This document shows positions 1 to 64,000 of a stretch of DNA of 64,000 nucleotides, piece after piece (the stretch's first letter is position 1; every line of letters begins with the position of its first letter). The notes under the pieces were generated by a model. That model was not told the DNA's origin, made no database searches, and saw nothing but the letters and a program-made list of their open reading frames with translations. Position numbers and translations under genes: made by a program. This stretch comes from Octopus sinensis (taxonomy: Eukaryota): positions 3,534,001 through 3,598,000 of the forward strand of contig NC_043026.1 in the NCBI RefSeq assembly GCF_006345805.1, read 5' to 3'.

Positions 1-120
1 TATGCATGCATGTATGTATGTCTGTATGTGGCAGACTCTCCTTTGCAATCCTATTCATAGACAATGGAAGCTATGTGTATACTTGCATGTATGTGTGTGT
101 GTGTGTATATATATATATAT

Positions 121-1038
121 AGGGAGAATTCACAAAAAAAAAAACAAAAGACGAAGACAGGTGGTGTAGACAACAAACAGATGTATTAGTTTAATGCTTG
201 GGAAGTGAAAAAGTCTTTAATGTTTTGAGCCTACGCTCTTCCACAGAAAGGAACAAGGTGAGAAAATATAGAATGTGTAGTGGCTAGCAATCTGTCATGG
301 CGAATGCTGGACAGAGGGGTCACACAGGAGAGCTAGGAAGAAGGGGAGATGATAAAGTAGTGGTGATCCCAAAACGAAGGTGCACATGTGTGTGTATAAG
401 AGATCATTGTGTGTGTGTGTGTGAAAGGGGGCTGCTGACCTTTACATGTGCATGTGTGGATAATGGTGTGGGTGCTGGGAAGTGGTCAGTGCTTGTGTGT
501 GGTGGTGGGGTGTGGGTTAGGCTGAGGGTGGGGTATGTGGGAGTGGGTGTAAGTGATGCGGTGGAGCTGGGATAGGGTGGATAGGAAAGGTGGGTTTGGA
601 ATGTGTAGGGGTGAGGTTATGAGGGAGTGGTGATGATGAAGTGAGAGGGGAAAGGAGGTGGGTAGGAGTGAAGAGAAGTAGGAGTTGGAAGAAGTAGTTG
701 TGAGAGGAACAGAGAAGAGGAGAGGAGAGTTGAGCCCATGTGGCGCAAAGGAACGAAGAGAGAAGATTAATCCCTGTTCACAGCAAAGTCGGGAGTCCAG
801 ATGGCCCCTGTGCAAGGACAATCCGAACACAGACAGGTGTTGCAAAGAGTGACCGGGGTGTCATCGCCAAATTGGGTGTCTTGGAGGTATTCTGCAAACT
901 GGTCAGCCAAATGGCATCCCGTTTGTCCAATGTATAGGATAGGTAAGGGCAGAGAGAGTAGGAGATGCAGTAGATGACATTGCTAGAAGTGCAGGTGAAG
1001 GAGTCGGTGATATGATAGGGTTGATGATGGGTGCTGAT

Positions 1039-1040
<2 letters not shown>
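121..1040 (-). mobile_element. Degenerate Penelope-like element 3' part (GIY-YIG endonuclease remnant plus 3' UTR)
   Basis: Frameshifted translation FTCTSSNVIYCIS...YIGQTG.HLADQFAEYL...EQGLIFSLRSFAPHGLN matches the PLE GIY-YIG C-terminus. A degenerate HHR-like motif lies near 214-250. Confidence 0.75.
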
Positions 1041-1085
<45 letters not shown>

Positions 1086-1365
1086 AAATTGTGTGTGTGT
1101 GTATTTTTTACTTTTTATATATTACAATATTTATTATTTTTCTTTAATTTACAGCATTCAATCTGGTTTAATGAATGTATTCTGCTGCTGATTCTAAAAC
1201 CCGGGCAATTTGGACACAGATCACGAACACCAGAAATTAAAATTTCAGTGAATATAATGAAGTGGACTGGCTAACTGACTGACCCATAGTTTCTTCCGCT
1301 TTAACCCCTGACCTTTGCCACCTAACCCTAACACAAATGCACACATGTCTGTCTGTCTGTCTGTC

Positions 1366-1422
<57 letters not shown>

Positions 1423-1839
1423 GTACATATATATGCATGTTTCCACACACATATACATATATATGTATATATATATATATAATATATATACCACACACAC
1501 ATGTACATATGTATGCATATATGTATACACACATAGATGCATTATATATGTTGTGTTGTATACATGTATTTTTCACACATACATACGTATGGGGAGAGTC
1601 ACTGAGAATCCATGAGTCAGAAAAAAGCAGGATCTCCTATAACAGTCATCAAGTGAGTATTTTGATGTTTATTCAATACATTATTATAGATTCATCTCAG
1701 CCAATTTCAGAAATATTCTTCCTAGCAGCTCCTCTGATGACTGCTGAGACTGGTTTGTCTACAAAACTGATTAGTAAAAATCAGCTGAAATGTATCTATA
1801 ATACTATATTGTATAGATATTGATATATCTTGCTTTCTC

Positions 1840-1873
1840 TCCATCTACATATATAGATACATGTATGTATGTA

Positions 1874-1906
<33 letters not shown>

Positions 1907-2086
1907 GATAGATAGATACATCTATATATATAGATAGATAGATAGATACATCTATATATATAGATAGATAGATACATCTATATATATAGATATATAATAT
2001 ATATTTATAGATTCATGTGTATATATATTAATATATATATAGATAGATAGATAGATAGATATATATTATAGATTCATGTGTATATA

Positions 2087-2119
<33 letters not shown>

Positions 2120-2134
2120 TTATAGATTCATGTG

Positions 2135-2167
<33 letters not shown>

Positions 2168-2367
2168 GTATATATATATAATGTATATAATATATATATA
2201 TGTATATATATTATATTATATATATATAATATATATACTGTTATATAGATATATATATATGTATATTATATATATATATATATATTATAGATTCATGTGT
2301 ATATATATATATAGATAGATATTATATATATAGATATATATTTATAGATTCATGTATAATATATATG

Positions 2368-2399
<32 letters not shown>

Positions 2400-2627
2400 G
2401 ATATATATATATATATTTATAGAATCATGTATATATATATATGTATATATTATATATATATATATATATAATATAATAGATATATATATATATATATTTA
2501 TAGATTCATGTATATATATATATATATATATATATTTATAGATTCATGTATATATATAATATATATATTTATAGATTCATGTTATATATATATATATATA
2601 TTTATAGATTCATTTATATAATATATG

Positions 2628-2659
<32 letters not shown>

Positions 2660-2827
2660 TATATATATATATTTATTAGATTCATGTATATATATATATG
2701 TATATATATTATATATAGATAGATAGATAGTATATATATATATATTTATAGATTCATGTATATATTATATGATATATATATATAGATATAATAGATAGAT
2801 ATATATATATTTATAGATTCATGTGTA

Positions 2828-2858
<31 letters not shown>

Positions 2859-2862
2859 ATTC

Positions 2863-2901
<39 letters not shown>

Positions 2902-2915
2902 ATAAATTCATGTGT

Positions 2916-2947
<32 letters not shown>

Positions 2948-3010
2948 GATTCATGTAATATATATATATAAATATATATTATAGATACATATATAGATAT
3001 ATATATACAT
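1840..3010. repeat. Complex (TA)n/(GATA)n microsatellite mosaic with recurring TATTTATAGATTCATGT anchor
   Basis: Direct reading: the anchor motif recurs many times, separated by variable TA runs. Confidence 0.9.
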
Positions 3011-3362
3011 ATAGGTGTGTGTGTGTGGTGTGTGTGTAAGTTTTTACAACCTTGAATTCTGAGCTAAATTATTTTGTTCCTTATTTTTAATTCGGTGTTA
3101 AATTGTTTGATATGTGCCTTAGAATAACAGAACACAGTCCTTTGTGTTCTAACACGACAAGCAAACCCAACTCCCTCTATTTGTCTGCCTATTTTCAAGA
3201 TCTGAATCTTATGTTTTTTTCCCCCCTTCATTTTTCTTTTTACATTAATTTCTTCCTAAAATCTGCTTTCAAATGGAAACTAATGAAATGTTGCATCCAC
3301 CTTTTTGAACACAGTGTTAAAAGACACCACAATTGCCTCAAACTAACACAAAGCTGGCTTAA

Positions 3363-3581
3363 CCCTTTAGTATTTAAACCGGCCATATCCAGCTATAATA
3401 TTTAATCTGTTTTATGTTCAAATTGACCAGATCCAGGCTCTCACACCTACCCTACAATGTTATTCTACATTAAGTAATTACACCATCAAGATCTTGAAGA
3501 TATGAGATAATGCATGATTAATTCAAATTAATGGAAATCAATAGGCATTATGTTTGATTGAATAATCAGATCACTAAAGGG
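3363..3581. mobile_element. piggyBac-type MITE
   Basis: TTAA|CCCTTTAG ... CTAAAGGG|TTAA: inverted termini with TTAA target duplication. Confidence 0.75.
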
Positions 3582-4648
3582 TTAAAGCAAGCCACACTTG
3601 TATATCTGTTTTTTTGTCTGCAACCTTTATATAATCTTTAATTTATTTTCTTCCATTAGTCCTCATATTTCTTTTCAAATTGAAAGCAGTGAAATGATAC
3701 TTCTAATATTTTGAATTTGATGTTAAAATGAGATGTGAACTTTAGACCCACAGGGTGCAGGCTCCCAGCAAGCCGTTCCTCTACGTTTGTCTATCTGCAA
3801 GCTTTATATATAAATTTAAATCGTATTTTTGTCCGTTCCACTTCATACTTACTTTCAAATGGAAAACAATGGAATAACATGTCCAATTCTTTGCCTTTGA
3901 AGGGCCGCAAGCCTTTGAAGGGCCGCAAGCCTTTGAAGGGCTGTAGAAAATTTAGTAACAGTAATAAATAATTTATCCTCATCTAATACCAGCCAAAGTT
4001 AAATTCACCATTCAAAATAGTTTCAAAGGCAGAGGTAATAATAAGTTCTACTCGGGAATTTTTAAATAAATAGTATGAGACTTTTTGGTTTTCTTTTCTC
4101 TTAAATTCTGGCCTTCCTTTAGTATTCCTGTTGTTTTAGATTGATATATATATATATATATATATGTATGTATATATATGTAAGTATACTCAAAAGTGTT
4201 AATATGTATGTATCTATATTATAATGGAGAAAGCTGCTGATTAATTAGGTATGTAGCAGTCACTAAAAGTACTAAAAGAAAGCAATTATTAAAGGGCTGA
4301 CTATCTGGAAATATTTTTATAAATTCATGTTCTAAGAAATTTCCTATAATTTTGATTTCTCAAGTTTATTTAATTTTTAACTCCAATTTCTCGCAAATTT
4401 AAATATTCATTGCATCCACTGCATGCAATTCTTCCCAAATTTAAACATTCATTGAATTCACTGTGAAGTATTCCATTTTCATTTGCAAAGTCTCACTTTC
4501 TCTTTTAATGTTTTCATTTCAAGTTTTAATTCACCATTTGGAAAACCAACGGTATACTTAATGTAAAAACATTATTCATCCATTGAAATATTTTTATAAT
4601 ACCCATATAATTTTTGTAGTTGTGGACTTGGACAAGGTCTCCCCAATC

Positions 4649-4810
4649 CCTTAGGAATGAGAACCCAGGTTCGAAATTTCCCCAAGACACCCGATGGAGG
4701 CTAGAGGGTATATCAGCCGAAACGTTGTGTTAGCAACAAACAAGATGAGGAGAAATATCCATCAAATGTAAACAATGTACATAATTCCTCATCTCTTAAA
4801 TATAGAACTG
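4649..4810 (+). mobile_element. Non-autonomous PLE-derived repeat with minimal HHR-like core (family also at 13046-13190, 13555-13697, 42671-42831, 43305-43471)
   Basis: Family consensus ACAC-CTGATGA-a-GGCTG..CAGCC-GAAACGTT-GTGT. In this copy the core is mutated to CCGATGG. Confidence 0.7.
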
Positions 4811-5460
4811 TATTGTTACACTATATAAAACTGGTGGGCAGATGAATCACTGTTATCTCTAGCAGTCTGTTGTCCATCATTGGTAAGACCAAGGAAGGTC
4901 AAAATCACATGTTCTTGTGAATTCTGTGCTGGAGATGGCAGAGTTTTATCTCTCTGCTAGCAATATAAAGAAGAGTGCATTTTGCACCAAAAACATCAAT
5001 ATAAGAGTTTCTCTCGTGGTATCTACCGCAGTATAGCTTGTTCTAACAGAACAGCCATGTTTAAGGGGAGATAAATATTACCTCCCAGAATTCATTGCAA
5101 AAAGGCAAGTTTAGCCTTATTTTTCAATGCCAAATTTTATTTATTTACCAAAGATAGACAAGAAAAATACAAAATTTCTGTATTCAAATGTTTCCTTTTC
5201 AATACATAATATTTTTTCAATAATATACAGTAATATATCATTTTCATAATGTCGGAATCAACCCACAAACTGTACATTAACCGATCCCTGGATCCAGAAA
5301 CAAATCTGCCTGTTTAAAGTGGTTTGTTTCAAGTTCTTGATTTTACTTAAACTATTTTTGTTTCAAGCCTCTAATATTTCTTTTTAATTTAAAATGAATA
5401 AAATATGTCTAATCTTTTGAACTCGAGATAAAATACGGGACATGAATGTCTCACCCCTCC

Positions 5461-5490
<30 letters not shown>

Positions 5491-5495
<5 letters not shown>

Positions 5496-5790
5496 GGAAA
5501 TGAAGAAAATGCTGACAAAATAATTTAAGTAAGGGAGAGTGTATTTAATTAGGTGAAACAAATCTTAAACAACTCTGGAGCCTCTTTTTTCACATATAAG
5601 AGACAGCAAACCCAACATAAAGTCAGATAAGAGAAAAAAATCTATCAGAAAGGAACTCTATCTCTCTTAAAAAATATCTTTTGATAAGCATAACAAATGC
5701 GCAACCGGTAAAAAGAACTTTCACCTAATTAAATACACTCTCCCTTACTTAAATTATTTTGTCAGCATTTTCTTCATTTCCTTTTTTTAT
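5491..5790. mobile_element. Inverted-repeat (MITE-like) element between (TA)n runs
   Basis: ~65-bp inverted arms (aaaaaggaaatgaagaaaatgctgac... / ...gtcagcattttcttcatttcctttt). Confidence 0.65.
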
Positions 5791-5946
5791 ATATCACAAC
5801 TCGTGTTCCACATCTCCTTTTTTAAATATATATATATATATACCGGAGTAAACACATAAATGTGAAACAAGGTGGAAAAAAGAGTACTCAAATACCAGTG
5901 GTAGAGTAATATGCTTTATTTAAAGCACCAGAAAATTCAACAAAAC

Positions 5947-5984
5947 CTGTTACTCTGAGTTTCACGTTCCTGTTCGTCGGACAG
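5947..5984 (-). ncRNA. Type I hammerhead-like motif, U4C variant, in a hairpin repeat (arms ~5914-5954 and 5991-6031)
   Basis: Minus strand: CTGT-CCGACGA-AC aggaac GT-GAAAC TC A GA GTA-ACAG. Stems I, II and III pair, with GUA as the cleavage triplet. Confidence 0.5.
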
Positions 5985-6030
5985 TTTTTTAGTAACAGGT
6001 TTTGTTGAATTTTCTGCTGCTTTAAATAAA

Positions 6031-6074
<44 letters not shown>

Positions 6075-6190
6075 AATGTATGTACAAACAGTCTTTATTT
6101 TTTTTCACTTATCGGTCAGTAGGCTGCAGTCATACTGGAACACTGCCTTGAAGAATTTTTAGTCAAATCGACCCTAGGACTTATCTTTTT

Positions 6191-6925
6191 AAGGCCTGTT
6201 ACTTATTCTATCAGTCTCTTTTGTCAAACCACTAAGTTACGAGGACATAAACACACCAACACCAGTTAAGTGGGGACGGTCTAATACAAACATCTTTTTA
6301 AGGCTTGTTACTTATTCTATCAGTCTCTTTTGTCAAACCACTAAGTTACAAGGACATAAACACACCAACACCAGTTAAGTGGGGACGGTCTAATACAAAC
6401 ATCTTTTTAAGGTTTGTTATTCTATCAGTCTCTTTTGTCAAACCACTAAGTTACGAGGACATAAACACACCAACACCAGTTAAGTGGGGACGGTCTAATA
6501 CAAACATCTTTTTAAGGCTTGTTACTTATTCTATCAGTCTCTTTTGTCAAACCACTAAGTTACGAGGACATAAACACACCAACACCAGTTAAGTGGGGAC
6601 GGTCTAATACAAACATCTTTTTAAGTTTGTTATTCTATCAGTCTCTTTTGTCAAACCACTAAGTTACGAGGACATAAACACACCAACACCAGTTAAGTGG
6701 GGACGGTCTAATACAAACATCTTTTTAAGGCTTGTTACTTATTCTATCAGTCTCTTTTTTCAAACTACTGAGTTACAAGGACATAAACACACCAACACCA
6801 GTTAAGTGGGGACGGTCTAATACAAACATCTTAAGGCTTGTTACTTATTCTATCAGTCTCTTTTGTCAAACCACTAAGTTACAAGAACATAAACACACCA
6901 ACACCTTGTAAGTGGGGATGGACTA
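6191..6925. repeat. Tandem array, 7 x ~105-109 bp, derived from the internal/tail part of a SINE
   Basis: Unit starts at 6191, 6300, 6409, 6514, 6623, 6727 and 6833. The unit resembles SINE segment ttattctatcggtctcttttgccgaaccgctaag. Confidence 0.9.
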
Positions 6926-7283
6926 ACAAACACACACACACACACGCATGTATGCATTTATAAAACCCTTCTCTGCTCCCTATCACTTCTCTCATACTTT
7001 AACCCTTCATACCTCTAACATGAAGTGGAGCCCCACCTCCCTTGGGTTCATAGTGTTGTGAGCTTCATAGAAATCTGTTATGATGAGGTTCACTTGCTAA
7101 CCAGGTTTCTTTTAACGATGTGTAGAACAAGAGATCCGTTGCTTGGAGAACAGGTAAGGGTTTGTGACAGGAAAATCATGGGGCTGTCAAACAGCTCAAA
7201 AGGCAAGACTGGAATATATCTTTTTGTTTCCTTCTCCTTCTTGTGTTATATATGTCAAACTTACCTTATGCATACATACACCA

Positions 7284-8190
7284 TCTGTCAGGTGAAAATA
7301 TATTTTTATGTTCAAATATATATATATGTGTATAAATAGAATAAAACTATTTGCCCTTAAGAAAATTAAGCTTGTTTTATTTAAACCAAATATATATTTA
7401 TATATATAAAAAAAGAGCCATTTATTTCTTTGTCATCTCTCTTATGGATTTCATTTGCTTACAGCTGTTTCGTACTCATAGTTGAATGCCTGAATAACAC
7501 TTTATATAACACCAATATGTATTCATTAAAATTATAATACAAAGGTATCTGTTAGGTGAAAATATATTTTTATATTCAAATATATATATATATGTATAAA
7601 TAGAATAAAACTATTTGCCCTTAAGAAAATTAAGCTTGTTTTATTTAAACCAAATATATATTTATATATATAAAAAAAGAGCCATTTATTTCTTTGTCAT
7701 CTCTCTTATGGATTTCATTTGCTTACAGCTGTTTCGTACTCATAGTTGAATGCCTGAATAACACTTTATATAACACCAATATGTATTCATTAAAATTATA
7801 ATACAAAGGTATCTGTTAGGTGAAAATATATTTTTATATTCAAATATATATATATGAATAAATAGAATAAAACTATTTGCCCTTAAGAAAATTAAGCTTG
7901 TTTTATTTAAACCAAATATATATCTATATATATAAAAAAGAGCCATTTATTTCTTTGTCATCTCTCTTATGGATTTCATTTGCTTACAGCTGTTTCGTAC
8001 TCATAGTTGAATGCCTGAATAACACTTTATATAACACCGATATATATTCATTAAAATTATAATACAAAGGCATCTGTAAGGTGAAAATATATTTTTGTAT
8101 TCAAATATATATATATGTGTATAAATAGAATAAAACTATTTGCCCTTAAGAAAATTAAGCTTGTTTTATTTAAATTAAATATATATTTAT
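7284..8190. repeat. Tandem array, ~3.4 x ~264 bp AT-rich unit
   Basis: Unit starts at 7284, 7548, 7812 and 8073. Confidence 0.9.
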
Positions 8191-8329
8191 ACTAGCTTAA
8201 GGTGACCCGCTCTACGCTCGGGTGAGGGTATGGTTGTTATTTTCTGTTGCTTCCTTTGCTCTCTTCAAAGCATGAAGAAATAAAATTTTTACAAAATGAC
8301 CGAGAGAAATGCAGAATAAGAAAAAGACA

Positions 8330-9058
8330 GAGGCGGTGCTCCAGCATGGCCACAGTCAAATGACTGAAACAGGTGAAAGAGTAAAAGAGAGAGAAACAAG
8401 AGAAAGAAAGACAGAAAACAAATTTCTATAGAAGTTCAAAGAGAAATAGTGGATGAGAGACAGATGCTGATGTTTCATACCATGTGTATACTCTTTTACT
8501 CTTTCACTTGTTCCAGTCATTTGACTGCGGCCATGCTGGAGCACCGCCTTTAATCGAGCAACTCGACCCCGGGACATATTCTTTTGTAAGCCCAGTACTT
8601 ATTCTATCGGTCTCTTTTGCCGAACCGCTAAGTAACGGGGACATAAACACACCAGCATCAGTTGTCAAGCAATGCTAGGGTGACAAACAGACACACAAAC
8701 ACACACACGCATATATATATATGCATATATACGATGGGCTTCTTTCAGTTTCCGTCTACCAAATCCACTCACAAGGCTTTGGTCGGCCCAAGGCTATAGT
8801 AGAAGACACTTGCCCAAGGTGCCACGCAGTGGGACTGATCCCGGAACCATGTGGTTGGTAAGCAAGCTACTTACTACACAGCCACTCCTGTGCCTTATAT
8901 GTATATGTATGACAGGCTTCTTTCAGTTTCCGCCTACCAAATCCACTCACAAGGCTTTGGTCGGCCCGAGGCTATAGTAGAAGACACTTGCCCAAGGTGC
9001 CACACAGTGGGACTGAACCCGGAACCATGTGGTTGGTAAACAAGCTACTTACTACACA
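8330..9058 (-). mobile_element. tRNA-derived SINEs (family A, head GGCGCAGGAGTGGCTGTGTGGTAAG), nested copies
   Basis: Matches the many family-A copies elsewhere in the window (tRNA-like head, TA/TG middle, aaaagagt tail). Confidence 0.8.
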
Positions 9059-9202
9059 GTGACTCATCGTTTAACATCATCATCACCACCATTGTCATCA
9101 TCGACGTCATCATCAATGACAGCAGCATCTTCCACACCAACAATTACAACAACAATTTTTGTCAGTTTCAATCTTTCTTTATGTGTATTATCAAATTATC
9201 AT

Positions 9203-9390
9203 TTATTTCACAAAGTTCTTCGCAAAAGCCTTGAGGGCAACGAAAAGTTCACGGTAACTGGGCTGTATTTCGGATTCTGGCATGATGAAACCCCTCATGC
9301 TGTGAGGATCAGGGCGCAGTTCAAAGGCATAAGCGTACTTGACATTCATTTTCATTTTTGCCCAGTCATAAGCACCACCTGTGGCAGGAT
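9203..9390 (-). CDS. M14A carboxypeptidase gene 1, last coding exon (188 nt, phase 1): (Y)PATGGAYDWAKMKMNVKYAYAFELRPDPHSMRGFIMPESEIQPSYRELFVALKAFAKNFVK*
   Basis: Acceptor ttctaatag. T from the previous exon plus AT gives Tyr248. YAFELR carries catalytic Glu270, and GFI(M)P..EI.P is the typical M14A C-terminus. TAA at 9203-9205. Confidence 0.95.
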
Positions 9391-9449
9391 CTATTAGAAA
9401 TGAAGAAAGAGGGGAAAAAATTTCAGAGAGAAGGGAGTAAAAATTCATT

Positions 9450-10075
9450 CTTATTTCTTTACTACCCACAAGGGGCTAAACACAGAGAGGACAAACAAGG
9501 ACAGACAAATGGATTAAGTCGATTATATCGACCCCAGAGCGTAACTGGTGCTTAATTTATCGACCCCGAAAGGATGAAAGGCAAAGTCGACTTCAGCGGA
9601 ATTTGAACTCAGAACGTAACGGCAGACAAAATACCTATTTCTTTACTACCCACAAGGGGCTAAACACAGAGAGGACAAACAAGGACAGACAAACGGATTA
9701 AGTCCATTATATCGGCCCAGTGCGTAACTGGTACTTAATTTATCAACCCCGAAAGGATGAAAGGCAAAGTTGACTTCAGCGGAATTTGAACTCAGAACGT
9801 AACGGCAGACAAAATAATGCTAAGCATTTCGTCCAGCATGCTAATGTTTCTTATTTCTTTATTGCCCACAAGGGGCTAAACACAGAGGGGACAAACAAGG
9901 ACAGACAAACAGATTAAGTCGATTATATCGACCCCAGGGCATAACTGGTACTTAATTTATCGACCCCGAAAGGATGAAAGGCAAAGTCAACCTGGGCGGA
10001 ATTTGAACTCAAAATGTAACGGCAGACGAAATACCGCAAAGCATTTTGCCCGGCGTGCTAACGTTTCTGCCAGCT
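9450..10075 (-). mobile_element. SINE family C with tandemly repeated ~190-bp body (also at 33330-33820, + strand)
   Basis: Repeated core ctttcatcctttcggggtcgataaattaagtaccag, resembling the conserved central domain of mollusc Nin-type SINEs. Confidence 0.7.
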
Positions 10076-10150
10076 CACTCCCTTTAAAAGAGTGAAAATT
10101 CATTAAAGACATCAAAGGTACTTTCATACACATACAAATGTATATATATA

Positions 10151-10683
10151 CAGGGTGTCCCAAAAAAATGTATACACACCTTAAATAATTGTAAATTTGG
10201 GGTTTATTATAATTCGAATAATTTTCAACATGTAAAAGAATTTACAAATATCATTCTATTGTCTTGTTATCGCATGTTCTCAAACTGATGTCCGTTCTGC
10301 TCCAGACACTGCTGACAACGCGAAGCCATGGAATGGCACACATCATGGAACAATTCCCTTGGGATATTCGTACATTCATGTTCAATGGTTGCCCTCAATT
10401 GAACGACTGTTGCGGGTTTCTGTGCGTAGACTTTGTCCTTTAGGTATCTCCATGAAAAGAAGTGTAGTGGTGTGAGGTCTGGTGAACGTGGAGGGTATTC
10501 GACAAAACCTCTCCGTCCAATCCACCTGTTTGGCAAGATCCCATCAAGAAAGGATCTAACATCGCGATGGTAGTGTGGAGATGCCCCATCTTGCTGGAAA
10601 TAAAACTCTTCCTGTTCAAAGTCCTCTCTAATGCTTGGTATGACAGACTGTTGCAGTCTGTGTATACATTTTTTGGGGACACC

Positions 10684-10686
<3 letters not shown>
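10151..10686 (-). mobile_element. Internally deleted IS630-Tc1-mariner element, DD41D-like (rosa/Visitor type)
   Basis: TIRs CAGGGTGTCCCAAAAAAATGTATACAC / GTGTATACATTTTTTGGGGACACCCTG. Translation FQQDGASPH...WIGRRG..YPPRSPDLTPLH has 41 residues between the second D and the third catalytic position, which is mutated to H. Confidence 0.85.
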
Positions 10687-10722
<36 letters not shown>

Positions 10723-10779
10723 CTGTCACGCATACTCACATACAAAGGTACATGCATGTATTCATACATACATGATAAT

Positions 10780-11670
10780 AGTACATTGATCGTCGAAGCA
10801 GTTTATCATGGACCAATAGCCGGATTACTACCCCCCACTTTGAAGGGTACGCGTTTGCAACCCAGGAACAGGAAATATCAACCAAATACCTGATCCAGAA
10901 AAGGGATAGAGATGCAGGAAAAGCCGTAAAATGTGACGACCAATGCAGACTCAGACTCTGTGGAGTTAACTCCAAAGATATTGCCCGCATCATAAGCAGT
11001 TGTCCAAAAACGTCATCATGGTATTATCTACCAATAAGATATGACATTGTAGCTAGCACACTCTATAATGAAATCCATTGGAAGGATAATCCCAAGGATA
11101 AAGGAATAAGAACCCACAATAAGGTAGAAGCCATAGCTACTCATCATCATCATCATCATCATCATCGTTTAACGTCCGCTTTCCATGCTAGAATGGGTTG
11201 GTCGGTTCAACTGGGGTCTGGGAAGCCTGAAGGCTGCACCAAGCCAGTCAGATCTGGCAGTGTTTCTACAGCTGGATGCCCTTCCTAATGCCAACCACTC
11301 CGAGAGTGTAGTGGGTGATTTTATGTGCCACTGACACAGATTCCAGACGGGGCTGGCGAACGGCCATGCTCGGATGGTGTTTTCTACATGCCACCGGCAC
11401 GGAGGCCAGTCAATGCGGTACTGGCTATAGCCACCTTCGGATGGTTTTCATATGTGCCACCGGCACTGGTACCACAAAACTACAAATTCCATTAATGTTC
11501 ATCGAGTTTGCTTACTCATAATAAAAAAGGAATACTGGTGGAATGTCCCAGTGAAGACCTCAATAAAATGTAAGCATAACAGGCCTGATATAATGATTGG
11601 GGATAGGGAAGAGAAACTGTGCACAGTTGTGGAAATTAGCTGGCCAATGGGTGTTGACATAAAGCGGGAG
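10780..11670 (+). mobile_element. R4/Dong-like non-LTR retrotransposon fragment (zinc knuckle plus restriction-like endonuclease), split by a SINE at 11145-11512
   Basis: Degenerate CRLC..HI.S.CP...Y..R.D.VA and HNRPDIMI...VVEIS motifs. TACTCAT is repeated on both sides of the SINE. Confidence 0.7.
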
Positions 11671-11744
11671 ATCAGTTTCCTGGTTTCTATGGCGTATGTG
11701 TTCCCCAGCTGGATGGGATGCCAATCCATCGCAGCGTTACTCAT

Positions 11745-11881
11745 TTTTGCCAGCTGAGTGAACTGGAGCAATGTGAAATGAAGTGTTTTGCTCAAGAACA
11801 CAATGCGTCGCCCGGTCCAGGAATCGAAACCACAATCTTACGATCATGGTGCTGACACCCTAACCACTAAGCCACGCGCCT

Positions 11882-11929
<48 letters not shown>

Positions 11930-12800
11930 GCCCTTTTAAAGCCTAGTCCAGCTCATGGGCCTGGTTTCCCAGTTTCTATGGCGTATGTGTTCCCCAGCTG
12001 GACGGGACACCAGTCCATCGCAGCGTTACTCATTTTTGCCAGCTGAGTGAACTGGAGCAATGTGAAATGAAGTGTTTTGCCCAAGAACACAATGCGTTGC
12101 CCGGTCCAGGAATTGAAACCACAATCTTACGATCATGATGCTGACACCCTAGCCACTAAGCCACGTGCCTCCACACACACACACACACATAATATAATAT
12201 AATAATATAGGCACGGGCATGGCTGTGTGGTTAGGGAGCTTGCTTCCTAGCTACATGGTTTCGGGTTCAGTCCCACTGCATGGCACTTTGGCCAGGTGTC
12301 CTCCACTATAGCCCGGAGCCGACCGAAGCTTTGTAATTGAATTCGGTAGGCGGAAGTTACTGCCGTGTGTGTATGTGTGCGTATAGCTGCTCAGTGCCTC
12401 TCCGAAAGAGAGAGAGAGGGAATAGCTGCACTCTTGTTACACAAGAAAAGCCATTGCCAAGAAGACGTACTGAAATGAAGTGTCTTGCTCAAGAATACAA
12501 TGTACTTTCCAGTGCCATGTAAAATGCATTTGTGTTGGTGCTGCATATACCCGGGGCATGTAAGGACCACCCAGCACACCCTGTAAAGTGTTTGGTGTTA
12601 GGAAGGGCGTCCAGCTGTACAAACCATGCCAAAATATACAATTGCGGTTTGACCTGCGGAATCTCTCTCAGAAGCACAGTAAGGGTATGCCTGTCTGTGG
12701 AGTACTCAGCCACTTGCATGTCAATTTCACAAGGATGCTGATTTGTCAATCGGATCAACTGGAGCCCTAACCATCATAACTGACCAGAAGCCAGTAAGAC
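11745..12800. mobile_element. Cluster of SINE copies (families A and B) in both orientations
   Basis: tRNA-like heads (gcgcgtggcttagtggttaggg; ggcatggctgtgtggttaggg) and shared body motifs. Confidence 0.7.
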
Positions 12801-12927
12801 AAATTGGTGTAAACACGCCTGGCATCTGCTCGGAGTATCCTCTTGTGGGTTGATGTACCTATGCATTTCAAATCAGTTATCTTTTCATCAGTATCAATGT
12901 ATGACTATGTGTGTTTTCTGTACTTAC

Positions 12928-13012
12928 ACAGGATATCTGGTGGTGTCCCCACAACAAATTGTTTTCCAGTTTCATAGTAAATAGCTTGTTTGGCTAGTTC
13001 TGCTACGTGGGT
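12928..13012 (-). CDS. Carboxypeptidase gene 1 exon (85 nt, phase 0-1): THVAELAKQAIYYETGKQFVVGTPPDIL
   Basis: Acceptor ttatttttag, donor GTAAGTAC. Not in the ORF track; found by reading. Phases join the 15920 and 9390 exons, and it matches the helix/strand before Tyr248 in CPA/CPB. Confidence 0.9.
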
Positions 13013-13045
13013 CTAAAAATAAAATTTAAGCAATAAAAACCAATA

Positions 13046-13697
13046 CAGTTCTATATTTAAGAGACGTAGAATTATTTACATTTGACAGATATTTGTCCTC
13101 ATCTTGTTTGTTGTTAACACAACGTTTCAGCTGATATACTCTCCAGCCTTCATCAGGTGTCTTGGGGAAATTTTGAACCTGGGTTCTTATTCATCATCAT
13201 CATCATCATCGTTTAACGTCCGTTCTCCATGCTAGCATGGGTTGGACGGTTCAACCAGGGATCGGTTCAACCAGGGATCTGGGAAGCCAGAAGGCTGCAC
13301 CAGGCTCCAGTCTGATCTGGCAGTGTTTCCAGATCAGACTGGAGCCTAGGTATTTTTCAATGTTATTATTATTATTATTCAGGTCACTGCCTGGAATCAA
13401 ACTTGGTACCTTGGAGTTTGTAGTCCGTGCTCTTAACCACTACGGGCATATGGCGTAGTGGTTAAGAGCACGGGCTACTAACCCCAAGATTCCGAGTTTG
13501 ATTCCAAGCAGTGACCTGAATAATAATAATAATAATAATAATTATAACATCGAAAATTACCTTAGGAATGAGAACCCAGGTTTGAAATTCCCCCAAGACA
13601 TCTGACGAAGGCTGGAGGGTATATCAGCCGAAACGTTGTGTTAACAACCAACAAGATGAGGACAAATATCCGTCAAATGTAAATAATGTAAATAATT
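13046..13697. mobile_element. Head-to-head palindromic pair: tRNA-like head + (AAT)n + HHR-bearing PLE-type tail; a family-D SINE is inserted in the left arm
   Basis: Plus head 13445-13518 has A box TGGCGTAGTGG and B-box-like GAGTTTGATTCC. Mirror head at 13379-13444. HHR cores at 13602-13637 (+) and 13117-13160 (-). Confidence 0.7.
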
Positions 13698-14664
13698 GAA
13701 ACAGAAGAGATGGACATATATATATTAAAAAAGATAAAATGAACAAGCAAAATATGGTGTCCCTTTAGAGTGTGTAATTTATATTTTATTTTTATTTATG
13801 GGCCCTTTTCAAGCCTAGCCAGGCTCATGGGCCTGGTTTCCCTGTTTCTGTGGTGTATGTGTTCCTCCCAGCTGGACGGAATGCCAGTCCATCGCAGCGT
13901 TACTCAAGAAACAGGAAGAAAGAGTGAGAGAAAATTGGGGCGAAAGAGTACAACAGGGGTCGCCACCACCCACCGCCAGAGCCTCGTGGACCTTTTAGGT
14001 GTTTTCGCTCAATAAACACACACAACGCCCAGTCTGGAAATCGAAACCGTGATCCTCTGACCACGAGTCTGCTGCCCTAACCACTGGGCCATTGCGCCTC
14101 CCCATGTAATTTATAATTCAAACATAATTGCACAGTTGATAGAGTAAATAAAGGATTAACAATTTATGCATAAATTCTTTTACAGCTGTTTCTAGAATAG
14201 TTGTGCATATTGTGCAAATCTCATTGAGCAAAGATTTCCATAGGTGCAGGCATGGCTGTGTGGTAAGGAGTTTGTTTTTCCCAGCCACATGGTTCTAGGT
14301 TTATTCCTAATCCTTTCTACTATAGGCACAAAGCCTGGATTTTGTGGGGAAGGAGACAGTCGATCACATCGGCCCCCAGTGTTCAACCGGTACTTGACTT
14401 ATCCACCCCAAAAGGATGAAAAGCAAAGTTGAACTTGGTGGAATTTGAACTCAGAGCATAGCGATCAGGTTCAGTCTTGATGTGTGGCACCTTGAGAAAG
14501 TGTCTCCTACTATAACCTCAGACCAACCAAAGCTTTGTGAGTAGATTTGGTAGATGGAAACTGAATGAAGCCCATCATAAACATGTACATATGAGTGTCT
14601 GTGGTGTCTTTGCCTCACAGCTGGTGTTGGTGTGTTTATGTCCCTGTAACTTTAGCATTTCAGC

Positions 14665-15090
14665 AAAAGAGACCGCAGGAGTGGCTGTGTGGTAAGTAGC
14701 TTGCTAACCAACCACATGGTTCCGGGTTCAGTCCCACTGCGTGGCATCTTGGGCAAGTGTCTTCTGCTATAGCCCCGGGCCGACCAAAGCCTTGTGAGTG
14801 GATTTGGTAGACGGAAACTGAAAGAAGCCTGTCGTATATATGTATATATATATGTGTGTGTGTGTGTGTGTTTGTGTGTCTGTGTTTGTCCCCCTAGCAT
14901 TGCTTGACAACCGATGCTGGTGTGTTTACGTCCCCGTCACTTAGCGGTTCGGCAAAAAGAGACCGATAGAATAAGTACTGGGCTTACAAAGAATAAGTCC
15001 TGGGGTCGATTTGCCCGACTAAAGGCGGTGCTCCAGCATGGTTGCAGTCAAATGACTGAAACAAGTAAAAGAGTAAAGAGAGATAAATGC
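14665..15090 (+). mobile_element. Full-length family A SINE
   Basis: Head gcaggagtggctgtgtggtaagtagc, TA/TG middle, tail gactgaaacaagtaaaagagt. Confidence 0.85.
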
Positions 15091-15418
15091 AAGGCTTTAC
15101 AAAAAGTAAGGACTGGGGTCGATTTGTTTGACTAAAATTCTTCAAGGTAGTGCCCCAGCATGGCCACACTCTAATGACAAACAAGGAAAAGATAAAAGAT
15201 GTGAAAGCCAATGGAATAACTGGCTTTTATATGGAAATCTTTGCTCAATCAGAATTTTTTTCGGGTTGATTAGCCCACCCTGCTCAAAAGATCCCTGAAT
15301 ATGCTTTATTTTAAACTCCTATGTTTCCAGGGGTGAATTATTCAAATCTCAAAGAATTCCTCTTGACCTTTGAACACTAGGCGTCACCGAGGCAACGACT
15401 AGTGACCGTGACCTTTGG

Positions 15419-15735
15419 AAATATGCTGTGCTTGAGAAGACCCAGCAAGCCAAGTGAGACCATAACCTCGTGGCCTATGCCAGGGGTGTAACCAGCCCAC
15501 TTATGTGTACCTTTCCTTCATTGGACACTAAACTCTGCTAGTGAAGCCCTATTTGAGGCAAGTGAAATCGAATTTGATTTGATTTCAATTTCACTTGCCT
15601 CAACAGGTCTTCGCAAGCAGAGTTTAGTGTCCAATGAAGGAAAGGTATGCATAAGTGGGCTGGTTACACCCCTGGCATAGTCCATGAGGTTATGGTCTCA
15701 CTTGGCTTGCCAGGTCTTCTCAAGCACAGAATATT
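15419..15735. mobile_element. Long foldback (MITE-like) element with ~150-bp inverted arms
   Basis: aatatgctgtgcttgagaagacc...aagtgaaatcgaa / ttcaatttcactt...ggtcttctcaagcacagaatatt. Confidence 0.8.
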
Positions 15736-15919
15736 TTTTATATTCAGTTGTCTTGTAGCTTTGAGATTTTGATGAGGTAAGTATTAAATTTTAGAACGAC
15801 ATTGTAGGATTGGTGTGAATGGTCAGATCTGGCCAGCTCGAGCATAAAGCAGGTAAAATATTTTGGCTGGATATGGCCTGATTAAATGCAGGAGTGTTAA
15901 GAATTTCTGGGGTACTTAC

Positions 15920-16116
15920 CAAATGACTACTGTCCCTTGGCTTCTTTCTTTGGCATCCAAAAGGGGTGAGTATAAGTTGGGAGTAAGCATGCACAGAGAA
16001 AAATGCTATCTTGTTTCGGGTGGACCTAACCAATCTGGAAAGGTAGCGGGATTCAGGTTCTGAGAAAACTCCGCTGCCCCGGTATGTAGGATGACATGGA
16101 TTTGGACTGGCTCCCT
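15920..16116 (-). CDS. Carboxypeptidase gene 1 exon (197 nt, phase 1-0): (E)GASPNPCHPTYRGSGVFSEPESRYLSRLVRSTRNKIAFFSVHAYSQLILTPFGCQRKKPRDSSHL
   Basis: Acceptor tacatttcag, donor GTAAGT. Contains GAS..PC..TY.G...FSEPE and HAYSQ (Zn ligand His196). Confidence 0.95.
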
Positions 16117-16579
16117 CTGAAATGTAGGCACAGAGACAGGGAGCAAGAAATAAGCAAGCAAATAAGATACAGAGAGGGAGATAGGGAGGGAGAGAGAGAT
16201 TGACTGAGGGGAAACAGATGAACAAAAACAAAAAGGGAATAAACTCCCTGCCCCATACACCCACCCACCCACACACACACACACACACACATTGAATGCA
16301 ACATCTTTTAGGTCAAAGGAACTACTTAATCGGAGTTGAGGTGGGGGTCAACTCTGAGGAAGGATACGACGACCACAAAGGGTTGCAGAACACTACATGT
16401 CTCTGTTGTAGAAACTGTGTGAAGCTTTGAAACAGAAACACAGTGGTGTCCAGTTTTTGCAAGACGATTCACCAACATACACAGTATATGAAACTCTATG
16501 CAAAATACGCAATATATATATATATATAGATATATATATATATATATATATATACTGTATATATATATATATACTGTAT

Positions 16580-17370
16580 ATGGGCACAGGAGTGGCTGTG
16601 TGGTAAGTAGCTTGTTTACCAACCACATGGTTCTGGGTTCAGTCCCACTGCGTGGCATCTTGGGCAAGTGTCTTCTACTATAGCCTCGGGCTGACCAAAG
16701 CCTTGTGAGTGGATTTGGTTGATGGAAACTGAAAGAAGCCCGTCGTATATATGTATATATATGTATGCGTGTGTGTGTGCTTGTGTGTCTGTGTTTGTTC
16801 CCCTAGCATTGCTTGACAACCGATGCTGGTGTGTTTATGTCCCCGTCATTTAGCGGTTTGGCAAAAGAGACAGATAGAATAAGTACTGGGCTTACAAAGA
16901 ATAAGTCCCGGGGTCGATTTGCTCGACTAAAGGCGGTGCTCCAGCATGGCTGCAGTCAAAATGACTGAAACAAGTAAAAAGAAAAAGAAAAAAAAAGAAA
17001 ATACATATATTGTATGTATATATATATTGTATGTATATATATATATATATTATATATATATATATATATAAATAGATATAGATATAGATACTGTATATAC
17101 ATATTGGCACCTGTGCCAGTGGCATGTGTAAAAAGATTCGAGCGAGGTCATTGCCAGTACCGCCTGACTGGCCCCCGTGCCGGTGGCACGTAAAAAGCAC
17201 CCACTACACTCTCGGAGTGGTTGGTGTTAGAAAGGGCATCCAGCTGTAGAAACTCTGCCAGATCAAGATTGGAGCCTGGTGCAGTCATCTGGTTCGCCAG
17301 CCCACAGTGAAAATCGTCCAACCCATGCTAGCATGGAAAGCGGATGTTAAACGATGATGATGATGATGAT
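16580..17370 (+). mobile_element. Family A SINE followed by a family D SINE with (GAT)n tail
   Basis: Shared head, body and tail motifs with other copies in the window. Confidence 0.8.
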
Positions 17371-17415
17371 GATGATATATATACTGTATATCAATATATT
17401 ATTATGATTATTATT

Positions 17416-17971
17416 GAGTGAGAGAGCAGTGCATGCCATCAAAGTGACACTGGGGTAAAATATACGAAGCCCAGTATACCCATCATGACTACCCGTCTGA
17501 TAAGGGTACACCAGGCACATGCATCACAACCATACGTACGTGACATGGGGATTTCATATCAAGATAAACAGCACATAACCTTGCAGGTGGGGCCCAGTTA
17601 GAATTTTCTTCTGGTCAAGTAACCCATCCTGCTCAAAAGGTCCCTGAATAAGGGTTGTTTAAGGATGTTGAACAAAACACCCATGTTTCCAGAGTTGAAT
17701 TATCCAAACCCCAAAGAGTCCCTCTCAACGCATGGCTATGATGCTCCCCCACTACTTCTGCTTGTGATCAGAGATGCAAATATCGTCAGCCACCAAGGGA
17801 CATGGTCAACTGGTTAAGGTCAAACAACTGACAAGCAAATCTGTGGTATTGAGCAGAATATTTGCTGTAGCCCATCTTTTATACCAAGACAAAACAATGT
17901 ACATGACAACACTTCCAATCAGTTAAGATCAGAAGCCATAAGAGCCACTGCCTGGTACTGCATCAGGGCAT
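17416..17971 (-). mobile_element. ~555-bp interspersed repeat ending in (TAA)n; non-coding retroelement derivative, family not identified
   Basis: 3' end ...ctctctcactc-AATAATAAT. A partial second copy lies near 15260-15360. Confidence 0.5.
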
Positions 17972-17981
17972 AAAGAAAGTG

Positions 17982-18033
17982 TTCCCATGTCGGGAATCGA
18001 ACCCAGGCCGCCTGGGTGAAAGCCAGGAATCCT
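17982..18033 (-). pseudogene. 5'-truncated tRNA-Glu(TTC)
   Basis: AGGATT CCTGG CTTTCAC CCAGG CGGC CTGGG TTCGATT CCCGA C ATGGGAA matches the 3' ~52 nt of eukaryotic tRNA-Glu(UUC). The acceptor 5' strand and most of the D arm are absent. Confidence 0.85.
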
Positions 18034-18045
18034 TTATTATTATCC

Positions 18046-18082
<37 letters not shown>

Positions 18083-18332
18083 CATTATTTATTATACAAT
18101 ATCTGAATGACGTTTTTAGTGATCTAATGAACTTTAGTCTTGATCTGTGAACAATTAGTAGAACATTATCATTAAAATATCTATTTCTAGACTTCAGTAA
18201 TTGTTGCTAAGAGTACAAAACATACTCTTACATCCAATGTTGTTTAACCACATACCAACTCCTGCAACAATATTAGTAACCCCCAGCACAATAAGCAAAG
18301 CCCTCTACATCATTCTCAGTATGATTGAAGTA

Positions 18333-20558
18333 TAGGGTTGTCCGGAAAGTTCATGCCGATTTTTAAAGGAAAGAAAAAGGTCAATAAATATTTGCCATTA
18401 CATTTTTAATTAACCAAATATGAACCATTTTGTTGCACAATGCATCTCCATCTTTCCTTTAACTTGAAAATACCCTCTTCCCAGAATCGAGGTGTTTCAT
18501 GGCAAAGAATTCATCAAGGTATCTTTTTACGTCATCCAAGGAATTGAAGTTTCTACCATTAAGACTATTCTGCAGAGACCTGAATAAGTGGAAATCTGAA
18601 GGAGCAATATCTGGTGAATATGGAGGGTGGGGTAACACATCCAAGCCCAGCTGCAGCAATTTTTGTCTGGTTCCCAAAGCATCAAGTGCCGGAAATGAAC
18701 TTTCTTATCTTCCATTTAAAAGGGTTACAGAATTAACACAGGTTATAGGAACATAAACCTTCTTCCACGAAAAGATAGCTTAAACTGTGCTCTAAATGGA
18801 GGTGTAGTCAAATCCTATTTTATGGGTCTCCATCTTTCCTTTAACTTGAAAATACCCCTCTTCCCAGAATTGAGGTGGTTTCATGGCAAAGAATTCATCA
18901 AGGTATCTTTTTACGTCATCCAAGGAATTGAAATTTTTACCATTAAGACTATTCTGCAGAGACCCGGATAAGTGGAAATCTGAAGGAGCAATATCTGGTG
19001 AATATGGAGGGTGGGGGCAACACATCCCAGCCGAGCTGCAGCAATTTTTGTCTGGTTCCCAAAGCATCAAGTGCCGGAAATGAACTTTCTTATCTTCCAT
19101 TTAAAAGGGTTACAGAATTAACACAGGTTATAGGAACATAAACCTTCTTCCACAAAAAGATAGCTTAAACTGTGCTCTAAATTGAGGTGTAGTCAAATCC
19201 TATTTTATGGGTCTCCATCTTTCCTTTAACTTGAAAATACCTTCTTCCCAGAATTGAGGTGGTTTCATGGCAAAGAATTCATCAAGGTATCTTTTTACGT
19301 CATCCAAGGAATTGAAATTTCTACCATTAAGACTATTCTGCTGAGACCTGAATAAGTGGAAATCTGAAGGAGCAATATTTGGTGAATATGGAGGGTGGGG
19401 GCAACACATCCAAGCCGAGCTGCAGCAATTTTTGTCTGGTTCCCAAAGCATCAAGTGCCGGAAATGAACTTTCTTATCTTCCATTTTAAAGGGTTACAGA
19501 ATTAACACAGGTTATAGGAACATAAACCTTCTTCCACGAAAAGATAGCTTAAACTGTGCTCTAAATGGAGGTGTAGTCAAAATCCTATTTTATGGGTCTC
19601 CATCTTTCCTTTAACTTGAAAATACCCTCTTCCCAGAATTGAGGTGGTTTCATGGCAAAGAATTCATCAAGGTATCTTTTTACGTCATCCAAGGAATTGA
19701 AATTTTTTCCATTAAGGCTATTCTGCAGAGATCTGAATAAGGGGAAATCCGAAGGAGCAATATTTGGTGAATATGGAGGGTGGGGTAGTACATCCCAGCC
19801 CAGCTGCAGCAATTTTTGTCTGGTTCCCAAAGCATCAAGTGCCAAAAATGAACTTTCTTATCTTCCATTTTAAAGGGTTACAGAATTAACACAGGTTATA
19901 GGAACATAAACCTTCTTCCACAAAAAGATAGCTTAAACTGTGCTCTAAATGGAGGTGTAGTCAAATCCTATTTTATGGGTCTCCATCTTTCCTTTAACTT
20001 GAAAATACCCCTCTTCCCAGAATTGAGGTGTTTCATGGCAAAGAATTCATCAAGGTATCTTTTTACGTCATCCAAGGAATTGAAATTTTTTCCATTAAGG
20101 CTATTCTGCAGAGATCTGAATAAGGGGAAATCCGAAGGAGCAATATTTGGTGAATATGGAGGGTGGGGTAGTACATCCCAGCCCAGCTGCAGCAATTTTT
20201 GTCTGGTTCCCAAAGCATCAAGTGCCAAAAATGAACTTTCTTATCTTCCATTTTAAAGGGTTACAGAATTAACACAGGTTATAGGAACATAAACCTTCTT
20301 CCACAAAAAGATAGCTTAAACTGTGCTCTAAATGGAGGTGTAGTCAAAATCCTATTTTATGGGTCTCCATCTTTCCTTTAACTTGAAAATACCCTCTTCC
20401 CAGAATTGAGGTGGTTTCATGGCAAAGAATTCATCAAGGTATCTTTTTACGTCATCCAAGGAATTGAAATTTTTTCCATTAAGGCTATTCTGCAGAGACC
20501 TGAATAAGTGGAAATCTGGAGGAGCAATATTTGGTGAATATGGAGGGTGGGGTAACAC
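18333..20558 (-). repeat. Tandem array, 6 x ~384 bp, of an internally deleted mariner (DD34D) derivative; one TIR at the 18333 end
   Basis: Each unit encodes MEDKKVHF.HLMLWE fused out of frame to ..HPPYSP(D/N)IAPSDFHLF...KLKERWR. TA + TAGGGTTGTCCGGAAAGTTC terminus. Confidence 0.92.
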
Positions 20559-21052
20559 CGGTCTGGGAATCTAAACTGCGTTCTTACGACTGCAAGTCCG
20601 CTGCCCTAACCACTGGGCCATTGCACCTCCACGACTGCTGCTGCTGCTGTTGTTGTTGTTGTTGTTGAGTAACAAGATGGGTAAGGGTGATTAGGTGATG
20701 GTCTAGGGCTTAGGGGAGGGAGACCCCAGACCTTGGAAAAAAAAAAAAACTTTGGTTGTCTTGTTGTAGTCGATGGCTCTTTGTTGATGCCCGACACCAC
20801 TGGGAGGTGGCCCTCAAAGTCGCTGGAAATGGAGATCTCCAGGTCCAAATTCTTGGACGGCCGCTGGTGCTGCCGTCCCTGTTGCTTCTATTGTTACTGC
20901 CACCGATGACGATGATGACAATAGTGGTAGTAATGAGGATGATAGATTGATAAATAGGGAAAACAGACTAACAAAGAGACAGGTAGACGTGCAAACAGGT
21001 ACACAGGTAGGCAGATAAATAGGTAGACTAGTCAGAAAATAGACAAGTAGAC

Positions 21053-24000
21053 CAGTGCTTTTCAAACATTTTGCTGGAGCTGAACCCCAAGGAAACATTC
21101 CACTGGCTCGAGGAACCCCTGTGCAATAATTTAATAGTCTTATGCACACATATCTGCACAGGAGAATTAAGAATTACTGTCGATTTTAGCAGTTTTGTAA
21201 CTTCTTGCGGAACCCCTGCACTGTACTGGCTGAACACTAAGGTTCCACGGAACCCTGGTTGAAAACCACTGAGTTAGACTGGTAGTCAGTTAGACACTAG
21301 TTAGACAAGTGCTTTTCAAACTTTTTGCTGGAGCGGAACCCCAAGGAAACATTCCACTGGCTCGAGGAACCCCTGTGCAATAATTTAATAGTCTTATGCA
21401 CACATATCTGCACAGGAGAATTAAGAATTACTGTCGATTTTAGCAGTTTTGTAACTTCTTGCGGAACCCCTGGACTGCACTGGCGGAACCCTAAGGTTCC
21501 GCGGAACCCTGGTTGAAAACCATTGAGTTAGACACAGTCAGTTAGACACTAGTTAGACCAGTGCTTTTCAATCTTTTTGCTGGAGCGGAACCCCAAGGAA
21601 ACATTCCACTGGCTCGAGGAACCCCTGTGCAATAATTTGATTGTCTTATGCACACATATCTGCACAGGAGACTTAAAAATTACTGCCGATTTTAGCAGTT
21701 TTGTAACTTCTTGCGGAACCCTGGTTGAAAACCACTGAGTTAGACACAGTCAGTTAGACACTAGTTAGACCAGTGCTTTTCAATCTTTTTGCTGGAGCGG
21801 AACCCCAAGGAAACATTCCACTGGCTCGAGGAACCCCTGTGCAATAATTTGATTGTCTTATGCACACATATCTGCACAGGAGAATTAAAAATTACTGCCG
21901 ATTTTAGCAGTTTTGTAACTTCTTGCGGAACCCCTGCACTGTACTGGCGGAACCCTGGTTGAAAACCACTGATTTAGACACAGTCAGTTAGACACTAGTT
22001 AGACCAGTGCTTTTCAATCTTTTTGCTGGAGCGGAACCCCAAGGAAACATCCCACTGGCTCGAGGAACCCCTGTGCAATAATTTAATAGTCTTATGCACA
22101 CATACCTGCACAGGAGACTTAAAAATTACTGCCGATTTTAGCAGTTTTGTAACTTCTTGCGGAACCCCTGCACTGTACTGGCGGAACCCTGGTTGAAAAC
22201 CACTGAGTTAGACACAGTCAGTTAGACACTAGTTAGACCAGTGCTTTTCAATCTTTTTGCTGGAGCGGAACCCCAAGGAAACATCCCACTGGCTCGAGGA
22301 ACCCCTGTGCAATAATTTAATAGTCTTATGCACACATACCTGCACAGGAGAATTAAAAATTACTGCCGATTTTAGCAGTTTTGTAACTTCTTGCGGAACC
22401 CCTTGACTGTACTGGCAGAACCCTAAGGTTCCGCGGAACCCTGGTTGAAAACCACTGAATTAGACACAGTCAGTTAGGCACTAGTTAGACCAGTGCTTTT
22501 CAATCTTTTTGCTGGAGCGGAACCCCAAGGAAACACCCACTGGCTCGAGGAACCCCTGTGCAATAATTTAATAGTCTTATGCACACATATCTGCACAGGA
22601 GACTTAAAAATTACTGCCGATTTTAGCAGTTTTGTAACTTCTTGCGGAACCCCTGCACTGTACTGGCGGAACCCTGGTTGAAAACCACTGAGTTAGACAC
22701 AGTCAGTTAGACACTAGTTAGACCAGTGCTTTTCAATCTTTTTGCTGGAGCGGACCCCAGGAAACATCCACTGGCTCGAGGAACCCCTGTGCAATAATTT
22801 AATAGTCTTATGCACACATATCTGCACAGGAGACTTAAAAATTACTGCCGATTTTAGCAGTTTTGTAACTTCTTGCGGAACCCCTGCACTGTACTGGCGG
22901 AACCCTGGTTGAAAACCACTGAGTTAGACACATCAGTTAGACACTAGTTAGACCAGTGCTTTTCAATCTTTTTGCTGGAGCGGAACCCCAGGAAACATCC
23001 CACTGGCTCGAGGAACCCCGTGCAATAATTTAATAGTCTATGCACACATATCTGCACAGGAGACTTAAAAATTACTGCCGATTTTAGCAGTTTTGTAACT
23101 TCTTGCGGAACCCCTGCACTGTACTGGCGGAACCCTGGTTGAAAACCACTGAGTTAGACACAGTCAGTTAGACACTAGTTAGACCAGTGCTTTTCAATCT
23201 TTTTGCTGGAGCGGAACCCCAAGGAAACATCCCACTGGCTCGAGGAACCCCTGTGCAATAATTTAATAGTCTTATGCACACATATCTGCACAGGACTTTA
23301 AAATTACTGCCGATTTTAGCAGTTTTGTACTTCTTCTTGCGGAACCCCTGCACTGTACTGGCGGAACCCTGGTTGAAAACCACTGAGTTAGACACAGTCA
23401 GTTAGACACTAGTTAGACCAGTGCTTTTCAATCTTTTTGCTGGAGCGGAACCCCAAGGAAACATCCACTGGCTCGAGGAACCCCTGTGCAATAATTTAAT
23501 AGTCTTATGCACACATATCTGCACAGGAGACTTAAAATTACTGCCGATTTTAGCAGTTTTTGTAATTCTTGCGGAACCCCTGCACTGTACTGGCGGAACC
23601 CTGGTTGAAAACCACTGAGTTAGACACAGTCAGTTAGACACTAGTTAGACCAGTGCTTTTCAATCTTTTTGCTGGAGCGGAACCCCAAGAAACATCCCAC
23701 TGGCTCGAGGAACCCCTGTGCAATAATTAATAGTCTTATGCCACACATATCTGCACAGGAGACTTAAAAATTACTGCCGATTTTAGCAGTTTTGTAACTT
23801 CTTGCGGAACCCCTGCACTGTACTGGCGGAACCCTGGTTGAAAACCACTGAGTTACACAGTCATTAGACACTAGTTAGACCACGTGCTTTTCAATCTTTT
23901 TGCTGGAGCGGAACCCCAAGGAAACATCCCACTGGCTCGAGGAACCCCTGTGCAATAATTTAATAGTCTTATGCACACATACCTGCACAGGAGAATTAAA

Positions 24001-25789
24001 AATTACTGCCGATTTTAGCAGTTTTGTAACTTCTTGCGGAACCCCTGCACTGTACTGGCGGAACCCTGGTTGAAAACCACTGAGTTAGACACAGTCAGTT
24101 AGACACTAGTTAGACCAGTGCTTTTCAATCTTTTTGCTGGAGCGGAACCCCAAGGAAACATCCCACTGGCTCGAGGAACCCCTGTGCAATAATTTAATAG
24201 TCTTATGCACACATATCTGCACAGGAGACTTAAAATTACTGCCGATTTAGAGCGTTTTGTAACTTCTTGCGGAACCCCTGCACTGTACTGGCGGAACCCT
24301 GGTTGAAAACCACTGAGTTAGACACAGTCAGTTAGACACTAGTTAGAACAGTGCTTTTCAATCTTTTTGCTGGAGCGGAACCCCAAGGAAACATCCCACT
24401 GGCTCGAGGAACCCCTGTGCAATATTTAATAGTCTTATGCACACATATCTGCACAGGAGACTTAAAATTACTGCCGATTTTAGCAGTTTTGTAACTTCTT
24501 GCGGAACCCCTGCACTGTACTGGCGGAACCCTGGTTGAAAACCACTGAGTTAGACAGTCAGTAGACACTAGTTAGACCAGTGCTTTTCAATCTTTTTGCT
24601 GGAGCGGAACCCCAAGGAAACATCCCACTGGCTCGAGGAACCCCTGTGCAATAATTTAATAGTCTTATGCACACATATCTGCACAGGAGACTTAAAAATT
24701 ACTGCCGATTTTAGCAGTTTTGTAACTTCTTGCGGAACCCCTGCACTGTACTGGCGGAACCCTGGTTGAAAACCACTGAGTTAGACACAGTCAGTTAGAC
24801 ACTAGTTAGACCAGTGCTTTTCAATCTTTTTGCTGGAGCGGAACCCCAAGGAAACATCCCACTGGCTCGAGGAACCCCTGTGCAATAATTTAATAGTCTT
24901 ATGCACACATACCTGCACAGGAGAATTAAAAATTACTGCCGATTTTAGCAGTTTTGTAACTTCTTGCGGAACCCCTGCACTGTACTGGCGGAACCCTGGT
25001 TGAAAACCACTGAGTTAGACACAGTCAGTTAGACACTAGTTAGACCAGTGCTTTTCAATCTTTTTGCTGGAGCGGAACCCCAAGGAAACATCCCACTGGC
25101 TCGAGGAACCCCTGTGCAATAATTTAATAGTCTTATGCACACATATCTGCACAGGAGACTTAAAAATTACTGCCGATTTTAGCAGTTTTGTAACTTCTTG
25201 CGGAACCCCTGCACTGTACTGGCGGAACCCTGGTTGAAAACCACTGAGTTAGACACAGTCAGTTAGACACTAGTTAGACCAGTGCTTTTCAATCTTTTTG
25301 CTGGAGCGGAACCCCAAGGAAACATCCCACTGGCTCGAGGAACCCCTGTGCAATGATTTAATAGTCTTATGCACACATACCTGCACAGGAGACTTAAAAA
25401 TTACTGCCGATTTTAGCAGTTTTGTAACTTCTTGCGGAACCCCTGGACTGTACTGGCAGAACCCTAAGGTTCCGCGGAACCCTGGTTGAAAACCACTGAT
25501 TTAGACACAGTCAGTTAGGCACTAGTTAGACCAGTGCTTTTCAATCTTTTTGCTGGAGCAGAACCCCCAAGGAAACATTCCACTGGCTCGAGGAACCCCT
25601 GTGCAATAATTTGATTGTCTTATGCACACATATCTGCACAGAAGAATTAAAAATTACTGCCGATTTTAGCAGTTTTGTAACTTCTTGCGGAACCCCTGCA
25701 CTGTACTGGCGGAACCCTGGTTGAAAACCACTGAGTTAGACACAGTCAGTTAGACTAAGGTTCCACAGAACCCTGGTTGAAAACCACTG
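21053..25789 (+). repeat. Satellite of ~20 hAT-type MITE units (~230-255 bp) flanked by an 8-bp TSD
   Basis: Each unit is CAGTGCTTTTCAA...TTGAAAACCACTG plus a ~33-bp (agttagac)-rich spacer. AAGTAGAC occurs at 21045-21052 and 25790-25797. Confidence 0.92.
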
Positions 25790-25847
25790 AAGTAGACATT
25801 TAGACTGGTAGACAGTAGACAGGTAAACAGATAGTATAACACATTAC

Positions 25848-25938
25848 CTCCTCCCCACAAGGCATCAAAATTCCTGTTCAAGTCTGTACCATTGCAGCCT
25901 CCCGCCTGTGGTCTTGTATTCTTTCGCCACATTCTATC
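25848..25938 (-). CDS. Carboxypeptidase gene 1 exon (91 nt, phase 0-1): DRMWRKNTRPQAGGCNGTDLNRNFDALWGG
   Basis: Acceptor atattttcag, donor GTAATG. Contains RMWRK (Arg127) and DLNRNF (Asn144/Arg145). Confidence 0.95.
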
Positions 25939-26304
25939 CTGAAAATATACATGTAATGAGAGCTTTTTTTTTTTTTTGCATGATACACATATAATATTTC
26001 GTTTTTGGATTTGGTTTGCAAGATTCTTTATATGAGTTTGTGTGTTGAAGCTTATTCTGTTGTGTCAAGAGTCGAGACTATTGAAAAGGTTGCAAGATGC
26101 AACGGAAATTTTAGGAAAATATAAATTAAGAAATAAGTGGAAATTTTACCAGTGAGTGTGTTACATTATAAGGCACAAAAAGAAAATGGCTCTCCCCAGA
26201 CACAACAGAATATGCTTCAACACACGAACTCACATAGAGAATCTTGCAAACCAAATCCCAAAACGATATATATCTAAATATATATATATATAAGTACATA
26301 TATA

Positions 26305-26353
<49 letters not shown>

Positions 26354-26365
<12 letters not shown>

Positions 26366-26442
26366 GAAAGAATGGAGTTGAACTACGATTTAACAAAATT
26401 TTGTTAAATCGTCGTTAAACTCCATTCTTTCATTTATTTATA
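26354..26442. repeat. Near-perfect ~88-bp palindrome
   Basis: taaataaatgaaagaatggagtt..acgatttaacaaaa / ttttgttaaatcgt..aactccattctttcatttattta. Confidence 0.8.
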
Positions 26443-26586
26443 GTAAAAAAAACACACAAATTTCCACACGAAAATACGTGATCTCTGCCCTTGGCATGTA
26501 GCTTCAACCATGTTTTCTGACGTGTATTTGCTACCCGGGTATCGGTTAACCGAATTATCCATACTAGGATAATTCATTCAACTACT

Positions 26587-26623
<37 letters not shown>

Positions 26624-27053
26624 TTTTGGGATTTGGTGTAAATAACGGGCAGAGTCAAGACTATTGAAAAAGTTGCAAGACGCAACGATAATTTTAGGAA
26701 AATAAAAATAAGAAATAAGTGGAAATTTTATCGGTGAGTGTGTTACATTATTAGGCACAAAAAGAAAATGACTCTCCCCAGGCATAAGAGTATATATATA
26801 ATACAAAACTTCGTTAAAATACAAATCCGAAACCAAAAAAAAACAAAAAAAAAACAAACACAAACATTACTAAAGAAAGAAAAAAAATGGAAAAAAGAGG
26901 TAAAAGAGGAAGAAAGAAAGAAAGAAAAAAGTAAAAACAGTAATTCAACACCAAGTGCCCCAACTGGCCACACACCACAAGGTTATAGGTTATACGTACA
27001 CACAAAGGAAACGTATACATGCAAATTTGCTTTATTGTGGTGTATTTACATTA

Positions 27054-27183
27054 AGTATCGGTGAAGGACAGAGTCTCCAACACTGAGGTGCTTCACAGAG
27101 CAGAAATGCCTGGAATCGAAGCCCTCATCATGAAGGCCCAGCTCCGGTGGATTGAACATGTAGTTCGAATGGACGATGCACGA
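27054..27183 (+). mobile_element. RTE LINE RT C-terminal fragment (duplicate at ~29112-29243)
   Basis: [39 protein letters not shown]. Confidence 0.85.
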
Positions 27184-27535
27184 TTCATGATTGTAAGGTC
27201 GTGAGTTCAATTCCGGTGGCGCGTTGTGTCCTTGAGCAAGACACTTTATTTCACATTGCTCCAATCCACTCAGCTGGCAAAATTTGAGTTGTACCTGTAT
27301 TTCAAAGGCCAGCCTTGTCACACACTGTGTCACGCTGAATCTCTCTGAGAACTATGTGAAGAGTACACGCGTCTGTGGAGTACTCAGCCACTTGCACGTT
27401 AATTTCACAGCAAGCTGTTCCGTTGATCATATCAGCTGGGACCCTCGTCGTTGCAACCGACGGAGTGCTCCTATGGGGGAAGGAATAGTAGATGTAGTAG
27501 CAGAACTTGATATAACATGTGATGAAGGGCCATAC

Positions 27536-27646
27536 CATTGTATGTGTCATATGATAGCCATCAGGGTTTGTGACAGGAACAAACAACCAATCATATTTCT
27601 CCAATAAGTCCGTGACTTCCTTATCGACGTTCCGTTTAGTTGCAAA
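27536..27646 (-). CDS. Carboxypeptidase gene 1 exon, copy B (111 nt, phase 0-0): FATKRNVDKEVTDLLEKYDWLFVPVTNPDGYHMTHTM
   Basis: Acceptor cttttaacag, donor GTATGG, PVxNPDGY motif. Identical by eye to the copy at 29595-29705. Confidence 0.8.
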
Positions 27647-27700
27647 CTGTTAAAAGATATAAAGAAGCAATAGATATACAATATATATTAGAAAAACCAC

Positions 27701-28037
27701 AAGAAGCGCTTCAAGGACAGTCTCAAAGTCTCTCTCAAAGACTTCTCCATCGGCACAGAGACTTGGGAGACACTTGCTGCCGACCACTCATCCTGGCGCA
27801 GCGCAATCACCACAGGAGCAGGACAGCCGAGGAGAGACGGATTCAGTCAGCAGAACAGAAACGCCAGATGCGGAAAGCCAGAGCCACCTGCACCAATAGC
27901 GCAGCCCCTACCCACTTCTGCCCCACCTGTGGGAGGGGCTTTCTTGCCCGGTATTGGCCTCACCAGCCACCTCCGGTCTCATAGCAGCAATTCCACCAAA
28001 TGATGTCAATGGTCATCTTCAAACCCGAAGGACGAAC
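27701..28037 (+). mobile_element. 5'-truncated RTE LINE with 14-bp TSD (duplicate at 29760-30097)
   Basis: KRFKDSLK...WETLAADHSSWRSAI...CPTCGR.FLARIGLTSHLRSH*. ATTAGAAAAACCAC at 27687-27700 and 28038-28051. Confidence 0.9.
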
Positions 28038-28637
28038 ATTAGAAAAACCACCTTTTATCAATTCAAAATGAACAGTTAAATTACACCATCTAAAAAATTA
28101 CGTATAATAGAAATATTAAACACACAAAAGCCGTTCGTTTCACTTCAACATTTAAGCTTAATTTGTCAATCAAATAAGTTTAATTAGTTTAATTAAACTT
28201 AAATATTGAAGTGAATCGAACGGCTTTTGTGTGTTTCTTAAATGGCTTACAAACACTTTCAACGCTGCAATTGTTTTCGTTTCAGCACACGATCTCAGAT
28301 CAAATCACTTGCTATGCAAGTACATCTCCGTAAATAGAATATTAAAATTAAAATTAAAATTAAAATAATATACCGATGATTAAGTAAATTGCAAAAAAAT
28401 AATAAAAACGTATATTACACTTTTATTATACGTTTTATTACGTTTTTATTATGTTTTTATCATTTTTTTGCAATTTACTTAATCATCGGTATATTATTGT
28501 TATTTTAATTTTAATATTTCTATTATATGTAATTTTCTAGATGGTGTAATTTAATTGTTCATTTTGAATTGATAAAAGGTGATTTTTCTAATTTATATAT
28601 ATAAATAGTGGTTTTGTCTCTAATATATATAATATAT

Positions 28638-28682
<45 letters not shown>

Positions 28683-29594
28683 TTTTGGGATTTGGTGTAA
28701 ATAACGGGCAGAGTCAAGACTATTGAAAAAGTTGCAAGACGCAACGATAATTTTAGGAAAATAAAAATAAGAAATAAGTGGAAATTTTATCGGTGAGTGT
28801 GTTACATTATTAGGCACAAAAAGAAAATGACTCTCCCCAGGCATAAGAGTATATATATAATACAAAACTTCGTTAAATACAAATCCGAAACCAAAAAAAA
28901 ACAAAAAAAAAACAAACACAAACATTACTAAAGAAAGAAAAAATGGAAAAAAGAGGTAAAAGAGGAAGAAAGAAAGAAGGAAAAAAGTAAAAACAGTAAT
29001 TCAACACCAAGTGCCCCAACTGGCCACACACCACAAGGTTATAGGTTATACGTACACACAAAGGAAACGTATACATGCAAATTTGCTTTATTGTGGTGTA
29101 TTTACATTAAGTATCGGTGAAGGACAGAGTCTCCAACACTGAGGTGCTTCACAGAGCAGAAATGCCTGGAATCGAAGCCCTCATCATGAAGGCCCAGCTC
29201 CGGTGGATTGAACATGTAGTTCGAATGGACGATGCACGATTCATGATTGTAAGGTCGTGAGTTCAATTCCCGGTGGCGCGTTGTGTCCTTGAGCAAGACA
29301 CTTTATTTCACATTGCTCCAATCCACTCAGCTGGCAAAATTTGAGTTGTACCTGTATTTCAAAGGGCCAGCCTTGTCACACACTGTGTCACGCTGAATCT
29401 CTCTGAGAACTATGTGAAGAGTACACGCGTCTGTGGAGTACTCAGCCACTTGCACGTTAATTTCACAAGCAAGCTGTTCCGTTGATCATATCAGCTGGGA
29501 CCCTCGTCGTTGCAACCGACGGAGTGCTCCTATGGGGGAAGGAATAGTAGATGTAGTAGCAGAACTTGATATAACATGTGATGAAGGGCCATAC

Positions 29595-29705
29595 CATTGT
29601 ATGTGTCATATGATAGCCATCAGGGTTTGTGACAGGAACAAACAACCAATCATATTTCTCCAATAAGTCCGTGACTTCCTTATCGACGTTCCGTTTAGTT
29701 GCAAA
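29595..29705 (-). CDS. Carboxypeptidase gene 1 exon, copy A (111 nt, phase 0-0): FATKRNVDKEVTDLLEKYDWLFVPVTNPDGYHMTHTM
   Basis: Same splice sites and NPDGY motif as copy B. Lies within the ~2.06 kb tandem duplication. Confidence 0.85.
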
Positions 29706-31101
29706 CTGTTAAAAGATATAAAGAAGCAATAGATATACAATATATATTAGAAAAACCACAAGAAGCGCTTCAAGGACAGTCTCAAAGTCTCTCTCAAAGA
29801 CTTCTCCATCGGCACAGAGACTTGGGAGACACTTGCTGCCGACCACTCATCCTGGCGCAGCGCAATCACCACAGGAGCAGGGACAGCCGAGGAGAGACGG
29901 ATTCAGTCAGCAGAACAGAAACGCCAGATGCGGAAAGCCAGAGCCACCTGCACCAATAGCGCAGCCCCTACCCACTTCTGCCCCACCTGTGGGAGGGGCT
30001 TTCTTGCCCGGTATTGGCCTCACCAGCCACCTCCGGTCTCATAGCAGCAATTCCACCAAATGATGTCAATGGTCATCTTCAAACCCGAAGGACGAACATT
30101 AGAAAAACCACCTTTTATCAATTCAAAATGAACAGTTAAATTACACCATCTAAAAAATTACGTATAATAGAAATATTAAACACACAAAAGCCGTTCGTTT
30201 CACTTCAACATTTAAGCTTAATTTGTCAATCAAATAAGTTTAATTAGTTTAATTAAACTTAAATATTGAAGTGAATCGAACGGCTTTTGTGTGTTTCTTA
30301 AATGGCTTACAAACACTTTCAACGCTGCAATTGTTTTCGTTTCAGCACACGATCTCAGATCAAATCACTTGCTATGCAAGTACATCTCCGTAAATAGAAA
30401 TATTAAAATTAAAATTAAAATTAAAATAATATACCGATGATTAAGTAAATTGCAAAAAAATAATAAAAACGTATATTACACTTTTATTATACGTTTTATT
30501 ACGTTTTTATTATGTTTTTATCATTTTTTTGCAATTTACTTAATCATCGGTATATTATTGTTATTTTAATTTTAATATTTCTATTATATGTAATTTTCTA
30601 GATGGTGTAATTTAATTGTTCATTTTGAATTGATAAAAGGTGATTTTTCTAATTTATATATATAATAGTGGTTTTGTCTCTAATATAATATAATATATAT
30701 TATATATATATATATATTATATATATATATATATAATATATATATATATATTATATTGTGTGAAATTTGATTTAGCATTTCTAAATTGAATCCTGTAAGT
30801 TAGGATTAATATTCCATCAAATAATTATTATATATATATATATTATATATATATATATACATATATACACAGGGTGTGTAAGGTATTTGAGGACATACCT
30901 TTCTTGGGACATTGCTGCATTTTTTCCTAATTCCAAACTTACAGGGAAAAATTCAATTTAGCAATTCTAAATCAAATTTCACAATATATAATATATGTAT
31001 ATAATTAAGAGAAATAACCTCTATTAAGTAAATCAATTGATAGTGAAAGATATAATCTATATTAAATCATATAGAAAAAAATTTTAATATTTTGTAATAA
31101 A

Positions 31102-31500
31102 TCTTTATATATAAAAGTGAAGTTGTGTGTCTGTCTCCTACGATTTAGATTCCTAACTACTCCCACATTTTGCAGTGCAGTTTAACCAAAACCGGGTATC
31201 TTATAGTCGTGATTAATATCGAGCCCTTCTGGGTATTAGCGCATGTCTACGATGAGTCTACAATTTTAAAAATAATTTACCATCATTTTTTCCATTTTAA
31301 TGCATTTTTTCGCTATTATATAAGGGAAGTAACTCTCTAAAAATGTCTACGATGAGTCAATGATTTAAAAAAAAATTTACCATCATTTTTTTTTTCCATT
31401 TTTGATGCATTTTTTTGCTATTTTTTGGCTATAACTCTCTAAAAATGCTTATATAGTTATTTCCCTTACAAACCCGAGCAACGCCGGGCGATACTGCTAG
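31102..31500 (+). mobile_element. Non-autonomous Helitron-like element (also 48706-49101 and 55714-56111; related element ~53041-53430; 3' end on minus strand near 8192-8240)
   Basis: A|TC 5' end, subterminal hairpin CCCG-agcaacgc-CGGG, 3' CTAG|T. Confidence 0.7.
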
Positions 31501-31899
31501 TATATTATAATATATTGAGACAAAGAATTTATTTAAATAACAGGGCTGTAAGGCACACACACACACACACACACACACATACAAATATGCTGATGTGTAT
31601 ATATATATATATCAGTTTCAGGTATAATTCTTGTTCAGTTCAGTTCGTCTTTTTTTCATGGTACCCACAAACCAAATGTGGTTTTTTTTCACCTCCAATA
31701 ACATAAAGCAGTTGCCATATTTAATACCAAGTGCAAAACTGCTTGGTAAAATTGGCTGTAATGGATAAAAATACATACATACATACATACATACATACAT
31801 ACGTATATATATATATATATATATATGTATATGTATATATGTATGTATTTTTGTATAAATATATATATATATATATCTTTCTCTCTTTTCTCTTTTACT

Positions 31900-32539
31900 T
31901 GTTTCAGCACCGCCTTTAGCCGAACAAATCGACCCCAGGACTTATTCTTTGTAAGCCTAGTACTTATTCTATCGGTCTCTTTTGCCGAACCGCTAAGTAA
32001 CGGGAATATAAACACAACAGCATCGGGGATCAAGCGATTTGGGGTGGGGGCAAACACAGACGCTCAAACATACACACACATACATACATATATATATATA
32101 TATATACATATATACGACGATCTTCTTTCAGTTTTCATCGGCCAAATCCACTCAAAAGGCTTTGGTCAGCCTGAGGCTATAGTAGAAGACACTTGCCCAA
32201 GGTGCCACACAGTGGAACTGAACCCGGGACCATGTGGTTCATAAGCAAGCTACTTACCACACAGCCACTCCACTACATAAAACTATTTGAGAAATGGAAA
32301 CAGAATGATATGCTTATGGAATCTCTTTACTCTTTTACTCTTTTACTTGTTTCAGTCATTTGACTGCGGCCATGCTGGAGCACCGCCTTTAATCGAGCAA
32401 CTCGACCCCGGGACTTATTCTTTTGTAAGCCCAGTACTTATTCTATCGGTCTCTTTTGCCGAACCGCTAAGTAACGGGGACATAAACACACCAGCATCGG
32501 TTGCCAAGCAATGACAGGGGGACAAACACAGACACACAA

Positions 32540-32570
<31 letters not shown>

Positions 32571-32930
32571 CGACAGGCTTCTTTCAGTTTCCGTCTACCA
32601 AATCCACTCACAAGGCTTCGGTCGGCCCGAGGCTATAGCAGAAGACACTTGCCCAAGATGATACGCAGTGGGACTGAACCCGGAACCATGTGGTTGGTTA
32701 GCAAGCTACTTACCACACAGCCACTCCTGCGCCTATATATATATATACATATATACGATGGGCTTCTTTCAGTTTCCGTCTACCAAATCCACTCACAAGG
32801 CTTCGGTCGGCCCGGGGCTATAGCAGAAGACACTTGCCCAAGATGCCACACAGTGGGACTGAACCCGGAACCATGTGGTTGGTTAGCAAGCTACTTACCA
32901 CACAGCCACTCCGGCGCCTATATGATTGAC
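31900..32930 (-). mobile_element. Stack of family A SINE copies
   Basis: Repeated head, body and tail motifs, reverse-complemented. Confidence 0.8.
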
Positions 32931-33018
32931 TAAAAATCCACATAGGAAACGTCCCAAAATTGTTGTAAACCAATGGGTGAAGCAAAGAATAAGAAAAATT
33001 TAAGGAGGTATATCTTAC

Positions 33019-33117
33019 ACTTTCAATGACTTTTAGGGTGGAAGCAATTGCGATCCATTCACGGCTGTGCATTCCTGCTTCAACGATGATTGTGTCCTTT
33101 CCAGGGCCAACGGAAAA
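33019..33117 (-). CDS. Carboxypeptidase gene 1 exon (99 nt, phase 0-0): FSVGPGKDTIIVEAGMHSREWIAIASTLKVIES
   Basis: Acceptor tttcaaacag, donor GTAAGA. G.HSREW carries Zn ligands His69 and Glu72 plus Arg71. Confidence 0.95.
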
Positions 33118-35293
33118 CTGTTTGAAATTGAAAATACAGATTAGCAAAGGTTTTACAGCATGGCAGACTGGGTTACATTCTTTTGGAGCTGTGGTGTGTT
33201 GGTGCTTCTGTTTGGTGGTAATGTGTTGTAGAGTAATGTGGAAACGGTGGTTTGGTGTCATCTTGCAGTGTTGCAGTATGGTATGGTGGTATGGTATGGT
33301 GACGTGGTGGTGTACTGTGCTGTTGTGAAGGCAGCTAGCTGGCAGAACCGTTAGCACACCAGGCGAAATGCTTAGGAGTATTTCATCTGCCGCTGTTACG
33401 TTCTGAGTTCAAATTCCGCCGAGGTCGACATTGCCTTTCATCCTTTCGGGGTCAATAAATTAAGTACCAGTTACGCACTGGGGTCGATATAAATAGGTAT
33501 TTCATCTGCCGCTACGTTCTGAGTTCAAATTCCACCGAGGTTAACTTTGCCTTTCATCCTTTCGGGGTCGATTAAATAAGTACCAGTTAAGTACTGGGGT
33601 CGATATAATCGGCTTAATCCGTTTGTCTGTCCTTGTTTGTCCCCTCTGTGTTTAGCCCCTTGTGGGTAGTAAAGAAATAGGTATTTCGTCTGTCGTTACG
33701 TTCTGAGTTCAAATTCCGCCGAAGTCGACTTTGCCTTTCATCCTTTCGACTTAATCCGTTTGTCTGTCCTTGTTTGTCCCCTCTGTGTGTAGCCCCTTGT
33801 GGGCAGTGAAGAAATTGGTATACAGTGTTGTTGTGTAGAAGAACTGATATAAGATTGTTATACTGTAGTTTTGGGGTATGAACATGCACAAGTAGGTGGA
33901 CTGAAAAGTTTATAACTTGAGTATGAAGGGGTGAGACTAGAACTGGGAAACCTTGTATTCATTAATTTTATCCCTTATCAATAACTACATAGTTTCTTTC
34001 TGAGCAATCACACACAAACACACACACACATTTGTACATATATATATTAGAGACCTCCTTCGGTCACGACACTGACCATGGGATTGCACCTAGAAAGTTA
34101 CCCTCCCAGGCACAAGTCTGGGCAAGGTTGTTTATGGAAGACCAGCAGTCGCCCATGCATACCGGCCTCTGCTCTCCACGCCACCAGTGTTATCCAAGGG
34201 AAAGGCAAAGTGCTTTTCTAGTTGCTGTTGTTTGTTTGTTTGTTTGTTTGTTTGTTGAGTGAAGCGGTCTTCGTCCCTTGGGAGAAGTCCGAAACGAGGT
34301 CTTTTGCTATTTGTAAGACCCGCAGAAGAGAAATCAGATCAACCCCCGACACCAAGAGCATTGACGGATGGATGAATGCGCATCCAGGCTCAGCGGTTGC
34401 GTAGGAAGTCGGGGACAAGAAACAGGATGAAAGAGTGAGAGAAAGTTGGGGTGAAAGAGTACAACAGGGGTCGCCACCACCCTCTGCCGGAGCCTCGTGG
34501 AGCCTTAGGTGTTTTTGCTCAATAAACACATACAACGCCTGATCTGGGGATCGAAACCGTGATCCTCCGACCGCGAGTCCGCTGCACTAACCACTGGGCC
34601 ATTGCACCTCCACACACACATATATATAAGAAAATAAAGGAGCAACAATTAACCCTTAGAAGTTGATTCTTAGTATTAAAAGCTTTAGGTGTTTTTGCAC
34701 AATAAACACACACAACGTCTGGTCTGGGAATCAAAACCGCGATCCTCCGACCACGAGTCCACTGGGCCATTACGCCTCCACTGCTCTGCTATTGTTGTCT
34801 GTAAAAAGTCAACACAGTTGTCCTTGTGCTTTGATAAAATTCATTAAATGTTTGTGGTTATTCAGTTACCCATTTTCATTCACCACCACAGACCCATTTT
34901 CATTCACCAGCTCAACCATTCACCACCACAGACCAGCCCACAACCTTCAGACTGCGACGTGGTTATCTCTGCTTAACAATTTGAAAGTGGGGCTTCTACT
35001 GTCTACTCCAATGAACTGTGACAGATATTTTATCTTGAGATTAGAGATAAATACAAAGCTGAATTGAATGAATGAATGAATATATATATATAAATATGTG
35101 TGTATGTATGTACAGGTATGAAAATATATATGCATGTACGTATATGTATATATATATATAAATATGTGTGTATGTATGTATGTACACGTATGAAAATATA
35201 TAAGCATGTATGTATATGTATGTACATATATATACATTTATATATGCGTGCATGTATATGTATACAAATGTATGTTATGTATATGTGTGTATG

Positions 35294-35331
<38 letters not shown>

Positions 35332-35516
35332 TATATAATTATAAATATTAGGGAATAAATCCAAATTTACAGGGAAAAAAATCAGATTTAGGATTAAATC
35401 CAATTTTATAGTAAAATATTATAAAATATTATTAGAGACAAAACCACTATTTTGCAAAACAAACAAGGAAAGACTTAATCAATACATAAAATTTTAATAA
35501 ATAGTCAAAAAAACCG

Positions 35517-35559
35517 CCACTACAATTGTTTCTTGTCTTGATCGACAATCTTCAGGTGG
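35517..35559 (-). ncRNA. Minimal type I hammerhead ribozyme (host pre-mRNA strand)
   Basis: CCAC-CTGAAGA-TTGTC gatcaa GACAA-GAAAC AATT GTA-GTGG: canonical core, 5-bp stem II, palindromic CAATTG stem III, GUA triplet. Confidence 0.8.
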
Positions 35560-35614
35560 ACTTCCAATAAGTCAGTTTCAAATTATGAATTTTGGAAACT
35601 GACTTATTGGAAGT

Positions 35615-35656
35615 CCACCTGAAGATTGTCGATCAAGACAAGAAACAATGTAGTGG
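35615..35656 (+). ncRNA. Minimal type I hammerhead ribozyme (mirror copy)
   Basis: CCAC-CTGAAGA-TTGTC gatcaa GACAA-GAAAC AAT GTA-GTGG. Confidence 0.75.
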
Positions 35657-35777
35657 CGGTTTTTTGACTATTTATTAAAATTTTATGTATTGATTAAGTC
35701 TTTCCTTGTTGTTTTGCAAAATAGTGGTTTTGTCACTATAATATTTTATATATATATACATATATATATATATTATG

Positions 35778-35817
<40 letters not shown>

Positions 35818-36452
35818 CATATGTATATATATATTGGCATACATACATTATATGAAAATACATATAAGGTCTTGTATTGTTTATCGTAGTAATGTTCTAC
35901 ATACATTGATTTAGCTGAGTTCAAAAGTTATATATGTCAAAAGTTATATATATATATGCCAGTGTGTCATTGATAATGTTGATAAAATTATTAGGGATCA
36001 AATTTGTAATATAGTAAATTATGTACAATAGATATAGATATACAGATATAGGCATGGCTATGTGGTAAGGAGTTTGCTTTCCGACCACATACATCCAGGT
36101 TCAGTCCCACTGTATGGTACCTTTGGAAAGTGTCTTCTCCTATTGTCTCAGGTTAACCAATGCCTTGTGAATGGATTTAATAGATGGAAACTGAAAGAAG
36201 CCCATTGCATGTGTTTATATATATATATACATATATATATACTCTTTTACTCTTTTACTTGTTTCAGTCATTTGACTGCGGCCATGCTGGAGCACTGCCT
36301 TTAGTCGAGCAAATTGCCCCTGGGACTTATTCTTTGTAAGCCCAGTACTTATTCTATCGGTCTCTTTTGCCGAACCGCTAAGTGACGGGGACGTAAACAC
36401 ACCAGCAATGCTAGGGGGACAAACACAGACACACAAACACACACATACACAT

Positions 36453-36483
<31 letters not shown>

Positions 36484-36899
36484 ATATATATATATATATA
36501 TACATATATACGACAGGCTTCTTTCAGTTTCTGTCTACCAAATCCACTCACAAGGCATTGGTCGACCCGGGGCTATAGCAGAAGACAGTTGCCCAAGATG
36601 CCACGCAGTGGGACTGAACCCAGAACCATATGGTTGGTTAGCAAGCTACTTACCACACAGCCACTCCTGCATATATATATATATATATATATAGAAATAT
36701 TAAAATAACTCTTATTTTTATAAGAATGCCATATTAGTATGGCGATAACTATTATATATATATATATATTATATATATATATATATATAATATATATATA
36801 TTAATATATATAGACAAACGATTAATATACCTCAACTTTAGAATAAAAGAAATACACACACAAATATTACATTCCAAAGAATCCATTACTAATCAGCCC

Positions 36900-37260
36900 C
36901 AATCACAGCTATAATCCATAACATGCCAACTTCAAGTCATACAACACCTCACTACTTTCATCCATTCATATTCTCCCTTCTCTGTTTTTTTCTTCTCCTT
37001 CCTCTTCTTCTTCATCATCATCATTATCATCATCATCGTCGTCGTCATCATCACCACCATCATCATCATCATCTTCTTCTTCTCCTTCTCCTTCTTCTTC
37101 TTCTTCTTCTTCTTCATCATCATCATCAACATCGTCATCTTCTTCTTCTTCTTCTTCTTCTTCTTCTTCTTCTCCTTCTTCTCTTCTTCTTCTTCTTCTT
37201 CTCCACCTTCTACCTCTTACTTTATCACTAATGCTTTTAGTATAACACCTACGCAAATTC
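36900..37260. repeat. (CTT)n/(CAT)n trinucleotide low-complexity tract
   Basis: Direct reading. Confidence 0.85.
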
Positions 37261-37675
37261 CATAAACAAACCTTTCAATAGAAATATTCTCCTGAATTGA
37301 ACTGCAACTGCTAGCTGCCACTGACCATTCAAAATACGACCATCAAGGCACTCCCAAATTTTTCCACCCCTTCTCCTCATCAACATTCTTCTTCTTCTAC
37401 CCTACCAAGAATTCACAACTGCCTGGAACACACAAGTGCAAACAAGGGAGACAGAGAAAGGCAGAATGCCACTTATATTTGAACACTATACAAAAATTCC
37501 TTTAAAAAAACTTTTCTTTTAATTTTTCTAAATTTAATTATTTAATCGTTACAGTTGAAAAGGTCTCAAAATGACCGAAACCGGTACTGAAATGTTCTTT
37601 ATAAAATTATTTTAGCATTTTCTATCTTGACTTGTTTTTTCATATATAAAATCGTGTGTTCCTTTTCACCCTTAT

Positions 37676-37716
<41 letters not shown>

Positions 37717-37718
37717 TT

Positions 37719-37786
<68 letters not shown>

Positions 37787-37799
37787 TCTTTTATCTTTT

Positions 37800-37982
37800 A
37801 TTTGTTTCAGTGATTTGACTGTGGCCATGCTGGAGCACTGCCTTCACTCAAACAAATTGACCCTTATACTTTGTAAGCCTGGTAGTTATTTATTCTATCA
37901 GTCTCTTTTACCGAACTGCTAAGTTATGGGGATGTAAATACACCAACATCGGTTGTCAAGCAACGGTAGGGGGCAAACACAG

Positions 37983-38054
<72 letters not shown>

Positions 38055-39280
38055 GCTTCTTTCAGTTTCTGTCTACCAAATCCACTCACAAGGCTCTAGT
38101 CGGCCCGAGACTATAGTAGAAGACACTTGCCCAAGATGCCATGCAATGGGACTGAACCTGGAACCATGTGGTTGGGAAGCAAGTGTCTTACTACACAGAC
38201 ATGCCTGCATCTATATAAATGAATATATATATATATATATCATCATCATCATTTAACGTCTGTTTTCCATGCTGGCATGGGTTGGACGGTTTGACTGATA
38301 ACTTATAAGCTAGCGGGGCTGCACCAGGTTTCAATTTGATTTCAATCTAACATCAACCACTTTACAATTATGTATTGGGTCCTTTTTTTCATGCCACCAG
38401 CAAGCATTGGTGTGGTTGCCAAGTGTGGAGGCGCAATGGCCCAGTGGTTAGGGCAGCGGACTCGCGGTCGTAGGATCGCGGTTTCAATTCCCAGACCGGA
38501 TGTTGTGAGTGTTTATTGAGCGAAAATACCTAAAGCTCCACGAGGCTCCGGCAGGGGATGGTGGTGATCCCTGCTGTACTCTTTCACCACAACTTTCTCT
38601 CACTCTTACTTCCTGTTTCTGTTGTACCTGTATTTCAAAGAGCAGGCCTTGTCACTCTCTGTGTCACGCTGAATAGCCCCGAGAACTACGTTAAGGGTAC
38701 ACGTGTCTGTGGAGTGCTCAGCCACTTACAGGTTAATTTCACGAGCAGGCTGTTCCGTTGATTCGGATCAACCGGAACCCTCGTCGTCGTAACCGACGGA
38801 GTGCTTCCCTCCTCCCTGGTTGCCAAGTAACTTGCATGACAGGAAAGAAGAAAATAGAAAACCGAATAAAAGGAAAAGATGGAAAAGTTCAAAACATTTT
38901 CCATTAAATGGGTGAATATTTGAGAGGGTGGAGAGGTTGCTTAGTGCAAGAGATGAGCAGAAGTGTCCTGAAATAGAGAAAATGTGTAGCTATCTGGCTG
39001 GGGTTTAGATGAGGGAGAGTGAGAATATCCGAAAGGAAAATCAGAAAATAGTCAAATTCAAATTCCGATGAACACTTTACTCTTTTACTCTCTTTTACTT
39101 GTTTCAGTCATTTGACTGTGGCCATGCTGGAGCACCGCCTTTAATCGAGCAACCCGACCCTGAGACTTATTCTATCGGTCTCTTTTGCCGAACCGCTAAG
39201 TAATGGGGACATAAACACACCCAGCATCGGTTGTCAAGCAATGCTAAGTGGGGGGGGGGGGACAAACACAGATACACAAG

Positions 39281-39369
<89 letters not shown>

Positions 39370-39550
39370 TTATATACATATATACGACAGGCTTCTTTCA
39401 GTTTCTGTCTACCAAATCCACTCACAAGGCATTGGTCGGCCCGGGGCTATAACAGAAGACACTTGCCCAAGATGCCACGCGGTGGGATTGAACCCGGAAC
39501 CATGTGGTTGGTTAGCAAGCTACTTACCACACAGCCACTCCTGCGCCTAT
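37800..39550. mobile_element. SINE cluster (family A on minus, family B on plus at ~38427-38810)
   Basis: Head ggaggcgcaatggcccagtggttagggcagcgg with B box gtttcaattcc, plus family A motifs. Confidence 0.75.
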
Positions 39551-39614
39551 TCTAAACAAACAAATGTAAACAAACAAATGAAGTTTGCTTTAGAAGCGTT
39601 GAGATGTATTAGAA

Positions 39615-40299
39615 AGTTAAAGTTAAGTTAAGTTAATTTTTTGGCCCAAAAAGCAAAAAGCAAGGCCATGTAGGGGGACATGGAGTTATGTACAGGGTGG
39701 TGTTCATGCAAAGAATTCAGGCCATTTCTGGTCAAGAGAGACTTTGAACCGAGCGGTCGTCGGCATCTTCACTATCTCGTCTGGCAGCTTATTCCACGGA
39801 TCTGCAACCTGGACAGAGAAAGCCCCACTCCTTCGATTGAGATGAAATCGTTGCAGATAGAGCTTTCCGGAGTGACCCCGCAGCCGATGCTCTGGAGCAG
39901 GAGTGAAGAACAGCTCTTTCGAGAGGTTACACTTTCCGCTTATGATGTTGTGAGCAAGAATGAGATCACCACGGCCACGGCGTTTTTCTAGAGAATAAAG
40001 GTCGAGCGTCTTCAGCCTTTCTTCATTTAGGACGAATGTTGCTGTAATTTAGCCCCAGGAGACATCATCTCCAGCTGGCTTTAGGACGTGTTGTATAGCC
40101 AGCTGGAGATGATGTCTCCTGGAGCTAAATTACAGCAACATTCGTCCTAAACCAGGACTACCATGTTATGTTGGCAAAAATCTTTACTCCTATTGAATTT
40201 TGTTTATATTTCTGCTTATGATGTGAGCAAGAATGAGATCACCACGGCGTCATCGTTTTTCTAGAGAATAAAGGTCGAGCGTCTTCAGCCTTTCTTCAT
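39615..40299 (-). mobile_element. CR1-type LINE 3' end with (TTAAC)n tail, interrupted by a hairpin element (40027-40150) and with an ~86-bp internal duplication
   Basis: EERLKTLDLYSLEKRRGRGDLILAHNI...RLRGHSGKL...FSVQVADPWNKLP...FKVSLD. Segments 39938-40026 and 40214-40299 are near-identical. Confidence 0.85.
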
Positions 40300-40406
40300 A
40301 AGACCAAGAACCATGTGGGTCTAAAAGAAGTGATAGGAGGTCACCATCAACATAGTATTGAAAGAAACAAGACAGTACTGTTACTTGAAGGAAAAACTAG
40401 GCTTAC

Positions 40407-40505
40407 CTTGATGGCGTAGAGGTCTCGGTTTTCGTAAGATTTTCCATAATGTATCAGTCCCACATGAGAATATAACTGTGCATAACTCTTAATCAGATCA
40501 ACAAT
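40407..40505 (-). CDS. Carboxypeptidase gene 1 exon (99 nt, phase 0-0): IVDLIKSYAQLYSHVGLIHYGKSYENRDLYAIK
   Basis: Acceptor tttgctgtag, donor GTAAGC. G.SYE.R.L..IK motif of the mature M14A N-terminus. Not in the ORF track. Confidence 0.92.
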
Positions 40506-40958
40506 CTACAGCAAAGAGAATAAAAGAAAACATGAGAATAAGAAGGAAATGATGTTGGAGGATTTACGGAGATGTACTTGCATAGCGAGTGACTTGATCT
40601 GAGATCGTGTGCTGAAATGAAAACAATTGCAGCGTGGAAGGTGTTTGTAAGCCATTTAAGAAACACACAAAAGCCATTCGATTCACTTCAACATTTAAGT
40701 TTAATTTGTCAAAATATTTTTGTTGCTTTAAGACCGCGACCTGTTCACTGACAAAAATCCGTGCTGCATCTGTATATATATACATACATATATATACATA
40801 TATATATATTTATATATATATATATATATATATAGTGGTTTTATCTCTAATTTAATATAATATAATATAATATATTTATACTATAAAATTGGATTTAATC
40901 CTAAATCTAATTTTTCCCTGTAAGTTTGGATTTATTCCCTAATATTATTATAAATATA

Positions 40959-40992
<34 letters not shown>

Positions 40993-41241
40993 CAGCGTGG
41001 AAGGTGTTTGTAAGCCATTTAAGAAACACACAAAAGCCGTTCGATTCACTTCAACATTTAAGTTTAATTTGTCAAAATATTTTCGTCACTTTAAGAGTAG
41101 TAAAGAAATAGGAAAGAGGAGGTGAAGGGAAAGAGAGAGAGGTGAGTTCAAGACACAAGGTAAATATGAGAGACAGAATAGTGAAAAGTGAACTTGATCT
41201 GATCTCTTATACAAGGTGGTATTTATTGCTGATGAACTTAC

Positions 41242-41320
41242 CCTATCTATGGGGGCATAGGTACTTGTCACTGCCTTCTCTGAATACAATACAGACTTGG
41301 GTTTCTCCTCCGCAATTTTA
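41242..41320 (-). CDS. Carboxypeptidase gene 1 exon (79 nt, phase 2-0), pro-segment linker and mature N-terminus: KIAEEKPKSVLYSEKAVTSTYAPIDR
   Basis: Acceptor ctacttgcag, donor GTAAGT. Joins in frame to IVDLIK, resembling the Y..LD.I motif at the start of the mature enzyme. Confidence 0.75.
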
Positions 41321-41419
41321 CTGCAAGTAGGAAATTACAAAGAAGGATTTATACATAACAGAATTACTGGATACTCTAGAAGTATAAAACTGGCATATAG
41401 CTTGTTTCCTAATATACAT

Positions 41420-41597
41420 AATAGCAGGAGTGGCTGTGTGGTAAGTAGCTTGCTAACCAATCACATGGCTCCAGGTTCAGTCCCACTGCGTGGCATCTTG
41501 GGCAAGTGTCTTCTGCTATAGCAACGGGACGACCAAAGCCTTGTGAGTGGATTTGGTAGACGGAAACTGAAAGAAGCTCATCGTATATATGTATATA

Positions 41598-41659
<62 letters not shown>

Positions 41660-42140
41660 TGTGTTTGTTTGTGTGTCTGTGTTTGATAGAATAAGTACTA
41701 GGCTTACAAAGACTAAGTCCTGGGGGTCGATTTGCTCGACTAAAAAGGCGGTGCTCCAGCATGGCCGCAGTCAAATGACTGAAACAAGTAAAAGAGACCG
41801 ATAGAATAAGTACTAGGCTTACAAAGACTAAGTCCTGGGGGTCGATTTGCTCGACTAAAAGGCGAGGCGGTGCTCCAGCATGGCCGCAAGTCAAATGACT
41901 GAAACAAGTAAAAGAGACCGATAGAATAAGTACTAGGCTTACAAAGACAAGTCTCTGGGGGTCGATTTGACTGACTAAAGGCGGTGCTCCAGCATGGCCA
42001 CAGTCAAATGACTGAAACAAGTAAAAGAGACCGATAGAATAAGTACTAGGCTTACAAAGAATAAGTCTTGGGGGGTCGATTTGCTCGACTAAAAGCGGGT
42101 GGTGCTCCAGCATGGCCACAGTCAAATGACTGAAACAAGT
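41420..42140 (+). mobile_element. Family A SINE with its tail segment (~110 bp) repeated four times
   Basis: gatagaataagtactaggcttacaaaga...gactgaaacaagtaaaagag recurs four times. Confidence 0.85.
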
Positions 42141-42359
42141 AAAAGAGTAAATAATTAAGAAAAAATGAAACTAAAATGGTTCCGAAATCAATTTTTTTTC
42201 CTCTACCATTTAAGTACTTTTCATCTTGGTTTCTAGTTCCATCCAATATTGAAATGGGGACACACAGACATGCGCATACCACACCACACACACACACACA
42301 CACATTTTTGTCATTGTCTTGTATGTTTGTTAGCATTTCACCACTGGCATTTCACCATG

Positions 42360-42405
<46 letters not shown>

Positions 42406-42829
42406 GCGTGTGTGCGTGTGCATGTGTGTGTGTGTGTGTGCGTGTGTGTGCGTGCATGTGTGTGCATGTGTGTGTGTGCGTGTGTATGTGTGCGTGCGTG
42501 TGTGTGTGTGTGTGTGGTGAATAGCTGCATATGCGTACACACACAAACATAAATATCTTTATACATAACGAGCTTCTTTCAGTTTCCTTCCACGAAATCC
42601 ATTCACAAGGCTTTGATTGGTCCAGTCCGATAGAAGAAGACACTTGACCAAAGTGACATGAAAATACATTGAAAAGTACCTTAGGAATTAGAACCCAGGT
42701 TTGAAATTTCCCCAAGACACCTGATGAAGGCTGGAGGGTATATCAGCTGAAATGTTGTGTTAACAACAAACAAGATGAGGACAACTATCCGTCAAATGGA
42801 AATAATTCCTCATCTCTTAAATATAGAAC

Positions 42830-42858
42830 TGGAATAATAATAATAATGATAATAGTGA

Positions 42859-42919
<61 letters not shown>

Positions 42920-43077
42920 TTATAATAATAATAATAATAATAATATTAATAATAATAATAATAATATTAATAATACTAATAATATTAATAATAATAATAA
43001 TAATATAATAATAATAATAATAATAATAATTAATAATAATAATAATAATAATTATAATATTATAATATAAAATAATC

Positions 43078-43117
<40 letters not shown>

Positions 43118-43133
43118 TAATAATAATTAATAA

Positions 43134-43164
<31 letters not shown>

Positions 43165-43222
43165 TTATAATAATAATAATAATAATTATAATATTAATAA
43201 TAATCTAATAAATAATAATAAT

Positions 43223-43292
<70 letters not shown>

Positions 43293-43540
43293 TAATAATA
43301 TAAAAAAGTACCTTAGGAATGAGAACTCAGGTTTGAAATATCCCCAAGACACCTGATGAAGGCTGGAAGGTATATCAGCCGAAATGTTGTGTTAACAACA
43401 AACAAAATGAGGAGAAATATCCATCAAAAGTTAAAAAAATGTGCATAATTCCTCATCTCTTAAATATAGAACCACTTTCTCTGTTGTTCTTACAGTTTCA
43501 CTGCATTCAAACTTCACTTTCTTGTCTGTAAATCACCGTC

Positions 43541-43592
<52 letters not shown>

Positions 43593-43595
43593 CCC

Positions 43596-43627
<32 letters not shown>

Positions 43628-43706
43628 CCATCATTATCATCATCATCGCAATTATCATCACCATCATCATCACCGTCATCATCAAAGTCATCATCCTCAT
43701 CCTCAC

Positions 43707-43744
<38 letters not shown>

Positions 43745-43754
43745 CCATCATTAC

Positions 43755-43798
<44 letters not shown>

Positions 43799-44080
43799 CC
43801 ACCACCACCATCATCATCATTACCCTCATCATCATCATCCTCGTCATCACCATCATCATCACCCTTGTCATCACCATCATCATAATCATCATCATCATCA
43901 TCATCACCAACACCACCATCATCATCATTACCCTCATCATCATCACCTCGTCATCATCATCATCATCATCATCATCACCACCACCACCACCACCACCACC
44001 ATCATCATCATTACCCTCATCATCATCATCCTCATCACCACCATCATCATCACCATCATCATCATCACCATCATCATCTA
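42830..44080. repeat. Long (AAT)n tract (42830-43300) and (CAT)n tract (43540-44080)
   Basis: Direct reading. Confidence 0.9.
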
Positions 44081-44315
44081 TTTATGTTCACACACACACA
44101 CACACAGATATATATGCATAGAAGAAGAAAGAGGATGGAAAGGATGAGAGAAGAGGAAGATGAAGAGAAAAGAGGAACACAGCTGAATAAAAACAACAGA
44201 AGGAAAAAAGGAAAAGATGAATAACAGCCATACCATCAACAAAACCACATCAACAACAGCAACAATAATAAGCAACTTAGAAGAACTAAGTGGCATAAAA
44301 CGTGCATGGACATAC

Positions 44316-44397
44316 CTCCTGAGGATTATTCTGGTTGATAGACTTCAGAGTCCCTAATCCAGATTCTGTTTGAGGGACCACCTTCAACAGACGGTAA
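44316..44397 (-). CDS. Carboxypeptidase gene 1 pro-domain exon (82 nt, phase 2-0): YRLLKVVPQTESGLGTLKSINQNNPQE
   Basis: Acceptor ccttctttag, donor GTATGT. Resembles the Y..L.V.P.T..L..L motif of the M14A propeptide. Length and phases match my recollection of exon 2 of vertebrate CPA/CPB genes. Confidence 0.75.
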
Positions 44398-44446
44398 CTA
44401 AAGAAGGAAGAAAAGAAGAGAGAATTAAAAAATTAAAATTTTATTA

Positions 44447-44477
<31 letters not shown>

Positions 44478-44933
44478 GTTTAACGTCCGCTTTCCATGCT
44501 AGCATGGGTTGGACGGTTCAACCGGGGTCTGGGAAGCCAGGCGGCTTCACCAGGCTCTAGTCTGATTTAGCAGTTTTTCTACAGATGGATGCCCTTCCTA
44601 ACGCCAACCAGTCCGAGAGGGTAGTGGGTGCCTTTTACGTGCCACTGGCACAGGTGCTAGACGAGGCTGGCTACGGCCACAATCGGATGGTGCTTTTTAC
44701 GTGCCACCGGCACAGAGGCCAGGCGAGGCTGGCTACGGCCACAATCGGATGGTGCCTTTTACATGCCACCGGCACCTAAATATCTGCATTGTATTTATTT
44801 ATAGACATAGATATTTATATCTACATTGTAGATATTTATAGACAAACAACACATAAGAGATTTTATCATTCTATATTTAAGAGATGAGGAATTATGTACA
44901 TTATTTACGTTATTTACATTAATTACGTTATTT

Positions 44934-47215
44934 GTGTTAACAACAAACAAGATCGGGACAAATATCCGTCAAGTGTAAAGTGTTAACAACAAACAAGATG
45001 AGGACAAATATCCGTCAAATGTAATGTGTTAACAGCAAACAAGATGTGGACAAATATCCGTCAAGTGTAAAGTGTTAACAACAAACAAGATGAGGACAAA
45101 TATCCGTCAAATGTAAAGTGTTAACAGCAAACAAGATGAGGACAAATATCCGTCAATTGTAAAGTGTTAACAACAAACAAGATGAGGACAAATATCCGTC
45201 AAGTATAAAGTGTTAACAATAAACAAGATGTGGACAAATATCCGTCAATTGTAAAGTGTTAACAACAAACAAGATGAGGACAAATATCCGTCAAGTGTAA
45301 AGTGTTAACAACAAACAAGATGAGGACAAACATCCGTCAATTGTAAAGGTAAAAAAACAAGATGAGGACAAATATCCGTCAAGTGTAAAGTGTTAACACA
45401 AACAAGATGAGGACAAACATCCGTCAAATGTAAAGTGTTAACAACAAACAAGATGAGGACAAATATCCGTCAAGTTTAAAGTGTTAACAACAAACAAGAT
45501 GAGGACAAACATCCGTCAAATGTAAAGTGTTAAAAACAAACAAGATGAGGACAAATATCCGTCAAGTGTAAAGTGTTAACAACAAACAAGATGAGGACAA
45601 ACATCCGTCAAATGTAAAGTGTTAAAAACAAACAAGATGAGGACAAATATCTGTCAAATGTAAAGTGTTATCAACAAGCAAGATGAGGACAAATATCCGT
45701 CAATTGTAAAGTGTTAACAACAAACAAGATGAGGACAAATATCCGTCAAGTGTAAAGTGTTAACAACAAACAAGATGTGGACAAATATCCGTCAAATGTA
45801 AAGTGTTATCAACAAGCAAGATGAGGACAAATATCCGTCAAATGTAAAGTGTTAACAACAAACAAGATGAGGACAAATATCTGCCAATTGTAAAGTGTTA
45901 ACAACAAACAAGATGAGGACAAATATCCGTCAAGTGTAAAGTGTTAACAACAAACAAGATGTGGACAAATATCCGTCAAATGTAAAGTGTTATCAACAAG
46001 CAAGATGAGGACAAATATCCGTCAAATGTAAAGTGTTAACAACAAACAAGATGAGGACAAATATCCATCAAATGGAAAAGTGTTAACAACAAACAAGATG
46101 AGGACAAATATCCGTCAAATGTAAAGTGTTAACAACAAACAAGATGAGGACAAATATCCGTCAAATGTAAAGTGTTAACAACAAACAAGATGAGGACAAA
46201 CATCCGTCAAATGTAAAGTGTTAACAACAAACAAGATGAGGACAAACATCCGTCAAATGTAAAGTGTTAACAACAAACAAGATGTGGACAAATATCCGTC
46301 AAATGTAAAGTGTTAAAAACAAACAAGATGAGGACAAATATCTGTCAAATGTAAAGTGTTAAAAACAAATAAGATGAGGACAAATATCTGTCAAATGTAA
46401 AGTGTTAAAAACAAACAAGATGAGGACAAATATCTGTCAAATGTAAAGTGTTATCAACAAGCAAGATGAGGACAAATATCCGTCAAATGTAAAGTGTTAA
46501 CAACAAGCAAGTTGAGGACAAATATCCGTCAAATGTAAAGTGTTAACAACAAACAAGATGAGGACAAACATCCGTCAAATGTAAAGTGTTAACAACAAAC
46601 AAGATGAGGACAAATATCCGTCAAGTGTAAAGTGTTAAAAACAAACAAGATGAGGACAAATATCTGTCAAATGTAAAGTGTTATCAACAAGCAAGATGAG
46701 GACAAATATCCGTCAAATGTAAAGTGTTAACAACAAACAAGATGTGGACAAATATCCGTCAAGTGTAAAGTGTTAACAACAAACAAGATGAGGACAAACA
46801 TCCGTCAAATGTAAAGTGTTAACAACAAACAAGATGAGGACAAATATCCGTCAAGTGTAAAGTGTTAACAACCAACAAGATGAGGACAAACATCTGTCAA
46901 ATGTAAAGTGTTAACAACAAACAAGATGAGGACAAATATCCGTCAAGTGTAAAGTGTTAACAACAAGCAAGATGTGGACAAACATCCGTCAAATGTAAAG
47001 TGTTAACAACAAACAAGATGAGGACAAATATCCGTCAAGTGTAAAGTGTTAACAACAAGCAAGATGAGGACAAACATCCGTCAAATGTAAAGTGTTAACA
47101 ACAAGCAAGTTGAGGATAAATATCCGTCAAATATAAAGTGTTAACAACAAGCAAGTTGAGGACAAATATCCGTCAAGTGTAAAGTGTTAACAACAAGCAA
47201 GATGAAGACAATGCA
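44934..47215 (+). repeat. 46-bp minisatellite, ~50 copies (short second block at ~53826-54190)
   Basis: Unit GTGTTAACAACAAACAAGATGAGGACAAATATCCGTCAAATGTAAA equals the segment directly 3' of the HHR in the PLE-derived family. Confidence 0.95.
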
Positions 47216-47908
47216 AAGTGTAAACTGACATAGCAGACATACAAACATAGTAAATGTACCTATTTCTTTATAGTCTGAAAAAACAAACATCCTTAATCAA
47301 TTTTCAACCATTAATTGGAGCCTCATTAGAGGTGTCTACATCACTTGACAAATCTCAGAAAAACAAGTTGCCATTCTGTTTATATACAGATGAAATCCAG
47401 TAACTCCAGAGAACTGGGGCGACTAACGTGCATGCTATTAGTGTTTCATGCTTTATTTAACATTAGTGGTCTACCAACGAGGAACTCATTTCACACAAAG
47501 TTCATTTATATATATATATATAGTAGACAGTTTGGAGATGATGTACAGGTATTAGTTTCATGGTCCCTTGGCTTGGCAGTGTTGAAGAGGGTGACTGTAG
47601 TGGTAAAAGTTTTGTCTCATGTACTGTTGTAGAGGCAGAAATCCACTGAGTCGAAACAGGTGAGTGCCAAGTAGGTTAGTGCCAAATGCTTGAATGAACT
47701 TTCTGTGAAATGAGTTCCTCGTTGGCAGACCACTAATATTAAATAAAGCATGAAACACTAAAACAATTGTACCAAATTACCGGAGTCATTCTTGTTGCTT
47801 ATTTTTTATAATAATCACCCCACAAATTTTTATGGATAACACCATTCAAAATTCCGGTGCATCTAAATTAAGTACCATATTCATTTGAATCTAAATTGTT
47901 GCTGAACT

Positions 47909-47940
<32 letters not shown>

Positions 47941-49101
47941 TTATTTGAGGGAATAAAATCCAAACTTACAAGGAAAAAAATTCAATTTAGAAGTACTAAA
48001 TCAAATTTCACACTATATAATATATATATATAAAATTAGAAAAAAACTCACCTTTTATCAATTCAAAATGAATAATTAAATTACACCATCTAGAAAATTA
48101 CATATAATAGAAAAGTTAAAATTAAAATAACAATAAAATGTAAATATTAAGTAAATTGCAAAAATAATAATAAAAATGTAATAAAAATGTATATAATAGG
48201 TAGAAAAACATTTTTATTATTATTTTGGCAATTTACTTAATATTTACATTTTATTGTTATTTTAATTTTAACTTTTCTATATATGTAATTTTCTAGATGG
48301 TGTAATTTAATTATTCATTTTGAATTGATATAAGGTGTTTTTTTTCTAATCTTATATATAATATATATATAATTATAATAAAGGGTTAATTGCACACAAG
48401 TTGCTTAAACCACATACCGAAAATATTAGAAATAGCAGCCAAATAGGTTACCATTACTACTACTAGAAAAATAAGTCTCCACAAACAAACGGAGACTTAT
48501 TTTTCTAGTAGTAGTAATGGTACTTATTTGGCTGCTATTTCTAATATTTTCGGTATGTGGTTTAAGCAACTTGTTGCAATTACCCTTTATTATAATTATA
48601 TATAATCTTTACCGAATATGGTCCTTTCCATACCGAAAAAACTACAAGGTGAAATTTATTAATTTTATAAATTAATTATATTTCACCCTTATGTGTGTGT
48701 ATATATCTTTATATATAAAAGAGAGGTTTTGTGTCTGTCTCCTACGATTTAGATTCCTAACTACTCCCACATTTTGCGGTGCAGTTTAACCAAAACCGGG
48801 TATCTTATAGTCGTGATTCATATCGAGCCCTTCTGGGTATTAGCATGCGTCGACGATGAGTCTATGATTTTTAAAAAAATTTACCATCATTTTTTTCCAT
48901 TTTAATGCATTTTTTCGCTATTATATAAGGGAAGTAACTCTCTAAAAATGTCTACGATGAGTCAACGATTTAAAAAAAAATTTACCATAATTTTTTTTCC
49001 ATTTTAATGCATTTTTTGGCTATTTTTTGGCTATAACTCTCTAAAAACGCTTATATAGTTATTTCCCTTACAAACCCGAGCAACGCCGGCGATACTGCTA
49101 G

Positions 49102-49132
<31 letters not shown>

Positions 49133-50682
49133 AAAGGCTTAGTAAAATAAATTACTTTGCCGCATACTGAACTCATTAGAATAGCAGCTAAAAAACTTTT
49201 TAAGGCTATTTCTAATACTTAAAGAAAATCTCTCTCATATATAGTGTTTGCTTAATTCAACTCACAAAAGTTTGGGGTAAGGACATCGAAAAATCAAATG
49301 CTAAGGTTATTCGAGAACGTACGTTTCAAGATTAGTCAAAACAACATTTCTATCATCGGCTCAGAAATTCCTTGGTTTGGATTTGGAAACACTGAAAATA
49401 AGAACATACCCTTTCGAAGATCTGCTTCCAACTAACAGTGCCAACAAATTCAAAATAAGCAAGCGAAGAATCTCTGTTCTCCCCTTTCCACCAGCGTGGG
49501 TTAAAATCATCAAACAATATGCTTATTTCGGTAAAATCCGAAGCATTAATCAGAGGGAGATTAATTACAATTTCAACAATTGAGGGCAAAATTAATTAAT
49601 TATTAATCAATTTCACCAAGTGTTCAGTATGCAAAGGGACCATTCAAGGCGAATTCAAATTATTACATTATATAAAAGGGCTTAGTAAAATAAATTACTT
49701 TGCCGCATACTGAACTCATTAGAAATAGCAGCTAAAAAACTTTTTTAAGGCTATTTCTAATACTTAAAGAAAATCTCTCTCATATATAGTGTTTGCTTAA
49801 TTCAACTCACAAAAGTTTGGGGGTAAGGACATCGAAAAATCAAATGCTAAGGTTATTCGAGAACGTACGTTTCAAGATTAGTCAAAACAACATTTCTATC
49901 ATCGGCTCAGAAATTCCTTGGTTTGGATTTGGAAACACTGAAAATAAGAACATACCCTTTCGAAGATCTGCTTCCAACTAACAGTGCCAACAAATTCAAA
50001 ATAAGCAAGCGAAGAATCTCTGTTCTCCCCTTTCCACCAGCGTGGGTTAAAATCATCAAACAATATGCTTATTTCGGTAAAATCCGAAGCATTAATCAGA
50101 GGGAGATTAATTACAATTTCAACAATGAGTTAGGGGTTATGCAACAGTCTAAGGGATAAAGGTATCTGTAGGTACTACTAGTGTATTACCTAACTATGTA
50201 TAGGCCTTGCTGTAAGGTTAACAGTAGTTGGTAATTTAAATGGTAAACTGTGGTTTAGTATATTTTGATAAGAAAAGGAACGGAGGAACAATTAACTATT
50301 TTAAGTTGGTCATTGGTATTAAAAAGTCATAATTTAATTATAAAGAAATGGAGTAACAATTAACAATTAAAAGTTGATCACTGGAATTAAAAGGTCATAG
50401 ATTAATTGTAATTTAACTACAATTAAACGATGACCTTTTAATATATCAAGGATCAACTTCTCAGGGTTAATTGTTGCTCCTTCTTTTTTCTTATATGTTG
50501 TGTGTGTGTGTGGTGTGTGTGGAGGTGCAATGGCCCAGTGGTTAGGGCAGCAGACTCGCGGTCGTAGGATCGCGGTTTCGATTTCTAGACCAGACGTTGT
50601 GTGTGTTTAATGAGCGAAAACACCTAAAGCTTTTAATACCAAGGATCAACTTCTAAGGGTTAATTGTTGCTCCTTTTCTTCT

Positions 50683-50714
<32 letters not shown>

Positions 50715-53700
50715 GAGGTGCAATGGCCCAGTGGTTAGTGCAGCGGACTCGCGGTCGTAGGATCGCGGTTTCGATTCCCAGACCGGGCGTTGTGAGTGTT
50801 TATTGAGCGAAAACACCTAAAGCTCCACGAGGCTCCGGCAGGGGGTCGTGGCGATCCCTGCTGTACTCTTTCACCACAACTTTCTCTCACTCTTTCTTCT
50901 GTTGGCCTGCTTGCTTAGCCAGTGGGGTGACACCATTTAAAGGCTAAAACAATGCAAAGTGCATTGTGACCAGCGATGTGTAACAACATCTGATAGCCTG
51001 GTTGGTCACATGATCATGTGATATATATATATATATATTTTGGCGCAAATGTTCTTTTTTATACGCCACCGAGTTTACAATCCTGTAAATAATAGAAATG
51101 GTATTTTTATATAAGCTTAAAGCTTATGGCGATCACTGTGCAATGACTAAGGAAAATAGTCTAATAAAGGGGCATATAAGCCCTCGACAGAAGAGGGAGA
51201 CTTGAGAGACATGGGTTGGACGATTTTGACTGAGGGCTGGTGAACCAGATGGCTGCACCAGGCCCCAATCTTGATCTGGCAGAGTTTCTACAGCTGGATG
51301 CTCTTCCTAATGCCAACCACTCCAAGAGTGTAGTGGGTGCTTTTTATGTGCCACCAACACGGGGGCCAGTAAGGTGGTACTGGCAATGACCTAGCTCGAA
51401 TAAATTTACAAGTGCCACCAGCACAGGTGCCAGTGAAGCAACGTTGGTAACGATCATGCTCGAATGGTGCTCTTTTACGTGCCACTGGTACGGAAGGCAG
51501 TTGACTGCTCTGGCAACGATCACGCTCAGGTGGTGCTCTTGGCACCCTACTAGCACGGGCCACAAGTGCAGTAAGGTACGACGCTGGTACGATCACGCTC
51601 GAATGGTGCCCTTTAAATGCCACTGGTACGGAAGCCAGTTGGCTGCTCTGGCAATGATCACGCTCGGATGGTGCTCTTGGCACCCTACTAGCACGGGCAC
51701 AAGTGCCAGTTAGGCGATGCTGGTAACAATCATGTTCGAATGGTGCCCTTTTACGTGCCACGGGTACAGAAGCCAGTTGGCTGCTCTGGCAACGATCACG
51801 CTCGGATGGTGCTCTTAGCACCCTATTAGCACAGGCATAAGTGCCAGAAATATGTCACAACTATTTTAGTTGTAAAATACAAATATTTTAGAAAATAGCA
51901 TTTTGTTATTCCTGATTTTTAGATCTTAATGTTTACCTTTTAATTTTCTTAAAAATCAATTAAGAAATAGCATACCCTGCTATATTCATTACTTAATCAG
52001 CACTAGGTATTAAGAAATTTAATAACATAGACAAATTAAAAAAACTTGAATAAAATAATTTTTAAATTTCTATAATTATTACATAAATTCTATATATAGG
52101 TGCAGGAGTGGCTGTGTGGTAAGTAGCTTGCTAACCAACCACATGGTTCCGGGTTCAGTCCCACTGCGTGGCATCTTCTGCTATAGCTCCGGGGCGACCA
52201 ATGCCTTGTGAGTGGATTTGGTAGACGGAAACTGAAAGAAGCCTATCGTATATTGTATATATATATATGTGTGTGTGTGTTATGTCTGTGTTTGTCCCCC
52301 TAGCATTGCTTGACAACCGATGCTGGTGTGTTTACGTACCCGTCACTTAGCGGTTCGGCATAAGAGACCGATAGAATAAGTACTGGGCTTAAAAAGAATA
52401 AGTCCCGGGGTCGATTTGCTCGACTAAAGGCGGTGCTCCAGCATGGCCACAGTCAAATGACTGAAACAAGTAAAAGAATAAAAGAATAAAAAAAAAAGAA
52501 AGAATATCTAATGAAGTTATTAATTGTATACTTACTCTACAATAAATTTTAAGAATTTGGTAATTTTCACATCTTTTTCTACGAGAATTCTACTCCACCT
52601 AATCATCATCATCATCATCATTTAATGTCCATTTTCCATGCTAGCATGGGTAGGATGGTTCAACCGGGGTCTGGAAGCCATGGAGGCTGCACCAGGCTCC
52701 AGTCTGATCTGGCAGTGTTTCTACAGCTGGATGCCCTTCCTAATGCCAACCACTCCGAGAGTGTAGTGGGTGTTTTTTTACGTGCCACCGGCACAGGGGC
52801 CAGAGCAGGCTGGCAAGCGGCCATGGTCGGTTGGTGCTTTTACATGTCACCGACACGGGTGTCTTAACTACAATTTCCATTTGAATTTTTATTTTGATGC
52901 TGATGTACATGACTCAATAGGTCTATTTTTTGATATTATAATAATACCTTTATAGAAGCCTAATTTATTACACCCCATATAACCATACTTTACTCTTAAT
53001 ATGAAATATAAGATTTCCCCCAAAAATAATAATAATCTTATCTCTCTCTATATAAAGCTGAAGTTGTCTGTGTGCGCCAGGTTTGGTAGCCTTCAACTAA
53101 CACTATCTCCTCCGAGACCCTGCGGCACAAGTTGACCAAAATTGAGAGTATGATAGAAGGGTTGCTCTTCCCTCCGTAGAAGATAAAATTCAAATCGGAC
53201 CATGTTAACACCAAAAATTATTTACATCAAAAAGGTGCTTTTTTTTCTATGAAAATCCCTATTTTTTATGATTTTTTCACTGCTGTGTCGCCACTTTTCG
53301 GTGTATTTCAACCAGAAAAATGTTCACTTGAAGAGAATAACAAGCTCCATAATGCAAAATCTTTACTTTTCAAAAATTCCAATTCTAAAGGGGTGAAACA
53401 AACCCAAGCAACGCCGGGCGATACTGCTAGTTTCTCCATATTTTCATTTTATAATTACAATTTTGGTTACCTCACTTCTATTCTAATTTAAGGATTTTGG
53501 CATGTGAATCAAAGCCTTATTTACTGGGAATCTCCTCTTTAAAAAAATCTTCTAAATCTCTTTAATTAATATTAGAACCTGATAAAAATAGATAATAATA
53601 TTTAAATTCTTGAACCTGGAACCATGTGGTTGGTAAGCAAGCTACTTACCACACAGCTACACCTACACCAAATGCTAATTTGATTAATATCAATTTAAAA

Positions 53701-54884
53701 CCAGTGGTCTAGCATATTGAAAAATCTGAATATTCAGAAAAATTATATTACATACATATAAGAGGGATGACCACTATCTAGCAGAAGGGATGTCCACTTA
53801 GTGGTCATTCCTCTGATATGTATGACAAATATCCGTCAAATGTAAAGTGTTAACAACAAACAAGTTGAGGACAAACATCCGTCAAATGTAAAGTGTTAAC
53901 AACAAACAAGATGAGGACAAATATCCGTCAAATGTAAAGTGTTAACAACAAACAAGTGGAGGACAAACATCCGTCAAATGTAAAGTGTTAACAACAAACA
54001 AGATGAGGACAAATATCCGTCAAGTGTAAAGTGTTAACAACAAGCAAGATGAGGACAAACATCCGTCAAATGTAAAGTGTTAACAACAAGCAAGTTGAGG
54101 ATAAATATCCGTCAAATATAAAGTGTTAACAACAAGCAAGTTGAGGACAAATATCCGTCAATGTAAAGTGTTACACAAGCAAGATGAAGACAATGCAAAG
54201 TGTAAACTGACACAGCAGACATACAAACATAGTAAATGTACCTATTTCTTTATAGTCTGAAGAAACAAACATCCTTAATCAATTTTCAACCATTAATTGG
54301 AGCCTCATCAGAGGTGTCTACATCACTTGACAAATCTCAGAAAAACAAGTTGCCATTCTGTTTATATACAGATGAAATCCAGTAACTCCAGAGAACTGGG
54401 GCGACTAACGTGCATGCTATTGGTTTCATGCTTTATTTAACATTAGTGGTCTACCAACGAGGAACTCATTTCCACACAAAGTTCATTTATATATATATAT
54501 AGTAGACAGTTTGGAGATGATGTACAGGTATTAGTTTCATGGTCCCTTGGATTGGCAGTGTTGAAGAGGGTGACTGTAGTGGAAAAGTTTTGTTTCATGT
54601 ACTGTTGTAGAGGCAGAAATCCACTGAGTCGAAACAGGTGAGTGCCAAGTAGGTTAGTGCCAAATGCTTGAATGAACTTTCTGTGAAATGAGTTCCTCGT
54701 TGGCAGACCACTAATATTAAATAAAGCATGAAACACTAAAACAATTGTACCAAATTACCGAGTCATTCTTGTTGCTTATTTTTTATAATAATCACCCCGC
54801 AAATTTTTATGGATAACACCATTCAAATTCCGGTGCATCTAAATTAAGTACCATATTCATTTGAATCTAAATTGTTGCTGAACT

Positions 54885-54929
<45 letters not shown>

Positions 54930-57900
54930 TATATTATATATAATTATTATTTGAGGAATAAAATCCAAACTTACAAGGAAAAAAATTCAATTTAGAAGTA
55001 CTAAATCAAATTTCACACTATATAATATATATATATAAAATTAGAAAAAAACCCACCTTTTATCAATTCAAAATGAATAATTAAATTACACCATCTAGAA
55101 AATTACATATAATAGAAAAGTTAAAATTAAAAATAACAAAAAATGTAATATTAAGTAAATTGCAAAAAATAATAAAAATGTAATAAAAATGTATATAATA
55201 AGTAGAAAAACATTTTTATTATTATTTTTGCAATTTACTTAATATTTACATTTTATTGTTATTTTAATTTTAACTTTTCTATTATATGTAATTTTCTAGA
55301 TGGTGTAATTTAATTATTCATTTTGAATTGATATAAGGTGTTTTTTTTCTAATCTTATATATATATATATATATAATTATAATAAAGGGTTAATTGCAAC
55401 AAGTTGCTTAAACCACATACCGAAAATATTAGAAATAGCAGCCAAATAGGTTACCATTACTACTACTAGAAAAATAAGTCTCCACAAACAAACAGGAGAC
55501 TTATTTTTCTAGTAGTAGTAATGGTAACTTATTTGGCTGCTATTTCTAATATTTTCGGTATGTGGTTTAAGCAACTTGTTGCAATTAACCCTTTATTATA
55601 ATTATATATAATCTTTACCGAATATGGTCCTTTCCATACCGAAAAAACTACAAGGTGAAATTTATTAATTTTATTAAATTAATTATATTTCACCCCTTAT
55701 GTGTGTGTATATATCTTTATATATAAAAGAGAGGTTTTGTGTCTGTCTCCTACGATTTAGATTCCTAACTACTCCCACATTTTGCGGTGCAGTTTAACCA
55801 AAACCGGGTATCTTATAGTCGTGATTCATATCGAGCCCTTCTGGGTATTAGCATGCGTCTACGATGAGTCTATGATTTAAAAAAAAATTTACCATCATTT
55901 TTTTCCATTTTAATGCATTTTTTCGCTATTATATAAGGGAAGTAACTCTCTAAAAATGTCTACGATGAGTCAACGATTTAAAAAAAAATTTACCATAATT
56001 TTTTTTCCATTTTTAATGCATTTTTTGGCTATTTTTTGGCTATAACTCTCTAAAAACGCTTATATAGTTATTTCCCTTACAAACCCGAGCAACGCCGGGC
56101 GATACTGCTAGTATATATATATATATATATATATATATAATGAGTTAGGGGTTATGCAACAGTCTAAGGGATAAAGGTATCTGTAGGTACTACTAGTGTA
56201 TTACCTAACTATGTATAGGCCTTGCTGTAAGGTTAACAGTAGTTGGTAATTTAAATGGTAAACTGTGGTTTAGTATATTTTGATAAGAAAAGGAACGGAG
56301 GAACAATTAACTATTTTAAGTTGGTCATTGGTATTAAAAAGTCATAATTTAATTATAAAGAAATGGTAACAATAAACAATTAAAAGTTGATCACTGGAAT
56401 TAAAAGGTCATAGATTAATTGTAATTTAACTACAATTAAACGATGACCTTTTAATATATCAAGGATCAACTTCTCAGGGTTAATTGTTGCTCCTTCTTTT
56501 TTCTTATATATGTGTGTGTGTGTGTGGAGGTGCAATGGCCCAGTGGTTAGGGCAGCAGACTCGCAGTCGTAGGATCGCGGTTTCGATTTCTAGACCAGAC
56601 TTTGTGTGTGTTTTAATGAGCGAAAACACCTAAAGCTTTTAATACCAAGGATCAACTTCTAAGGGTTAATTGTTGCTCCTTTTCTTCTTATAATATATTG
56701 TGTGTGTGTGGTGTGGTGTGGAGGTGCAATGGCCCAGTGGTTAGTGCAGCGGACTCGCGGTCGTAGGATCGCGGTTTCGATTCCCAGACCGGGCATTGTG
56801 AGTGTTTATTGAGCGAAAACACCTAAAGCTCCACGAGGCTCCGGCAGGGGGTCGTGGCGATCCCTGCTGTACTCTTTCACCACAACTTTCTCTCACTCTT
56901 TCTTCTGTTGGCCTGCTTGCTTAGCCAGCGGGGTGACACAATTTAAAGGCTAAAACAATGCAAAGTGCATTGTGACCAGCGATGTGGTAACAACATCTGA
57001 TAGCCTGTTTGGTCACATGATCATGTGATATATATATATATATTTTGGCGCAAATGTTCTTTTTTATACGCCACCGAGTTTACAATCCTGTAAATAATAG
57101 AAATGGTATTTTTTATATAAGCTTAAGGCTTATGGCGATCACTGTGCAATGACTAAGGAAAATAGTCTAATAAGGGGCATATAAGCCCTCGACAGAAGAG
57201 GGAGACTTGAGAGACATGGGTTGGACGATTTTGACTGAGGGCTGGTGAACCAGATGGCTGCACCAGGCCCCAATCTTGATCTGGCAGAGTTTTTTCTACA
57301 GCTGGATGCTCTTCCTAATGCCAACCACTCCAAGAGTGTAGTGGGTGCTTTTTATGTGCCACCGACATGGGGGCCAGTAAGGTGGTACTGGCAATGACCT
57401 AGCTCGAATAAATTTACAAGTGCCACCAGCACAGGTGCCAGTGAAGCAACGTTGGTAACGATCATGCTCGAATGGTGCTCTTTTACGTGCCACTGGTACG
57501 GAAGGCAGTTGACTGCTCTGGCAACGATCACGCTCAGGTGGTGCTCTTGGCACCCTACTAGCACGGGCACAAGTGCCAGTAAGGCGACGCTGGTAACGAT
57601 CACGCTCGAATGGTGCCCTTTAAATGCCACTGGTACGGAAGCCAGTTGGCTGCTCTGGCAATGATCACGCTCGGATGGTGCTCTTGGCACCCTACTAGCA
57701 CGGGCACAAGTGCCAGTTAGGCAATGCTGGTAACAATCATGCTCGAATGGTGCCCTTTTACGTGCCACGGGTACGGAAGCCAGTTGGCTGCTCTGGCAAC
57801 GATCACGCTCGGATGGTGCTCTTAGCACCCTATTAGCACAGGCATAAGTGCCAGAAATATGTCACAACTATTTTAGTTGTAAAATACAAATATTTTAGAA

Positions 57901-58500
57901 AATAGCATTTTGTTATTCCTGATTTTTAGATCTTAATGTTTACCTTTTAATTTTCTTAAAAATCAATTAAGAAATAGCATACCCTGCTATATTCATTACT
58001 TAATCAGCACTAGGTATTAAGAAATTTAATAACATAGACAAATTAAAAAAACTTGAATAAAATAATTTTTAAATTTCTATAATTATTACATAAATTCTAT
58101 ATATAGGTGCAGGAGTGGCTGTGTGGTAAGTAGCTTGCTAACCAACCACATGGTTCCGGGTTCAGTCCCACTGCGTGGCATCTTCTGCTATAGCTCCAGG
58201 GCGACCAATGCCTTGTGAGTGGATTTGGTAGACGGAAACTGAAAGAAGCCTATCGTATATATGTATATATATATATATGTGTGTGTGTGTATGTCTGTGT
58301 TTGTCCCCCTAGCATTGCTTGACAACCGATGCTGGTGTGTTTACGTACCCGTCACTTAGCGGTTCGGCATAAGAGACCGATAGAATAAGTACTGGGCTTA
58401 AAAAGAATAAGTCCCGGGTTGATTTGCTCGACTAAAGGCGGTGCTCCAGCATGGCCACAGTCAAATGACTGAAACAAGTAAAAGAATAAGAATATAAAAA
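47215..58500. repeat. Segmental duplication: ~47215-52490 versus ~54190-58500; the first copy has a ~1-kb extra block (49128-50126)
   Basis: Colinear sequence with scattered SNPs and indels. The second copy ends at the N gap. Confidence 0.9.
47449..48600. mobile_element. Cluster of foldback elements (~47449-47760, ~48030-48360, ~48370-48600)
   Basis: Inverted arms of ~70, ~140 and ~110 bp, separated by (TA)n. Confidence 0.75.
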
Positions 58501-58600
58501 NNNNNNNNNNNNNNNNNNNNNNNNNNNNNNNNNNNNNNNNNNNNNNNNNNNNNNNNNNNNNNNNNNNNNNNNNNNNNNNNNNNNNNNNNNNNNNNNNNNN
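58501..58600. other. Assembly gap (100 N)
   Basis: Run of n. True size and the join are unverified. Confidence 1.
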
Positions 58601-58618
58601 TATGGCCGTTCCTTGATT

Positions 58619-58652
<34 letters not shown>

Positions 58653-59058
58653 TATATATATTATTTTAATATTAGGGAGTAAATCCAAACTTACAGGGAA
58701 AAATTATATATATATTTAAATTTTAAAAAAGTTAAAATTATTTATTTAAAAATTTTTTTTATATTTTTAAAAATATAAATTTATAATTTTAAATTTAAAT
58801 AATATAAATTTTGAATTTTATATTTTTTATATATTTTGTATATTATATTAATTATTTTTATTTTTATGTTTTGGTTTATGTTTTTCACTGTTTGATTTGA
58901 CTAATCACCTCTAATTTAATTTATATATATATATATATATATATTTGTGTGTGTGTATATATATATAATGACCCGTCCTTGTTTTCTTTCTGAATATTTT
59001 GTTGTCCCTTTTTGTAACATCTAGCTGTCCGGATGTTTTGCGTTCTTGTCTCATTTTG

Positions 59059-59097
<39 letters not shown>

Positions 59098-60141
59098 TTC
59101 AGCAAAATTTAGATTCAAATGAATATGATACTTAAGTCAGATGCACCAGAATTTTGTCTGGTGTTATCCATATAAATCCATGGAGTGATTATAATCAAAA
59201 TAAGCAACAAAAATAACTTCGGTAATTTGGTACGATCGTTTCGCGCTACATCATTTTATTAAATATTGTAAGTATTACAACAGTCTTAAAATGTTGATCA
59301 ATCATCAGCCATTTATAGAGGTTTTCCATTAATACATAATTTTCATTTCAATTGATAACATTATAGAGAAGGTAGATAAATAGACAAAGATGTCGATTTA
59401 AATTTTAAGAACATTAAGGTAGTAGAGTTTATCTTCTGACTGAAGAATATTCTTTAAGTTATTTTGAACTGCAAGAAGGTTGGGAAGCATAATCAATTGA
59501 AAGGAGACAAAAACGATTTTCTATTTATAGAAATAGGGGTGTAATAAATGTCAAAAGTTCTTCATAAAGAAATTAAGGTAGAGAGGGGGTTGCAATGCCC
59601 TAGAAGCTGTTTACTACTATTTGGCAAACAGATTTTGTATTAAGAAAACTAGGTCAATGTCAAATGGTCACAGTGACCACTTATAGAGAATACAGAGATC
59701 CCTTTATACTTATATACATCAGATTTATACTTAGCTGGTAGGTAATTGAATATTTTGATACTTTGGATTAAAGGAGAAATTATAAATCTAATATTTATTC
59801 ATTTATTCATGATTTTTATTTTGTCTTGCAAGATTCTTGGTGACCCTGTCAGTGCGGGTGCCACTTAAAAGCACCTAGTCCACACTGTAAAGTGGTTGGC
59901 ATTTGGAAGGGCATCTAGTTGTAGAAACCACACCAAAACTGACCTAACCTGTACTTGTGCCACGTAAAAGTCACTAAGTCCTCTCTGCTGAGTGGTTGGT
60001 GTTAGGAAGGGCATCCAGCTGTGAAAATCCTGCCAAAGCAGTGACAGAAGTCTGGTGCAGGTTTCTGCCTGGCCAGCTCCAATCAAGCCATCCCACCTAT
60101 GCCAGCATGGAAGGTGAACGTTAAATGATGATGGTACATGC

Positions 60142-60174
<33 letters not shown>

Positions 60175-60519
60175 CTTCCTATCACACAAGAACTGTCGTT
60201 AGTTTTCCAGTCTGCCATGAAATCATGTTTGCTTGACCCAGGGGGGAAATATTACCTTATTCGTGAACAGGAAAGTGTTGGCAACGGGAAGAGCATCCAG
60301 CTGTAGAAAATCTGTATCAATGAAATTTGCATGACATTTTCCAGCTGACGTTGAAACAATGATGATAATAATGATGATGATGATGATGATGATAGTGATG
60401 ACCCCCTGAAAGGAGAAAAGGCTAAGCTGGCCACAGTGCGGATTTGAACCCGTATTGTAGTGGGTATGAATAAATACTGTGTGGCATTCTATCCAACCGT
60501 ACTGAATTGTAGCGATCTG

Positions 60520-60693
60520 GCTGAGGATGAACTTCAGAAACATTAACATCATCGCCATCACCATCATCATCACCTCCATCATCATCATCATCATCATCAT
60601 CAACAACATCATCACTCCCATTATTATTATCATCATCATCATCATCACCACCATCGTCATCATCTTCATCACTACCATTATTATTATCATCAC

Positions 60694-60735
<42 letters not shown>

Positions 60736-60825
60736 AATCATCATCACTACCATTATTATTATCATCATCATCATCATCACCACCATCGTCATCATCTTCA
60801 TCACTACCATTATTATTATCATCAC

Positions 60826-60864
<39 letters not shown>

Positions 60865-60970
60865 AATCATCATCACTACCATTATTATTATCATCATCAT
60901 CATCATCACCACCATCGTCATCATCTTCATCACGGTCATCATCATCATAACCATCATCAACCACAATAAC
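60520..60970. repeat. (CAT)n-based repeat with a ~110-120 bp higher-order unit repeated about three times
   Basis: ccattattattatcatc...caccaccatcgtcatcatcttcatc recurs. Confidence 0.8.
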
Positions 60971-61032
60971 AACAGAAGCAACATTTTATGTTTCAGCATA
61001 AATTCATTTCTTTATTAAATAAAACCTTTTTT

Positions 61033-61220
61033 TTATTTCTCTAAGTGATCAGAAAAAGTTTTGAGGGTAGTGTAAAGTTCCAGGTAGTTTGCCTCTATCT
61101 CGGATTCTGGTACAATGAAACCCTTGCCGTTGAAAGACGGTGGGCCCATCTTCAAATTGTAAGCGTACTTGATGCCCATTACCATTTTGGCCCAGTCGAA
61201 GGAGCTCCCTGTGAAAGGAT
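61033..61220 (-). CDS. M14A carboxypeptidase gene 2, last coding exon (188 nt): PFTGSSFDWAKMVMGIKYAYNLKMGPPSFNGKGFIVPESEIEANYLELYTTLKTFSDHLEK*; Lys at Glu270 position
   Basis: Acceptor ttcgtcacag. Same length and phase as 9203-9390, with a colinear protein match. No stop or frameshift. Upstream exons lie beyond the window. Confidence 0.9.
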
Positions 61221-61516
61221 CTGTGACGAATGAAAAAGGGATAGAAAAAAATTCAACGTAAGGGTGTGTGTGATAAGTAAAGAAATTAGTTTTTCGATAT
61301 AGGCGCAGGAGTGGCTGTGTGGTAAGTAGCTTGCTAACCAGCCACATGGTTCGGTGTCAGTCCCACTGCGTGGCATCTTGGGCAAGTGTCCTTCTGCTAT
61401 AGCCCCGGGCCGACCAATGCCTTGTGAGTGGATTTTGGTAGACGGAAACTGAAAGAAGCCTGTCGTATATATGTATATTATAATTATATATATATATAAA
61501 TATATATATATATATC

Positions 61517-61550
<34 letters not shown>

Positions 61551-61558
<8 letters not shown>

Positions 61559-63851
61559 GATAAAACGGTAAAGATAACAAAAGAAAGAAGAGACCTCAAT
61601 ATTATGTAAATAGAGGAAATTATCTATACAATATGTTACATTACTCGGTAGTCAAGATAAACTCTGAGTTTCAGATGCCGAAGTGGAAATCCACAACACC
61701 ATCTCTTCGGTTATCTGGCTATTTGAAAACGTTATGAAAAAATCCGTTAAAAATGAAGGGAAATTACTCTGTTATAACTCTGCTTTGCCTGCGTACTTAT
61801 ACATCGCTCGCATTTTTCGTCATAAAAATTATATAAAATACATAAAAAATATAAAAATATATAAAATCTTCTTGGGACATAACACAGAAAGCATGTTCTA
61901 TCCGTTTTCTTTAGAGGACCAAAAACGTAACAGAAATTTAGTCACATGTGGGCATGATCCGAAAAAGCTCTGTCCTTGTATTTAGACATGGTGGTAGGGT
62001 CTAAGCTGCTTTTCCAGAAAGCCATCTCTCCATGTCGCATAAACCGCACCTTCCGCTGCCGTTAGTATAGGGCTTACATCTGGCCAAAAACTTCCATTGT
62101 ATGTTATAATCGACACCTTTATCTCTTAAAGACCAAATATGATTGGATAATTGTGTCGCTTTTCTTTTGTTCCAGTGCCTAAAGCTCAAAGTGTGGTTAT
62201 TGAACCTGGCCTTGAAATTACCCTCTGTCAGGCCCACGTATTTCTTCGTCGAAACGGTGGGTCTTTAGTGGTTATAGAGTTTACGGTAGCTTCATATATG
62301 ATGGTCTTGGACAGCAAGCTCCATTTAGCGGGCACAATTCTTTATTCCTGCATGAACAGCTGTTTTCTTCTTGTGTTTTTTGTATGTTATGATTGATTAT
62401 GTTTTTAAAATTGGTAGTTGAACTAAAACTAATTTTTAAATGTGTCTATTGAAGAGTTTCCTATAAGCATGGTTAACTGGAAAATGTCTATCTATCAGTG
62501 CTAGGAAATATTTACCTATATTGAAGGCCACCTCGGGTGAGTAAGGGGCGTAAACCAGATGACCTTCCTATTTCTATTATTCCTTTACCTTATTGTTGGG
62601 CTGGTGATAGGTGTATATTTTATTTTTTCGCTAAAACCACTATCTTTTAAAGCTTTATTTAAACTGGGGAACGCTATTGAAGATGTCCTCATTAGATGAG
62701 AGACTAGAAATCCTCTTACTAATATTTTTAACTAAATTTTTGAATACTATAGGGGGATGGCATGAACCTACATAAAATAACTTAGTCTATCATTGGCTTC
62801 CTATAAGGCTTATAAATATTATTATTAGATCTAAGGAAACGTCTAAGAATTGACCAACCGTCAGGTTAGTGTCTATAGTTTATACTAAGTCCGAAGTGTT
62901 TCATTAACTGGATAATATCCTTCCTAAAACGATCTTGTGCTGGTCCATTTGTATTAGCTGTTATATATAGGTAAATATTTCCTAGCACTGATAGATAGAC
63001 ATTTTCCAGTTAACCCTGCTTATAGGAAACTCTTCAATAGACACAATTTAAAAATTAGTTTTAGTTCAACTACCAATTTTAAAAACATAATCAATCATAA
63101 CATACAAAAAACACAAGAAGAAACAGCTGTTCATGCAGAATAAAGAATTGTCCCGCTAAATGGAGCTTGCATGTCCAAGACCATCATATATGAAGCTACC
63201 GTAAACTCTATAACCACTAAAGACACCGTTTCGACGAGAAATACGTGGGCCTGACAGAGGTAATTTCAAGGCCAGGTTCAATAACCACACTTTGAGCTTT
63301 AGGCACTGGAACAAAAGAAAAGCGACACAATTATCCAATCATATTTGGTCTTAAGAGATAAAGGTGTCGATTATAACATACAATGGAAGTTTTTGGCCAG
63401 ATGTAAGCCCTATACTAACGGCAGCGGAAGGTGCGGTTTATGCGACATGGAGAGATGGCTTATCTGGAAAAGCGCTTAGACCCTACACATGTCTAAATAC
63501 AAGGACAGAGCTTTTCGGATCATGCCACATGTGACTAAATTTCTGTTACGTTTTTGGTCCCCTAAAGAAAACGGATAGAACATGCTTTCTGTGTTATGTC
63601 CCAAGAGATTTTATATATTTTTATATATTTTTATGTATTTTTATATAATTTTTATGACGAAAAATGCGAGCGATGTATAAGTACGCAGGCAAAGCAGAGT
63701 TATAACAGAGTAATTTCCCTTCATTTTTAACGGTATTTTTCATAACGTTTTCAAATAGCCAGATAACCGAAGAGATGGTGTTGTGGATTTCCACTTCGGC
63801 ATCTGAAACTCAGAGTTTTATCTTGACTACCGAGTAATGTAACATATGTAT

Positions 63852-63856
<5 letters not shown>
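61551..63856 (-). mobile_element. 5'-truncated Penelope-like retroelement (RT thumb, Cys linker, GIY-YIG) with an inverted copy of its 3' ~900 bp
   Basis: Minus strand ~62965 to 62000, frameshifted: FLDVSLDL...YKPYRKP...HPP...RISSLSSN...RKVIWF...IGKYFLALIDRHFP...CSCRNKELCPLNGAC...IIY...YVGLTEGNFKARFNNH...CGLC. Arms 61621-62521 and 62966-63856 are reverse complements. Flanked by (TA)n. Confidence 0.92.
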
Positions 63857-63905
<49 letters not shown>

Positions 63906-64000
63906 ATATGTTTGTGTGTCTGTGTTTGTCCCCCCAAACAACATACATTACATACATACATATACATGTATGATGTATGTATGTATGTATGTATGTATGT

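What the first reader, a model, noticed from the sequence alone, without database searches (positions are those of the whole stretch)
44934..47215. 46-bp minisatellite whose unit starts exactly at a hammerhead cleavage site
Seen: in the dispersed parent element the sequence is ...GAAACGTT|GTGTTAACAAC...TGTAAA-(t/c)aatg. In the array the junction is TGTAAA|GTGTTAAC, with no upstream ribozyme sequence and no microhomology that would blur the phase. In the HHR model (stem I ACAC/GTGT, triplet GUU) cleavage falls precisely before GTGTT. The array is preceded by an inverted copy of the element's 3' end (~44870-44920). Known: PLE reverse transcriptases are relatives of telomerase RT, and PLE termini carry minimal HHRs. 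Inference: the array may come from reiterative, telomerase-like copying or template jumping on a ribozyme-cut RNA end rather than ordinary slippage. That would be an unusual route to satellite DNA.
Basis: partly seen in the sequence, partly recalled or inferred. Interest (0 to 1): 0.75.

Follow-up and report, generated by a model that had tools for sequence, protein, structure and literature searches.

The report
Ribozyme-phased minisatellite from a Penelope-like retroelement
A 2.3-kb array of 46-bp repeats starts exactly where a small self-cutting RNA motif of a dispersed retroelement is predicted to cut, and the surrounding layout looks like a Penelope-type retrotransposon insertion, so the first repeats were probably made by reverse transcription of a cut RNA and later multiplied by ordinary DNA processes.

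Summary
A 46-bp array of 50 units (93% matches) lies at 44934-47225. Its unit is positions 87-132 of a ~170-bp dispersed element with five copies in the window. That element carries a minimal Penelope-type hammerhead, and the predicted cut (U17|G1.1) falls exactly at the unit start. The internal junction TGTAAA|GTGTT has no microhomology. An inverted copy of the element's last ~43 nt lies immediately upstream.

The layout matches published Penelope-like element (PLE) insertions: an inverted 5'-truncated copy next to head-to-tail direct copies, and a 30-40-bp "tail" (36 nt here) at one end only. PLE reverse transcriptase is known to start internally, without primer homology, at two sites separated by the tail. 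I therefore read the unit as "ribozyme-cut 5' end to internal start site".

Unit variants show a 92-bp higher-order periodicity and recurring double-mutant haplotypes, so most copies arose by DNA-level exchange.

The second array (53824-54193) is a segmental-duplication copy, not an independent case. No other genome sequence of this organism could be reached, so the decisive genome-wide phase census was not done. Verdict: reader partly supported; a new variant of a known kind; single locus.

The parts
44869..44911 (-). Inverted, 5'-truncated copy of the parent element's 3' end (consensus 125-167), i.e. the 36-nt 'tail' plus part of the 9-mer region. Its 3' end faces outward (left).
   Evidence: blastn of the consensus against the window: 95% over 43 nt; sequence read.
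44891..44933 (-). Micro-repeat (ATTATTTAC x4.8; 18-bp period x2.3), the reverse complement of the parent's AATGTAAAY 9-mer (1-2 copies in the parents). It forms the inner end of the inverted fragment and abuts the first array unit.
   Evidence: TRF rows 44891-44933 and 44892-44933; parent alignment showing 1 versus 2 copies of the 9-mer.
44934..47225 (+). 46-bp minisatellite of 50 units, where a unit is parent consensus 87-132 (predicted hammerhead cut site to TGTAAA). Every junction reads TGTAAA|GTGTT. The last unit is degenerate (42 nt) and ends TGTAAAC.
   Evidence: TRF, pattern search, unit table, haplotype and lag analysis.
53824..54193 (+). Secondary copy of the last 8 units. It was carried by a tandem segmental duplication whose left breakpoint lies inside the array, so it starts mid-unit at GACAAATATCC. 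It is not an independent array.
   Evidence: blastn 46839-49126 versus 53824-56136, 96.5% over 2329 nt; the upstream flank is unrelated; sequence.
4649..4810 (+). Dispersed parent copy with the tail. Its hammerhead core is mutated (CCGATGG). Predicted cut at 4726|4727.
13046..13192 (-). Dispersed parent copy with an intact core. GTGTT starts at 13120 on the minus strand. It lies head-to-head with the copy at 13552-13697, and its 5' end abuts (GAT)n.
13552..13697 (+). Dispersed parent copy with an intact core (N7=C; helix I C-G changed to U-G). Cut at 13637|13638. Its 3' end is at consensus ~146, so most of the tail is missing. Its 5' end abuts (AAT)n.
42671..42831 (+). Dispersed parent copy with an intact core. 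Cut at 42756|42757. Its 3' end abuts a 468-bp (AAT)n.
43304..43472 (+). Dispersed parent copy with an intact core. Cut at 43388|43389. Its 5' end abuts the same (AAT)n, in direct orientation with the copy at 42671-42831.

Best explanation
The dispersed ~170-bp element is a short non-autonomous derivative, or solo pseudo-LTR, of a Penelope-like retroelement (PLE). It carries a minimal, dimer-type hammerhead ribozyme.

The array locus is a PLE-type insertion in miniature. From one side of the broken target, reverse transcription started at the outer start site and produced the short inverted fragment that contains the 36-nt tail. From the other side, it started at the inner start site (after ...TGTAAA, consensus 132) on RNA already cut by the hammerhead. 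It therefore ran off exactly at G87 (GTGTT).

The finished cDNA end then served again as primer for homology-independent internal initiation at position 132, on the same or another cut RNA. This happened at least once and possibly several times, and it created the junction TGTAAA|GTGTT.

The small head-to-tail block was later expanded and reshuffled to 50 units by unequal exchange, and its right part was copied once more by a ~7-kb segmental duplication.

Shown: the anatomy, the phase, the motif features and the DNA-level turnover. Inferred: cleavage in vivo, the two start sites, RT re-initiation, and the order of events.
For: 1. Hammerhead features. The sequence is CUGAUGA, then an unpaired A, then G10.1...C11.1 in a 6-bp helix II, then GAAA, then palindromic A15.1-C15.2-G16.2-U16.1, then U17|G1.1, with a 5-bp helix I. 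These are the four non-descriptor features listed for PLE min-HHRs in PMC4209133. A descriptor scan finds 6 motifs in the window against 0.2 expected.

2. Use of the cut site. The predicted cut equals the unit start at all 49 internal junctions and, within 0-2 nt, at the outer left edge of the direct block. The same point therefore defines both the junction type and the block's outer edge.

3. Architecture. An inverted 5'-truncated copy lies adjacent to the 5' end of head-to-tail copies, and the 36-nt tail is present only at the inverted end. This matches PMC8557442 and PMC3846280 (31-bp tail at one inverted pLTR, inverted/direct overlap, pLTRs of 181-218 bp).

4. Start sites. A PLE RT/EN extends both cleaved strands and initiates internally at two adjacent sites separated by the tail, without homology to the primer (PMC11167929). 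Here the unit end (132) and the element end (~168) are 36 nt apart. The element end lies 115 nt from the ATG inside CUGAUGA, against 111-118 nt in the anole element.

5. Variable ends. The 3' ends of the dispersed copies vary (GAAC, GAACTG, GAACTGTATTG, or ~146) and there is no poly(A), which fits internal initiation.

6. PLE signatures elsewhere in the window. There is a head-to-head pair at 13046-13697. There is also a direct pair around (AAT)n, and 4 of 10 element ends abut microsatellites. A second min-HHR family forms a near-perfect head-to-head palindrome inside (TA)n.
Against: - There is one independent locus only. The second array is a duplicate.
- Cleavage is predicted, not shown. Published min-HHRs cleave poorly in vitro, and no reads ending at the cut site were found for the anole PLE.
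- The five copies give no compensatory changes.
- No PLE RT/EN ORF is present in the window, and no target-site duplication could be shown.
- The position of the inner start site is inferred from this locus itself, so that argument is partly circular.
- The array shows clear DNA-level turnover, so as few as one junction need be RT-made.
- The window contains many other TE-derived tandem arrays, so the base rate of ordinary tandem duplication in this genome is high.
- After the last unit, TGTAAAC-TG-ACATA weakly resembles the parent continuation. This would also fit a duplication inside a longer copy.
Confidence: 0.5

Rival explanations
1. Hybrid origin. A single PLE-type insertion (inverted tail fragment plus one direct copy whose 5' end is the ribozyme-cut RNA end) was made by reverse transcription. 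The founding tandem duplication and all later growth were DNA-level events (slippage, unequal exchange) that happened to start at the copy's 5' end.
For: - DNA-level turnover is demonstrable: double-mutant haplotypes recur at non-adjacent units, and lag-2 units are more similar than lag-1 units, p=0.017.
- The window is full of TE-derived tandem arrays with arbitrary boundaries, for example a 384-bp array of transposase-like ORF fragments.
- The sequence after the last unit may weakly continue the parent.
Against: - The duplication's left breakpoint would have to coincide with the insertion's 5' end by chance (about 1 in 46).
- Its right breakpoint would also have to fall at the tail boundary.
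- There is no microhomology at the junction to favour that breakpoint pair.
Confidence: 0.25
2. Pure coincidence. This is an ordinary minisatellite born by DNA-level duplication inside a rearranged copy of the element, and the ribozyme plays no part. The match of the unit start to the predicted cut site is chance combined with post-hoc selection by the reader.
For: - The base rate of tandem arrays in this window is high.
- Cleavage is unproven, and Rfam does not recognise the motif.
- The second array shows that DNA rearrangements do cut this array at arbitrary phases.
Against: - An exact match of the unit start to one specific phosphodiester has odds of about 1 in 46 to 1 in 170.
- The complete absence of the upstream 86 nt needs a separate explanation.
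- So do the adjacent inverted tail fragment and the coincidence of the unit end with the tail boundary. Together these reproduce a published PLE architecture.
Confidence: 0.12
3. Serial homing. Many separate retrotransposition events of cut, tail-less 46-nt templates each inserted next to the previous unit, because the PLE endonuclease recognises the element's own end.
For: A Penelope endonuclease recognises and cleaves DNA containing its own tail region, and the anole PLE can nick its own pLTR (PMC11167929). PLEs commonly form tandems.
Against: - The units lack the tail that was needed for recognition in that work.
- Dozens of perfectly seamless insertions without target duplications or flank remnants are unlikely.
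- Haplotype structure shows block-wise DNA-level spread.
Confidence: 0.06
4. Rolling-circle reverse transcription of a 46-nt circular RNA, formed by ligating the ribozyme-made 5'-OH end to a 2',3'-cyclic phosphate end at A132.
For: Circular RNA templates were proposed to explain PLE head-to-tail tandems (PMC4209133). Retrozyme circRNAs are documented in animals (PMC7229834).
Against: - The unit contains no ribozyme.
- No second hammerhead-like motif lies near A132 to make the required second cut.
- Known ribozyme circles are 150-1000 nt.
Confidence: 0.03

Closest known systems
Minimal hammerhead ribozymes (min-HHR) in pseudo-LTRs of Penelope-like elements (Cervera & de la Pena 2014, PMC4209133)
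   Same: The parent element has:
- the catalytic boxes;
- an extra unpaired nucleotide between A9 and 10.1;
- the G10.1-C11.1 pair;
- a long helix II and a short helix I;
- no helix III, and a palindromic 15.x/16.x core implying a dimeric active form.
It occurs as widespread single motifs and as pairs on opposite strands 100-700 bp apart.
   Different: No RT/EN ORF is linked to it in this window, and cleavage is untested. The new point is not the ribozyme itself but that a satellite unit begins at its cut site.
PLE insertion architecture: partial tandems, adjacent inverted 5'-truncated copy, one-sided 30-40-bp tail, AT-rich or microsatellite targets (PMC8557442, PMC3846280), and internal RT initiation at two sites (PMC11167929)
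   Same: - An inverted truncated copy lies next to head-to-tail direct copies.
- A 36-nt tail is present at one end only.
- The inverted and direct parts overlap by ~8 nt.
- There is no poly(A), and 3' ends vary.
- Element ends abut microsatellites.
- The junction lacks primer-template homology.
   Different: The repeated unit is only 46 bp. It excludes the ribozyme, the promoter region and the tail, so the copies are dead ends. There are 50 copies rather than 2-3. No TSD was found.
Animal non-LTR retrozymes (tandem 150-450-bp repeats, each with a type I hammerhead; PMC7229834; bioRxiv 10.64898/2026.07.22.740005)
   Same: They are tandem arrays related to PLE pLTR sequence and hammerheads, and they are viewed as satellites born from PLE parts and then expanded by unequal crossover.
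   Different: Retrozyme units each contain a ribozyme and run cut-site to cut-site, which allows circRNA formation. Here the unit has no ribozyme and runs from the cut site to an internal point.
RT-made tandem DNA from a linear RNA template: telomerase, and bacterial DRT2 concatemeric cDNA (PMC12039810)
   Same: The concept is the same: repeated copying of a bounded template segment yields head-to-tail repeats.
   Different: Both of those rely on short base-pairing between the product end and the template's 3' boundary (ACA motifs in DRT2). Here no such pairing is possible, and the 5' boundary would be a physical RNA end made by a ribozyme.
Ordinary TE-derived minisatellites expanded by unequal crossing-over
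   Same: The 92-bp higher-order periodicity, the recurring variant haplotypes and the segmental duplication of part of the array are typical of such arrays.
   Different: Both founding breakpoints coincide with functional landmarks of the retroelement's RNA, and there is no junction microhomology.

Membership tests
PLE minimal hammerhead (min-HHR) | Catalytic boxes CUGANGA and GAAA in type I order, with H17 not G | tested here: met
   Four of 5 copies are intact (CUGAUGA or CUGACGA ... GAAA ... U17). The copy at 4649-4810 has CCGAUGG.
PLE minimal hammerhead (min-HHR) | Unpaired nucleotide between A9 and 10.1, and a G10.1-C11.1 pair closing a long helix II | tested here: met
   The sequence is CUGAUGA-A-GGCUGG...UCAGCC-GAAA. 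Helix II is 6 bp; the 10.1-11.1 pair is G-C in 3 copies and G-U in 2. The criterion comes from PMC4209133.
PLE minimal hammerhead (min-HHR) | No helix III; palindromic positions 15.1-16.1 allowing a dimeric helix III | tested here: met
   A-C-G-U lies directly between GAA and U17. Two copies have A-U-G-U, which is still self-pairing through wobble pairs.
PLE minimal hammerhead (min-HHR) | Covariation supporting the helices | tested here: inconclusive
   98% of cells are paired against 18-55% when the partners are slid. There is no change on both sides of any pair among the 5 near-identical copies.
PLE minimal hammerhead (min-HHR) | Self-cleavage at the predicted site | not testable with these tools
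   This needs in vitro transcription of dimeric constructs or mapping of 5'-OH RNA ends.
PLE minimal hammerhead (min-HHR) | Location in the pseudo-LTR of an element encoding RT plus GIY-YIG endonuclease | not testable with these tools
   No RT/EN ORF is present among ORFs of 120 aa or more in the window. The organism's genome could not be reached.
PLE-type insertion | Inverted 5'-truncated copy immediately adjacent to the 5' end of the direct copy or copies | tested here: met
   44869-44933 (inverted) abuts 44934 (direct). The criterion comes from PMC8557442.
PLE-type insertion | Head-to-tail (partial) tandem of direct copies | tested here: met
   There are 50 head-to-tail units. The unit is atypically short and lacks the ribozyme.
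PLE-type insertion | [quoted passage not shown] | tested here: met
   Consensus 133-168 (36 nt) is present at the inverted left end and absent at the right end of the array. Calling it 'the tail' is an inference from size and position.
PLE-type insertion | Short target-site duplication (8-10 bp; often absent) | tested here: inconclusive
   The best flank-to-flank local alignment is reached by 70 of 1000 shuffles.
PLE-type insertion | AT-rich or microsatellite target preference | tested here: met
   The left flank of the locus is AT-rich. Four of 10 ends of the dispersed copies abut (AAT)n or (GAT)n. The second HHR family sits inside (TA)n. No formal statistics were run.
Non-LTR retrozyme | Every tandem unit (150-450 bp) contains a type I hammerhead | tested here: not met
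   The 46-bp unit has no CUGANGA/GAAA core. The array is therefore not a retrozyme.
Telomerase-like repeat addition | The product 3' end re-pairs with the 3' boundary of the template to start the next repeat | tested here: not met
   The cDNA end 5'-AACAC-3' would need GUGUU. The RNA 3' of A132 is CAAUG, which matches at 1 of 5 positions (sequence).
Unequal-crossover minisatellite | Higher-order periodicity and spread of shared derived variants | tested here: met
   Units two apart differ less than adjacent units (2.81 versus 3.22 differences, permutation p=0.017). Double-mutant haplotypes are present in 4-5 non-adjacent units each. This applies to growth of the array, not to its founding junction.

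The most novel reading that the evidence does not exclude
Most or all of the array was laid down in a single retrotransposition event. In this reading a PLE reverse transcriptase repeatedly ran off the ribozyme-cut 5' end and re-initiated at its internal start site without any base-pairing. That would be a processive, protein-guided repeat-addition mode which makes satellite DNA de novo, and it would leave a genomic footprint proving that minimal hammerheads cleave in vivo.
Probability: 0.12. Interest if true: 0.85.

Novelty: new variant of a known kind. Interest (0 to 1): 0.55.

Why it matters
What the minimal hammerheads of Penelope-like elements do in vivo is open. They cleave poorly in vitro. 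Cleavage was dispensable for insertion in the one reconstituted system, and no transcript ends at the cut site were found there (PMC11167929).

How PLEs build their tandem and inverted structures is also unresolved. A repeat whose every junction joins an internal start position to the exact predicted cut site would be a natural footprint of two things: in vivo cleavage, and RT re-initiation on a cut template.

It also gives a simple, countable genome-wide prediction: spikes of 5' ends at the cut site and of 3' ends at two start sites. The same prediction can be applied to any hammerhead-bearing family. In addition, it would document a route from retroelement RNA processing to satellite DNA.

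Tried and rejected
- **Rfam.** Searches at gathering thresholds over the whole window and in E-value mode on 13000-13750 found no hammerhead. This is expected for motifs without helix III. The only hits were weak miRNA-model matches to TE hairpins.
- **Public contig scans.** Exact-pattern scans with the junction, the unit and the ribozyme/cut-site sequence gave 0 hits: viral (1 scan), metagenome (2 scans) and prokaryotic genome contigs (1 scan).
- **Reaching the organism's genome.** I tried its proteins: two carboxypeptidase exons and a SINE-derived ORF. None found a homologue, so orthologous loci and a genome-wide census were out of reach.
- **Literature.** A full-text search for the sequences themselves found no papers.
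- **Target-site duplication.** None was significant.
- **Continuation of the parent's tail after the array.** Not significant, 42 of 500 shuffles.
- **MFE and cofold prediction.** These recover helices I and II but not the dimeric helix III, which thermodynamic folding is not expected to favour.
- **ACGTT just upstream of the array.** I considered it as a remnant of the ribozyme's AACGTT and rejected this. It descends from an ATGT-to-ACGT variant of the 9-mer repeat.
- **The frame opened by the ATG inside CUGAUGA.** I considered it as a conserved coding N-terminus and rejected this. It is 25 codons long, ends at the TAA of TGTAAA, and is broken in several copies.
Full report
**What is there.** Tandem Repeats Finder reports an array at 44934-47211 with period 46, 49.6 copies, 93% matches and no indels. 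Splitting it by hand gives 50 units. Forty-six are exactly 46 nt, and a degenerate 42-nt last unit ends TGTAAAC at 47225. The first 26 nt of the unit occur 60 times in the window against 0 expected.

Five occurrences lie outside the arrays, inside a ~170-bp dispersed element: 4649-4810 (+), 13046-13192 (-), 13552-13697 (+), 42671-42831 (+) and 43304-43472 (+). The array consensus equals consensus positions 87-132 of this element at every position.

In the parents the context is ...GAAACGTT|GTGTTAAC...CAAATGTAAA|(C/T)AATGTA.... In the array the junction is TGTAAA|GTGTT. The bases flanking the two breakpoints differ (T versus A on the left, C/T versus G on the right), so the phase is unambiguous.

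**The parent element carries a minimal hammerhead.** Each copy reads GACAC-CUGAUGA-A-GGCUGG(8-nt loop)UCAGCC-GAA-ACGU-U|GUGUU. Standard hammerhead numbering is established knowledge and is restated in PMC4209133. Under that numbering:
- helix I has 5 bp and helix II has 6 bp;
- an extra A lies between A9 and G10.1;
- the G10.1-C11.1 pair is present;
- there is no helix III, and A15.1-C15.2-G16.2-U16.1 is a palindrome;
- U17 is followed by G1.1, so the scissile bond lies exactly before GTGTT.

These are the features Cervera and de la Pena list as emerging beyond their search descriptor in PLE min-HHRs. The same paper describes single dispersed motifs and pairs on opposite strands 100-700 bp apart.

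A descriptor of my own finds 6 motifs in the window against 0.2 in Markov-simulated windows. Four of five copies have intact cores. Helix substitutions are all wobble-compatible transitions, but there is no compensatory change, so covariation neither supports nor contradicts the fold. Rfam models do not detect it. Cleavage itself is untested.

**Anatomy of the locus.** Immediately left of the first unit lies the reverse complement of consensus 125-167 (44869-44911, 95%). Its 3' end points outward. It runs inward into 4.8 copies of a 9-mer that is the reverse complement of the parent's own AATGTAAAY repeat, which occurs once or twice in the parents.

Nothing from consensus 1-84 is nearby. The part of the cut RNA's 3' product that is missing from the unit (133-168, 36 nt) is therefore present once, inverted, at the left end. 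It is absent at the right end of the array.

At the outer left edge the flank ends in TT, as does the parent before the cut, so that one boundary is defined only to within 0-2 nt. I found no significant target-site duplication.

**Fit to published Penelope biology.** PLE insertions are described as follows:
- they form partial tandems;
- an inverted 5'-truncated copy often lies directly at the 5' end;
- a 30-40-bp "tail" is often present at only one end;
- they show a bias for AT-rich or microsatellite targets;
- non-autonomous relatives give multicopy head-to-tail insertions (PMC8557442).

In a rotifer, pLTRs are 181-218 bp, the tail is 31 bp at one inverted pLTR, the inverted and direct pLTRs overlap, and TSDs are 8-10 bp or absent (PMC3846280).

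The purified anole PLE protein behaves as follows (PMC11167929):
- it cleaves and extends both DNA strands;
- it starts reverse transcription internally, downstream of the hammerhead, at two adjacent sites;
- the sequence between those sites is the tail;
- it needs no homology between primer and template.

Here the unit end (132) and the element end (~168) are 36 nt apart. The element end is 115 nt from the ATG inside CUGAUGA, against 111-118 nt in the anole element. The dispersed copies have variable 3' ends and no poly(A).

Other loci in the window show the same signatures. There is a head-to-head pair at 13046-13697. A direct pair flanks a 468-bp (AAT)n, and four of ten element ends abut microsatellites. 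A second hammerhead-like family forms a near-perfect head-to-head palindrome inside (TA)n.

**Most likely mechanism.** I read the locus as a PLE-type, double-ended insertion. One DNA end primed a short cDNA from the outer start site, giving the inverted tail fragment. The other end primed from the inner start site on RNA that the hammerhead had already cut, so synthesis ran off at G87. The finished end then primed a new internal initiation at A132 at least once, creating TGTAAA|GTGTT. The two cDNAs were joined at ATTT|GTGTT.

The absence of junction microhomology fits homology-independent initiation. It also excludes telomerase- or DRT2-style realignment: the cDNA end AACAC would need GUGUU, while the RNA 3' of A132 is CAAUG (DRT2 in PMC12039810).

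The argument for an RNA end rests on three coincidences:
- The same phosphodiester is used both as the outer edge of the direct block and as the start of every unit.
- That phosphodiester is the predicted cut (about 1 in 46 to 1 in 170 for each coincidence under random DNA breakpoints).
- The other breakpoint falls at the tail boundary.

All steps beyond the anatomy are inference.

**Later history is ordinary.** The 50 units fall into 29 haplotypes. Two double-mutant haplotypes (C8A+C34T and A7T+A14G) recur in 4-5 non-adjacent units each. Units two apart are more alike than neighbours (2.81 versus 3.22 differences, permutation p=0.017). The best self-alignment is at a 92-bp offset.

This is the pattern of unequal exchange, so the number of RT-made junctions may be as low as one.

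The array at 53824-54193 is the last eight units carried by a 96.5%-identical tandem segmental duplication (46839-49126 = 53824-56136). Its upstream flank is unrelated and it starts mid-unit. It is not an independent test of phase, and it shows that DNA rearrangement cuts the array anywhere.

**Rivals.**
- *One RT-made copy truncated at the cut site, followed by a DNA-level founding duplication.* This remains a serious alternative. The window is rich in TE-derived tandem arrays, and the bases after the last unit weakly resemble the parent continuation.
- *Pure coincidence.* This must explain away the inverted tail fragment and both breakpoints.
- *Serial homing.* There is little to support it.
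- *A 46-nt circular template.* There is little to support this either; no second cleavage motif exists near A132.

**Limits.** I could not reach any other sequence of this organism. Pattern scans of viral, metagenome and prokaryotic contigs gave nothing. Three protein searches found no homologue, and a literature search for the sequences found nothing. The source is evidently an animal genome with Peptidase_M14 exons on the minus strand, but I cannot name it.

**Novelty.** The following are already known:
- min-HHRs in PLEs;
- PLE tandem and inverted insertions;
- internal RT initiation;
- the resemblance between PLE parts and satellites (bioRxiv 10.64898/2026.07.22.740005).

What I did not find described is a satellite whose unit runs from the ribozyme cut site to the inner start site and excludes the ribozyme. 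It is not a retrozyme, because the unit has no hammerhead (PMC7229834). I class it as a new variant of a known kind. It is of moderate interest as a single-locus lead that makes in vivo hammerhead cleavage and PLE tandem formation directly countable in genome data.

Noticed in passing
window 35440-35740: A second hammerhead-like family (CCAC-CUGAAGA-UUGUC...GACAA-GAAA-CAAUUGUA|GUGG, palindromic ACAAUUGU) is present as a near-perfect head-to-head palindrome. Its arms are 96-98% complementary with a 9-nt centre. It is embedded between (TA)n tracts, and its cut site lies ~93 nt from the 3' end. It looks like a textbook PLE inverted insertion made from uncut RNA.
   Followed up: partly
window 46839-53823 and 53824-~60000: A tandem segmental duplication of about 6-7 kb (96.5% identity over the first 2.3 kb). 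Its left breakpoint lies inside the 46-bp array. Internal repeats at 50443-50824/56456-56830 and 51421-51847/57429-57854 belong to it.
   Followed up: partly
window 13046-13697 and 42671-43472: Parent elements occur as a head-to-head inverted pair (5' ends facing, ~360 bp of microsatellite and other repeats between) and as a direct pair flanking a 468-bp (AAT)n. Both arrangements resemble inverted and direct pLTR pairs of PLEs, the second possibly with a microsatellite as captured 'cargo'.
   Followed up: partly
window 15791-16288 (-) and 32818-33357 (-): Two ORFs match Pfam Peptidase_M14 (profile 139-209, E=4.9e-12; profile 29-72, E=1e-4). They are probably exons of a zinc carboxypeptidase gene on the minus strand. 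The k-mer-indexed protein search found no homologue, so the organism and its close relatives seem absent from that collection.
   Followed up: partly
window 18445-20558: A 384-bp tandem array (5.5 copies, 96%) has a minus strand that repeatedly encodes ...LPHPPYSPDIAPSDFHLFRSLQNSLNGKNFNSLDDVKRYLDEFFAMKPPQFWEEGIFKLKERW. From memory this resembles the C-terminus of a mariner/Tc1-type transposase, but Pfam gave no hit at E<=0.01. It is an example of a TE-internal segment amplified at the DNA level.
   Followed up: partly
window 21048-25755, 6183-6926, 7283-8191, 41685-42147: Several other long-period tandem arrays are present: 234 bp x17, 109 bp x6.9, 264 bp x3.5 and 120 bp x4. None has a hammerhead-like motif by my descriptor. 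Tandem amplification of repeats is very common in this window.
   Followed up: no
parent consensus positions 54-132 (e.g. window 42724-42802): The ATG inside the CUGAUGA box opens a 25-codon frame (MKAGGYISRNVVLTTNKMRTNIRQM*). Its stop is the TAA of TGTAAA, i.e. the last three bases of the array unit (consensus 130-132). The frame is otherwise open to the element's end in the consensus but broken in several copies. In the anole PLE the ORF also starts within the hammerhead.
   Followed up: partly
window 13289-13359 and 13425-13475: Long perfect hairpins inside other repeats give weak sub-threshold matches to miRNA precursor models (best 30 bits against a gathering score of 100). They are most likely TE inverted repeats, not miRNA genes.
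   Followed up: no

What the first reader, a model, noticed from the sequence alone, without database searches (positions are those of the whole stretch)
61033..61220. Carboxypeptidase paralogue with catalytic Glu270 replaced by Lys (candidate pseudo-enzyme)
Seen: the exon is open, has correct splice signals and is the same length (188 nt) as gene 1's last exon. YAYAFELRP has become YAYNLKMGP (AAG at 61150-61152), and A250 and residue 255 are both Phe. Known: Glu270 is the general base of M14 enzymes, and its loss abolishes catalysis. From memory, fungal Ecm14 is a conserved M14 pseudopeptidase with the same E-to-K change. Inference: an intact frame plus several coordinated pocket changes suggests a maintained non-catalytic protein (binding, scaffold or secreted gland component) next to an active sister gene.
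Basis: partly seen in the sequence, partly recalled or inferred. Interest (0 to 1): 0.72.

Follow-up and report, generated by a model that had tools for sequence, protein, structure and literature searches.

The report
Octopus catalytically dead carboxypeptidase paralogue
The flagged stretch is the last exon of an already annotated octopus salivary-gland carboxypeptidase gene that has lost its catalytic glutamate (now lysine) and two other essential residues, yet is kept intact in several octopus species, so it is most likely a conserved non-catalytic "pseudo-enzyme" next to a sister gene that keeps all its catalytic residues.

Summary
Window 61220-61033 (minus strand) is an open 188-nt terminal exon with a CAG acceptor, a TAA stop and an AATAAA signal. 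It reads YAYNLKMGP where gene 1 reads YAYAFELRP, and AAG at 61152-61150 is Lys at position 270.

The window is Octopus sinensis CM016888.1:3534001-3598000. The exon is exon 11 of XP_029653519.2, "LOW QUALITY PROTEIN: zinc carboxypeptidase". The ten upstream exons lie beyond 64000 and all have AG/GT borders.

Lys270 is not an error. The exon is base-for-base identical in O. vulgaris. The O. cyanea orthologue CARB-Oct-1, named like gland cDNAs, also has Lys270. Both orthologues share further changes: E72D, R127K, A250F, G253S, R272G. About 150 other M14 proteins have E72, R127 and E270 without real exception.

The gene evolves about as slowly as gene 1: 78% versus 81-82% orthologue identity. It has 0 non-synonymous changes where about 5.6 are expected.

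One caveat: exon 6 is two bases short in the O. sinensis assembly. O. vulgaris has a 410-residue product annotated at this gene's exon 1.

Verdict: a maintained secreted M14A pseudopeptidase, convergent with fungal Ecm14. It is a new member of a known kind.

The parts
61033..61220 (-). Last coding exon (exon 11) of gene 2 = XP_029653519.2. It holds the last 2 bases of the Tyr248 codon, 61 codons and the TAA stop (61035-61033).
   Evidence: sequence and translation. (C-terminus of P0081 is identical). (L005 41965-42152 equals this exon, and the L005 tail is identical to the reverse complement of window 51033-64000).
61150..61152 (-). AAG, Lys at the position of the general base Glu270 (bovine CPA numbering).
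   Evidence: The same codon is present in O. vulgaris. Lys is also present in O. cyanea CARB-Oct-1.
61198..61215 (-). Pocket segment F250-T-G-S253-S254-F255. It carries A250F and G253S (shared with O. cyanea) and Phe255 (Tyr in O. cyanea and in gene 1).
   Evidence: Phe at 250 occurs in 0 of 56 other M14A proteins.
61144..61146 (-). GGC, Gly replacing the highly conserved Arg272. Shared with O. cyanea.
   Evidence: Arg occurs in 48 of 56 other proteins.
61221..61245 (-). 3' splice site of intron 10: polypyrimidine tract plus CAG.
   Evidence: Conserved in O. vulgaris.
61011..61016 (-). AATAAA polyadenylation-type signal, 16 nt after the stop.
   Evidence: Identical in O. vulgaris (printout).
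61246..64000 (-). 3' part of intron 10 of gene 2. It carries SINE-like repeats and a long inverted repeat (arms 61659-62129 and 63351-63818). Exon 10 lies about 2.7 kb beyond the window end.
9203..9390 (-). Last exon of gene 1 (XP_029653617.2), 188 nt, used as comparator. YAYAFELRP with GAA Glu270 at 9322-9320.
9203..44396 (-). Gene 1, the sister that keeps all catalytic residues. Exons seen: 44396-44313, 41322-41239, 40505-40398, 33117-33019, 27646-27536 (duplicate copy 29708-29595), 25938-25849, 16117-15920, 13012-12929, 9390-9203. H69, E72, R127, N144, R145, H196, Y248 and E270 are all present. The signal-peptide exon and the second prodomain exon were not found in the window.

Best explanation
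The exon is the 3' end of a real 11-exon gene, gene 2 (XP_029653519.2, CM016888.1:3595033-3627184, minus strand). The gene encodes a secreted procarboxypeptidase-fold protein with a signal peptide, a Propep_M14 prodomain and a Peptidase_M14 domain.

Origin. Gene 2 arose by tandem duplication of the octopod posterior-salivary-gland "CARB" carboxypeptidase gene (gene 1). It then passed through a burst of change that removed the catalytic machinery:
- the general base Glu270 became Lys;
- Arg127, which polarises the scissile carbonyl, became Lys;
- the zinc ligand Glu72 became Asp;
- the S1' pocket was filled in (A250F, G253S, G207A).

Since then the gene has been held by purifying selection at about the same rate as its neighbour, which keeps all catalytic residues.

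What is shown: the gene structure, the substitutions, their sharing across O. sinensis, O. vulgaris and O. cyanea, the fold, and the signature of constraint.

What is inferred: that the protein cannot hydrolyse peptides. This follows from established M14 enzymology and from the Ecm14 precedent.

More tentatively inferred: that it works by binding rather than cutting in the gland secretion. Two candidate roles are (a) a decoy or partner for proteins that dock on the carboxypeptidase funnel, such as proteinaceous inhibitors from prey, and (b) a scaffold for co-secreted protease zymogens.
For: Identity of the gene: P0081 ends with exactly this exon. Locus L005 overlaps the window base for base. 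All 11 exons have AG/GT borders.

Family and fold:
- Pfam Peptidase_M14 scores 254.7 bits and Propep_M14 52.5 bits for the O. cyanea orthologue.
- The best solved relative is human proCPA4, E = 1.4e-58.
- The AlphaFold model has pLDDT 92.9 and TM 0.90 to human proCPA2, PDB 1aye.

Catalytic residues: E72D, R127K and E270K are shared by O. sinensis and O. cyanea. H69, N144, R145, H196 and Y248 are kept. E72, R127 and E270 are 56/56 in other M14A proteins, and 150/150, 150/150 and 145 of about 147 in a larger set.

Constraint:
- Gene 2 orthologues are 78.2% identical over 409 aa. Gene 1 orthologues are 81-82% identical.
- At gene 1's synonymous divergence, neutral drift would give about 54% identity and about 8 stops per 316 codons.
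- Between O. sinensis and O. vulgaris, exons 10 and 11 have 2 synonymous and 0 non-synonymous differences. Flanking DNA differs at 2.6%, so P(0 non-synonymous) = 0.0037.
- In the NJ tree the gene 2 stem is 0.33 against 0.12 for gene 1, with similar crown branches.

Intact copies elsewhere: O. cyanea CARB-Oct-1 is an uninterrupted 411-aa sequence. In O. vulgaris a 410-residue product with both Pfam domains is annotated starting at the orthologous exon 1.

Gland context: the database names CARB-Oct-1 and Carb-Abd-1. Carboxypeptidase is a recognised posterior-salivary-gland component (PMC5554399).

Precedent: Ecm14 has E270K and no detectable activity (PMC7706225, PMC11266112).
Against: - In the O. 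sinensis reference, exon 6 is 97 nt instead of 99. The frame breaks just after ...HGRDWI. NCBI labels the protein LOW QUALITY, and its model is garbled over about 29 residues.
- No activity, metal content, transcript or peptide data were examined here.
- The rate comparison uses different species pairs for the two genes.
- The O. vulgaris copy of exons 10-11 used for the constraint test sits next to a 100-N scaffold gap. It lies about 230 kb, in record coordinates, from that species' gene 2 exon 1, so it may be a second or haplotypic copy.
- No orthologue was found in O. bimaculoides within reach of the tools.
- The specific binding role is speculative. The retention of N144, R145 and Y248 is not statistically informative.
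Confidence: 0.7

Rival explanations
1. In O. sinensis (or in the O. vulgaris/sinensis complex) gene 2 is a recently dead unitary pseudogene. On this reading the exon is a still-pristine relic of a gene that was a functional pseudo-enzyme until recently.
For: There is a 2-nt shortfall in exon 6, in a non-homopolymer context, leading to a premature stop in the genomic frame. The protein carries the RefSeq LOW QUALITY label. The O. vulgaris annotation around exons 10-11 is a chimera with gene 1.
Against: - Only one defect was found in 11 exons, and all splice sites are intact.
- There are zero non-synonymous changes and reduced divergence in exons 10-11 between the two species.
- A 410-residue product is annotated in O. 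vulgaris starting at the orthologous exon 1.
- The same assemblies show clear artefacts nearby: N gaps, about 100% identical duplicated blocks, and missing gene 1 exons.
Confidence: 0.18
2. The protein is still a hydrolase with an altered mechanism or specificity. For example, Lys270 (free or carboxylated) could act as the base, Asp72 could still hold the metal, and the pocket could be narrowed for small C-terminal residues.
For: H69, H196, N144, R145, Y248 and Y198 are retained, and E72D is conservative. The prodomain and its flexible linker are retained, as expected for something that is still activated by cleavage.
Against: Three catalytic positions that never vary in the other 150 M14 proteins examined here changed together. 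Ecm14, with the same E270K, has no detectable activity (PMC7706225, PMC11266112). No M14 enzyme with Lys at 270 is known to me.
Confidence: 0.07
3. The Lys codon or the exon is a sequencing or assembly artefact, or a chance open frame in a decayed duplicate fragment.
For: None beyond the generally imperfect assembly.
Against: The sequence is identical at 188 of 188 bases in an independent assembly of another species. Lys is also present in the O. cyanea protein. The exon belongs to a complete 11-exon gene.
Confidence: 0.01

Closest known systems
Ecm14 (fungal M14A pseudopeptidase; McDonald et al. 2020, PMC7706225)
   Same: Both are A/B-type M14 proteins with a prodomain. Both have the general base Glu270 replaced by Lys. 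Both keep the zinc histidines. In both, the substitution is conserved among orthologues. The non-catalytic function is unknown in both.
   Different: Ecm14 is defined by N144D plus E270K and also has R145H. The octopus protein keeps N144 and R145, and instead has R127K, E72D and a filled S1' pocket. It nests inside octopod CARB genes, not fungal ones, so the E270K change is convergent.
Vertebrate M14 pseudopeptidases AEBP1/ACLP, CPXM1, CPXM2 and CPD domain III (review PMC11266112)
   Same: All are secreted or extracellular M14 folds that lost catalytic residues and act through binding.
   Different: Those belong to the N/E (regulatory) subfamily. They have discoidin or transthyretin-like domains, Tyr at 270 or changes at 145 and 196, and no prodomain. 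The octopus protein is a plain A/B-type zymogen.
Coleoid posterior-salivary-gland carboxypeptidases (CARB-SepT-1, Carb-Abd-1; gene 1 = XP_029653617.2)
   Same: Gene 2 is their closest relative (52-55% identity). It has the same 11-exon architecture, with identical lengths and phases for the last two exons, sits in the same tandem cluster, and has the same signal peptide and prodomain.
   Different: These relatives keep all catalytic residues. Gene 2 and CARB-Oct-1 do not.
Predicted pseudoenzymes among duplicated vertebrate CPO and CPA/B genes (Sci Rep 2023, PMC9925722)
   Same: In both cases tandem duplication of an A/B-type gene was followed by substitution of strictly conserved active-site residues.
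   Different: Those predictions are mostly lineage-specific recent duplicates with weak purifying selection. The octopus gene is shared by distant Octopus species and evolves as slowly as its sister gene, which keeps all catalytic residues.

Membership tests
MEROPS M14, subfamily A (procarboxypeptidase A/B type), by descent and fold | Peptidase_M14 domain | tested here: met
   254.7 bits for P0079 and 189.8 bits for P0081 (cutoff 21.6). The exon alone scores 20.1 bits, just under the cutoff.
MEROPS M14, subfamily A (procarboxypeptidase A/B type), by descent and fold | N-terminal activation prodomain (Propep_M14) after a signal peptide | tested here: met
   Propep_M14 scores 52.5 and 56.1 bits. 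The signal peptide MKVLIAFLFCLSLAES is read directly from exon 1. No predictor was run.
MEROPS M14, subfamily A (procarboxypeptidase A/B type), by descent and fold | Zymogen fold of proCPA/proCPB | tested here: met
   pLDDT 92.9, and TM 0.90 with rmsd 1.9 Å to PDB 1aye. The top 16 matches are A/B-type (pro)carboxypeptidases, nearly all zymogens (proCPA, proCPB, TAFI).
Active metallocarboxypeptidase | General base Glu270 | tested here: not met
   Lys in O. sinensis, O. vulgaris and O. cyanea.
Active metallocarboxypeptidase | Arg127 (polarises the scissile carbonyl and stabilises the intermediate) | tested here: not met
   Lys in both orthologues. Arg is 56/56 and 150/150 elsewhere.
Active metallocarboxypeptidase | Zinc ligands His69, Glu72 and His196 | tested here: inconclusive
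   His69 and His196 are kept. Glu72 is Asp (HGRDW) in O. cyanea and in the genomic frame of O. sinensis exon 6. Whether Asp still binds zinc cannot be told from sequence.
Active metallocarboxypeptidase | C-terminal carboxylate anchor Asn144, Arg145 and Tyr248 | tested here: met
   The Tyr248 codon is split T|AT across exons 10 and 11.
Pseudoenzyme (maintained inactive homologue) | Inactivating substitutions shared by orthologues, and an ORF under purifying selection | tested here: met
   Caveat: the exon 6 frame break in the O. sinensis assembly.
Pseudoenzyme (maintained inactive homologue) | Demonstrated lack of catalysis, and expression as protein | not testable with these tools
   Only the database name CARB-Oct-1 and reviews saying carboxypeptidases occur in the gland.
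Ecm14 | N144D together with E270K; fungal clade (PMC7706225) | tested here: not met
   E270K is present but N144 and R145 are retained. The protein groups with octopod CARB genes.
Decaying pseudogene | Frame disruptions, lost splice sites, neutral substitution pattern | tested here: inconclusive
   One 2-nt shortfall in exon 6. No lost splice site. The substitution pattern is non-neutral.

The most novel reading that the evidence does not exclude
An animal A/B-type M14 pseudopeptidase has been kept since before the divergence of Octopus species as a secreted posterior-salivary-gland (venom) component that works by binding. It might act as a decoy for prey-derived inhibitors that plug the carboxypeptidase funnel, or as a scaffold for co-secreted protease zymogens. 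In the O. vulgaris/sinensis lineage it would be better conserved than its neighbour that keeps the catalytic residues, and that neighbour shows defects in both assemblies.
Probability: 0.2. Interest if true: 0.65.

Novelty: new member of a known kind. Interest (0 to 1): 0.5.

Why it matters
M14 pseudopeptidases are few. The review read here (PMC11266112) lists four in vertebrates and fungal Ecm14, and the function of Ecm14, the only characterised A/B-type one, is still unknown.

An independent, convergent E270K pseudopeptidase would offer a second natural experiment on what a dead carboxypeptidase funnel is good for. This one sits in tandem with its parent gene and belongs to a family recorded from an accessible secretory gland.

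It also matters for annotation and venomics. The protein is currently named "zinc carboxypeptidase" or "CARB" and counted as an enzyme. The RefSeq model hides its zinc-site region behind a wrong-frame stretch. The O. vulgaris model of the neighbouring gene is a chimera that borrows an exon from it.

Tried and rejected
1. Word-index search with the 61-aa exon found nothing. This was a false negative, because the annotated protein P0081 contains the exon exactly.

2. The exhaustive representative-library search gave 37 hits, all with Glu at 270. Gene 2 orthologues were not listed as separate representatives, presumably because of the 50% clustering.

3. Exact look-ups that failed: Carb-Abd-1 and the 104-aa genomic ORF spanning the exon.

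4. The Argonauta hians locus holds only one gene, of the gene 3 type. XP_029653563.1 lies 10 Mb away.

5. The O. bimaculoides gene 1 locus has no gene 2 exon, and no alignable flank, within 10 kb upstream.

6. Pairwise dN/dS between the two paralogous last exons was 0.46. I rejected it as uninformative. It averages a constrained branch and a possibly neutral one.

7. tblastn found no exon 9 upstream of exon 10 in O. vulgaris L004. This first suggested a truncated gene. It is explained by a 100-N scaffold gap and a satellite array 1.5 kb upstream.

8. No upstream gene 2 exon lies inside the window. Exon 10 lies about 2.7 kb past position 64000.

9. Literature searches found no prior description of a cephalopod M14 pseudoenzyme or of these accessions. 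Ruder et al. 2013 is not held, so I cannot exclude that it comments on the active site.

Full report
**What is at the coordinates**

The finding lies on the minus strand. Reading 61220 down to 61033 gives a polypyrimidine tract and CAG, then AT (the end of a split codon). After that come 61 codons, PFTGSSFDWAKMVMGIKYAYNLKMGPPSFNGKGFIVPESEIEANYLELYTTLKTFSDHLEK, and TAA. An AATAAA follows 16 nt after the stop.

The exon is 188 nt, exactly like the last exon of gene 1. That exon is at 9390-9203 and reads ...KYAYAFELRPDPHSMRGF.... The two exons align without gaps, with 127/188 bases and 29/61 residues identical. AAG at 61152-61150 faces GAA at 9322-9320.

**Where the window comes from and what the genes are**

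A concatenate of gene 1 exons retrieved XP_029653617.2, "zinc carboxypeptidase, partial [Octopus sinensis]". Its locus places the window at CM016888.1:3534001-3598000 (base-for-base identity).

A profile search then returned XP_029653519.2, [quoted passage not shown], 409 aa. Its C-terminus is exactly the exon in question. An earlier word-index search with the exon alone had wrongly found nothing.

The gene spans L005 10001-42152, which is CM016888.1:3595033-3627184, and has 11 coding exons of 62, 82, 137, 76, 99, 97, 111, 97, 197, 85 and 188 nt. All have AG/GT borders. Only exon 11 is inside the window. Exon 10 lies about 2.7 kb beyond position 64000.

The chromosome carries a head-to-tail cluster: gene 3 (XP_029653549.1, "carboxypeptidase A2-like"), gene 2, gene 1, and then a diacylglycerol-kinase gene on the other strand.

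**Orthologues**

In O. vulgaris (OX597841.1, locus L004) exon 11 is identical at all 188 bases. Exon 10 differs at two synonymous sites.

UniProt R4FJ79, "CARB-Oct-1" of Octopus cyanea, is an uninterrupted 411-aa orthologue, 78.2% identical. It reads ...YAYTLKLGPP..., so it has Lys at 270 as well. The CARB/Carb names belong, from my memory, to posterior venom-gland cDNAs of Ruder et al. 2013. That paper is not held. Reviews in the library confirm only that carboxypeptidase is a recognised component of the cephalopod posterior salivary gland.

**Active site**

I used a bovine CPA sequence for numbering. It reproduces H69, E72, R127, N144, R145, H196, Y248 and E270.

- Gene 1 and its relatives (O. 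bimaculoides, Abdopus, two squids, gene 3) have the full catalytic set.
- Gene 2 of O. sinensis and CARB-Oct-1 share E72D (HGRDW), R127K (DRL[F/W]KKN), G207A, A250F, G253S, F269L, E270K and R272G.
- Both keep H69, R71, N144, R145, H196, Y198 and Y248.
- The Tyr248 codon is split, T from exon 10 and AT from exon 11.

In 56 other M14A proteins from molluscs, annelids, arthropods, vertebrates and fungi, E72, R127 and E270 are invariant, and Phe never occurs at 250. The same holds in a set of 155 proteins, apart from misaligned or aberrant sequences. The solved-structure search shows the same three replacements against human proCPA4.

**Family and fold**

Pfam finds Peptidase_M14 plus Propep_M14. 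The AlphaFold model of CARB-Oct-1 is confident (pLDDT 92.9, pTM 0.92). It superposes on procarboxypeptidase zymogens at TM about 0.9. The only weak block is the prodomain-enzyme linker, where zymogens are cleaved.

**Is it maintained?**

Four independent lines say yes.

1. Gene 2 orthologues (O. sinensis and O. cyanea) are 78% identical. Gene 1 orthologues (O. sinensis against O. bimaculoides or Abdopus) are 81-82% identical. For gene 1 the O. sinensis to O. bimaculoides comparison gives dS 0.28, dN 0.105 and omega 0.38. Neutral drift at that divergence would leave about 54% identity and about 8 stops per 316 codons. This assumes that O. cyanea is at least as distant from O. sinensis as O. bimaculoides is, which I take from memory and from the near-trichotomy.
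2. The derived active-site states are shared by the two orthologues, so they were fixed before the species split and have been kept since.
3. Between O. sinensis and O. vulgaris, flanking non-coding DNA differs at 2.6% (87/3339). Exons 10 and 11 show 2 synonymous and 0 non-synonymous differences over 215 non-synonymous sites. That gives P = 0.0037 under neutrality, and P = 0.0075 for zero changes in exon 11 alone. Gene 1 shows 6 non-synonymous and 3 synonymous differences in 319 codons over the same interval.
4. In a neighbour-joining tree the gene 2 pair is sister to the gene 1 group. Its stem is 0.33 against 0.12 for gene 1, and the crown branches are similar. This is the pattern of a burst of change after duplication followed by renewed constraint.

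**The caveat**

In the O. sinensis assembly exon 6 is 97 nt, where gene 1 has 99 nt and O. cyanea has the corresponding 33 residues. The frame is lost between ...EAGIHGRDWI and IASTLKVIEH, and the genomic frame runs into a stop. I kept the two pieces apart, with an X between them, and put nothing back.

The RefSeq model instead reads exons 5-6 in another frame. This garbles about 29 residues and hides His69 and Asp72.

The defect is the only one in the gene. It sits in an assembly that shows obvious artefacts within the same 64 kb. In O. vulgaris a 410-residue product with both Pfam domains is annotated starting at the orthologous exon 1. I therefore think an assembly error or a private allele is more likely than a fixed pseudogene, but only reads can decide.

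The O. vulgaris exons 10-11 that I used lie beside a 100-N gap, about 230 kb away in record coordinates from that exon 1. They may be a second or haplotypic copy.

**Mechanism**

Established M14 enzymology makes Glu270 the general base, Arg127 the polariser of the scissile carbonyl, and His69, Glu72 and His196 the zinc ligands. Ecm14, with E270K alone among these, has no detectable activity (PMC7706225, PMC11266112).

With E270K, R127K and E72D together, plus bulkier residues at 207, 250 and 253 lining the S1' pocket, catalysis is very unlikely. That is an inference. The retained signal peptide, prodomain, funnel architecture and carboxylate-anchoring residues suggest a secreted, proteolytically matured protein that acts by binding.

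Which partner it binds is unknown. I rank a decoy or partner for funnel-docking proteins, or a scaffold for co-secreted zymogens, above any residual hydrolase activity.

**Comparison and novelty**

By descent and fold it is a member of M14 subfamily A. It fails the tests for an active metallocarboxypeptidase. It is not Ecm14, because N144 and R145 are retained and it nests among octopod genes. It does repeat Ecm14's E270K convergently.

I found no paper in the held library describing a cephalopod M14 pseudoenzyme or these accessions. The sequences themselves are public and are named as enzymes.

I therefore class it as a new member of a known kind (M14 pseudopeptidases), of moderate interest.

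Noticed in passing
window 41604-41790 and 44313-44396; L004 31956-32019 and 43354-43491: Gene 1, the sister that keeps its catalytic residues, is itself incomplete. In the O. sinensis window its signal-peptide exon and its second prodomain exon were not found. About 2.2 kb present in O. vulgaris is missing between window 41790 and 41604. In O. vulgaris, exon 1 of gene 1 has one extra base compared with O. bimaculoides gene 1 and with gene 2, which breaks the frame after MKVF. Gene 1 also shows 6 non-synonymous and 3 synonymous differences between the two species.
   Followed up: partly
L005 22971-25392 (outside the window): The RefSeq model XP_029653519.2 reads the end of exon 5 and most of exon 6 in a wrong frame to get round the 2-nt shortfall. 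This produces about 29 spurious residues (GNLMKGETFTPSSFLPALERSPLSLKQEYMAAIGS) in place of GKSHEGRNLYAIKFSTGPGKKSIIVEAGIHGRDWI.
   Followed up: yes
L004 10001-10085 joined to L004 43459 onward: The O. vulgaris model CAI9743232.1 is a chimera. Its first 28 residues are gene 2 exon 10 (starting at that exon's ATG). They are spliced into the middle of gene 1's prodomain exon, skipping gene 2 exon 11.
   Followed up: partly
window 26589-30665: A roughly 2.06-kb tandem duplication in which most segments are 100% identical (one is 95%). It contains a whole 111-nt exon of gene 1, with copies at 27646-27536 and 29708-29595. O. vulgaris has a single copy, so this is probably an assembly artefact or a very recent duplication.
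   Followed up: partly
window 46033-51834 versus 53824-57841; N run 58501-58600: A block of about 6 kb between the two genes is present twice, next to a 100-N gap. Both copies match one O. vulgaris segment. This suggests haplotypic duplication in the assembly.
   Followed up: no
window 44934-47211 and 53824-54193: A 46-bp minisatellite with about 50 copies at 93% match lies in the region upstream of gene 1's prodomain exon. It is repeated in the duplicated block.
   Followed up: no
window 21713-25755: A 234-bp tandem array with about 17 copies at 95% match fills an intron of gene 1. Further arrays lie at 18445-20558 (384 bp) and 6183-8191.
   Followed up: no
window 61659-62129 and 63351-63818: A long inverted repeat (arms 94-95% complementary, about 1.2 kb apart) lies in gene 2's last intron. 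That intron is 5.5 kb in O. sinensis and 3.8 kb in O. vulgaris. It is probably a foldback-type transposable element or two inverted repeat copies.
   Followed up: partly
window 60547-60959 and about 9080-9150: Both paralogous last exons are followed within about 80-100 nt by a (GAT)n/(ATC)n-rich microsatellite on the coding strand. The duplication unit therefore seems to have included the 3' flank.
   Followed up: no
L005 1-2860; L007: A third tandem paralogue lies about 7 kb upstream of gene 2. It is XP_029653549.1 in O. sinensis and CAI9743228.1 in O. vulgaris, named "carboxypeptidase A2-like". It has the full catalytic set and is the closest relative of the Argonauta hians gene.
   Followed up: partly
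window 61280-61460: A SINE-like element (ggcgcaggagtggctgtgtggtaagtagcttgc...) sits 60-240 nt upstream of the exon's acceptor site. Copies recur many times in L004 and L005.
   Followed up: no
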